Assembly (NCBI GenBank): GCA_002245135.1
Contig: NGBS01000015.1
Span: 1-64,000, forward strand
Reading direction: 5' to 3'
Source: Proteromonas lacertae
Taxonomy: Eukaryota
Length of the DNA stretch: 64,000 nucleotides
A program made the position numbers and the translations under genes. Positions 1-64,000 of the stretch are shown here, in pieces. Each line of letters begins with the position of its first letter. The first letter of the stretch is position 1. A model generated the notes under the pieces. It worked only from the letters and a program-made list of their open reading frames with translations. It had not been told where the DNA came from and ran no database searches.

Positions 1-617
1 TATACTGTGACCAAAATCCTCCATTATCACTAACATGGGAATTATTTCAACAAACAACAACAATCAAAACAACAGCTATGTTTATATTAGTAATAGAAAA
101 AGATGGTATATTTAAAAGACTCAATGAAGATAGAATATATGATAATTTACCTTGTATTATAATCACTGGAAGAGGATTTCCTGATATATCTACTCGAGTT
201 TATTTACATTTACTCCATACAATGTTTCCTACATTACCTATCTATGGTATATGTGATTGGAATCCCTTTGGCTTGGCATTATTACTGACTTATCGATGTG
301 GCAGTGTCCATATGGGTTATGAAGCCTTTAAATATGTTGTGCCAGTTAGATGGTTAGGTTTACATTATGATGATATTGTTAAGATTAGAATACCAAAATC
401 TGCTAGAAAAGAGTTTACTAAAGAAGATAGGTCAAAAGTGAAAACTTTGTTTGAACATCAGTTTATTAAGTCTAATCCTAGTTTTTATAATGAATTAGTG
501 AAAATGAGTGAGAATGAGTTTAAAGTTGAATTAGAGGCTGTTCACTGTAGAGGACTGAGTTTTATGTCTGATAAATATATTAAAGAGAAAATTATTAATC
601 GTGACTATTATGAGTGA
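1..617 (+). CDS. SPO11-2: Spo11/topoisomerase VI subunit A, SPO11-2-like (5'-truncated by window)
   Basis: TOPRIM motifs ILVIEKDGIFKRL, IITGRGFPD, GICDWNPFG and KVELEA; GSVHMGYEAFKY resembles the SPO11-2 clade. Confidence 0.88.
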   Translation, partial: YCDQNPPLSLTWELFQQTTTIKTTAMFILVIEKDGIFKRLNEDRIYDNLPCIIITGRGFPDISTRVYLHLLHTMFPTLPIYGICDWNPFGLALLLTYRCGSVHMGYEAFKYVVPVRWLGLHYDDIVKIRIPKSARKEFTKEDRSKVKTLFEHQFIKSNPSFYNELVKMSENEFKVELEAVHCRGLSFMSDKYIKEKIINRDYYE

Positions 618-728
618 TAGAAAATTGAGAATTAATGAGATTTTTATTATTGTTTGTTTTTTTTATGTTATGGATAAATTGTAAAACATCTTGAAATTAC
701 CACTTTTTTATCATACATATAACATTAA

Positions 729-2030
729 TTAATCACTCTCAGCAAACAATTCAATTACTTTTTACTTAATATTTCTAATTAGTAAAATGTAAAAAATACA
801 TATATAATATCACTTCCATCTTTTTATCAAATTCTTATGATATATAAAGTTTTCATTCCATCATAAAATTGATTTTTGTGTTTTGGGGTATCTAAAGTTT
901 TCCGCACCATTATTTTGATATAAAGCTAACTGTAATAAATTAGTGAACATATCCCTGTTAAATGCATTATGCACTGATCAAATCAGTTAATAAACAAATT
1001 TAATATAACAAACATTAAGATTGGTGAAAAGTGCACTAACTTTATCTCAGTGAAAATTCAGTATTAATTGTTGTAATAGATAACATTAGAATTTGTATAT
1101 ATTATCCTATAATAAATAGGTTATTTTGTGTGAAACAAACTTCATTCTAATACTACATACATATATGTTTGATTAATCACTCCTTGTATATCAATTAGCA
1201 TGACATTCATTATATGTGTAAATATAATAAATAATAAATATTTTACAATCTTGTTGATACAATCTTTTAACAACATGTTCCATCCACTAGACAGCTGTTT
1301 ATCTATTGCAACCTTATTTAAGAGTTAATTAAAATATTTATTTAATCCTTAGATAAAGATGTTGATTTTATAAGATGGTTATTGACATTTAACGAAAATT
1401 TTCGTTGTCATTGTTTTTCTTAATATGAATTAACAAACAAGTATGATATATTATAAACAGAGTTGATAAAATGATTATCCAAAAAAGGATATATTTGTTG
1501 ATATAAGAGGATTGTAGTAGATTATGTGATACAACTAACAGCAGAGTTGATATACCACTTCTAAAATATTATTCCATACAAATGGAAATTTAAAGCTTGA
1601 AACAATGGTCATTGAAAGGTGAATGAGAAACATATCTACAAATATCAAGCAATAGAGATACCTTAGAGGATAAAATAGTTCATTTTGTATAGTCATTATA
1701 AAGAATCAGCTAATCTTGATTTATAATAGGGTTGTTCATAGTCTAAAGTGAAATTTAGCATTAATCCAATATACTATTATTATCTGATGTTTTAGTAGTT
1801 TTATATCGATTATCAATGAATAATCAGTGTATATTTCTATCATTCTCTATATGAATATTGCTTATCTTTTAATCCACAAATAGTCTAATGTTCCTTGAAA
1901 GAATTCAAATAGTCAAAATTCTAGTATCATGTCCTTACCTCCAATAAGGCATATAAATCCATGTATTAATTATATAAGAGTAAGAAGGTGTTAAAGTGTA
2001 ATAGAATACTAGATAAATACACATGTAATG
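729..2030 (-). pseudogene. Possible decayed protein-coding gene
   Basis: Minus strand gives protein-like fragments (PSYSYIINTWIYMPYWR, DKVSALFTNLNV, VIELFAESD*) and mini-intron remnants, broken by many stops; no ORF of 60 aa or more. Confidence 0.3.
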
Positions 2031-2553
2031 GACTATATCAAAAACTGAATAGAAATAAAGTTTAAAAACAATGATTTATATGCGATGAAAATCATCAAAT
2101 CAATTAAACCCGTTTCAAGTTTAGTAACGACAGTTTCAAACCTCAAATCAGTTTACCTGACGTTTACTAGTGTTGCACAGATGTAACATCTATATTTTGT
2201 TTTGTTTTATTTGTTATATATTAGGTTTTGTTGAGAAGTATAATCTAATTTTACAGTAGTGCACAACAAAAAAGAAATCACTTAAAAATCGTATAAATCA
2301 ACGATTTTAGGAAATAACAATACCAGTGTATGTAATTAAAAGAATAATATCATATAAAATGACATTTTTGTTTAAATTTATTTGTATGATAAGTATCTGC
2401 TTGTCAAAACTACATGAAACAATTGTCTTCTTCTTAAGCTACCTGCATTTTTCAGAAAAGAATTAAAATACACTCAATACACGTCATTTTTGTGTATTAT
2501 TATTAAAAACCAAAATGAAACTTACTTCATATTTTTTTGTTTTAAATGCAGTA

Positions 2554-3212
2554 ATGTCAAGAAAAAATATCAATGAATTTACATACGATGAAGAGAAGTA
2601 TTTAAACCAATTGGTAGAAATTGAATTTGATACACCTCCAGTTAACTGGAAGAATATCGCCTCAGAACTCAACTCTAGATTTAACGGTAACAAAACGGCT
2701 AAAGAGTGTCAAGCATATTATAGAAACAGGCTTCAACCAGGCCATCTGAAGACCAAACTCACTCCAGAAGATGAAAGTGTTCTATTATGGGCAGCTCATG
2801 AGGAAAGATCAGAAGGTAAGATTAGATGGACTGAAATAGCTAAATTTTTTCCTAGCAGGTATTTTTTAGAAGTGTAAATCGAATAGACAACCCCGTTTTC
2901 TTCAAAACTGGTATAAAGACCATCTTAAAAAAGTATTTTTTTTATATATGCTATATATAGAATCCGCTTGTCAATCCTCACAGGTAATTAAATATCTATA
3001 TAATGAAATAGAATTCCTACAATTTTTGATGGTTTATCTCCCTCAGAAATTAGAAATATAACCGAATCAACTGTATATGGTGTTATTGCTAACATTTATA
3101 GAAAAGAATCGTTGATGAAGTGCCAATTATCATATCTGATGAAGATAATCTAAGACATAGAAAATTATTATTGCAACTCCTTTCTAATATGAATGAGAAT
3201 GTAGATGAATAG
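2554..3212 (+). CDS. Myb/SANT-domain protein (multi-exon)
   Basis: FTYDEEKYL..NWKNIA..KTAKECQAYYRNRLQP..LTPEDESVL..RWTEIAKFFPSR are two Myb repeats; manual splicing ends NENVDE* at 3212. Confidence 0.8.
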
Positions 3213-3445
3213 AGGTAATTATACAGATTTAAAGGATCAAACATATCATTACTCTCAATGATAATCAATTTTAAAATGTAAATAATCCATATTTTTGTGA
3301 ATAAATGATGTTGACATGAATTATGTGTTTGATAAAAACCTCAAATTCAAAAATATATAAGCTCGATTATTAGTTTGACTATTCACAAATGTTTTGCTTA
3401 AATATTCTTGCAGATGATGTATTATGCTCAATATATCCTTCTAAT

Positions 3446-6400
3446 ATGCAAGTATTTTGATGGTTTATTTTTTATAGATAAAAGAGAGAGTAGAAAGAAA
3501 TAGAAATGAAGTAGATTTTGTTGTAGGAGATGAAAATGATGTTAGAGTAATAAAAATTTTAAATGTAGTAGGGATAAAAGAAAAAAAGATATTAGAATAC
3601 TGTGAGAATAGTTTTTTGCTGTTAGATGGATGTTTATTCTTTATCTACAATCCTAAAGCAATATGTGTGAATAAATGTAGTAAATATATGATATTGGAGA
3701 GAGAATTTTACGAAAAAGATTTAGAAGCAGTAATTAATAGTAAATTATTATTAAGAAGTGATATGTATAAAATAATTAGTTCATTATGCCATATTCTAAT
3801 GATATTGAGTGAATATGATGTAGTAGTTAGAAATTTAAAGAGTTCTAACATAATATATGAAGAAGACGGTGAAATAAAGTTATGTGATTTATTCTTGAAT
3901 GAAATTAGAAAAGAATGTGATATGAGAGTATATGACGTGTGTTTCAAAAGCCCTGAGGAATTGAATGGATATGAATGTAATGATCGAAGTGTGATTTGGT
4001 CAATTGGATGTATATTATATGAAATGATAAACAAGAGATTCCCTTTTTATGAATATAATAATATTAATAAAACAAAAGAAAATATTCTGAAATGTAAATA
4101 TTTTGTTGATATAAGTAGTGATAGTTTGATAAAAGAGATGATAGAAAGAATGTTAAAAGTAAATAGTAAAGATAGACTGAATTTAACAGAGTTGAGAAAA
4201 GAGATGATAAAGATGATAGAAATACTAAAAGATGGTGATAATAAATTAATGATTTGTAGTAAAAAAAAATAGAAATATTATTCAATAATGATTATTTTAT
4301 AGAAATTTCCCCATTTATTGATGTCCAATCAAAGTATTATCTCGAATGTAACAAGTGGGAAGAATTAAGAGACAGTTTTATTGGCTTATACAATAATAAA
4401 CCAAATGAAAAAATATCAGCAATATTATTGATGATGAAATTATACAATGGAGATGAATCAATAAAAAAGAGACTGAAATTTCAAATATATCTCAAATTTA
4501 AAGAAAATGGGGGAAAATGTTATTTAGATGAAATGATGTTTAACATTGCTACTTATGATGAGGAAATTACAATTAATAAAATAAGTCTTTGTTTATGTAA
4601 AAAGGGAATGAATTATTTGTTTAGAATATTGAAACTAATCAATCCAACAAAACTTAGATTCTGTATTTTTCCAATATTTTATATTTCTATAGTTGAAGTT
4701 GATATTCCAATCCAACAACAGTCGTTATTTGGATCATATTTTTCTCATTTATCAAATCTACAAAAACTGGATGTGTATGATCATCATCTTACTTATCATT
4801 TTATTGAATCATTTGTAAAATCAATTCCATTGATGAGATTAAAGTATATAAAACTTCATGGTATATTTTACTCTCTATTATATTATTCTGTAATAGATAA
4901 TTCAATAGGTCCAAAAGGGTTGAAATTATTACTTTCATATTTACATTTATTAATCAACAAAGAATATGAATTAGATCTTCATGGAATGAATTTAAATGAT
5001 GAATCTATGATATTATTATCAGAAGAATTATATAAATTTCCAAATATTAAGAGAATAAATATGAGAAACAACAAGAATATTCATTCTGTTGGATTTAAAG
5101 CTTTATTCTCCAAATATCCAATTTCACAGAAAAAGTAAAGAATTATTGATTGATAAACACATATCGGAATTAGTTAATTATGATAAGTGTATGAATCTGA
5201 TGAATTTGGATATTGATGATAATTATTTCAAATCATTTATATCATTAAGGTCAAATGAATTAAGAGAAATACAAATTTTGGCTTTGAGTAGTATAATTTG
5301 AAGTTTTAATATGATGTTTAGATAATATATTAACTATTAAAAGTGTTGAACTGTTGATTAGCAATTTATCTTCATTTTCAAGTTTAGAATGTGTTTTATT
5401 GGATGGAATTGAAATAGGAGATGAAGGACTGAATATCTTATTTCCTCATTTATCAATACTAAATATTAAAGGTAATATACTTTGTAGAAGTATAAAATCC
5501 ATAATTGTTTTAATAAATAGATATGGGATTATCTTCAGATGGATTAAAATATTTGTTGGATAGTATAAAGAATATTCATGAAAACATCAAGCTTCGTATA
5601 AATGGAAATAATATAGATTCAGAAAGAATAGAATATTTGATGGATTATATGAACGTGAATGATAATTTAGAAACGATAATCCTCCACAGTATTGCATTTA
5701 CTTATTAATCTTCTAATAGATAATCCAATAGGCAATACTGGATTTAAATTATTGTTAAGCAATCTACATATGTTATTAGAATTTAGTGAAATAGATTTGA
5801 GTAATATCTCAATAGATGATGAAAGTGTAATATTATTAGCAAATAAATTAGATTCATTTAAAAGATGTGAAAAAATAAATCTAAATGGAAATAATATCAG
5901 AATGAATGGATTAAAATCAATTTGTTCAAAATCATTAGAAAATGAGAAATATCCTTTTATACAAATGAATAATTCATCATGGACAAATGAAGAGTTGGAA
6001 TATTATTTGAATTACTGTATTGAAAAGAAATTATATAGAGATTATGATTTATCAAGTATAGAATCTGTGTTTATAGCAAAATAGATATGAAAATTAATAA
6101 TTCTCATATATCGCTGATTAAGCAGATTGATTGTTGGAGAGTTGATTTATCCAATAATAAAATCACTTCAAAAGGATTAAAAGAATTAATGGATTCTTTA
6201 CAACAAAATAATAGTTATATTTCTATATTTAATAATCCAATTGAAGATGATGGAATAGACATAATATGTAAGTATTTAAAAATGTTTATTGATTTATTTC
6301 ACTCATTAAATCTTTCAAGTATTATATGAATATAATTGTATTATTTGAATAGATACTGGAATGAGTGAAAAAGGATTAAAAAAGTTAATAAAAAGACTAA

Positions 6401-6639
6401 AAGGTTATTCACCTATTAAAGAGATATATTTATCAGGAAATGAGTTAAGTGAAGAAGAATTGAGATTAATGAAAGAAAATCAAGAAGTGTTTGATTGTTT
6501 AATAGAGTTATCAATTACTGTAAAAGATGATATAGATAAATCAGAATTAAAATCATTTTTAGAAACATTTTCAACAATTGGAATAATCGAAATAGATGGA
6601 ATATTAAAAGAAGAAAAGAAAGAATTATCAAAAAAATAA
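3446..6639 (+). CDS. NEK-like pseudokinase fused to RI-type leucine-rich repeats (multi-exon)
   Basis: VVRNLKSSNII, KLCDLFL, FKSPEE, IWSIGCILYEM, then LxLxxNxIxxxG repeats; one +1 frameshift near 5110. Confidence 0.78.
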
Positions 6640-6745
6640 TATAACATAGAATGATTTATTAAATTAGTTATAAACCAGTTTAATTATTGTTTTTTGTTAT
6701 AAATTGAAAAAAACTAAAATAAAAGAAAGAATTAATAATTTTCAT

Positions 6746-9700
6746 TTATATTTTAACTTCTTTTTCAATGTTTTTATCTTCATCTTCTTTACCAGTTATT
6801 GGAATTTTTCTTAATACAGACTGAGATCTACTTCTTCTTCTGAATATTCCAGTTCTTAATAAACAGAATACTACTATCACTATAATAATTAATCCACCTG
6901 CTACAGATCCAACAGCTATTCCAGCTATGGCTCCACTACTTGTTTCACATTCACTTTCATCAACTACACTCCATACACCTTTATTATCATCAGTTAATAA
7001 ACATTTTCTTCTCTTCATTCCACTTTTTGCTCCTCCACATTTTATCATTACTTCTTTTCCTCCTTTTTCAGCTGGGGTTCTTGGAAATCCAGAATCAGAT
7101 TCACAATATATTGCTTCAAATTCGATCTCTACTTCCACAGTCTCAATCTCTACAGATGGAGGATTTCTTATAGTGAAAGTATATTTTGTCTTTTCTACAT
7201 ATTCTGATGGTAATCCATATATTTCTCCAGATTTAGAATCTAATGATAAGCCTTTAGGTAATTTAGGATTTACTGAGATTTCAAGATTTGTTCCAACTGC
7301 AATAAACAAATATACTGATTTTAGTGCTTCACCAAATTTGAATTTTATATTAGATACTTTTGTTGATGGAATAATAACAGGATTATTAGGAATTGATGAA
7401 ATTAACATGAAAGTAAATGAAACTTGTTTTCCACTTCCACTGATTAAAATTGTGGTATTTACTGAATTAAAACTATTAGATATATATCCACTTATTCTTC
7501 CACTAGATGAATCAAATTTCAATGTCGACGATGGAAGATTAGGTATTATTGAATAAACTAAATTCTTTCCTGTTACTCTACCTAATTCTAATCCATCATA
7601 TTCTTTTCCACCTTCGATTATTATACTGTCATTATGTGTAATTATTACTGGTTCTACAGATTCTTCGACATTTATTGTGATTGGATTAGATATTTCGCCA
7701 TTTTCATTGTAACATTTGAATGTATATGATTTACTACTTGGTGGTTCAGTATTTACTTTTCCACTTATCATTCCACTATTTTCATCAAATTTTAATCCTT
7801 CAGGTAATGCTGGATCAATTGAATATAATATAGTCTTTGCAACACATTGATATGGTTGAATATCATCATAAATCATCCCAAATATCATTTTCACTTCTTT
7901 CTCATATTTTATATTATTAGGTTTCATTGGTAATGTTACATTCATTTCAATTGTTATATCAACATAATCTAAATTATTTGAAGCTGTGAATTTACTTCTC
8001 ATGGAACTTTCTTCAATCACCATTCCAGATATTAATCCACTCTTTTGGTCTAAACTCAATCCATTTGGCAATTCATCTACTTTATATTCAACATTTTCAC
8101 CTATCACATAAAATAATTTCAATTCTTTATATTCTTTACCAGCATCTAATATCACTGATTCATTACTCCAAATCATTATTGGATTCTTTGTGGGTAAAAC
8201 AGTTATGGATATTTCAATTGTTAAACCATCACCACCTGAATATGGATTAGTAGCTTTGAAATAAACTAGTTTTGATGATTCTTCAATATATGGTTGACCA
8301 GATATTAAACCAGTTGAATTATCTATTCTTAAGCCACTTATTTCAGTAACCATTGAATAGAATATATCTTTTCCTGAAACTGTGAATAATCTCACTTTCT
8401 CATAAAAATCACCTGCTTTGAATGTATAAGATGTTTCTTTACTAATTAAAGATGGACTTTCATCACAACTATTTTCTATTTCGCTCCAAGATTTATCATT
8501 ATTACAGTATAATGTTCGATTTCCTGATAATTCTGACCTTTTACAACCAATTGTTATTTCTGTCCCAGTTGCAGTTTCTGGTATATCTTCAACTGCTTTA
8601 CAATATCTTATTGGACATAAATGGAAGTTTATATCGTAAACATCAAGGTAAGCACCAATTTCTCCTACTTTTGTTATATTAAATCTAATTGCTGAATACA
8701 TAACAGTTGTAGTATAATTAGTAAAGACTTTCTTTAAATTTGTTGGATATGTTATATCAACAAAAGAGCCTATAGTATTCCATTGTGAATTATAATATCC
8801 TTCTACTGAAAAATCTTTTGGACCACCTCTTACAGAATAAGCATTAATACTAAACTGATTGAAATATGTATGATAATGATCTTTATATCTCATTATGGCC
8901 CAACTAGGAATAGTATCTGTAAACCATTCTGAATTAGGATTTTCATCAAAACCATAAGCAGCATGATAATAATTAGATACTGTATTTGTTTCAGTTACTC
9001 TTTTAGCATATTTATTCAGAATTAAACAATCTTCTTTACTTCCTGTTATTCTTAATAAAGATGAACTTATTTCAGGGAAATTGGTTTCTCCATTGAATTT
9101 GTGTAATTCCATTGAGATTTCAACTACATTCTCTTCTAACCATACAATTGGTAAAATAAATACTTCATCTGTTATAAAATCATATCGATTATTTGCCATT
9201 GTTGAAGGAGATATCTCACCATTTGGTAAATTATTTCGGAATATTTCTCTTCCATTCACTTTTATTATTATTCCACTTATATAACTCACTTTTAAAGCAA
9301 AGGCATTATATTTATCTATATCACTAAATCTGTCTATTTTTCTTATATAAATCACATTTCCAGATACTTTGTTTATTTCTGATAATTTCGATTTTGACCA
9401 TGTTGAATGTTCAGCATTTGGATTATCCCAACCATCTTCATATTGGATTGAATTTTCCCATTCTGTAATATAATCATAATCTGATGTGGAATGAAAACTC
9501 TTTTCTAGTTTTGCTACAGAAGAAGCTAATACTGTTCTATCAACAGGAATATCATCTACTAATACATCAATAAAACCATTTCCATAAGATGAAGAACTTG
9601 ATCTATAAACAGCTGTATATTCATCTTTTGATAAACAATAATCATATTTATAAATATAACCTTCATCCCATCCTTCATCTGATCCTTTCAGTTCAACTAT

Positions 9701-12700
9701 TGCAGTTTTATTTTCATTATCCATTTCAGATGTTTTATAAAGACTAAATCCCCATTCATCTGGACTTGTACTTATACTTCCATTCACATGAATACTTATC
9801 ATTGATTTGCTTTGCTTAAAACATAACTGATTCATTGTTTCACCATAAAATGTTAAATTGAAATATTTTGGTGTTCCTCCATTCATATTTGATCCTTTTA
9901 TCTTATATAGTTGTTTTGGTGATTCTTCTGTCACTTTACCTGTTATTGCACAATTTGTTGTATTAAAATGTAAAAATGAAGGTAATTCTGGAGATATTTC
10001 ACAATAATCTAACAATTTTATCTGTGGTATTATTTTCACTTCATCATTTAAATAAAACTCAACTTTTGTACTTTTAGGATAGTCTATAATTGGTTTTTTT
10101 GGAACAGTATTTATATTAAATGTTTTTGATTTATAACGTTGTAATTCTGCTCTATCAGCTAATTTTCCATCAGTATAAAAATCAAAGTAAAAACTTCCAT
10201 CTCCTTTTTGAAAGTCATTAGCATAAAATTTATAATCTCCAGGAATTAAACATATAACAGGAAAATATAAAGGAAGTGGTCCTGCTGGAATTGTATATTC
10301 AACTATTATTTTTCCATTTGTATTTTCAATATCAGTATCAATATATCCAGTTCTTGGATTTATTGTATCAACTACTTCTACAAAATGAGGTTTATATTCA
10401 CCTGAACATCCACTTATCGCATTTGTCACAATTTTGGTACTTACAAATTCAGTATTGGAATAATAAGCTCGAATTTCCAATGTATAATTTGTTAAATATT
10501 CAGTTGCAACAGCTGTTATTCTTCCTGTATATTTATCATATGTAAAGCCACCAGAAACAACTGGTAATTCATAATAAATCACAGAACCACTATCAACACT
10601 TATCAATAAATGACTTTCATTTCCAATAAACAAATTCAATTCAGTTATTGATGTTCCTTCATTATCTAAATCTTTTATATGTAATCCTTGAGGTTTAGTA
10701 TCTCCTATCACTTTTATAGATATTGTGGCATTTACTGTTGAGCCATCTTCTAATTTACCACTTATCACATAGGATGATATATCTTGAACTGTTGTTGGTC
10801 TTCCACGAATTGTACAACCAGATAATTCTAAACCAGGAGGTAAACTAGGTTCAGATATACATTCATTTATTTCTTTGTTTCCTTCGATAAATGGAATATT
10901 GTCAGATATTCGATTATTCACTATATAAACTGCATAACTAACTCGATATTCAAAATCACCTCTTGGAACAAAATATAAATTACCTGTCAAATATTTATAT
11001 TCATTATCTATCTCATTCTTATATAACAGTTTTATTCCACTTCCTCCTACATTCTTCATATAATTCACTCTTATGAAGTGATATCCTTCACTTAAGTATT
11101 TTGTTCCTGTTTTGCAACTCCAATCATGAATTCCTTTGTGATTTATTACTTCGACATAATCAATAAATAACCAAGATCCTTGAACTGAGGTTAAATTGAA
11201 TGTATAATTTCCAGATGATTCTATCTTTAAATATCCTTCCCAATTTACTCCAAATTCACTGGCAAAATTGGGAGTTAAACCATCCCAGATTGATTGGATT
11301 GGATTATATTCTTCATTTATCTCATCTTCTAATCGAAGTATTTCAGTTTTAACACCTTCACTTGAAGGAGTATAAGGAATTGAACAACTTGTATCAAAAT
11401 CATCAGATTTAAGATAATAAACAACTATTCCTTTTACATATTTATCAACTACATCAACAAATAAAAATACCATATTGGTTGTGGATGTTTCAGTTGAACA
11501 TTTTACTGTTAATCGAAGAAGACCAACACGATTAACTTGTCCTTTCAATATATTCTTTGTTATATCAGCTGTTATTTCATTATTTCCTGTTATACATTCA
11601 CTTGCTAATCCTCTTTCTATTTTGAATGGAATTTCAAAATATGAATTGATTGGCATTGTATAATATTGACTATCAAATGTCAAATAAGAAACAACATCAT
11701 ATTTAGCTAATGATTGATAATATTGAATGGATTGTTCTTCTGTTTCACCTGGTATTTTCCATTTTAACAAAAATTTATAAGAAGCGTAATCTTGCATTTT
11801 TACACAATTATAATCACAACATTCTTCTTGTCTATATGCATAATGACCAACTATCTTGATTGAATGATAACCAGATGTTAAATTCATTGAAGTTGTTTTA
11901 TCTGATTCTTCCCATATACTACATACAGTATTACATTGATGAGAACCTTGATTATAGCTACGACCATTCTCTTTTATTATAGTTAATGCTGTATCAATAT
12001 ATATTCTGTATGTTGTAAAATCTGAATTCTGATGGAATGTATAACTACCTGTTTTCGGAGCATATATAGCTCCTTCCATTGTATAATTCCAATGTTTTAC
12101 ATTATTAGCTGTTAAAAATCCATCCAATTTTTCATCCCAAACAGAATAAGGCATCATTTCCATCTAATCCATCTAAATTGTCTAATATTGTTGTTTTACT
12201 GTTAAAAATTGTTTTAATGTAGAAAGAATAACCACATGTGAAGGTATTTACATCATCCACTCTCACATTTAAACCTGATTTTATAACTTTATCAGTTCTT
12301 GAGATTATAATTGAAGTTGAAGTTGTGCTTTTACCAGCTGGATTTTCAGCATTTATTGTTACTCTATTATTGTTATATAACATTAAATATATACGTTATT
12401 GGATCTTCTGGAGGTGGTAATTCATCAATTTGTAGTATTCCATCAGTTGATATTGAAATTGGATATGAACCAGCTGGATTAAAACTAATTGACCAACTTT
12501 TCACTTTTTTATCACTTTTACAGGGGAAATAATCGGTTATAATGGCAGAAATGTATAATTCCATTAATCCACAAGTTAAACGTGGTTGGAATATCCCAAA
12601 CTACACAATAAATTCACAAAATATACTTTTCATTTCGATAGAAGCTGTCATCATCGAACCATCAGATGACTTTAAGGTAACGGTATAATTTGCTTGATAT

Positions 12701-12957
12701 TGCTCTTGAGGAGTACCACTAATCACTCCACTTGTTTGATCTAAAGAGAGACCTTTACTCAATAAAGGGGAAATTGAGAATGTCCCACCTTCTAGAGTCA
12801 TATTTGGTTGGTTTGGAGTGATTTCTTTACCTACAACATAATCTGGTTTTGAATTTCCATAACTGAAGGAATCTTGTGCATTTGAGTGAGTTAAACATAA
12901 AACTATATGGATTTAATAAAAGAATATACAAATAATTAGGAGTATTATCTTTTTCAT
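6746..12957 (-). CDS. Large type I membrane surface protein with PA14, putative-Ig and discoidin-like domains
   Basis: Signal MKKIILLII; PA14-like FGVNWEGYLKIESSGNYTF; repeated LPxGLxLDxxSGxISG; C-terminal TM helix GAIAGIAVG..CLL with basic tail; frameshift near 12150. Confidence 0.82.
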
Positions 12958-13180
12958 TATGAGATTTTTCGTTTTTATGTCAATCGTCATTTAAAAAATA
13001 ATAAGATCTAAGGTAATGTTTGTGTTAGATAATTCTTAATGAGAGTAATGCTGATGATATTTTTATGATAGATAAGCAGAATAAAGTAATCTCATTTTGT
13101 TATTAGTTTGTAACACTATTATTTATTCAATAGAAGTAAAAAAATTAGTTATAAGAGAAAGTATAGTCATTCAATATTAA

Positions 13181-13976
13181 TTAGGAATTTTGTTTATATC
13201 TGGAGTATGTTGCTTCAATTTCTTTGAAAGATTTCAAATCAAACACTTTATAATCCTCACATATATTTCCTAGATCATCAACATAATATGCATTTTTAGA
13301 TCCTTCAGCTTTTAAAGCTTCTAAATAATCTGTTTTTAATACATCAATAGTAAATTCCATTTGAATCACTAAATCTCTTGCTTCTTCACATCCTTCCATA
13401 TAGTTCATATCAACAAAAACATCAGGAATGTTTTTACAGCCTGCTTTTGTAAGAAGATTCTTTGTATAATCTGTTGCATAAACTCCTGATTTTGAATCTC
13501 TTAATTGTTTCACACTTATTAAAGTGTTTTCTTTATTATCTTTTCTTATCATATCAAATTCATATCGGAATATCAATCGATCACCACCTTCAGATGTGAT
13601 ATTACCTACTCCAACAAATGTATTGTTACTTTCATAAAATGATTCAATTATATGAGTATCATCATAGTCCTCTGCATTATGAAGTTCTGCTCCTAAATAA
13701 AATGGAATTGGATATAAAGCCTTTTCGTTGGCTTTTATATGGCAATGATGTAACTTTGACATTCTTTCTTTAAGATTCTTTGAGTAATGATATAACAATC
13801 CCATAGATTTATCATTTCTTAAATTATCATGCTGATAACTATGATGGTGGTGATGTAACATCTTAGAATTTTGAGCTTATCTCATTAGAAACAGCTCCAG
13901 CGAAACTTGATATAGTAATAATGCCTATACAAATTGTAATTTATCAGACTATACACAATAAAGCCAAGATTTTCAT
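13181..13976 (-). CDS. Hypothetical secreted protein with His-rich patch
   Basis: 226-aa ORF plus upstream MKILALL exon and mini-intron; family not recognised. Confidence 0.55.
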
Positions 13977-14027
13977 TTCAAAATGAAAATACACTTTAAA
14001 ACGAATATATTTTTATTTTGTATTGGA

Positions 14028-14679
14028 ATGTTTTTTAATTTCAAGTCAACCATATTCCTGTTATATATAATAACTATCTGTAATGCAGAATTGATACTCC
14101 CAAAACGTGAAAAAAAGGATGTTGATGATAGAGAAATAAAACAAGCAGCAAATGTATAAAGAGAATGTTTATATAATGTTAGTTTGCTCTCGAACAACTT
14201 AAAATGACTTCAGAAACTGGAATATATGAGACAATTGCCATTACAGAAATTATTACAGCATTTATTCAAGTATTATTAAATATAGAATATATGGTTATTA
14301 GGAAGGTCCAAGATACAGAGATATAATTTTAACAGTTAGATTAGATAGTCCATACTTAAAGAACCCTGAAACTAAGACATATTACGAAATAATAGTGTTT
14401 AAAGGTAAGTATGATTATGCTGGTTGGTCAATAGATGAATTTCCTGTAATGAAAGAAGATGCAGTAGAAGAATTTTACATAGAGAAAGTAAGAAAAGAAA
14501 CAAAGAAAAGAGAAAATTATTTAAAAGAGTTGATTGATTCAAATGAAGAAATACCAGATATAGATAAATATTGGGTAGAATTTCCACCGGTAAGTGAAGA
14601 ACAGTATCGTAGACTAAAACAAGAAGAAGATCATGAGCTTGAAACAATAAGAAATGATATGGAAAACTATGAGTTATAA
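14028..14679 (+). CDS. Secreted protein, possibly cystatin-like fold
   Basis: Spliced reading: signal peptide, DDREIKQAANFALEQL, ITEIITAFIQEG, IILTVRL, joining the 14395 ORF across two mini-introns. Confidence 0.55.
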
Positions 14680-14869
14680 GTATAGAATTAAATCTTACTT
14701 TTTTATTTATTTTTTTAATTACAAGTGTTATATATTGGTTTTAATTTAAAAATAAAATATTATTAAAATGTAAAATAGATAAATAAATAATGATAAATAA
14801 ATGATTTATCTAAATCTAGTCTGATTGTTTGAATCAACAAATATAATATTCAATAGTTTCTTAATTCTT

Positions 14870-16027
14870 TCAATCATTTCCAATAATCACGTCCTCTCTA
14901 ACATCAGGAGGTTGTATAGTCCAATTTGACTGACATTGTTCATAATTCACACTTTTTATCCTTCTAGTATGTCTTACATGACCAACTTCTACAGGTAACA
15001 CACATCCTCTTAATTTACTACTTCCATCACCAACTACATGAATATCAACTTCATATAACATCGAAGGTTTCGTATAAACATTCTTTATCACATATCCTGG
15101 CTTTAATATACAATATTCCCTGTATTTAAATATATCAGAATCGTGGATATCTGTTATTAATCTATCTTCTTTATTATATACTTCCTGATGGTAAAAGAAT
15201 GATCTAAAGGTATAATAGTGATTATGTAATTTATCATAATTATATAAAGTGTTTAAAATATTCTTTCCTTCATTTGGCCAGATTATTTCATCTAAATCGC
15301 TGAATATTATGTTCTTTGATATTTTCATATTTCTATATAAACAATCATCATTTTTAAATACTTGACCAAATCCCTGATACTTGATAAGTGGGTTAAATTC
15401 AATTGTATTATTCCATGTTATGATTTCTGTAATATTTAAATTTTCATAATATTTCAATACTTTATCAACTTCGCTGGATACTGATGTTTTGTATATTGTA
15501 AAATGATTCACTCCAAAGTATCTATAAGATTCAATTGTCTGTATTAATCTATTAGCCGCTGTATAATTCACCATTTTGCAAAAACATACACTTAATTTAT
15601 ATTTGGGTTTACCATTGTATGCATATGATATAGGTATTTGTTTTCCGTTTAAATACAGTTTCTTTGGATAGTTTATGTAATTCACTTTTACTATAACGTG
15701 AGAATGTGGTTTATCATTGATTTTGTATGATACAAAACGATATGTACAGTCTGCAGAGAAACTTTTGAACTCTAATCTGCATGACATATTCGGAAATGAG
15801 TTTTCTGAATTAATAAACACTCTTACAGCCATAATTCTTTTATCATAATATGCGTTTATTACATACACATTCGGAAATAGCTCTATTGATAGTAATTTAT
15901 CCGATAGTTTTGATCTGTAAGTCCTTACCATCATAAAATATTTGGGTAAAAATAAATAAATAAGTCCTAATATGCCTAAAATATACGTAACTCCAATAGT
16001 TATAATAGTAGTATAGCTCACATTCAT
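14870..16027 (-). CDS. Glycosyltransferase, GT92/DUF23-like
   Basis: N-terminal TM; LSVCF, IESYRYFGVNHFTIY, GQVFKNDDCLYR and DxD motif FSDLDEIIWP. Confidence 0.8.
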   Translation of the reverse strand: MNVSYTTIITIGVTYILGILGLIYLFLPKYFMMVRTYRSKLSDKLLSIELFPNVYVINAYYDKRIMAVRVFINSENSFPNMSCRLEFKSFSADCTYRFVSYKINDKPHSHVIVKVNYINYPKKLYLNGKQIPISYAYNGKPKYKLSVCFCKMVNYTAANRLIQTIESYRYFGVNHFTIYKTSVSSEVDKVLKYYENLNITEIITWNNTIEFNPLIKYQGFGQVFKNDDCLYRNMKISKNIIFSDLDEIIWPNEGKNILNTLYNYDKLHNHYYTFRSFFYHQEVYNKEDRLITDIHDSDIFKYREYCILKPGYVIKNVYTKPSMLYEVDIHVVGDGSSKLRGCVLPVEVGHVRHTRRIKSVNYEQCQSNWTIQPPDVREDVIIGND

Positions 16028-16094
16028 CTATTTGCTTTGATCTTTAGTTAAATACAAAAAATAGAAACGAATATATTTTAATAACGATTCAAAA

Positions 16095-16737
16095 ATGTCA
16101 TTCGTAAATATTGATCAGCTGGCTTATTCTAAGGCAATTCTACACTGTTGTAAGTACACCTCTGAGTTCGTGTGTGGAGTGCTGACTGGAACTCAAGAAA
16201 AAGAGAACATTATGATAAATGACTCATTCCCTCTGTTTCATCGTAATTTACTTCCAAGCTCCCTTAGAAACGGCCTTTTCAATGGTATTATAAGTTTTAT
16301 AGTTTTTAGATCGAAAATTACTTAAAAGAGAGTGAAGGAAACGTAGCAATTGTTGGATTTTACTATGCAAACGAATTATTTATTGATACTCAAATACCTA
16401 AAAGTGTACTATCTGTGATGGCAACCATTGAAACTCATTTCCCAAAAGCTATTTTGATGCAAGTATGGATAGTGTTGTTATATTTTCATAGATTGTGAAT
16501 TCTGAATTGAATGATCCAAAATGTTCAGCAATTCATTGTTATTCAAAACGAGGAGGAAACTGGTGTGATATTGAACAAGATAAAGTAGAAATATCTGAAG
16601 AAACCATAGAATGTGCAAATATGTTGTTGTATCATGAACGATTTACTGATTTGATTGATTTTGATGATCATTTGAACAATATTGAGTTAGATTGGAGAAA
16701 TATTGACTTAATATCGTTCATATCACCCTTAAATTAA
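16095..16737 (+). CDS. EMC8: ER membrane complex subunit 8/9 (UPF0172)
   Basis: AYSKAILHCCKY, VCGVL, DSFPLFH, IVGFYYAN, LIDFDDHLNNIELDWRN; two mini-introns. Confidence 0.88.
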
Positions 16738-16889
16738 TATAAAATCCGCATAAATTATATGTTTAACTTAATGTATTTTTCAAGATAATAAACAAAAGAA
16801 ACATAATATTAACATAATATAAAGCAGGATTTATTCTTTTGAAAAACTGAATAAATAAACATGTACATTTTTACACATAAACAATAATT

Positions 16890-18790
16890 CTATTTCTTCT
16901 CACTAAATTTAATATCCGGTGTTTTATGACGAGGATTAGGTGGTGATAATGAAGATGGATTTGTCATATATACTGATTTAGACTTAATAATAGAAGGAAC
17001 AATTAACTCTTTACTCATATTCCAAGTATCATCAACTGCTTGTTGTGTAACATTTGTAGTACTACAACATTCTGTAGCAGCTCTTTGTCGCCTTTTATTA
17101 ATACTTTTTGAATGCTTGTATTTACTACTTGAATAACGACTTAACAAATGTTTGCTGTTGTTGTAATTGTTGTTGTTGCTGTTGTTGTTGTTGTTCATAT
17201 TTTCTCTTTCTATAAAACATTGACATTGAATTCTTTCGTTTATTAAAAGCATTATTGTTATTCATTTCACTTGGACTAAGCGCATTTGAACGTACTATCA
17301 GTTGAACCAGTATAATCATAATAATGAGGTAAAATCAATTGGAAAAAGCAAGTAACAATCATAGAGAATGATATATTGGATATATAAAGTGGATAATGAC
17401 TATCAATTCTTATAACACTAAATCCAACACCAAATACAAGTGTAATTAATAACATACACAATGGTCCTTTCACAGTAAGAGTGTAAGTGTGTAAGAAACA
17501 AAGAACTAATACCTAATTTTATGTAATTCAAACCTGCAATTATTAACAAAATACCAACAATCGGGAGAGGAGTGTATTGAAAGAATGACATTATTGCTGG
17601 AAATAATGAAATAATTATTTGAAATATGGAATATATAATGATTGGTGCATATGTAATTGAAGTAGAATGAGTTAGATGAGTTATAAATGGTGAAATTGTC
17701 AGTGGTGTAATACCAAAAAATGAACTGATTATTGTGTAAATTCCTTGAATTATTAAATACTTTATATATTTTTCTTTTGATATTGTTTTTGTACCTTTTA
17801 CTTTACTTGGAAGAAAATTTGAAATATTATCAATTTCAGAGAGTAATGATAAAGGCATAATCACAAAAAATGGTTTGACTTTCCATTTGAATAAACAGGA
17901 AATTACTTTTATCGAATCTTTATTATATCCAATTACCTTAAGATTTTTAGACCAATCCGTGTTAATTACTGTATTTGAATATTTATGATCAAATATGTAA
18001 AATAATAAACATATTATATATCCAATAACATACAACCAAATTGGAATATATCTAACAATAACTTGCAATGTAAAACCACTTGAAAATGCTAATAATAAAA
18101 ACAAGATTAGTAATATAGAAATATGTTTAGATTGTACTGTCGCTCTAAATGGATTATATCCGTTTATCATTAGTGCATATAAGCTGATTGTACAACCTAC
18201 AGAAAAACATAAACCTGATAATATTTCGGATTGAAAAAATTGATTGTAATTGAATTTGACATACTTTATAAACAATGCTAATATAAATAGTAATACTCCA
18301 GAAACTAATACTCCTAACTTTATCTCGGCCATTGCCTCATAAAAACCATCATCCACAATATTTTTAGGATAGTCTGAAAATTGATTATGTTTTACATTAT
18401 TAAATATTGTTTTGTAAAGTGTCGAATTAAAATCACTCTCTGATATGTGGTCAAATATGTATTTCGACTGTTCTTCAAGTAACAATTCTCTCATGGCAAA
18501 ACTATATACTATATTAGGTGCATAACTAATAGCAAAAGGAAAATGTAAAGCTTTTATTGACACAATGTTATATATTCCCGAAAACAAGAATGTAAACGAA
18601 CTATTTTGCGGCAATAGAAAATGTGATGTTGAATAAGCTACTAATATCATCAAAAATAATTTTATTGAGTCAATGTATGCTAGTTTATTATATCTATAAT
18701 TATACTCTGAAGTTGACCAAAATACTTCATTTTTATTAGTACTGGATCTGTTGGTACAACAATGATATTACTTCTACGTGTTTCACTCAT
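16890..18790 (-). CDS. Polytopic membrane transporter (SLC26/NCS2-like, tentative) with Asn-rich tail
   Basis: Many hydrophobic segments, QGIYTIISSFFGITP and TPLPIVGILLIIAGL; ORF split by introns or frameshifts. Confidence 0.55.
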
Positions 18791-19002
18791 TCTAGTGAGA
18801 TAAATAGAAAAACGATAGAAATGTTCAAAACGAATAGTTTTCAGTAACTGTACAAAATGTATTTTTTTCTTTATTTTTAATCAACCAAATACAATATATA
18901 TATTATAAATAAATAAATAAATAAAACTTTACTTCACTTAACTCTTGACAAATCTATAACATTAATAATAATATAATAACAAATCAAATAAAGATTAGTA
19001 TT

Positions 19003-19092
19003 TATAATCAGAGTTTAGGTAATAATCAAGTATATTTTCAAAAGGGTAGAGAAAATATTCATTCTAGAGGTACTAAAAACTCATCAATTTAT
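19003..19092 (-). ncRNA. Box C/D snoRNA; D' guide snR48-like (LSU CUAGAGGU), D guide possibly snR62/U34-like
   Basis: C TGATGA, D' ATGA, C' TGATTA, D CTGA; guides GTACCTCTAG and TTACCTAAAC. Confidence 0.75.
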
Positions 19093-19107
19093 AAAATAAT
19101 ATTATAG

Positions 19108-19178
19108 TAAATCAGACTTAAAAAGCTCGATGAAAACGATCATGGTTTTATCACGTTCAATTAAGAGTCATCACAGTT
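19108..19178 (-). ncRNA. Box C/D snoRNA, snR47/U36 homologue
   Basis: C GTGATGA, D CTGA; D guide antisense to SSU UUAAAAAGCUCG (+5 = yeast Am619 site); D' guide antisense to LSU-like UUCAAUUAAG (Am2220 site), the same target pair as snR47. Confidence 0.9.
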
Positions 19179-19201
19179 ATATATATATATATATATATCA
19201 T

Positions 19202-19273
19202 GAGCTTAGACAGCCAAGGGGTTGTCTTCACTAGTAATTCAGAGACTCTAGTCTAGTGTTGTCATCATTGCTC
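19202..19273 (-). ncRNA. Box C/D snoRNA, double guide for U52/snR78 and U53 sites
   Basis: Terminal stem GAGC/GCTC, C ATGATGA, D' CTGA, C' TGAAGA, D CTAA; guides antisense to LSU GACUCUAGU and ACAGCCAAGGG. Confidence 0.9.
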
Positions 19274-19320
19274 TTAATGATATATATACATATTAATATG
19301 AGGATAATAGATATATATAT

Positions 19321-19396
19321 AATAATCAGTGCAAAAGTTCACATCATTATTAATTTATCAGATGTCCCTATTTTTGCTTAAAAATCCTCATATATT
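19321..19396 (-). ncRNA. Box C/D snoRNA, snR64/U74-like
   Basis: C ATGAGGA, D' CTGA, C' ATGATGT, D CTGA; D' guide antisense to LSU UGUCCCUAU (+5 = yeast Cm2337 site). Confidence 0.82.
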
Positions 19397-19542
19397 ATAA
19401 AAGAATAGATAGTGTATAAAGTAATAATAATAATATATACCTTTCTAACTTCTCATTATTTCAATGTAATTCATTTAACATATCTACTATAATATAATTA
19501 AATAAATAATAATAGATTTAATAGAGTTTAATAATAATAATA

Positions 19543-19622
19543 TTGATCAGTGCAAGGATGATCGTTTTCCTCTTTCATTAATATTCAGAGAGATTCCTAT
19601 TGATTTTGTTCATCATAATCAA
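19543..19622 (-). ncRNA. Box C/D snoRNA, U79-like LSU guide plus U6 snRNA guide
   Basis: C ATGATGA, D' CTGA, D CTGA; D' guide antisense to LSU GAGAUUCC; D guide TCATCCTTGC antisense to U6 GCAAGGAUGA. Confidence 0.88.
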
Positions 19623-19651
19623 ATATTATTAATACACAATATATATATATA

Positions 19652-19740
19652 TAATTATTTATCAGAAGGAAGGCAGCGTTTCGTGTAAGATTTCATTATA
19701 TATATCAAGACGAAACATTTATAACATCATCAAATAATTA
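19652..19740 (-). ncRNA. Box C/D snoRNA, snR52/U83-like SSU guide
   Basis: Terminal stem TAATTATT/AATAATTA, C TGATGA, D CTGA; 12-nt guide antisense to SSU AAGGAAGGCAGC (+5 = yeast Am420 site). Confidence 0.9.
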
Positions 19741-19754
19741 TATATAAAAGTAGT

Positions 19755-19832
19755 ATCTATCTCAGAGATCTTGGTGATATTTTTGTCGTCATATATTATC
19801 AAGAGTAGCAAATATAGAAATCATCGATAGAT
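19755..19832 (-). ncRNA. Box C/D snoRNA U24/snR24 homologue
   Basis: Stem ATCTATC/GATAGAT, C CGATGA, D' TTGA, C' TGACGA, D CTGA; guides antisense to LSU AGAUCUUGGUG (Cm1437 site) and AGUAGCAAAUAU (Am1449 site). Confidence 0.92.
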
Positions 19833-19992
19833 ATTATATATGATTAACAGAATTAAGAAAATTGGAGTTTATATTTATACCTTTCTATTCTCTCCTGTTA
19901 GTTTATCATACCGTTAATTATCATAACCTATAACAAAATATAAATATAAATTCATAATTAAGAAAATGAAGATTTATAAATAATAACTATAT

Positions 19993-20069
19993 AATGAATT
20001 CCTCATAGAATACAAAACGCTTTTCATATAATTTCAAAGGTGTCCAAAGTTAAGATCATTGGTTTCATT
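19993..20069 (-). ncRNA. Box C/D snoRNA snR67/U31 homologue
   Basis: Degenerate C ATGATCT, D' TTGA, D ATGA; guides antisense to LSU AGGUGUCC (Gm2619 site) and GAAUACAAA (Um2724 site), the same pair as yeast snR67. Confidence 0.85.
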
Positions 20070-20099
20070 AATAGCAATATATAGATAATAATATTAAAC

Positions 20100-20199
20100 G
20101 TGGTCATTATCACCAAGACTGGCAAGACTTAGTGATATAAAGGTGTGTATGAAATCAGCGTCGATCATACGGGGTAAGAAGACAAATATATCATTCCAC
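20100..20199 (-). ncRNA. Box C/D snoRNA snR190/SNORD12-like, copy B
   Basis: Stem GTGG/CCAC; D' guide GTCTTCTTACCCCG antisense to LSU CGGGG(A/U)AAGAAGAC; hairpin displaying loop TCTTGCCAGT; D ATGA. Confidence 0.85.
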
Positions 20200-20245
20200 A
20201 TTTAATATTATATATAAATAAGTAATATAAATAAGTGTATATAGT

Positions 20246-20348
20246 TCATGGTCCATCGGTAGTATCACTGGCAAGAGATACTACCCTTACAAAGATTGAA
20301 ATCAGCTTCAATCATACGGGGTAAGAAGACAATATCGTCATACCATGA
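20246..20348 (-). ncRNA. Box C/D snoRNA snR190/SNORD12-like, copy A
   Basis: Stem TCATGG/CCATGA, C ATGACGA, same D' guide; perfect 9-bp hairpin GGTAGTATC/GATACTACC with the same 10-nt loop. Confidence 0.85.
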
Positions 20349-20761
20349 TAGTAAGTAATATAGTATATAATATACATGAATCAATGATGAATATTGGTCA
20401 AATCATGAATAATCTTCAAAATGCAAAAATGAAGATGAAGTTTGTGATTGGATCAAATCATGTTCTGCATTTTTATTTGATAGAATATTTTCATTGTTCT
20501 ATTCTTCTTTTCATCTCTTCATCTAAAGAATAATGATTTTGTATTTTATTTATATTTTTGATATAACATTTCTGTTTACTTGTTGTTTTAATCACTTTAG
20601 TTATTCTATTTCTATTTTTTTCTAAAATTCAAATTCAGTTCAGCAAGAATAACAATAGAAAGTGTATTAATTACATATTCTAGATGTAAATACAAGCACA
20701 ATCAAAAAAATAAAATATGTTCGGCTTGACAGTTTTTTAAATAAATCCGTCTTTTCTTCTG

Positions 20762-22631
20762 ATGAAGCGAATCTGTCTTTGTTTTGTTGTGCTTATCACT
20801 GCAAATATACTATGTCGTATCTATTTTTGTTGTCTATTTGATAGTTTTTTACATAATTACATATTTTTGGTTGCAAGTATCGAATTCACAAATAAATGGA
20901 AATAATACAAATGAAATAATTGATAGAAAACCAATACTACTATCTGATGATTCAAATAATGTAAATCATGGTGATAATAACAAAAAGTCATTATATAATA
21001 TAAATGAAATAGTTCCAACCCAAAATTCAAAACACTTAAGAAATGAAGATATAGAAAAATCAGAACCACCAACAACAAAACCTCCAAATTCTCAAACAGA
21101 ACCACCTAACCCAACAACCCTATTACCAACAGTTTATAACAATCAAAAATCTCAAAATGATATAAAATTTTCAAGAACAAATACATCCGCATTGCCAATA
21201 TACATAATTAAGCTCTATGAGAATAAATCACCTCATCAAGATTATCCTGCTGTTGGTACATACAATATAGACACGCAATACAAAAGAGCCATAGTATTTA
21301 TCGCATTCAGAAGATGTGCAATATTTGAAAAAGTATTTCAATCATACAAATCTTTACCACTTTTTCCCTATTTTGATGTAATTATATCCGTTGAAACTAA
21401 CCGTAATAAAACCATCAGTTGTATGAAAAACCTAATCAATCGATATCAGAATGAAAATGGTAATATAATAACATTAATATTTCAACACAATTATACCTAT
21501 TATTCTAAACGAAAATTACGAACTGGACCTCCACGAATCACTCATCATTATTACTATTTATTACATACATTATTTAATTGTTATAATTATGATTATTTAT
21601 ATATTGCTGAAGATGATATTAAAGCCACAGATGATACTTTAGACTATATAATGCAAGCAGAATACCTATTAAGAGAAGATCAATCATTATTCTGTATAAA
21701 CACATTCAATCGTCAAGCTAAACAAGGATTGGTACAGAATTCAAAAAGATTATTTCGTACAGATATGAATGTGGGATGGGGATGGGTGCTCGGAAAAGAT
21801 AAGGGAAAAGATTTAATAAAAAAATGGCCGTTACATAATAAGTTATATATATGGGATAATTGGGTGTTAATGTATATGGATATAATGAACTATGAGTGTA
21901 TATCACCAGAGATACCAAGATCTATTCATATTGGTAAAAAAGGAACTACAATGAATAGGAAAACTTATGAAAAAGAGGCTGTAAGAGTGTATAGTGAAGA
22001 AAAGAGTGGATTTAATTTTGGTGATTTATCTTATCTATTACAAGATAATTATGAAGAATATATGAAGTCTTTATTTGTGAATGGAAAGATTATTAATTAT
22101 AATGACTTAGATTTGAATAGATTTGGTAATGATAAAACTTATATTTTACCATACTATTTATCAGATTATCCTACAATTAATAAAGTAATTCAAACTAGCC
22201 ATATCCCTAGAGATAAACATAAAGGTACTTATGTATTTTATGGTAAAGATTGGAAGTTAATTATAGCTGAAAGAAGCTTATCTCCTTATCTACCTGATAA
22301 TCAGAAATTGAAGTTGAAAAATAATACTGAACTTATTGTAGGTGCTAAAGGAGATGATTGTGATAAGACGTGTGGTAATTATCGTAAAGGGAAAACAAGA
22401 TATAAATGTGATGTGTTGTCGCTGATTGTAATTAGTCGACCACACATCGCTGGTAAATATTTAGATTGTCCCTGTTATTTTTATGATGCTTCTTTCACTT
22501 CCCCGTCATTATTAGGAAGTAATTCGGGTACTGGCGGTGATGGTTGTTGCTTGATCGGTAATGATGCTAATTTCAAATGTGATGGTAAGCACAAGTCTTC
22601 AACAAGATTATGCCCTTGTTTGCCGATTTAA
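20762..22631 (+). CDS. GT13 (GnT-I/POMGnT1-like) glycosyltransferase with Cys-rich C-terminus
   Basis: Type II TM, P/T-rich stem, RITHHY, IAEDDI, GWGW, WDNW, ECISPEIPRSIHIG; start inferred at ATG 20762 with a mini-intron. Confidence 0.85.
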
Positions 22632-22735
22632 GAAATTTTTCGGTGTTCATTTAGAATATGTGACAAACACATGTAAATTATTGTTTTTTATCATTTATTA
22701 TCGATTGTTTTTGCTTATTTTGAATATAATAATTT

Positions 22736-22744
22736 GACCAATCA
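22736..22744 (+). promoter_or_regulatory. CCAAT box upstream of GAPDH
   Basis: GACCAATCA about 95 nt before the ATG; matches the NF-Y consensus but is short. Confidence 0.35.
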
Positions 22745-22810
22745 AAACAGCCATTCGTTGAATTACATCCTTCGTCATTTTTATTCGTTACACGCATCTT
22801 ATTCTTTTAA

Positions 22811-23879
<1,069 letters not shown>

Positions 23880-23987
23880 ATTAATTAATCCATAGTAAAC
23901 TACACAAAATTATGTTGTTTTGGGGGGATTAAATAAATTAATGTAATAAAAACACTACTTGATAAATAAATAAAACGTAAATTACTC

Positions 23988-25693
23988 TTAATCATACAAT
24001 TGAAATAATTCAGCAACTGACTCACTTCGTTTTGTCTTTAATCCAGCTCTTGGCATGTAATAGCAGTCTGTACACTGATCTGCTATATATTTCTGTAAAG
24101 AAATTGGTATTTGCAATAAAACTTCTTTTGTCTTTTTATCTAGATTTTCATCATTCATATATCTATTTTCTTTATCTAATGGATATTTCTGTCTTATCTT
24201 CTCCATCATATTCTTTCTGTCATCATCCATTTGTTTTATTAATGGCATATTTTCATCATCATACCAAGTGTTATATGTACAAATCTTATCTCTAGCTAAA
24301 CAGAAATTATTCAAATCTTCTTCTGGATCATACAAAGCTTCATTAACATCAAATTTACTTTTACCTTCTCCTCCTCCTCTTTTTGTTGTTGTTCCTGTAG
24401 ATGTTCCTTTTCTATTCTTACTTTCTGCTTTTGCTTTTCGCTCCATTTCAGATTGTAGCTTTTCTGCTTTTCTATATTGTTCTAACATTGATTTTGACAT
24501 ATCATATGGTTCGGGAAATACAATCTTGTTTTCTGCTGTTGGTAATCTTAAATAATCTTCTCTATGAGGATTATTCAATTCTGGAGGTGGTCTTTTTTGT
24601 TTTGTTATTATGCTGTGTTATAAACTTCATCCTTTGGACAATTTGCATTAAATGTTTTTAATAAATTTGATGGATGTGTTGGATTGACATTTCCACTTCC
24701 ATATATACATAATGGCTTTTTTGGAGGTGGTGGATCAATATTAAATTTCTTTTTTAATTCATTTTCTCTAGCTTCAGATGCTTCTATCTTCTTTTGAAAT
24801 TTCCAATTCTTTGTAACGTGAGGTGGTTTGCTTCTACCAAGACTTTTCTATTATAATAATTATTATTATATATAAAAATACACTTAGTATTTTACTTTCA
24901 ACTTTCTTTAGCTTTTCTTTTTCTTTGTTGACTTTAGATTCTTTGAATTTCTTAATCTTATCAGCTCTTTCTTTTTGTGGGTTTGATGAAGGATAATCTA
25001 TCATTTTTCTCAAATCAACTTTATCTCTGTATTCTGATTTTGATCGTTAATATACTTTTTGGTTTTCCAGTGTTTAACATTGAATCTGATGATATTTTTG
25101 GTTTTTTATTATCCTCTATTGTTTGTGTAGAAAAAGAACTTAGCATCTGAACTGGTTTATTTTTCTCTAACGTTTTAGTTTTATTCAATGTTGCTTTTCT
25201 GTATTGTGTTTTAACAAAATCAACAATTTTTGGTTGTGTTACTGATGAAGATAATTCATAATCTTCACTCCTTATATCATTTTCTTCATTGTCATTATCC
25301 ATTTGTACACCTGTATCTGTTTGAGTTCCTTCTTCTCTATCATAATAATTTTCATCTTCATTTTCATATTCATCATAATTACAATCATTATCATATTCTT
25401 CTTCCTCCTCCTCTTCATATTCATTTTCATTATTATCATTATTACTATTATTGTATTGATTAGAAGTATAAAGATTTGCTTCATTGCTTCTGACTTGAGC
25501 TAAATGTGGTTTAAATGAAGATTTATATTCTGTTTCCCATCTATCAGGAATAGCTATTTTGTTATTAGGATTGGGTTCATTAATATCATGCTATTAATAA
25601 AAACATTCGCAAATATACTTTTATAACATAATTATAATATGGTGGACATGTATAATATTCATCATTGAGATGACAACCATTATGCACTAACAT
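23988..25693 (-). CDS. Hypothetical protein with acidic low-complexity tract
   Basis: ORFs 23988-24578 and 25021-25302 link through mini-introns to ATG 25693; D/E/N-rich tract near 25300-25460. Confidence 0.55.
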
Positions 25694-25890
25694 ATTAATG
25701 AGAAAATGAAATTTATATAAAATTCAACAGCTAGTTTTTTAAATTTACAGTTTTATCACGATTGTTTTTGATCGATTGTTAATAATTTAGAATTGTTAGC
25801 ATCGATTGTACTTCTCACTTGATTTTTATTAATTTTTTCATCTATTATACACATATTTTACTTGTTTTTTGTAGGCAACAATAAAAGAAA

Positions 25891-26784
25891 ATGAAAATAG
25901 TTATATCACCTACTTTATTTCGTCATATGTTACACGCTACATTGTTAATGATAGTTTTGGTTGTTGTGTTTGGTTTTCTTCCTGTTTTTATATCATATGC
26001 ACTTTATCCAAAAGTAGAAGATGTTGCTGTTATTGTAAGATGTAAGATGTTGACATTACCTCAAAAACGAAGAATTGAGAAATATAATTCAACAGTTAGT
26101 AGATATTTTGATTTTTGGATGTTTTATGATGCTACTGGTGATGTTAACTATCACCACTTTTACATTACAAGTAATGATATTTTAAAAGTATATCCAAAAA
26201 TGCAGTCAATAAGAGATAGATGTTCAAAACTCACATCGCTTTCTAATGCAGCATTTTATCAACGTATCTCCTTCACAGAAAGCATAATTATTTGGCTTGA
26301 TCAATTTGGTCATAAATACAGTCAAATTTGGATATTTGAACAGGATTTAGGTTATGCAGGTAATATAGGTAATTTCTTCTACTCCTATTATGAAGATAAA
26401 ACTGATTTTCTTCTTTTAAATTATGATAATATGAGTAAAATGAATGAAAATAAAACATACGATTATAAATCATGTCAAAGTGACAAATATAGTGAAAGAA
26501 TAAAATCAGAAAGGTATGATTTGTATGTAACTAACCCCATTTTAATGAGATTTTCAAGAAGAGCTTTGGAATATATACATGAAGAACATGCTAAAGGATT
26601 TCACGCTAATAGTGGGCAATTCGTTCCTTATATGATTGGACATTATAATTTAACATATAAAATAATATCTGATAAATATATTGGTGAATTGAATCCCAAG
26701 AATCCAATTAATGAAAGTAATTGGATGGATATTCAATGGAACTATGATAAGAAGAATAAATTCTATCATCCGCTCAATTTTTAA
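25891..26784 (+). CDS. Type II membrane glycosyltransferase-like protein (DUF3405-like)
   Basis: N-terminal TM, QIWIFEQDLGYAGN, C-terminal FYHPL. Confidence 0.6.
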   Translation: MKIVISPTLFRHMLHATLLMIVLVVVFGFLPVFISYALYPKVEDVAVIVRCKMLTLPQKRRIEKYNSTVSRYFDFWMFYDATGDVNYHHFYITSNDILKVYPKMQSIRDRCSKLTSLSNAAFYQRISFTESIIIWLDQFGHKYSQIWIFEQDLGYAGNIGNFFYSYYEDKTDFLLLNYDNMSKMNENKTYDYKSCQSDKYSERIKSERYDLYVTNPILMRFSRRALEYIHEEHAKGFHANSGQFVPYMIGHYNLTYKIISDKYIGELNPKNPINESNWMDIQWNYDKKNKFYHPLNF

Positions 26785-26910
26785 TAGCAACTTAGTAATT
26801 ATTTATTTATTTTAGTTTGTTTATTGATGTGATAAATTCAATTTACATATTTTGGTAAATAGAAAGGTAAATTACTGTCACTAGTTGTTGTGTTTTTTGT
26901 TTTTAAAAAA

Positions 26911-28495
26911 ATGTCTTATTACCAGGATCCTAACGATGTGTATAGACAATTAAACAGAGTAACAATGGAATCTCAAAAGAAAGATGAATTAATTATGGAA
27001 TTAGAAAAAGAAAGAGACTATTTAAGAGTATATTTTGCATTTTTATCCTCTTAGAATCGTAGTACAGAATTTGAAAAACAATTAAATGAAGCTAAAACTA
27101 CCATTTACCAATATGAAGGAAAGATTAACAGCATTAGTTCAAACTCTATTCCTTATGATAAGCATGTCAATTATGTAAATGAACAAATAGGAACAAGACA
27201 AAAACAACTTGAGCAAATTATTAGAGATAAAGATAGAGTAGAAAATCAGTATTCAGCAACGCAAAACCAACTAGAAGCATTATCAAGTCAAGTTCAAGCA
27301 TTACAAGCAGATAATAATCAATTGAGAAGATTATTAGCAAAGGAAACCCAATCCCACGACGGTGCTTTAGAATCATTGACAAGAGAGAATCGTAGAAATG
27401 TGACACAACTCCAGCAATTAGAGTCAGAAAGAAGAAATTTATCGGAAGAAATTGTACAACTAAAACTCACAATTGAAAGACAATTAAATGTATATATATA
27501 TATCAATATGTTTAATATATGTAATAATTATTATTGAATAGAATCAATCAGATAGAGACAGAATATATGAAGAACAAATCGAACAATTGAAACACAAAAT
27601 CATCGATATGGAAGATCATTCAAGCAGTACCCTTCTAGAAACATCAGACAAATTAACAATGATGTCTCATAAATCAAGAGAACAAAGTGAATTAATAGAA
27701 TCCCTCACAAGGGATTTAAAACAGTGTATGACTGAAAAAACATTAATCAAAAATGATTTAAGTGATAGAATTAATGCATTAATATCTCAACGTAATGTTT
27801 TTGCTACTCATATGTCAGAGATGGAGACAATATGGAACGAAAAATTACAAGCAATTAGTGAAGAAAGAGATAAGCTTCAATCTCAATTGAAATCAATGAT
27901 AATTGAATTAAAGCATTTATCTGACAATCCAGCTGTAATTACTGCCAGAAAACATGCTAAAGAAATGGAAGAAAAATTGAAAAGTAATGAAAATGATATG
28001 AACTTATTAATGGAAAGTATTAAACAAGAGAAATCCACTTTAATCGGAAGAATCCATGATCAAGCTATTAGTATACATGATTTGACAGAACAAGATAAAT
28101 CATCAGATAAAAATTGGATTAATTTAGCAGTCAATAATGATAGTGTCTTACCTAATACAACTACAAATATTATCGGATCATTTTCAAAAATAGGAAATGT
28201 TAATTCACCTAGTGTAAACAATAATAATTCAATAAATAATAGTTTGTTAAATAATACACCTGCTACTAATGGTGCTAATACAAGATCTTATTCGTTTATG
28301 GATAGTAATAGCAATACAGCTTCTCCTTATCGTTCATCTCCAATGAGAGATTATTCAACATCATCATCATCAACATCAACAGCTAATATTAATAGCAATA
28401 GATATACTATTGGTAAAACAGCTGATATTAATATTAATAATACTAATTCAAAGAAAGCTTTATTTGATAATGATTTACCTTCATTTTTGAAGTAA
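26911..28495 (+). CDS. Coiled-coil protein with N/S-rich tail
   Basis: MSYYQDPND start, E/K/Q/L heptad-rich exons, two introns. Confidence 0.65.
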
Positions 28496-28652
28496 ATAGA
28501 GTGATAGTAATAATAACATTATATTTTATTATACTTTATTGGTTGTGTTTTTGTATTTTCACAAAATAAACAATTATATAAAAATGAAATGAGTTATTAA
28601 TGAAAGTATATATAAGATTTAGTAATAATAAAAGCGAAATATAAGAAGAATA

Positions 28653-30643
28653 TTATATTCTAATATAATAATACTCTCTTGTTTTTAATGATGCATATAC
28701 TATATTAATTTCTTTTTTTTCTTTTCTTTTTGTAGAAAAATCCAAATCACTCATCATTCTTTCTATTTTTGATGCTGGATAATCTTCTAATATTTCAGGA
28801 TGTTTACTGAAATAGGTTATTCTCTTTCTCACATCATGACTACATTTTCTATACAATAATTTTCCACTCAATTCTCCTGGATAATCTACATCCCAATCGT
28901 ATAAAAATAATCTTAAATTATTTCGACTTAATAATGAACATAATATAAATATTTCTTCTTCTAATTCATCTTTGAATTCTTTACTCTATATTATAATATT
29001 ACAATACAATATTATTGATATACATTCTCTAATTCTTTTCTTTCATATTCTCTTACAGCTTTTTTAATAAATTCCCATGGATATAAATAATTTTCTTCTA
29101 AATGAATAATATCTTCACTATCACATATATAAATATCTTCTAAGAACAATTTGATTTGATCAGTAGTCATATATGCTTCATTACATCTATCCCACTTTGA
29201 TAAACAGCCATTATCTCTGTAATATTTGTACATATGTCTAAAATTTATAAAAGAATGTTTAATATACTCAAAAGCTTCTTTAACTGATTTTACTCTTGCA
29301 TTAACATATTTTTCTTCATCACTCATTTCTCTTGCTGTATTTAATATAAACTTTGTTAATCCTCCAACTGCAAATGCTACTCCTCCAGCTACTATACACA
29401 ATGATGCTGCTGGTAATGCTATTGCACTGGCTGCTAAAGCATATGGTGTAGCAGCCATTGCTCCAAGTGATGCAGCTGATGAAGCAACATTAATAGCTAA
29501 TCCAACATCATCCTAAATCATTATATCATATTAAATATACTTTTGTTTCTTCATATTCTTTAACAGCAAATGCTAAATCTACAACAGCTGAAGCACCTAA
29601 TGCTAATGAAGGTGTAAGAGCTTTTAATCCTTTTGCTGTATATCCTGCATATCTAGCGCCTTCTCTAAATGCAAGCGTTGTTCCAACTGTTAACGATGAG
29701 GTAACACCTCCTGCTACTGTATTATATGCCACATTTCTTGCTCTTTCAATATAATCAGTATTCAAATGATATTTTCTGATTATATCATTTATCATTTCTT
29801 GTTTATCTCTATATTCTTTATAACACATAAATATATACTTTTTATAATCATAACTATTATAACAGAACTTTATTTGTAATTCTTCATATATACCTTTAAA
29901 TAGTTTTATTCTGTCATCTATTGTTTCACATCTATTGAATATCACTTCATAATCATTACATCTGATTGGTAATTCTATTAATAATCGATTCAAGAATCTA
30001 TTATTATTATTATATGGCATATATATACCCTTCACTCATTCTTTTTATTACTTCGACTATTCTATCAGATTCACTTTTGTTTTTGAATTCTTGGTATAAT
30101 CCTTCAGCTGCACCAAATAATGAACCAAATACAGCAGCACTTAGCAAATAAAGCTTTTACATTAGTTTGATTTGCTTTAGCTCTTTTTCTATATGCAGCA
30201 TTTCTCTTATTTCTGGAAGGATGAAGACTTTGACCCTTTTGGACGTTGAATAGAAGGAGGATGAGGTGAATGATTCTTTACTTTTGGTACTTTCAAGTTC
30301 TTAACAGCCATGCTATTATTATATCTCCACCTTCCACCATTTGAAGTGATATTAGGTTGATTATAATCGGAATCTTTATCAAATACTGAATCTGTTCTTT
30401 GGAATCTGTGAATCTTATAGCTATGCATATATTCAAGTTGTTCCACTTCCTTATCTCCTTTGAAGCTTCAAGGTTTTTTATCATTTGTATAGCTTTTTCT
30501 TTCTTCATTCCATATATTTCTGGATAATCTACAGGAATCTCTTCAATTTGTCTGTTATATTCATCTATAACTATTTGTATCTGTTCTTCATCTGACCAGC
30601 ATGATTCTATATCGCTATCTTGGTTAACTGAAGAAAGATCCAT
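28653..30643 (-). CDS. Orphan family member 1 (basic Pro/Arg motif plus Gly/Ala-rich hydrophobic helices); frameshifted
   Basis: Paralogous to 31130-32977 and 42708-44606 (PEIYGM, FLEDIYICDS, KCSHDVRKR). Confidence 0.7.
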
Positions 30644-31129
30644 ATGTTAAGAAATTCAGAGTTGGACAAACCTCAATGTTGGCTCGAACCCATTTTTTGA
30701 TGAAATATCTTCTTATAACACCATTCAAATAATAAGAGTGTAATGAATGCGTTCTATACAAGTTGCCAATCGTTTATCATATTCATGTGCAAATTCTCAT
30801 TTCAAACGACACGACATATTATTACTTCTATATATAGAAAATTAGACAATATTTTGATGGTGGGATTTTCATAAATATTGCTTATGTAATTAATTCGAAA
30901 AAATGAAAAATATAGAAACTGAAACGATATAATTTTTTGAAATACATTTTAAAATCAAATTTGATGTTAAATGATGGCGATAAATCAAATAATAATTTCA
31001 GTGATATTATTGCACAATTATAATATATTGACACAGACTATATAACTAATAATGAAATATGATAAAATATTTAATGATAAATTAATAATATTTGAATAGA
31101 ATATCATCATTATACATATATTACATATA

Positions 31130-32977
31130 TTATGTATATATATCCCTTTTCTTTAACGAATTTAAAATTTGATTTATTTCACATCTTTCATTTCTTTTTG
31201 TAGAAAAATCCAAATCACTCATCATTCTTTCTATTTTTGATGCTGGATAATCTTCTAATATTTCAGGATGTTTACTGAAATAGGTTATTCTCTTTCTCAC
31301 ATCATGACTACATTTTCTATACAATAATTTTCCACTCAATTCTCCTGGATAATCTACATCCCAATCGTATAAAAATAATCTTAAATTATTTCGACTTAAT
31401 AATGAACATAATATAAATATTTCTTCTTCTAATTCATCTTTGAATTCTTTACTCTATATTATAATATTACAATACAATATTATTGATATACATTCTCTAA
31501 TTCTTTTCTTTCATATCTTCTAACTGCATTTTCAATATATCCCCATGGTATAGAGATACTTTTCTTCTAAATGAATAATATCTTCACTATCACATATATA
31601 AATATCTTCTAAGAACAATTTGATTTGATCAGTAGTCATATATGCTTCATTACATCTATCCCACTTTGATAAACAGTCATTATCTCTGTAATATTTGTAC
31701 ATATATCTAAAATTTATAAAAGAATGTTTAATATACTCAAAAGCTTCTTTAACTGATTTTACTCTTGCATTAACATATTTTTCTTCATCACTCATTTCTC
31801 TTGCTTTGTTTAATACATATCTTGTACCACATCCAAACAGAATCGAAGCAAATAATGATATACACCATATTGGAACATAAACAGGTGTAATAGCCATAGA
31901 AGCTAAAACAACTGGTGTGGCTATATAAGCCAGTTGCAGATGCTGCAGCTGAAGCAACATTAATAACTAATCCAAAATCATCCTAAATCATCATATTATA
32001 TTAAATATACTTTTGTTTCTTTATATTCATAAACTGAACTAGCCAAATCTACAACAGCTGAAGCACCTAATGCTAATGAAGGTGTAAGATCTTTTAGTTC
32101 TTTTGATGTATATCCTGCATATCTAGCGCCTTCTCTAAATGCAAGCGTTGTTCCTACTTTTAAAGCTGAATCAGCTCCTTTTACTAATGTGTTATATGCA
32201 ACATTTCCTGCTCTTTCAATATAATCTGTTTTTAATTTATACTTTTCTATTATATCATATAACATTTCTTCTTGATCTCTATATTCTTTATAATATATAA
32301 ATATATACTTCTTGTATATGTAATTATGGTAGCAATTCTTGCTTAGCAATTCTTCATATTTTCTTTTAAAATATATAATTCTTTCATCTATTGTGTCAAA
32401 TTTACTAAATGCTTTTCTATAATCATTACAATCTATAGGTAATTCTATTAATAATCGATTCAAGAATCTATTATTATTATTATATGGCATATATATACCC
32501 TTCACTCATTCTTTTTATTACTTCGACTATTCTATCAGATTCACTTTTTTTCTTGAATTCTTGGTATAATCCTTCAGCTGCACCAAATAATGAACCAAAT
32601 ACAGAAGCATTAGTAAATACTGATCCTATATTTGTTTGATTGGCTTTAGCTCTTTTTCTATGTAAATTATTTCTTCTATTTCGACCTGGATGCAAACTTT
32701 GACCTTTTGGACGTTGAATAGAAGGAGGATGAGGTGAATGATTCTTTACTTTTGGTAATTTCACATTTTTTATATCTCCTTGTTTTCTTCTATTCTTACA
32801 TTTACTATCCTGTTCCTCTGATGCTGTATTTTCTATTTCAACTTCTAGATCTTTTACCATTTGTAAAGCCTCATCTTTACTCATTCCATATATTTCTGGA
32901 TAATCTACAGGTATTTCTTCAATTTGTCTATCATATTCATCTATAGTAAGTTGTTCTTCTTCTTCAGTATCGTTCAT
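31130..32977 (-). CDS. Orphan family member 2 (tandem duplicate)
   Basis: Large blocks near-identical to member 1; HPGRNRRNNLHRKRAK motif. Confidence 0.7.
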
Positions 32978-33302
32978 AATACTAATTTTAAAATTCAAAG
33001 TTGGACAAACCTCAATGTTGGCTCGAACCAATTTTAACATCAAATATCATTATATGTTAGATATTTAATTCAGTTAATATTATGCGTATATTTTATACAA
33101 TTCTTTCGTAATAAGAAAACTAAAATCTAATTTGTCACACTGAATGACACTCTTAAATTATTGCTTATAAACATAAAAAGTAAAACAATAATTTCATATT
33201 TACACTTTTTTTATCTATTATATATGGCACTATTTCAGAATAATGCAAAACAAAGATAATGAAACGATTATATTTTTGAAACATTATTAAAAAACGCATT
33301 TA

Positions 33303-34686
33303 ATGGGTATAGAATCATCAAAAGATGGTAACAAATTAAATAATAGTTCATGTAACAATATGGAACAAGTGAAGCATAATAATTATGGTTATAAAACAGA
33401 TGAATACAGTTTTAGTAAAACAATAGAGAAACAAATAAATTTAAGGTTATTAAAAGTTAGCAATGTTTGTTTGATCAGAGAAATTATTGAAAAATTAGAC
33501 TATTTTCACTTAATTTACATTGTGAAAGTGATTTCGATGTCAACAGAAGAAGATGAAATGAAAATAATAGAGACAATACTAGATAAAGATTTAGCAAATG
33601 TGTTGATTGATTCAAACATTAATGATAATATAATACTACTCAAAATAATAAGAATGTTAGTAGAGATTGAGAAATTGGGATTTCAAACATCAAATATAAG
33701 TGCTTCAGATATATTATTTAATAATAACAATCAAGTATTTACTACTAATCTATACAAAAATAATTTAAAATCAAGATCTACAAATCATCAACCAATAAAA
33801 GAGAAAATAGTAGAAATGACACATACTAATTCAAACCAACTAATCGAAGAATTACTAATAGAATTAAATGAAGAAGATGATGAAATAATAGAAGAACCAA
33901 TGATACAATTATTCAAAGATAATGATTTTTACTTTAAATTTTATCGTAAAATGGATGAAAATTTAAGTATAATAAATATGATATATTTCAACATTTAATA
34001 GGATGTTTTATTGATGAAAGAATAAAAGAATGTATGGATATAAAAGAGTTTAATGTACACTATAAAAGAACAGGATATGTTGCAGTTGAATACATATTGT
34101 TCAATGCTTATTCACTAGAATCAATAACAAAGTTAATATTTAACAGTATTCAATATTTTGTTATTTTATATGTAAATGAATAGGTAATGATATTGGGGAT
34201 ATAGGATTATATTATCTTTCTAAATTATTAAAATTTATTCCACATTTAGAAGTATTATGGCTGGGAGATAATAAAATTACTTCAAATGGATTTATACCAT
34301 TTACAAAGCAATTGTATAATATAAAAGAATTAAAAGAATTGAATATTAATTGGAATGAGATTGGTGATGAAGGAATGATATATTTGTGTAAATATTTATG
34401 TGATGTAAGTAATATAGAAGCACTTTATATAAACGCAAATGGTATATCTGACAGAGGAATAAAAGCATTTTGTCATTCTATTAATTATGTTAAAAATATA
34501 AAACTATTGGATATTAATAATAATAAAATATCATATAATGGATGTAGTTTGTTGTTTGATGAGTTAGTTAAGTGTGAAAACCTTCAATTAGTGTTAGTTA
34601 TGAAGAATAGGATAATTCATGGTAATAAATTGAGTGACAAACTGAAGTCATTACATTCATTCAAAAATCTAATTGTAAGGACTTAA
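33303..34686 (+). CDS. Degenerate kinase-like domain plus RI-type LRRs; possible N-myristoylation
   Basis: MGIESS start; SNISASDILF catalytic-loop remnant; LNINWNEIGDEG and LYINANGISDRG repeats. Confidence 0.65.
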
Positions 34687-34817
34687 TATGAATAATGTAA
34701 ATAATTACAGTAATATAATAGTTATTTAATTTTATTATTGATATAGTGTGGTAATGAAATGAAATAGCATAGTAATATTAATTATTAAATGAAATAAAGA
34801 AAATAAGAAAAAAAGAA

Positions 34818-34890
34818 AGCCACGTGGGAGGATCGAACTCTCGACCTTCCGCTTACTAAGCGGGTGCTCTACCAACTGAGCTAACGGGGC
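34818..34890 (-). tRNA. tRNA-Thr (anticodon AGT)
   Basis: GCCCCGTTAGCTCAGTTGGTAGAGC-CCCGC-TT-AGT-AA-GCGGA-AGGTC-GAGAG-TTCGATC cloverleaf, followed by a T-run Pol III terminator. Confidence 0.93.
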
Positions 34891-35004
34891 TTCTGATATT
34901 TTGTATATTTTTGAGTTTATGTACTGTGTGTTTTGGTGTGTTTACTTTTTTTTCTCCTCTAATAAACAACAATAACAATAATGTATATAGTAAAAATTTA
35001 ATAG

Positions 35005-38000
35005 CTATACATATCTTACATCCAACATATCAAGAAGACTATCAGACATGTATTTTGTTTCACGGTTGTATTTCTCAGATATATAAGTCAATCTATCCAC
35101 ATTGAGATGTGATACAATATAATCCTTTTCGTCTATAGAATAATATTTCATTGAAAAATAATATACATTCATTCTTAATCAGCTTGTATAATGCACAACA
35201 TGCATAATATAATTCTTCAAAATAATCATGTTCCAATAAACTGCTAATAATGTCAATTCCTTCTCTATTTATATAGCTCAAGTCATTATAATTACTATCA
35301 ATGTAGTTACAAATTGCATGGGTTGAATTTGCTCTTTTATACTTATCATCAGTCTGACATTGTTGAAGTAAAAACCTTACGCCAGCCTCAGTATCAATAT
35401 TATTATCTAATTAACATAATATTTAGTTAGAATATGATATATATACTATTTGTTGTAAATGCAAATCCATATGAGTATATTTTCAATCTATCATTTGTAG
35501 ATGTTACATATGAATGTATTAACCTAGTGACTGAAGTATTTTTTATGCATATTGTTAAATCTGGATGGCATGCTAAATTCCATAATAATCCCACAGCACT
35601 AATTAGAATAGTATCATCACTTTGAATATTTACGCAATTATCAATATATGGAATACCACCACAATTTGATATAATCTTTTTATTTTCATCTAATAATATA
35701 TGATAATAAATTCTATACCAAAATGTTCGCTAACGTTCCAAAGGGCAGTACACATTGAATCTTTAACATTTGGATTATTTGTGTTTCTAAGAACATTCAC
35801 GAATGTCAATATACCATTATTATTAACTATTTCTGGAATAAACCTTTCAATTAAAGTAATATCAACAATTAAATTCTTTATAACATTTTGTATATTATTA
35901 TTATTAATATTTAAATAAGATAGAATAACTGGAATAATACCGTAAGAACATGCATAAGTTAAACAATGTTCTATTTGTTACAAATGCAATATATACGATT
36001 ACTAGATATATTATTTAGTAGAAGAATTGCTGGTATTACATCTAAAGCATTATTTGAAGCAAGATTTTTAATTAAAAAGAATATACCTCCCTAACCAACA
36101 AAAAAGATTCCTTTGAATGTCATCAGTCATACATTCAACTAATTGTGTTATTCCTATTATTGATTCAAGAGGATTAGGAGATATTAACAATTTCATATAT
36201 TGTGACCATTCTGGTAGAAAACCTTCTATATTTATATAAATTACAATTTATATAATTTACTTTCATCTATTCTTATTGAAAGAAAGTGTTCAATATTCTT
36301 CTCCACAAAGTAAATATATCCATCAGATGTTATATTATTTCCAGTAACACATATTCTATCAAATGATGGAATTATAGTAAGAGGTTCAATTATCTTTTTG
36401 AAGCCAACATCAGAGATTGAATTTTCTATAACTAAAATCAAAATAAAATACCTGTGAGATCTAATCTGACTAGACAATAAAGTAGTGGCAGTCTATTACT
36501 AAACAAATCCATACTTTCATCAGTAATTTCATTATCTATATAGTTTATACATATATAGTTTCATATTTTATATTTATACTGGATAGTAATAGATATTGAA
36601 GATTATGCATTCCATGGAAATGATTACTCAACTCTATTAAACTATCATCATTTAGGTTACATTTGTTCAATATTAGTTGATTTATTGAATAGAGTGGAGG
36701 AAAGGATTTAGTTAGAGTTTTTATATCAGTTAAATCGAATGAATTTTCACTCAAATCTAATCCTCTCAATAAACCGTTATGACATAATACACTTCCCAAT
36801 TCTTTTATTTCTTCACTTTTTATTCCATTTTCTATTCAATCACAAATTACATTAACATTAACATATATATATATATATATATATATATACTGGATAAATC
36901 AAGATTTCGTAAAGAAGAGAGTTGATTAAATATATCATGTAAACCTTGTAGTTTTGATAATGTTAAATTAACATCTATATCATTACAATAAACAGAATAT
37001 TATACTTATTAATGATAGACTTTTCAATTTATAAAAATATCCAATTATTTCACTCATATATTTTGATGAAATATCTAATGATCTGATTTTAATAATTTCA
37101 CAAGATGAAAAATATGAACACATTATTAATAGTTGGTAATATGCTCTTTCTTCTGAAGTATCAATGACTATTTATATATTATTATTGTTGTTTAAATCAA
37201 ATACAAGAATCGAAGGATAAATGATCACCACTAAATAATCTATACATTTCAAAAGGAAGATAATTGACTGATCCAGCCATTCTCCATATTTTATAATCAG
37301 GAAATGTTTGATGCATTTTTTGAGCCCATTCACCTGTATATATATATCATATTTTATACGATTTTTACTCAGATTTAAGAAGATTTTTAAACCATATATT
37401 GAGATGGATTTATCTTGACTGTCACTTGTTAATGTTTGGATTTTTCGTAATATATCATTAAAGTCACTTATATTCTTAAAATTATTATCATCACTTTCTA
37501 AATCACTAATATCTTTCATAAATTGCATTACTTCATTTTCATTGTTTAATAATGGCAAATCGATTAATTCACTTTCTTTATGATTTATACTATAGTTCAC
37601 TATTTATAATAATAAATAATTGTTATATACGATGGTTATATTGATATTTTATAAACAGTTCGTGTTTAAATATTTCCTTATAGTGTTTGATTCGACCATC
37701 AATTACATCGTTTATTAACTTTATTAGTTTTTCACTTATACCATAATATTCATTGGTTTCTATATTATAACCACTATATCTTCGAATTATTTCTCCACTT
37801 TTCTTTATATCTTTCTCTAATGATACTCTTTCATCGTTTTTGAATAGATATAATGGATCAGATAGCATAAATCGACCATCATTGTATAATATATTCGTTT
37901 CTTTTATATTTCCATGAATTTGATTACATGTATCTAATGCTTCTATTCCTTTCAATATACTCAACCATACATGAATTAATTCCTAATAACATTCATTATA

Positions 38001-38385
38001 TCATATTTACATATACAGATTCAGAAGGAATAAAATGAGTTTCTGCATTCTTGTTTATTATATCATATATACTACATTCACATGCTTCTTCTTTTAAATA
38101 GTATTTATTTCCCATTTTTATACAATCATATATGTTCAAAAGATTCTCATGTCGAATTATGTCACTAATCTGTTTATATACAAATTAATATTTAATATAT
38201 ACTTGTAGATCACTATTTATGTTTTTTTCAATCACTCCTTTCAAAGCATATATTCTTCCTGTTTCAACTTCTAAAGAAATTCTTACTGAACCATGTACAC
38301 CTCCCCATTTATCAGTAATAGTTTTAAAAATATTTCTATATGCTAATGCTGGACTTTCTTTGATGCTTCTTGTGAGATTACTCAT
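35005..38385 (-). CDS. Pseudokinase-LRR-armadillo repeat protein, copy 1
   Basis: WGGVHGSV, IYALK, IHGNIKETNILY, LSDP; LDLSEN LRRs; ARM-like CTALWNVS and VGLLWNLA. Confidence 0.7.
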
Positions 38386-41162
38386 TTATTTCATACAAAA
38401 AATATATCCGTTATGAGATCTAAATATACAGTACTTGAAACAGTTAAATAGAATATTATTCATGTTCGACATGAAGAAATGAATTGAACAATGATATGGA
38501 GTTTGTAGATGCTATGTAAATGAATAGAAATTAAGAAATATTGTAAAGTATTTTGAAATATATACTTGGCTTGATTTCATTCATTTCTTTTTTTGTTTTA
38601 TTTCTCTCCAATGAAGCTTGTTAGGTATATAAATTATTTATTATTAAATAACACATAGATTTTTAATGCGTTTATGCAATGAGACAGTTACAATTGAACT
38701 AAAGAATGGCTCAATCGTAAAAGGAACAATAGTAGGTATATATATGGATATAATTTATGTTTTTTTTTTTGTTATGTTATATTAATCTTATATAATTGTC
38801 TTACAATAATATTTTATGTTTATACTCTATAGGCGTTGATATTGCTATGAATATACATTTAAAAACCGTAAAAATGACAGTGAAAAATAGAAATCCAGTA
38901 ACACTTGATAGTCTTTCAATTAGAGGAAATAATATAAGATATGTAATATTACCAGATAGTTTAAATCTCGATAGTCGTCTAGTAGATGATGCACCAAAAA
39001 CTCGTAGTGGAGAAGCTGCTGGTAGACCAAAAAGAAAAGCAGGTAAAGGAAGGGGAAAGAAGTTTTAGTAATTTTGTTTTTTAAAACTATATCTAAAATA
39101 TTATATTCTGTTTGTAGTTTGAAGCTGTGGAAATATTAATTTATTTATAATTCATACATTTACATGGCATCTACAAACTCCATATCATTGTTCAATTCAT
39201 TTCTTCATGTCGAACATGAATAATATTCTATTTAACTGTTTCAAGTACTGTATATTTAGATCTCATAACGGATATATTTTTTGTATGAAATAAATGAGTA
39301 ATCTCACAAGAAGCATCAAAGAAAGTCCAGCATTAGCATATAGAAATATTTTTAAAACTATTACTGATAAATGGGGAGGTGTACATGGTTCAGTAAGAAT
39401 TTCTTTAGAAGTTGAAACAGGAAGAATATATGCTTTGAAAGGAGTGATTGAAAAAAACATAAATAGTGATCTACAAGTATATATTAAATATTAATTTGTA
39501 TATAAACAGATTAGTGACATAATTCGACATGAGAATCTTTTGAACATATATGATTGTATAAAAATGGGAAATAAATACTATTTAAAAGAAGAAGCATGTG
39601 AATGTAGTATATATGATATAATAAACAAGAATGCAGAAACTCATTTTATTCCTTCTGAATCTGTATATGTAAATATGATATAATGAATGTTATTAGGAAT
39701 TAATTCATGTATGGTTGAGTATATTGAAAGGAATAGAAGCATTAGATACATGTAATCAAATTCATGGAAATATAAAAGAAACGAATATATTATACAATGA
39801 TGGTCGATTTATGCTATCTGATCCATTATATCTATTCAAAAACGATGAAAGAGTATCATTAGAGAAAGATATAAAGAAAAGTGGAGAAATAATTCGAAGA
39901 TATAGTGGTTATAATATAGAAACCAATGAATATTATGGTATAAGTGAAAAACTAATAAAGTTAATAAACGATGTAATTGATGGTCGAATCAAACACTATA
40001 AGGAAATATTTAAACACGAACTGTTTATAAAATATCAATATAACCATCGTATATAACAATTATTTATTATTATTATAAATAGTGAACTATAGTATAAATC
40101 ATAAAGAAAGTGAATTAATCGGATTTGCCATTATTAAACAATGAAAATGAAGTAATGCAATTTATGAAAGATATTAGTGATTTAGAAAGTGATGATAATA
40201 ATTTTAAGAATATAAGTGACTTTAATGATATATTACGAAAAATCCAAACATTAACAAGTGACAGTCAAGATAAATCCATCTCAATATATGGTTTAAAAAT
40301 CTTCTTAAATCTGAGTAAAAATCGTATAAAATATGATATATATATATATATATATACAGGTGAATGGGCTCAAAAAATGCATCAAACATTTCCTGATTAT
40401 AAAATATGGAGAATATCTAATTCTTTTAACTTCATTCCATTTGAAATGTATAGATCTTCTAATCAAAATAAACTCATATTTGGTAAAGGTATGATTATTT
40501 TATTGTTTATGTAATATAGCTACAAATACTGAGAATGAAATAGCATACTTTGAATTGAATATAATGTGTTCCTACTTTGCATATTGTGATAATTTTAGTA
40601 TTGAATCATTAGATATTTCATCAAAATATATGAGTGAAATAATTGGATATTTTTATAAATTGAAAAGTCTATCATTAATAAGTATAATATTCTGTTTATT
40701 GTAATGATATAGATGTTAATTTAACATTATCAAAACTACAAGGTTTACATGATATATTTAATCAACTCTCTTCTTTACGAAATCTTGATTTATCCAGTAT
40801 ATATATATATATATATGTTAATGTTAATGTTAATGTAATTTGTGATTGAATAGAAAATGGAATAAAAAGTGAAGAAATAAAAGAATTGGGAAGTGTATTA
40901 TGTCATAACGGTTTATTGAGAGGATTAGATTTGAGTGAAAATTCATTCGATTTAACTGATATAAAAACTCTAACTAAATCCTTTCCTCCACTCTATTCAA
41001 TAAATCAACTAATATTGAACAAATGTAACCTAAATGATGATAGTTTAATAGAGTTGAGTAATCATTTCCATGGAATGCATAATCTTCAATATCTATTACT
41101 ATCCAGTATAAATATAAAATATGAAACTATATATGTATAAACTATATAGATAATGAAATTAC
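36523..41162. repeat. Inverted duplication; arms about 36523-38522 and 39157-41162
   Basis: Identical ORFs on opposite strands (38185/39294, 37623/39715, 36545/40886). Confidence 0.95.
38611..39068 (+). CDS. SNRPD1: Small nuclear ribonucleoprotein Sm D1
   Basis: [44 protein letters not shown]; two introns. Confidence 0.95.
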
Positions 41163-42634
41163 AGAAAACAGTAGTAAAATATTTTCTGACAAAATTAGAT
41201 TTTTGTATTTGTTAAGAAAATTAGATGTTACAGGTAACTCTATTAATAATGACGGATTTAAGGATATAGTGGATGGAATAATTGCTTTACCAGACTTTGA
41301 AGCTGCTTTGTGTAAAAGGAAATCTCATAACAGAAGAAGGATATAAGTATTATATTAAAGAAGATGTTAGATTATGTAAATCTGTAAAAGTAGATGAAGG
41401 TATTATTCTATGTTTGTTTAATATAATTATATTTAGATGATTTTTTACCAGAATGGAACATTTTAATACCAAAAATGATTATTAAAATGTCGATGGTTGG
41501 TTTAAGTAGTAGTGATTGGAGAGAACTATTCAACAAACTGAATAGTAATTATGACAGAGAAGTGTTTTGTTATTTAGGTGGAGCTACTTTATTAATTACT
41601 TCGATGATGAAGGATGCAAATGATATTATCAATGTTGCAATAGGTATGGCAGTAATATGTTCATCAGAATTAGCATTAGTTTACTGTTGTTCATATGGAA
41701 TGATTCCGGTATTAGTGAAAATGATGACTATAAATGTGGATGAAATATTAGCAATAGTTGCTTCTACTTTGACTTCTATAGCATGTATTGAAAGATTTGT
41801 TCCAGAATTAGTAAGGAATAGATTAATTGAAATATCATTGAATCTATTAGCTGTTAGTGAGAATAATAACGTTTGCTATTCTCTAATAATGATAATTTGG
41901 GATTTATCGGAGCATTTTGATGAACATAAAAGAATAGTGACAGAAAACAACGGAATTGAAACTTTAATTGAGAAGTTGAAAGTTGAATCTCCTGAAATTA
42001 GCTGTTTTGGAGTTGCTGCTTTATGGATTCTTGCTTCTTATAGTATAAATGATAATTATATATATTTATATAGAAAATAATAAAGAAAAAATCAAAAATC
42101 AAAATGTTTCTCGTTTTCTTCCACCTCTTTTTGAATCTGATTATGATAATACAAAAGTTTATACGTTTGGTTTATCATGGTTTTTAGATTTTGATAATTC
42201 TGAATTATCAATAGATGATCAAAGAGGTGTAAATGAGTGTTTAAATATTATAGAGCAAAGTGATAGTCAATTTAGCAGAGCAAATTCTTGTCATGCTTTG
42301 TGTGATTTTTTAACCAAAAGAAGTATATTAATTTCATTCTATTATATCATCAGATCGTAATTTAGATTTAATTGGAAGAAGAGGTATTGATGATTTTATA
42401 AGTCTAATAAATAATCAATATTATGAGGAAATATATTATTCTTGTAATGCACTTATTAGTTTACTAAAATCTGGATGTATATTATAGAAATTATATGTTT
42501 ACATAGATAAAGAAGATTATATAAAAGAAAAGCTTGATAGTGATAGATTGAGATATGTTTCAGATCATTATGATAGAGAAACGAAATTCGCATGTGATAC
42601 AATTCTAGAGATGTTTGATGAACATTATATATAA
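39294..42634 (+). CDS. Pseudokinase-LRR-armadillo repeat protein, copy 2
   Basis: 5' part nearly identical to copy 1; diverged ARM-like part (IIWDLSEH, VAALWILA). Confidence 0.7.
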
Positions 42635-42707
42635 TTGTTTTAGAATAAACATTTTAATAATTGTTTATATTATATAATATAATGAATTAATATGATTGAT
42701 TCAACAA

Positions 42708-44606
42708 TTAAAGAAGATATTGTAATTGTTCTTTCAATTCTCTAGTATTTTCATTTTCATAACTACATATATCATCATACATTCTCTTAAGCTGACTTGG
42801 GGGTAATTCTTCTAATTCATCATAATGTCTGTTAAAATAGTCAAATCTCTTTCTTATATCATGACTACATTTCAAGCAGAGTAATTCACCTTCTAATTCA
42901 CTAGGATAATTAATATCCCAATCTAACAGTAATAATCTCAAATTGTTATAATCTAATAATGAACATAAAATAAACAAATGATCTTCCAATTCATCTTTGA
43001 ATGTCTTTAACTATTGAATATATAATAAATATAAATATACATTTTCTAATTCTCCTATTCTCATATTCTCTAACTGCATTTTCAATATCACTCCATTGTA
43101 TAATATGTATTATCATCTAAATATTTAATATCATCACTATCACAGATGTAAATATCTTCTAAGAAAGATTTAACTTGATCGCCAAGCAGATATGCTTCAT
43201 TACAACCTAACCATATTGGCAAATCTGCATTCTTTTCATAATCTTTGCAAGTTTTCACTATAAACATAATAAATCTAAATATACTCAAAAGCTTCTTTAA
43301 CTGTTTCTATTCTTCCATTAATGTATTTCTCTTTCACTTCATTTTCTTTTTTCATTGATGATAATGAGCTAGCTGCATATGTTGCACCAATTGAAGCAGC
43401 TAAAGGAATAAAAACTCCTCCTGTAATTAAAGAATGTCCCTATCATAGCAGCTGATCCAAGTAAATTATATGCAGTGTTAGATGCAAATTCTGATAGCTG
43501 CTTCTTTTCCATTCTATTTATATATATTTATAACAAAATGTACTTTTCCATTATAATAATTATAAATTGACTTACATCCGTCTAATGCTACACTTCCTGT
43601 AATTAACAATTGTCCAGAAAGTGCTATTTATAATATAAATATTTTACTATTATACACCTTACAGATGCTTTTGTAACTGCTTGTATTCCTTTTCCAATTC
43701 CAACTGCTGCTAAAATTTTCCCTAAACTATCTACAGATCCTACTGTTCCTTTTTCAATTGATTTATAAACATACTTACTTAAACCAGTGTCAAGATCATA
43801 CTTTTTTATGATTCTATTATTCTTTTCATCATTATCATCATCAATAATGTAACAATCATAAATACAATCGAATAAAGATATCTTCTCATTTATATCATCA
43901 CATCCCTTAAACCATTCTTTATATTCATCATCATCAAATGGAATATCCAACAATAAGCGATCTTTAAATCTATTAATATAACAATTCTATTATCATACCC
44001 TTTACTCATCTTTTTAATTTTTTCAACCAATTCTTTGGTTTTATTGTTATTAATATATTGAGTAATTAATCCTTCAACTGTACCAAATACAAATCCCATT
44101 AATGCAGCATCTGCTAATAATGTTTTCTATATTATATAACAATGAATTAAACATACAACTCTGGTTTGGTTTAATTTTGCTCTTTTTCTATGAGCTCTGT
44201 TTCTTCTATTTCTTCCAGGATGAGCACTTTGACCTGGAGGACGAACTTTACCAGGGTTTGGATTGGGAGGTCCTTTTACTTTAAATTCTTTCAAATGTCT
44301 GAGCTTATCTTTAATAGATAATGTAATCGATCCTACGCCATCACTAACACCATTATTTGAAAGTTGTGAAGCGTAAGTTGAAATAGAAGGTGAAATAACA
44401 TTACTCTTAACACCAAGCGCCTTCAGTATGTTAGCCTTTTGATTATCTAATATTTCAATTTCATTAAGTATTTCTTCTTCTGTCATTCCATAAATTTCGG
44501 GAAAAGAGTAAGGGAGTTGCTTATATAACATATTATAACTTTTATATATATAATTCATCTTATCTTCATCAGACAATCCATATAAAGCTTTTATTATGTA
44601 ATCCAT
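42708..44606 (-). CDS. Orphan family member 3 (diverged); several frameshifts
   Basis: FPEIYGM, HPGRNRRNRAHRKRAK, FLEDIYICDS, KCSHDIRKR shared with members 1 and 2. Confidence 0.68.
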
Positions 44607-44829
44607 TCACTCTTATTTATGTTGAGAAATTCAGAGTGGGACAAGCCTTAATTTTAGGCTTGATTCAGTTTTTACATGTTAAATGAATGATGATTTAATA
44701 TTGGAAAGTAATGTCATCCATCATTATTTTGATTGATTGATTTAATTAAGAAAAATTCTTAAAAAAAATCAAACATTCTTTCAATTATCATAAAAATATA
44801 GTAATTATTCTTTTAGTTTGTTAGTATTT

Positions 44830-45306
44830 TCATTACATTATTCATCATCATACTTCACCAGCTTTATCTACCTTCAACTTCATTTTCGAAAAAGCGTTTC
44901 ACACTAGTTTTCATAAAAAGAATCTCTGATGGAACAATATCGAGTGAATTAACAAAGTCCCATTCAAAAACACCTTTTTGAACTATTTCATCATCAGGTC
45001 CAATTAAGGTAAGTGAGATTTCTTCCTTCACCTCAGTACAATCTTTAACTAGTCTTTTACTCTGTTCTTCACACCATTTTTCATCCAGTAACTTGTTAGG
45101 AATAGAACTAAGAAGAATAGCAATTTTAGGAAATGATAAAACACCGATTAACATATTTGGGACATTATTTTCATCATGGTCAATGTAATTGTAGTCTCCA
45201 CTCCTCAGCAAGTCAAATACACTAACTATCTTCTTTTCACCAACAGGTTCATTTTCTGTACTACTCTTACTCTATTACTTCATACAATTCTTACTGCTCT
45301 ATCCAT
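44830..45306 (-). CDS. Hypothetical protein
   Basis: 115-aa ORF extended upstream to ATG 45306; probable +1 error near the 3' end. Confidence 0.5.
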
Positions 45307-45478
45307 GTGTATTTACTACAGTTTTTAATTTCTAAATAGGATGTGATGAATTAAGATTTTATTCTGCTTTACAAATGTTAAATTTTTATATTGGATTTAT
45401 CAAGCTTTGGCTTGAAAAACCTGTAAAAATTCTGTAAATAAAACTTTCATGATTAAATCTTCGATATAAACTGCCAAA

Positions 45479-46382
45479 CTAAAAGAACCAATGATATACT
45501 CTCATAATAAAGTTCTCTCGTTTAACTATTTGTATATTATTTGACCATATTCCTTTACCTTCTGTTTTTGCATTTCTTTCATATTTCTTATATAATCTCA
45601 ACGATTTGACTATTATTTCATCAGATTTATCAATTTTTACAGTTTCTATTATACAATAATCAATTCATAAAATACTATTTTCAAAATTCTCATAAGGATT
45701 TGGATATATTGGAATAGAATCTAATGAAAATTCACACATTCCTTCAGACAAAAGATACTTAGCAAAATCGGTAAAAACTAAACTATTGATAATTGGAATA
45801 TGAAACAAATATTCTAAATAAGATCTTGGAATATGAACTGTACCAATTACAATATCATTATCTAAATCCCTATAAATTCATAATAATTGATAAAATAAAT
45901 ACATTGCCAAAGGATCAAAGAACAATGTAGTTTTATATTTTATAATCTCATTTACTGTTTTCTAATTATTATTAAACATAATCTATTAATTAATAATACA
46001 ATTAAATCTTCATTATATTTCACTCCCAATGGCTTGATTGTGATAAAATCATTTTTGTATTTTGTAAATGGAAAGAAACAGAGTTTTAATAAAAAAGGGG
46101 TATGATAAACCATAATATCCCCTTTATCAGTTATACCTTTAACCATACATCTCAATTTCTTCCTTTTAACTAAATCTGTAACAGATAAATCTCTGATTGT
46201 TTTTATCCTTCTAAATGCTCCTAGCGAAAAAAGAATCAATCCAATTCCTATTATTTAAATGTAATAATTAAACCTCCATAAATTGTAAAGTTCAATGCCG
46301 TCTTATAAAGCCTAAGATGTGAATTAATAATTGTCGACAAATCTTTTGCATTGTTTTGAAATTTATCTGGTTCATCTGTCAT
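45479..46382 (-). CDS. Staphylococcal-nuclease-like protein (LCL3/C3orf33-like)
   Basis: TM then FRRIKTIRDL..KLRCMVKGITDKGDIMVYHTP; C-terminal YERNAKTEGKGIWS. Confidence 0.65.
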
Positions 46383-46463
46383 CAGAAGAAGAGAAATGAA
46401 GTTTTTTTCTTTTGATGAAACGAATCTATTTTTAGTCGTTATTTTATTTTTTTAATTTTTATA

Positions 46464-46983
46464 ATGCCTGGAAAGAAGAAGAAGGGAGGAAAGAAGAAAA
46501 AGAAGGTTGTGAGCGTATTATATAATTATTTAAGAATAAAATATAGGATTTTGTTCCACTACAGCTAATTGAAGATATTATAGAATATGTTACACTTGAA
46601 ATTAAATGTAAGAATTGGAGGTATCAAGATTTTGAAGTAAAAGTAAGAACAGATACTCCAGTTCATGTTATTAAAGTATTTTGCCATTTATTCATTTATA
46701 ATAGAGTATGATTGAAGAAAAACATGGTCAATTAGATTCAATGAGAATGTATTTAGGTAGTATTGATAAAGAAGGTAAAAATGAACTAAAAGATGAAATG
46801 ATGACACTAAAAGAGTGTGGTATACAAGGAGCTGATATATCTGCAGAAGAACCTGTTGTATGAATATAATTATAATTGTTATTATAGAGATATGCATTAA
46901 TATATGATTTTATTCCCCATGCTTATGATGAACCTGTATTATTTGCTAAAAATACAAATGGTTTGCAAGAATATGGTTTATAA
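46464..46983 (+). CDS. Small ubiquitin-like fold protein with Lys-rich N-terminus
   Basis: MPGKKKKGGKKKK, YVTLEIKCKNW, VRTDTPVHVIK, MMTLKECGIQG after splicing. Confidence 0.6.
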
Positions 46984-47130
46984 ATAAATTATATTAATTA
47001 TTTAGTTGTGTTTAAACAATTTTATTTTATTCATACTTGTTTTCGTATGGGTTTAAAAAACAAAACAAAATTATAACACATCAAGCCATTTTTCAAGTTT
47101 TTTATATCTATTCTTTGTTTTTTCTCTAGA

Positions 47131-48889
47131 ATGGGTGATTGTTTGAATATAAACATTGGTATAATGGGACATGTGGATAGTGGTAAAACTAGTCTAGGTA
47201 TTAATACTTGTTATAGCTTCTAGTTAAAAGAATAAGCAGTACTTTCTCAACTGCTGCTTTGGATAAGAATCCACAGAGTAGACAAAGAGGTATAACACTA
47301 GATTTGGGATTTTCTTCTCTCGAATGTACAGATTCAACATTTTTAAAAGATACACCATACGAATCATTGCAATTCACATTTGTTGATTGTCCTGGTCATG
47401 CATCTCTTATAAAAACAATAATAAGTGGAGCTCAAATTATTGATTTAGTTATTTTGGTAGTTGATGTAACAAAAGGAATACAAACTCAAACAGCCGAGTG
47501 TATTGTAATAGCAGAAATATGTGCAAGTCAAATGATAATTGTCCTAAACAAAATAGATCTAGTGGAAGTGTCTTTGCGAGAAAAAACAATTCAAAAAGTA
47601 TCAGATTCAATAAAAAAGGCATTACAATCAACAAAATTCTCAAATAGTGTAATAGTATATATATATATATATAATTAATAATAGTTTCCTGTATCAGCAA
47701 GTGTTGGAGGAGGTTTAATAACAGATGAAACATCATCAATTGGTGTAGAGAAAATAATTGAATTTTTAAAAACAAAAGTCACCATTCCAACAAGGAATAG
47801 TGATACAAATAATGGAATATTTTATTATTTATATGATCATTGTTTTAGTTTGAAAGGACAAGGAACTGTTTTAACTGGAACAATAATTGAAGGATGTATT
47901 AATATATATATATATATATATATTATGAATAGCAATAAAAGTAGGAAATAGTGTAGAAATCTTAGATTCTCCAGGTGATTGGAAAATAAAAAGTATGCAG
48001 AGATTTCACAAGTCAATTAATGAAGGATATAAAGGTGATAGAGTTGCGTTATGTATCAGTGGTTTAGATAGTAAAGGATTGGAAAGAGGAGTTGTTTGTT
48101 CTCTACATCTGTTTAAATCTTCACATTATTTGATTGTATCTTTTAATAGAATTAAATATTATCCTGTATATATATATTTTATTTAAAAATATTATAGAGT
48201 GAATTAACTAGTGGAATGAAACTGCATATAACATCAGGTCATTATACTCAGTTATGTACTTTAACATTTTTCAGATCGAATAATAACAATGATTTATCTA
48301 TGGATGATGATTTTGAATACATTCCAGTAATACCAAGTATTATTGTTAATAATATGTATATATGTTATATATAATAGAAAAGAAAGCTGATTTAAAGAGT
48401 AGATATGAAGGTAAATTATATTGTTTAATTCACTCAGAATCTGTATTAGCAAGTAGATTATCAATGTTAATAATTGGTTCAAAATTAGATACTGATACTT
48501 CAGATTCACATTGTAGAATTGCATTTTATGGAAATGTGTTGAAAATGATGGAAGAAACTAAAGACTTGAAGATTTTTAAGATAAAAAATAGAGAAGGAAA
48601 GATAGATAGAATAACATCCAAAAATCAATACATTGTGAAAGATTTATTTAATAAAGAAACTGATCTAACACTTGTATATATAATAATTATTATTATTCTA
48701 TAGTTTATGAATATGAAAGTTGACACAGAAAAGACGAAAGGTGTAATTGATGGTAATTTTGGTAAAACAGGTAAAGTGAAGGTATTAGTGCAAGAAGGTA
48801 GTACTGATGATTGTAAAGTTAATGAAATTGTAAATATGGAGTTTAAAAGATATATGTTTGATGATGAAAAGAAAATGATTCAAAATTAG
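47131..48889 (+). CDS. EEFSEC: Selenocysteine-specific elongation factor
   Basis: NIGIMGHVDSGKTS, DKNPQSRQRGITLDLGFS, VDCPGHASLIKTI, GSKLDTD..CRIAFYG, GNFGKTGK. Confidence 0.93.
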
Positions 48890-48984
48890 TAATATTATTA
48901 TTTAATACTATTTTTTATTAATAAATCATTTATTCTGTTATAATAACACACAAATTTTCAAAGTTAAAGTAAATTCTTTAAAAT

Positions 48985-49684
48985 TTATTCTTTAAGTTCA
49001 CCAGAGTCAGCAATAACTACAGTCTTTGATGGTTTACCACTTTGACTACCAACAGCTTCAATTTGTTTAACAATATCATATCCTTCAATTACTTCACCAA
49101 ATACAACATGTTTTCCATTTAACCATGGTGTTTGTACAGTTGTAATGAAGAATTGACTTCCATTAGTGTCTGGTCCAGCATTGGCCATTGATAACATACC
49201 TGGTTTAGTGTGTTGAAGTTGGAAGTTTTCATCCTTGAATTTCATTCCATAGATTGATTCACCTCCAGTTCCAGTTCCATCTGTAAAGTCTCCCTATGGA
49301 GAAATAATATAAAAAATGCAATATACTCCTTGAATCATAAAGTTTGGAATAATTCTGTGGAAGATACTACCTTTGTAATGAAGTGGTTTTCCTCTTGTTC
49401 CTACTCCCTTTTCACCAGTGCAAAGAGCTCTGAAATTTTCAACTGTCTTTGGTACAACATCACCAAAACTATGAAATTATTACTAAAAGCATACAGACCC
49501 ATGACAATACGACCAGCAGCTTTTCCATCGATTTCAACATCAAAGTAAACCTTGTTGGTTACTTTTGGCTCCTATTGCACAAAATTATATGACAAAAATA
49601 ATATACAGCTGAAGCTGCCTTCTTTCTAGCAGCAACTGCAGAGATGAGAAGAACTGCAAAGAAAACAACGTAACGTGTTTGCAT
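48985..49684 (-). CDS. PPIB: Secretory cyclophilin (CypB-like PPIase)
   Basis: Signal peptide, [42 protein letters not shown]. Confidence 0.92.
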
Positions 49685-49774
49685 CTTGATTAGATAAAAG
49701 CAAAAAATGAACTGGATTCTAGAATTTTTTGCTGAATGCCCCAAAATTTTCATTGGAAGCACCATGTTTTTAAA

Positions 49775-51274
49775 ATGTTTGATAAATCATGTAATATATA
49801 TGCTATAAACATTTTTAATGTTGATAATGAGTATAGTTCTCATTATTAACTATAGATTTACTGAAAATCGTTTAAATGAGTATATTAGACAAATACCTGA
49901 AGAATGCTTCCAACAAGTCTTCTATTGTATGATTAATCTCGCAAAGAAGAATCCAACAATTTATAAACTTGCTAATATACCAGTATCAATTTTAGATAGA
50001 ATAATACCAAACAGTATGTGTTGATGATAATATATTTATTAGACATACAAGAATTGATCTTAGATGAAGTAATATGCCATTTAAATTTTATAAAAATTGT
50101 GTGTAAGGAAATGTCCTTTAATAGTTTCACTTTCTCTCCACAAATCTCATCTTCAGAAAGAAACAATCGATCATTTATTCGTATATTTCAAAAATCTCCA
50201 AAAGCTTGATTTATCAGATACTTTAATCAGTATGAATGGTTTACAAACGCTTAAAACATTTAATGGAAAGAAATTGAAATGGTTAGATATTTCTGAATGT
50301 GAAAATTTGAATGGAAAATCAATAATGTTTGTCTGTAGATTCTTTCCAAAATTAGAATATTTGAATGTATCTTATTTAGAAGATGTAGAAGAATATGATT
50401 TAATAGAATTATCAGTATATATATATATATATATTAATAAAATGAAAATAGAAATTAAGAAATTTAACTTCAATTCATCTAAGAGGTTTGCCATATATAG
50501 AAGAATTAGATATAAACTTATCACATCTAGTTGATATTGATTTATATGGTTTATCACAATTAAATTCAGACTGTATATCCAGAATGATAGAACCAAATAT
50601 TTATAATTTAAGATCTTTGCAATTGCAAGAATGTATGTATGAATCTTTACACTGTATTATATCATTTAGTAGAGTATCTGAATTACCATATCTTACTGTA
50701 TATTTATTTATTTGTTTATTATTAGAAAATTGATTTAAGTTGGTGTGAAAGACTATCAGGAAGTGCAGTAATAGAAATAGTGAGTAAAACCACACATTTA
50801 AATTATTTAAGATTACAAAATCTTACTTTTATTACAGATGAAGAAATGAGTGTAATATTATCACATTGTAATGAGTTAGAGTATTTAAATATACAATCGT
50901 GTGATAGAATAAATGTTAAAGGAAGTAATATGATAGCTGATGTTTGTAGAAATTTAAAAACTTTGTATATTGGATGGTGTACTTTAATTGAATTGGAGCA
51001 ATTTCATAGGATATTTAGGTACTGTACGAACTTAGAAAAACTAATAGCTCCTGGATGTAAACAATTAGATGAATGTTTTTTGTCAGAACATTTGAGATAT
51101 TTAAAGAAATTGAGACAATTAGATCTTGGATGGGTAGATTATGTGTCTGGTGAAGTAGCGGATACATTATTGACATATTATCCTAATTTAGATATAGTAG
51201 ACTATTATACTGATCATCACAACAAATTTGATAAAGCTGTTGTTGTTGATGATTGTAATGATAATGATTTGTAG
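49775..51274 (+). CDS. Cysteine-containing LRR (FBXL-like) protein
   Basis: LDISECENL, LNIQSCDRI, LYIGWCTLI, LIAPGCKQL repeats. Confidence 0.75.
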
Positions 51275-51339
51275 ATATTTAATGATTTTTTGTAAATAGC
51301 TTGAGTAATCAAACTGTATTTTTGTGTATTTCTAAAAGA

Positions 51340-51996
51340 ATGGCTTGTTCTTCATATATATTTGCTGTATGATGTTAAATAATATACCTTAGGGAGAAAG
51401 ATATACTTCACCTTCTGAAATAATACCTGGTTTATATCTAGGAGGAGTAAAAGACGCAAAAGAGAAATCAGGGTTGAAACGGATTGGCGTTACTGTCATT
51501 CTGAATATCACTTATGAAGTATTTTTTTATTTACTATTAGTAAAAGATAAAAAACTATTTTCCAAATGATTTCAAATATTTTAACATAAATGTACTTGAT
51601 GAATCTACTACTTCAATTGTAAATTATGCAGATGAATCATACAAAATAATTTCAGAAGCATTAAAAGCAAGCCAAAAAGTATTTGTTCATTGTGCAGCTG
51701 GAAGATCAAGATCTGCTTCAATAGTTGTGTTATTTATAATGAGATATAAAAAGATGAATCTTAAAGAGGCTTTCAAATTTGTACAGCGGAAAAGACCAAT
51801 TATATATCCAAATGAAAGTTTCAGATTACAATTAGCAAAGTATCATTATATTTCCATTATTCAAATACAACTGTATAGATATGAATATTTGAAAACTGGT
51901 GTTTGTTCAATCATGAATGAGGTAGATGATTTATGGAATTTCCCTGATATGAAATCGTGGAAACAGACTATAATTAAACCGTTGTTTGTAATGTGA
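51340..51996 (+). CDS. Dual-specificity protein phosphatase
   Basis: EIIPGLYLGG, VFVHCAAGRSRSAS, KRPIIYPNESF. Confidence 0.9.
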
Positions 51997-52084
51997 ATAA
52001 TAATTTCTTATGTTTGTTAAATTTTTCTGTTTACACAAGCCGAATTCAAGCCTAATTTTGAAGTAAGTATTTTATCGATTTTGT

Positions 52085-54999
52085 ATGGAAGGCAGAACAA
52101 GGAGGAGTAAGTAATCCACCAAGCAGTGCTAGTAGCGTTAAACCTCCTTATTTCGAAAAGAAGAATGGGAAACAACAACCAAGACAACCACATTTGAGAG
52201 TATTAATAGATAGATTTAATATTTTTTAGACTGATTACACGAAAATGGATTTAAGAGATAGAACCATATACGAGTTAAAGAAGAACTTATACCCTTGTGT
52301 CATTTGTCTTGAAAATGTATAAATCACACATACAATATTCATATAATCATTTTAGATTAAAATGAAAGATCAAATATGGAGTTGTGATGTATGCTATCAC
52401 TTGTTACACATAAAGTGTATGAAAATGTGGTCAGGAATGGAGTACGAAGTCCGTTGTCCAAACTGCAATACAATCCAATCATGTGACTATATTAGTAGAT
52501 GTTTCTGTAAGAAAATCAGCAATCCCAGTTACAATCATTACATTCCTCACTCTTGCGGTAATAAATGTGACAAATTATTAAAATGTGGTCATCATTGTAG
52601 TAGACAGTGTCATCCAGGTCCTTGTATTCCCTGCATTCACCGTGGTAATTACTGTTATTGTGGTAAAACCTATATGAATACAGAATGTGGAAAACAAGAA
52701 TCATGTGGTGATCCATGCAGTAAAATACTTTGTGATTTAAATCATGAGTGCAAGTTAATATGTCATCCTGGTAATTGTCCACCCTGTTATAAGAAAGTAA
52801 TGTGTATATGTTATTGTGGAAAAGTACAGAAGGAAATAAGATGTAGTGAAAGAAAACCGATTTTGTGTAATAGAAAAGATGATTATATTGAACAAACACC
52901 TGAAATTGATTCATTTGCACAACAACCAATCATTTTAGATGATAAACATCCAATAGATTTGCAGATCAATGTAAAAAATGACAAACAAATCATCACTTAT
53001 AAATCAGATCCATTATTATATCTCGATCCAATCAATAAATCATTTCTATATGAGAAGTTACCTGAACAATATACAGGATCCTTCTGCTGTAATCAAGTCT
53101 GTAATACTCCATTAAACTGTGGTATACATAAATGTTTAGAATTATGTCATCCTGGTGAATGCAAACAATGTAGTCTAATTAAAACATGTGCTTGTGGTAA
53201 AAGAACATTATCTGAATTGTTATTACCTTCAACATTACCATGTTCATCTGAACCACCATCTTGTGGTCAAAGATGTTTGAAGTTATTGAATTGTAATAAA
53301 CATAGATGTCAAGATATATGTCATCCTGGACCTTGTAAAATTTGTAAAGAACAAGTTGTTATTGTATGTAGATGTGGACAAGAAACAAAGACTGTCATAT
53401 GTGGTGATAAAGATAAGGAAGAAAATAAAGAATATATATGTAATAACAAGTGTGGAATGACATTGAAATGTGGTATTCATAAAGTGTAATACCATTTGTT
53501 GTCCTTATCGAGGAGTTTCAAAGAAGAAATTAACATCATCAACAGCTCATTGTTGTAATGAAATATGTGGAAAATTATTAAACTGTAAAAAACATCATTG
53601 CGATTTACCTTGTCATTCAGGGAAGTGTCCAGATTGTGCTATAGCTATAACCGATATAATATTAAAATGTAATTGTGGTCGAACAGTAATCAAACCTCCA
53701 TATAAATGTGGAACAGTAGTTAGTTGTTATTATCCATGTAATAGAGTGAGAGAATGTGGTCATAAAAGTGATGGTCATTTATGTCATGATGGTGATTGTC
53801 CTCCGTGTATGGAATTAGTGAATAAAGTGTGTGTAGGAGAACATATTGTAGTGCCAAATGTAATTTGTTCAAATAATAATGTATATATATTATATATATT
53901 TAATAGTTGAGATGTACAAACAAATGTGGGAAAATCCTCCCCTGTGGTCATCATTGTCAATTACAATGTCATACTGGAAAATGTATTACTGATCCTACCA
54001 AATACCAATGTAAACAACTATGTACAAAAACACGTAAAATATGTGGTCATCCTTGTAATGAACCTTGTCATTGGAATAATGCAACTCAATCATTAGATGA
54101 ATGTCCAAATACACAGTGTCATTATAAAGTCAAATTATTATGTAAATGTGGAAGAAAATCAGAAGAAGTAGATTGTTTAATGAATAATGATGAAACTGGA
54201 TGAAAATTTAGAAATGAAGAATAGAAAGATAGAATGTGATGATTTATGTTTAATGATCCAAAGATCAAAAGCATTTGCTGAAGCATTTGGTATAGATGTA
54301 AAATCAAAAGTGAATCATACAGTGAGTGATTCAAATTCAGCTGATATCTATGAAGAATTATTAAAAAGAACAAAATTCCCAAAATCACTAGTTGCTTGGG
54401 GTTACAATAACAATAATGAGTTAATTAATCTAGAACATGAAATTGATGTATTTATATCATCACCACTATTAAAGAAAAAGATTGTCGTTGCTGATAGTTT
54501 GAAGAGGTCAGATAAAGAAATGGAAGAGTTAATTAGTAATTATTATAATTTGAGTTTTGAACGAACTGGTATGACTATTACAGTGATGAAGAAAGGAGAT
54601 ACTAAACCATGCTATCCACATCCTCTACTGTCAGAAACAATTAATAAATTCCATATGACAGATGAAGGTTATTTTCCACATTTAAACGAACCAAAGTATG
54701 AGAAGAATGATCCAGAAGTTAAAACTATTCTTCATTTATATAATATTACAACGTATCGTCCAATTCCTTCAATTATTACCCCTTATATACCTGAAGATGT
54801 GAATATTAGGAAGATAAATCATGAGAATACGTTATTATATTGTCATTCACAAGGAGTTGCTTCAAAAGTGTTTGATATACTGAGTGAATTAGAACCGAAG
54901 GTGTTTAAGATTAGATACTGGGGTAAAGTCAATGGTGAAGATAATAATGTGAAATATGATGATAGTGATGATGGAAGTGAAGAAGAAGGTGGAGAATGA
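52085..54999 (+). CDS. NFX1: NF-X1/NFXL1-type zinc-finger protein
   Basis: RING-like CVICL..IWSCDVCYHLLHIKC, many CGxHxCxxxCHPGPC repeats; +1 frameshifts near 53481 and 54188. Confidence 0.85.
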
Positions 55000-55157
55000 A
55001 GAAGGTTAGATATTTTTAATGTAAATTACCTTTATTTCTTTCTGTTTTGTATAATTGTGTATATATTTTTTACTCAAATATAGTTTTCATAATAAGACAT
55101 CACATTTTAATAACCAACTTGAAACGCATAATTATTTTTTAATCGTTTTTTAATAAA

Positions 55158-58100
55158 ATGATATACTATCTGTTAATCATATTAAATGTGGTATTGGCGT
55201 ATATGTTATTATCATATGATATATGTAGAACTGATTTTTGCGCTGATTCTATTATTAAGAGGGATTTATCAAATACTCTTTATGCTAGAACCAGAGATTA
55301 CGATGCAGCTCAAAGACAGATTGATCAAACAGCAGCAGCTTATTTTGATATGCCTTTGGATGACGAGATAAAGTATCCAAGTGTCACTTGTCAACAATTA
55401 TTTGCAATGGCTAATATGACTGATGGTCCAGATTATATACATGTGTTTCTGGGAATGAATTTTTTAACTGGATATATTAACGATACAAATACTACAGCAC
55501 CTATTTACAGCCCAGATTATGATAAATATCAAATAGCAAATGAATCAAGAAGATTATCATCATTAAATTTCATGTATTTCATATAATCATATAATTACTA
55601 CACTAGGTTACCAAATATATTGAAATCAACAGCTGGAGGTTTATCAGTATGGTTAATTGTTGGTGTTAAACAGTTATTTATTAGTAAAATATACGCAGAT
55701 TATGTTCGATTTCCAATTCCAGAAGCCGCATGTATATTTCCTCAAGATATGTGGGATTATTATTTCTTACCATATACAGTGTATTTACCCCAAAATAAAG
55801 GAACAGATGAAGAACCAGAATGGGAAAGAGTACCAAAAGGATGGACAAGACCAACCTGTGATGCTGCAGTAAATACAACAATGACAGAATATATATATCC
55901 ATTATATAGAAATGAAAGTCATGTAGATACCTATTATGGACAGTTAATATTAGATCTAAGAATTGGATCAGTGTTTTATGAAACATTATATTTAAATGAT
56001 CCAGATAAATATGGTTTTAATTTCTTAGTTTCTACATTCGATTATAGAGTAGTTGGTGCTTCAGATTATGGAACAAAAATGTTATTTGATAGTGAGTATA
56101 ACATTGATATGTTAACTTGTTATTTTGAATCAACTTTGAATATATCAACCACAGGATTTTCACCATTACATGAGTTATTACAAAATCCAATGATTGATAA
56201 TACCAATATTCATTCTACGATTAATAACAAAGATTATTATGTGACTTGGGTAAGAGAAGATACTTATAAATATATATTAGTAGCTGCTGTACTTGAGAAT
56301 GTATTACATGGATCTTCCTGGGAGATTCAAACTCCATCCATTAATTATTCAAGTGAAGAAGAAACTGAAGATTCATTTATAATAGTAAAGAATACTGGTA
56401 TTTATAAAGTAACCTTTACATTGTCAACAACCAGTACATTTGTTATTCTTAATGATAAATATACAAAACAATTATCATTAGAACCAAATAAATATTTAAA
56501 TATCACATTTCGTGTTGATTTGACAAAGAAAAGTGGAGATTCATTTACAGTGACATTTATACCAAACGGTGATAACTATGAGTGTTATACCTCTTTATTA
56601 GCAACAGTAAACTTAGTAAATATTGATTGTGTTAGTAACGATTATATTTATGAATTAAGTGAATGTAATTCAAATTATAGACATACCGTTCATTATAAAT
56701 GGAAAGAAGATAGTATTTGTCGAGGAGGAATTAGTTTACCTGCTGATGAAGAAATACCATGTCAATGGTTTAATGGTAATGGTGGTTTTATTGCTTACAG
56801 TTGTATTGTATGTGGTGTAGGATTAGTATCATTTTTATTTATTGGTTTAAAGTGTATAAAACATGCAGCTGAAGTGAGAGCCATGGAACCAATTCCATTT
56901 TTTATATGTTTTACATGTGGATTGATCTTTTTAATGATTTGTATATTAGTATTATGTTTTGGTGAATTGAACAGAATGAATTGTACAGTTTATCAAGTAT
57001 TTAGAACATTTGGAAGTTTGTTGATTGAAACTACAATATTGTGTACTTTAATTCAAATTAATACTGTATATAAATTTATATATAATATAATGCCAATAGA
57101 AATTTATAAAGAATAATATTATATTTATTAAAGATAGTATTTATTTATTAGAGTTCTTATTGCCAGTATTAATAGTTGAATCAATGTATATATATATCAA
57201 AATATATTCATTAAATAGAATTCTTGGAGTTGTATCTCCTTTCTATGACGAATGGAATGAAACAATCAATGATAAAATTATTCCAATGAATGTGTGTAAG
57301 AGTTCAAATATGATAAAATCAATAGTTATTGATATACCAATATTTCTACTGTTTATAGTGAATATCTATTATTCAACAAGAATTGGTTCAGTCCATACTA
57401 GATTAGGATCAAATGTTCTACAAGTTTTAAGAGCTTGTAGTTTTTCAAATATTCTATTAATTGCTAATCCAATAACTAATTTTATCACTCACAATGGTTT
57501 TCCAGATCAATTAGTAATAAGTTATGTACTAGTAAGTGAGTGTCTATTATTAATATTGTTATTAAATGCTTTAACACCTTATAGAGAATGGATATTATGT
57601 AGAAAGAATGGTGGTGTTTCTCAAGATGGAAAGATTGTTTTTACTCAAGTATTGAATGATCCAATTACTAGATTATATTTACATAAACATTTACAAGATT
57701 TGTTACAAGAAGAAAATATAATCTTTTGGGAAGCTGTAATGGAGTTGAAAGGTGCAGAAGGACTTACTGAAGAGTGTTATGTGAATTGTTTAATGCATAT
57801 TTATAAGAGATTTATATCTGAAAATGGTGATTTAGAAATTAATATCAATGATTCAATGAAGAAAGAAATAACCAAAGAAATTGAAAAAGGTAATTATACT
57901 TTATCAATTTTTGATAAAGCAATGGCTGAAATTGAAGAATTAATAAATGTAAATGCGTTTTATACATTCCAATCATCAGCTCATTTTGAAAGTGCTAAAA
58001 CATTAATGAATTGGTATAATAACTATGCCAAGATGGAACCACAAGCTCAAAGTGCAGTATTTATGAAAGTGATGCAAGATGGTATATATATAAGTGCTCA

Positions 58101-58732
58101 AAACTATTATATCTTTTTTTTATTATATTATTGTATAATTATTTTAAATATTTATTTTTCTTTAATAATGATTACTTATTAATGGATTTGAAAATCCTCC
58201 TGTTTTTCATGAAACTGCTACAGCTGGTGGTGGTATTCAATCAGCAATTGTTTCATTCGTTTCAAAGGGTAATCCTAATCTAAGTAGACCTCCCAGTATG
58301 TTTGCAGGTACAGTGAAACTATCAACTCATGAATCATCTCATAACCAATCATCATCCAATGATCTTTCAAGACAAATTCGTTCAAGTAGAACAGGAACTT
58401 CTCCTCAACCTCCTCCTTCTAGAAAAGCTTCTCATGTTGTTCAACAATATGCTTCTGCTAATAGGATATCAGGTTTAAAGACGAGTATGAGAATGTATAA
58501 TAGTAATGCAAATAGTCCAAGAAGATCAAAGGTAATTACACCAACTGAAATGCCTGGTGCAATTCCTGTTACTGTTTCTACTCCTCTTACAAATTCTACT
58601 CTACTTACTACTTCTGCTATAGGTGCTTATACTCCAGGTGGTACTTCTACTCCAGTTACTAATTCCTTCCATATTGCTCCAATTTCAGAGAATGTACTTC
58701 CTCCTGTGAAGAATTCACCAAACGATGTGTAA
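55158..58732 (+). CDS. 7TM-RGS receptor-like protein with large ectodomain
   Basis: Signal peptide, Cys-rich juxtamembrane CRGGISLP, seven hydrophobic segments, RGS motifs EENIIFWEAV, LEININD, IFDKAMAEI, S/T/P-rich tail. Confidence 0.82.
58109..58175 (+). other. Probable U12-type AT-AC intron (67 nt)
   Basis: 5' ATATCTTT, branch-like TTTTCTTTAAT 10 nt before 3' AC; removal joins ORFs 57160 and 58298 in frame. Confidence 0.7.
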
Positions 58733-58865
58733 GTTACTCATATTATTTATATATTAACCCTAAAATTAATATTTTAATATATATTATATGATGTTTTTGT
58801 GAATATATCATATAATTATCGATTATTAGACTAATAACACAGTTTAATAATAGAATAATAATAGA

Positions 58866-61800
58866 TTAATATGAAAATGATTTAGGAACAACATTTCTCT
58901 TTGTTAGTTTGGAACTTATATCATACTCATTTTTATCTAATCTACAATGATAGTAAAATATATTAGCATTACCATGCTTCTCCATACTATCACATGAATA
59001 TTTCTTTGTTTCATTCTCTTCTTCATCTTTGATTGTATTTACTTCGATTGTTTTTATTCCTATGAAATGGGATACTAGATTTGGTTCATTTGATGGTTGT
59101 TGATTTGATTTGATGGTTGTTGATTTGATGGGTTGTTGATTTGATGGTTGAGCAATATTTCTATTTGATGATACATAAATATAATGAAATTCTGACCAAT
59201 CAAATAAAATGTTCAAATGTATCATACAATCTTTAATTATATCATTGCATTCTCTACTCTCATCTATAACATTTACTACATGAATAAAACAATTATTCAA
59301 CATATAAATCATTTCTCTGTTTTCAGTTGCTAAATGAACTAAATACATATTACTATCCTTTTTACAATATATATCACCTTCAAATAATTGTTTAAAATAT
59401 GCAAATTTATTTATATCTATTTCTTTTAATCTAATTCCACAACCATGATATAAACAGTTGTAAAACATTAGTTCATCAAATAATAATTTAAACAATTGGG
59501 TATTTTTTCCTTTTTCATAAATATCATTAAATATATGTTTAAGTTTTTCCACATCTTCTTCTCCAGCTTTATGCTTTATACAATCATAAATATAATCAAA
59601 TACATCATCAGATATAAATTCCATTTCATATTCATTGATTCTGTCATAGTATTTGATTTTATTCTCTTCATCTTTAAAAGGGATAGAATATTTAATAATA
59701 TAATGACTTAACGTACTATCAAATGTTGTTCTTGCTTTATCAGATATTCTATCATCTTCTGTTTTGTTTGGATATAAATATGTCATTAGAAATTCCATAT
59801 AACCAAGATCACCAATTATTCTCTTTATACCATTTGTATATAATTCTTTCCAATAATCTTTACCATAACATTCTTTATAAATTGAGGCATAATAAATATG
59901 CCTTGGCACATTTCCATATCTACTATTATAACCTTTTGCTACTTCTAATAAACAACCTGGTAAACAATTATCTTCCCATTCTACTATTTCATCATCACTA
60001 AATACATCCATAAAATAAAAATACATTTTACGAGATGTATCAAAAAAATTATCATAATTTTTATGATCTGGAGATGTAATATATAATATTATATTAGAAT
60101 TTGCTGTTTCAGCATCAACATTATATGAATCAGATATTGCTATATCACAATTATCTTTATCCTTACCTTCTACCACTTTTTTCTTATTTAAATGATAAGC
60201 ATTAAAAGGATTATTATCAATTGCACTTTTAAATATATTCACTTTGACTGGATCTTCAAGATCACTATTTAATTCATTAATTTTCATTAATAGATATATA
60301 ATGAAGGATGTCTTACCACATCCTGGATTTCCTCTTAATAAGAAGTTAAAATCACTGTCAAATAATACTTTGGAAATATCATCTATTCTTGGTAATTTAT
60401 TTATTCTATCTAGTATTTTATATATATTATTCGTAAATGTTTTCTTTTTATTCACTTCAGTATCTTCTATTATCTGTAATATATTTCCTACATAATTATT
60501 TAACACAGTTATTATTTTGTTAATTCTATGTATATTTATTTCTTTTCTTAATTTAACAAATAAAATAAATATTACCAACTCATTCCATATATAATCATAT
60601 ACTTTTCTTATATAAACTTCTTCTCTTGGATACTGATAAATATTACATTTAATTCTTATTGTTATACCATTACCATTAAATTCTGGAGTATTATCTCCAA
60701 ATATTTTACATAGAGCATTTGTTGCTATAATATTATAATAATATAAACATATACTTGTACGCTTTTCACAATATTGTGGTAAACTTTTCAATACATCTTT
60801 TAATGTTATGAATCTTTTTTTGTATTTTTGCTAAATGTTTCATCATCACCAATTTCATTTTCTATACATTTTTTAATTCTTTTTACATTTTCATTTTTCA
60901 TATCCAATTTTACTATATTATTAATTCTTTCATATTCATTCTTAAGTATTTCCTTTATTGTATTAGCATCCATTGTATCAACATCACATTCTGTTATATC
61001 ATCGACATATGTATCATTATAGATATTATCGAATGTTGCATAATCAAGTTCTATATCTTTATTCCTACACTCATTTCGATACACTTCTATAGACAAATCC
61101 GAATAATCTTTTGGTTCAAAGAGTACCTTCGAACCTTCTGAATAATATGCAACTAATTCAGCTTGAGTTGCTTTATTTATTAAATAATTATGCAAATCAA
61201 CTAATCTAATATAATAACCAAAAAATCTAAGTCTCTTTGATTTAATAGATAAAATAATCTCCCTTGGCTCATAACTTTTTTTATTGTCTGTTTTGGGCTT
61301 TTTCGTAGGAGGTTCTATAGGTTCTGGTTTATCCCATACAAAATGTCTTTCCATTTCTTTTATCATTTTTATCTTCAATTTTCCATAATGACCAAAATCT
61401 GCTTCACCAACTTCCTTACTATACCCAAATCTTTCTTGATCAAATAGTATAAAACCTATATTAAATATTGGATTACATTGGTTTAATTCATCGATAATAC
61501 TATTAGTATCTTGTGAACCTAATTTTCTGCTAATATTCTATAATAAATATTTATACTATAATATATACACTAAGAATATTATCCCTCATTTCTAATTTAT
61601 TTCTTTCATCCAAGTCGTTGTATATCACATCTATCAAATAATCATCTAAATCATGTAATATTTCAGAATTTAATCCAACTTTTAATAATTTATTAGCTTG
61701 TTCAAGATCATATAAATACATAAACTGAAGTTGATATTGAAATAAAAACAATTGATATATTAATAAGTATAATGTTGGTAATGATTTGATTGATCCATAT

Positions 61801-64000
61801 AAAAATTCATTAACATAATATGACAATATTTCTATTCTTCCATTATCTAGCAATGGTGTTTCTATCACGTCTTTTAATGCAATTAATTGTTGTTCAATTC
61901 TTAATGTTTGAATTATTTTCTGTAATGATTGTAATTTCTTCGGATGGTTTTGTAATGCTTTATTTAGATCTTCTATTGTTGTAAATTGATCTGGTTTTAC
62001 TTTTAATGTTTGTATCAGTTCTCGTAATAGGTTTAACTGATCTGGGTGGTTTTGTAATGCTTCATTTAGGTCTTCTAATGTTGAAAATTCATTTGGTTGA
62101 TTCTGCAATGCTCCTATCAGTTTTTGTATTGCTATTAACTGTTCTGGGTGGTTTTGCAATATTTGCCTTAGGTGTAGTAATATTGTCAATTCATCTGGTT
62201 GTTTTTGCAATGTTTCTATCAGTCCTTGTACTGTTGTTAATTGTAGTGAGTAGTATTGTATTTCTTGTATTATACTATCCACTGATTTGAATTGTTGTAA
62301 TGTTTGAATTAGGTCTTGTATTGCTGTAATTATTTCTGCCTGGTTCTGTAATGTATATAATTTGTTTAGTTGTGAAGGATTTTGCACTAATTCTAACAAT
62401 ATTATCTGCTTTGGCTGGATTTGTAATGCTTGTATAAAACTTTGTGATACTTTCAATTGTTGTGAATAGTTTTGTATTGTTTGTATTAAGTCTTGTATTG
62501 CTTTAAATTTAGGTGATTTGTCTTTTCTTGAAATTTCTATTAAATTCTTCAATAAATTCAGATGTAGTTCTGAATTACTCTGTAAGGTTTGTATTAAATT
62601 CAGTAATAATTGAAGTTCAGATTGATTTTTCAACATTTCAATTAAAATATGTAAAAACTCTTTTTGTTGTGGTGGTTGGTCTTCTAACTCTTGTATTAAA
62701 CTTTGTAATTCTTTCAATTGTGGCAGTTGTTGATTATTTTCCACTTTCTCCATTACCTCTTCTAATGATGATAATAATGGAACTATTTTCTGTATATAAA
62801 CCTGTATAGATTGGAGAAGCTGATAATTGTTTTGTATTATCTGTATTAGATTCTGTAATTCATTTAATTGGTTTTGGTCTTCATATACTGCTAACTGTTG
62901 TAATTGATTATTCGATGAAGGAATCTGTTTCAATAATACAGTTTGTAATTTCTTTATTGTTTCTTGTATTACATCTATTTGAGTAGTTACTCTATTACAT
63001 GAACTTTGTGATGTGGATGACAAAGAATTGTATATTTTATTTAATTCTTGTATTTGTTTATCAATTTCTTCTATCATATTTTGAAATGTAAGCAATTGTA
63101 ATATTATTCTATAATCTTCACTATGTAATTTAGACTTGATATTTTTTAATAATTCTAATTGTTCTTCTATATTTTTCAATTGTTTTTCAATTAATTCAAA
63201 CAGTGTACTTTCCGTTATAATGTTTTTATTTCCAAAACATATCAATTTATTGTTTAATTTCTTATATTCATCCATATCACCATTTAAAATATTCTTGAAT
63301 TGATTTATTATCACCTCTCCATAGATATTCTTCAAACCACGTTTAATATTATTGTCAACATCTATTCTATTCTCAACTACGTTAATCAAAAACTATAATA
63401 ACAAATTAATATATATATATATATACATATGTTTCACATAATATTCTCTTCCTTTCATCCATCTGCAATATATAACTTTTTTTTAATTCATTTGGAATAT
63501 AACCATTTTGATAAAGTGACGATATTAAAATCTTTATATTTTCTTCCTTATTATCAATAACAAGACTTTTCAAATAATTAATTATATCAGCTTTATGACA
63601 ATCATAAAACATCTATGTAATAATAAAAATAAAAATATACGTTTAACAAAGCAATTACATTCTCTTTAATAACATGCTTTTCATTAGTTGTCATTTGAAC
63701 ACCAGTTATGTTGAATTTATTAATAATACACCCATCGATGCATGGGAAATTGGATATTTCACTAAAATCTAAATACAATCCTTCAACACTTTCTTCTTTT
63801 TCTGTTACATATTTTGTCTCTTTATTGAGATACTCCATTATTTTATCGATTTTATACATATAATATTTATTCTCTGGAAGATATATTGAATAATAATCTC
63901 CTTTGAAATCCACAAATTCATACTGGTAACTAGTAGTTGATAATATAATATGACATAATCTTTCATATATTTTACCGTCATTATCTTTCATGAATGAATT
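58866..64000 (-). CDS. Crinkler/RHS-type P-loop NTPase plus PD-(D/E)xK nuclease protein with Gln-rich repeats (5' end beyond window)
   Basis: NFPCIDG..GVQMTTNEKH REase-like motif; LRGNPGCGKTSF, YFMDVFSDDEI and YGNVPRHI NTPase motifs; segments linked by mini-introns and one frameshift. Confidence 0.68.

What the first reader, a model, noticed from the sequence alone, without database searches (positions are those of the whole stretch)
18900..20620. Hidden non-coding host gene with ten box C/D snoRNAs in polycistronic introns (3+3+4)
Seen: ten minus-strand units with box C, box D, mostly terminal stems, and 8-14 nt antisense elements whose +5 position falls on known 2'-O-methylation sites. Several reproduce the yeast double-target pairs (snR47, U24, snR67). 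Two roughly 46-nt exon-like blocks, both ending AGAAAG|GTATA, split the array into introns of about 448 nt (20375-19928), 394 nt (19880-19487) and 487 nt (19440-18954), roughly ten times the local intron size. Inference: a GAS5/UHG-like host with several snoRNAs per intron, which needs both splicing and endonucleolytic separation. I know of no description of this in this lineage.
Basis: partly seen in the sequence, partly recalled or inferred. Interest (0 to 1): 0.88.

Follow-up and report, generated by a model that had tools for sequence, protein, structure and literature searches.

The report
Ten snoRNAs packed in three introns
In a protist whose introns are usually about 30 bases long, ten small guide RNAs for ribosomal RNA sit in groups of three, three and four inside what are likely three long introns of a non-coding gene; this is a known way of making such RNAs, found here in a lineage where I found no description of it.

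Summary
Ten box C/D units lie on the minus strand: U24 passes Rfam's threshold, and units resemble Z157/R10, SNORD79, U83/snR52, SNORD36, SNORD58 and snR107/SNORD12. Thirteen guides point at conserved sites of proxy rRNAs; nine of them beat a random-site control. The intron model is well supported by sequence but unproven. A splice model trained on this window's coding genes ranks the three acceptors 1st-3rd of 68 AGs and the donors 1st, 3rd and 4th of 62 GTs. The seven spacers between snoRNAs hold no AG, so one snoRNA per intron is excluded. Corrections: local introns are about 30 nt, so these are 13-16 times longer. Only the U24 pair is reproduced in full; snR47 is half matched and snR67 is absent. 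Polycistronic introns (rice, Drosophila, Arabidopsis, Ostreococcus) and non-coding hosts (vertebrates, fungi) are both known. No spliced reads, native rRNA or homologous locus could be examined.

The parts
20376..20620 (-). Likely exon 1 of the host (start unknown; may be much shorter); A-rich, no ORF over 13 codons
   Evidence: 48% A, 13 AG; donor at 20375 scores 7.8, rank 4 of 62 GTs
19928..20375 (-). Predicted intron 1, 448 nt, holding units 1-3
   Evidence: CAT|GTATATT ... GTTATAG; acceptor score 9.9, joint best of 68 AGs
20246..20348 (-). Unit 1: snR190/snR107/SNORD12-type C/D snoRNA. D' guide points at the LSU G2395 equivalent. A 10-nt loop UCUUGCCAGU sits on a 9-bp stem. C box AUGACGA and D box UGGA would pair with each other.
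   Evidence: fold z -3.87; weak hits to Z103, snR107, SNORD12
20096..20203 (-). Unit 2: paralogue of unit 1 with the same D' guide and the same 10-nt loop on a different stem; 16-bp terminal stem
   Evidence: snR107 26 bits, E 0.045; z -4.34
19992..20070 (-). Unit 3: SNORD58-like. D' guide points at the LSU G2651 equivalent, D guide at the U2735 equivalent.
   Evidence: (SNORD58 E 0.008); neither guide beats the random-site control alone
19881..19927 (-). Predicted exon 2, 47 nt, 23% G
   Evidence: 1 of 2000 dinucleotide shuffles as good
19487..19880 (-). Predicted intron 2, 394 nt, holding units 4-6
   Evidence: donor 9.5 (rank 1 of 62), acceptor 8.9 (rank 3 of 68), second AG 3 nt further at 19484
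19754..19833 (-). Unit 4: U24/SNORD24 with both guides (LSU C1437 and A1449 equivalents)
   Evidence: Rfam 51.1 bits, above gathering
19652..19741 (-). Unit 5: snR52/U83 type. D guide points at the SSU A420 equivalent; D' guide unassigned.
   Evidence: 12 of 12 pairs with L024 SSU; weaker in the two other SSUs
19540..19626 (-). Unit 6: SNORD79 type. D' guide points at the LSU A2326 equivalent; D guide unassigned.
19441..19486 (-). Predicted exon 3, 46 nt, 20% G
   Evidence: 20 of 2000 dinucleotide shuffles as good
18954..19440 (-). Predicted intron 3, 487 nt, holding units 7-10
   Evidence: donor 8.9 (rank 3 of 62), acceptor 9.9
19319..19401 (-). Unit 7: D' guide points at the LSU C2337 equivalent (snR64/U74 site); D guide weakly SNORD81-like
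   Evidence: (8-9 bp, not above control)
19202..19275 (-). Unit 8: Z157/R10 and Tetrahymena TtnuCD15 type, with both guides (LSU U2421 and C2365 equivalents); D box reads CTAA
19107..19180 (-). Unit 9: SNORD36/snR47 type. D guide points at the SSU A619 equivalent; the LSU guide of snR47 is missing.
19002..19096 (-). Unit 10: first internal guide points at the LSU G2791 equivalent (an SSU 3'-end site scores as well); D guide unassigned
18925..18953 (-). Likely exon 4: 29-nt G-rich block followed by a T-rich tract; 3' end unknown
   Evidence: 24% G
17418..18790 (-). Downstream neighbour: 448-aa membrane protein with a weak MFS_MOT1 match and one 26-nt intron; rival host
   Evidence: (E 1.6e-6, below cut-off)
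20762..22631 (+). Upstream, divergently transcribed neighbour: GNT-I family glycosyltransferase with a 28-nt intron

Best explanation
Ten box C/D snoRNA genes lie in three groups (3+3+4) between splice-site-like signals, and they are likely transcribed as one non-coding host RNA whose three long introns are spliced out and then cut between the snoRNAs. Shown: the units, their guides, the splice-like signals, the absence of any AG between snoRNAs of a group, and the absence of an ORF in the joined exons. Inferred: (1) Pol II transcribes from a promoter region shared with the divergent GNT-I gene. (2) Because these introns are 13-16 times the usual length, the two tiny purine-rich exons with AAG|GTATA donors would help the spliceosome find them. 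(3) Core proteins bind the K-turns. (4) After debranching, exonucleases can trim only the two ends of each intron, so seven internal cuts need an endonuclease. The likeliest is an RNase III-type enzyme acting at the AU-rich stems (up to 17 bp) that close most units. (5) The mature 65-100-nt RNAs guide 2'-O-methylation of rRNA; units 1 and 2 may also chaperone early large-subunit folding like snR190. The short spliced RNA would be a by-product, as in GAS5/UHG.
For: Rfam hits. Nine guides beat 95% of 150 random NTGA-anchored sites on proxy rRNAs and land on homologous positions, which match the sites tabulated for Neurospora. A gene finder told only GT..AG recovered introns with median 33 nt (170 predicted); six of them rebuild an intact 520-aa eEFSec (E 7e-185) and one an intact GAPDH. 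A matrix from 128 such introns ranks the acceptors 1-3 of 68 and the donors 1, 3 and 4 of 62. Exon-like acceptor+donor scores of the two long spacers were reached by 1 and 20 of 2000 shuffles. G is 27 of 122 nt in the three blocks against 14 of 445 nt in snoRNA-free intron parts; AG 15 against 1. AAG precedes only 2 of 128 ordinary donors but both internal donors here. Last D box to acceptor is 75, 60 and 54 nt, near the roughly 70 nt reported optimal in vertebrates. Joined exons give no ATG-ORF over 13 codons.
Against: No spliced read or homologous locus was seen. The matrix is largely AT-composition: the plus strand of the same region also gives sites scoring 8-9, and the reverse strand of spacer 6-7 scores 16.2 against 17.8. 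The block boundaries used in the G and AG counts were chosen after seeing them. The looser pattern TATAG-N30-60-AGGTAT is not enriched window-wide (4 found, 19 of 100 shuffles reach 4). The first donor is the weakest, and the host's start and end are unknown. Strong-looking internal donors exist at 19289 (rank 2) and 19635. Guides were tested on foreign rRNAs; those of units 3, 5 and 7 do not beat the control. The endonuclease is not identified.
Confidence: 0.7

Rival explanations
1. An unspliced polycistronic snoRNA operon, as in budding yeast or plants. The G-rich blocks are spacers or decayed units, and an endonuclease releases all ten RNAs.
For: AT-rich spacers yield high splice scores by chance (plus-strand controls). 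Stems around most units would allow cutting without splicing. S. cerevisiae clusters come from unspliced transcripts.
Against: Two blocks of equal length each carry acceptor, purine-rich body and the same AGAAAG|GTATA, and a third acceptor closes the array. The spacers at these places (157 and 138 nt) are far longer than the other seven (11-42 nt).
Confidence: 0.12
2. The three introns are real but lie in the 5' leader of the downstream transporter mRNA, so the host is protein-coding.
For: Same strand; its ATG (18790) is only 163 nt after the last acceptor. Most known polycistronic introns are in protein-coding genes.
Against: The leader would hold 5 upstream ATGs in exons 2-4 and up to 13 with exon 1. 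A T-rich tract and AATAAA follow exon 4. An ATTCGTT motif about 45 nt before the transporter ATG recurs before the GAPDH and GT92 starts, hinting at its own promoter (not tested against chance).
Confidence: 0.08
3. The introns are removed stepwise from internal donors (19637/19635 to 19487, then 19880 to the second AG at 19484; 19289 to 18954, then 19440 to about 18944), so splicing does part of the separating.
For: Two spacers hold strong-looking donors in 173 nt, against 4 in 2563 nt inside ordinary introns. Exon 3 begins with TAG (a second AG follows in 5 of 128 ordinary cases), and the regenerated acceptor scores 8.2 or 6.3.
Against: Small numbers in AT-rich sequence. The intron 3 regenerated acceptors score only 4.6-5.9. 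There is no such donor in intron 1, and lariats with 2-3 snoRNAs remain, so an endonuclease is still needed.
Confidence: 0.07

Closest known systems
Intronic snoRNA gene clusters of rice, Drosophila, Arabidopsis and Ostreococcus tauri (PMC2780460 background section; PMC2875012 and PMC7671301 passages); Chlamydomonas (title in a reference list only)
   Same: Several snoRNAs in one intron, needing splicing plus cleavage between them.
   Different: The examples I read are single introns of protein-coding genes. Here three successive introns are all polycistronic, the host appears non-coding, and ordinary introns are about 30 nt. I recall, but could not read, reports of non-coding hosts with clustered introns in Drosophila.
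GAS5/UHG-type non-coding hosts and fungal snoRNA clusters I-III (PMC2780460 passages; PMC3596301 abstract and section 5)
   Same: Short non-coding exons, no ORF, introns that carry C/D snoRNAs.
   Different: These mostly follow one snoRNA per intron, sometimes with no exon between. Here the seven internal spacers have no AG at all.
snR190 (S. cerevisiae) / snR107 (S. pombe) / SNORD12 (human) / plant Z103 (PMC8536666, PMC11971394, PMC3116282 passages; Rfam RF04328, RF00581, RF00149)
   Same: D' guide to G2395, a D'-C' spacer of the UCGAC type (intact in unit 2), and a second element UUGCCAG between C' and D.
   Different: Two tandem paralogues with degenerate C/D boxes, the second element held in a hairpin loop, no U14 neighbour. 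Rfam scores (15-26 bits) are below gathering.
U24/SNORD24 (RF00069) and Z157/R10 with Tetrahymena TtnuCD15 (RF00333, RF02291)
   Same: Both guides of each double-guide RNA are kept.
   Different: Unit 8 has a D box CTAA, which is either a real degeneracy or a sequencing slip.

Membership tests
Box C/D methylation-guide snoRNAs | Boxes C and D able to form a K-turn | tested here: met
   Both sheared G.A pairs in 9 of 10 units; unit 8 has CTAA
Box C/D methylation-guide snoRNAs | Terminal stem | tested here: met
   Above shuffled flanks in 8 of 10 units
Box C/D methylation-guide snoRNAs | Antisense element next to D or D' with +5 on a conserved rRNA site | tested here: met
   At least one guide per unit on proxy rRNAs; above control in units 1, 2, 4, 6, 8, 9, 10 and not in 3, 5, 7
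Box C/D methylation-guide snoRNAs | Pairing to native rRNA, expression and methylation | not testable with these tools
   No genome held; no run listed
GAS5/UHG-type non-coding host gene | Spliced exons without ORF | tested here: met
   Longest ATG-ORF 13 codons in the predicted joined exons
GAS5/UHG-type non-coding host gene | Introns actually spliced; independent transcript | tested here: inconclusive
   Signals rank at the top but no RNA data; transporter ATG lies 163 nt downstream
GAS5/UHG-type non-coding host gene | One snoRNA per intron | tested here: not met
   0 AG in 173 nt of the seven internal spacers
Intronic polycistronic snoRNA cluster | Two or more snoRNAs between one donor and one acceptor | tested here: met
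   3, 3 and 4 units, given the predicted sites
Intronic polycistronic snoRNA cluster | Endonucleolytic separation | not testable with these tools
   Only stems are seen; no genome to search for RNase III
snR190/snR107/SNORD12 (units 1, 2) | D' guide to the G2395 equivalent | tested here: met
   13 Watson-Crick pairs, 1 wobble and 1 mismatch in 6 of 6 proxy LSUs; register agrees with C2392/G2395 in PMC8536666
snR190/snR107/SNORD12 (units 1, 2) | Second antisense element pairing with LSU domain I | tested here: inconclusive
   Motif matches the Rfam snR107 and SNORD12 consensus. It pairs over 10 nt with domain I in 1 of 4 proxies where that region was found, and over 5-6 nt just upstream of the target in 4 of 6.
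snR190/snR107/SNORD12 (units 1, 2) | Rfam gathering score | tested here: not met
   26 bits against 44 (unit 2); 15-16 bits (unit 1)
Yeast snR47 double guide (unit 9) | Both the 18S A619 guide and the 25S A2220 guide | tested here: not met
   18S guide present; the AAUUUCUU D' guide of the SNORD36 and snR47 consensus is absent
Yeast snR67 double guide | Guides for 25S G2619 and U2724 (G2619 recalled; U2724 from the Neurospora table plus offset) | tested here: not met
   Longest antisense matches anywhere in the array are 4 and 7 nt; no Rfam snR67 hit listed

The most novel reading that the evidence does not exclude
A protist whose spliceosome handles almost only 30-nt introns makes ten rRNA guides from a dedicated non-coding gene in which every intron is a 400-500-nt polycistron, defined by tiny purine-rich exons with strengthened donors and possibly taken apart by stepwise splicing from internal donors. 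Two of the RNAs are a duplicated snR190-type chaperone that holds its second rRNA-binding element in a hairpin loop, which would extend the yeast 60S chaperone design to the SAR side of the eukaryote tree.
Probability: 0.25. Interest if true: 0.6.

Novelty: new member of a known kind. Interest (0 to 1): 0.36.

Why it matters
If spliced as predicted, the locus is a natural test of how a spliceosome tuned to 30-nt introns recognises introns 15 times longer, and of which nuclease separates snoRNAs in a protist lineage with no snoRNA annotation that my searches found. It supplies ten predicted guides, including an snR190/SNORD12-type pair whose 10-nt loop is kept on unrelated stems, a ready target for asking whether the yeast chaperone role is ancient. 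It is not a new kind of system: each ingredient is described elsewhere, and other windows of this scan noted similar clusters in other protists.

Tried and rejected
No RNA holder was listed for 17500-22500, so no reads could be laid. No whole genome is held. The one metagenome scan, for a U24 guide followed 65-95 nt later by a snR52 guide, gave 16 loci of 45-65% GC with none of the cluster's motif order (6 of 16 read in full, bacterial-looking coding DNA); Rfam found no snoRNA in the 12 of 16 scanned. I treat them as chance hits; this says nothing about relatives. Viral-contig scans gave 1 rRNA fragment, 120 matches to a 14-base motif that I took as chance and did not examine, and 0 double-guide U24 matches. 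A raw GTA..AG distance histogram showed no clear peak, so a gene finder was used. My hand-set intron coordinates were off by one in three cases and were corrected. An unanchored guide search was too noisy. Taxonomy was not resolved: GAPDH best hits are 72-78% to alveolates and stramenopiles, and the tree does not group it with the one Blastocystis sequence. The closest homologues of two other genes are unnamed, and the protein atlas gave no answer. Rejected: an eleventh snoRNA at 20376-20480 (fold z -0.17, only weak plus-strand Rfam hits); a peptide from the joined exons; fungal-type zero-length exons between snoRNAs (no AG); snR47 and snR67 double-target pairs. The Chlamydomonas, Drosophila and rice cluster papers were not held, so the claim about what they show rests on citing papers and recall.

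Full report
Setting. The window is about 26% GC and eukaryotic, with long open frames under the standard code. GAPDH best matches alveolate and stramenopile proteins at 72-78%, but a tree does not place it. A gene finder given only a coding model and GT..AG predicted 170 introns, median 33 nt, 91 of them 26-34 nt. Of the 128 distinct ones up to 45 nt, 87 start GTAT and 66 end ATAG. Six of them (26-41 nt) rebuild an intact 520-aa eEFSec (E 7e-185 against a profile of fetched homologues), and a 28-nt one rebuilds GAPDH. Such introns recall Blastocystis (mode 30 nt; PMC5608401 section 8 and passages; PMC12129017 passages). Unchecked notes on other pieces of this genome call it a flagellated protist. 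My guess, by inference only, is a stramenopile near the Blastocystis/Proteromonas lineage.

The snoRNAs are real. Window-wide, Rfam at gathering level finds only a tRNA and U24 at 19758-19829. At E<=10 the 2.3-kb region gives 27 matches, most of them minus-strand C/D snoRNA families on the ten units. Boxes are often degenerate, but 9 of 10 units keep both sheared G.A pairs; unit 1 pairs C-box AUGACGA with D-box UGGA, and unit 8 reads CTAA. Terminal stems beat shuffled flanks in 8 of 10, and in 6 of 10 a unit's left flank pairs best with its own right flank. Native rRNA was not available, so I used eukaryotic rDNA found as contaminants in prokaryote assemblies. Of 24 candidate box positions tested, 10 beat 95% of 150 random sites; one of these (an internal GTGA in unit 2) hits different places in different rRNAs and I discount it. 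The other nine point at the LSU G2395 (units 1, 2), A1449 and C1437 (unit 4), A2326 (6), U2421 and C2365 (8), G2791 (10) and SSU A619 (9) equivalents. Four more land on homologous sites without beating the control: SSU A420 (unit 5), C2337 (7), G2651 and U2735 (3). Yeast-style numbers are offsets from L024 anchored on G2395 (PMC8536666 passages) and checked against the Neurospora table (PMC2780460 section 3 part 1); numbers not in those sources are recalled. The U24 pair and the plant/ciliate Z157 pair are complete. Unit 9 lacks the LSU guide of snR47/SNORD36, and nothing addresses the snR67 sites.

Units 1 and 2. They share a 22-nt block with the D' guide and a 10-nt UCUUGCCAGU. Both fold far better than shuffles (z -3.87 and -4.34), with that decamer capping a 9-10-bp stem whose sequence differs between the copies. 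Rfam gives weak matches to snR107, SNORD12 and Z103. PMC11971394 (passages) treats snR107, snR190 and SNORD12 as orthologues with two antisense elements. PMC8536666 shows that snR190 is a chaperone whose second element matches domain I. PMC3116282 (passages) lists the same region as extra pairing beside the target. Either use fits here. A search for snoRNA, protist and snR190 listed 2 papers, on Neurospora and Giardia (listing only).

The intron model. Position matrices from the 128 coding-gene introns rank the proposed acceptors 19928, 18954 and 19487 first to third of 68 AGs in 18780-20700 (19484, three bases on, is fourth), and the donors 19880, 19440 and 20375 first, third and fourth of 62 GTs. 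The best acceptor+donor pair in the two long spacers was matched by 1 and 20 of 2000 dinucleotide shuffles. The three exon-like blocks have 27 G and 15 AG in 122 nt; the snoRNA-free intron parts have 14 G and 1 AG in 445 nt. The seven spacers inside groups are 11-42 nt and hold no AG, so the groups cannot be split into single-snoRNA introns as in fungi (PMC3596301 section 5). Both internal donors are AAG|GTATA, whereas AAG precedes 2 of 128 ordinary donors; by established splicing rules an exon-side AG adds U1 pairing, which suits long introns. Against: the matrices reward AT-richness, the opposite strand also scores well, a looser exon pattern is not enriched, boundaries were chosen after inspection, and donor-like sites at 19289 and 19635 sit inside introns. 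The joined exons have no ORF over 13 codons. The same-strand transporter gene starts at 18790, 163 nt after the last acceptor; upstream ATGs and a motif shared with other gene starts favour a separate transcript but do not prove it.

Mechanism. Most likely (0.7): one Pol II transcript, three splicing events, debranching, endonucleolytic cuts between snoRNPs and exonucleolytic trimming. The need for cuts follows from the known pathway (PMC10557570 passages; PMC12508059 abstract and introduction). The enzyme is unknown; the extended AU stems (units 2, 5, 6, 8) are shorter than the 20 bp quoted for Pac1. Rivals: unspliced operon 0.12, transporter leader 0.08, stepwise splicing 0.07.

Comparison and novelty. 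Intronic clusters were first found in rice, then Drosophila, and occur in Arabidopsis and Ostreococcus (2 of 12 clusters). Non-coding hosts occur in vertebrates and fungi. I did not see the exact combination, a non-coding host with every intron polycistronic, in the passages read, but the three primary cluster papers could not be read and I recall Drosophila cases. Searches for Blastocystis+snoRNA (8 papers), snoRNA+stramenopile+intron+cluster (26, 25 listed) and snoRNA+intronic+clusters+Ectocarpus (6) listed no paper on such a cluster in this lineage (titles and abstract starts only; supplements and subscription papers not seen). Unchecked notes from this scan report similar clusters in other protists. 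Verdict: real, well supported by sequence, a new member of a known kind; interest 0.36.

Noticed in passing
window 20267-20276 and 20119-20128 (-): The same 10-nt loop UCUUGCCAGU sits on two unrelated 9-10-bp stems in the snR190-like paralogues, which suggests selection for displaying it.
   Followed up: yes
window 20007-20018 (-): The unit 3 D guide points at the LSU U2735 equivalent, a position I recall as pseudouridine in yeast; 9-bp match on fungal-type proxies, not above control.
   Followed up: partly
window 19637/19635 and 19289 (-): Donor-like GT sites inside introns 2 and 3, plus a TAG at the start of exon 3, would allow alternative or stepwise splicing.
   Followed up: partly
window 19206-19209 (-): The unit 8 D box is CTAA; one sheared G.A pair is lost. 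Real degeneracy or sequencing slip.
   Followed up: no
window 20455 and 20400 (-); 22735 (+): CCAAT-box-like motifs upstream of intron 1 resemble one upstream of GAPDH; if promoter elements, exon 1 is very short.
   Followed up: partly
window 18835 (-), 16072 (-), 22753 and 22783 (+): ATTCGTT recurs 45-85 nt before several start codons; a possible core-promoter motif (16 ATTCGYT matches in the window, not tested against chance).
   Followed up: partly
window 47131-48890 (+): Intact selenocysteine elongation factor eEFSec (520 aa, six introns), so the organism likely uses selenocysteine.
   Followed up: yes
window 6746-12163 (-): 1805-aa open frame of a membrane-anchored protein with PA14 and Ig-like (He_PIG) domains; only two close homologues found, both unnamed.
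   Followed up: partly
window 28986-30035, 31454-32505 and 43000-44600 (-); 36400-38200 (-) and 39500-41200 (+): Near-identical duplicated genes: a tandem pair with a third related copy, and an inverted duplicate with matching introns.
   Followed up: no
L002, L012, L016, L022, L024, L031: Prokaryote assemblies carry complete or partial eukaryotic rDNA, some with group I introns: contamination.
   Followed up: partly
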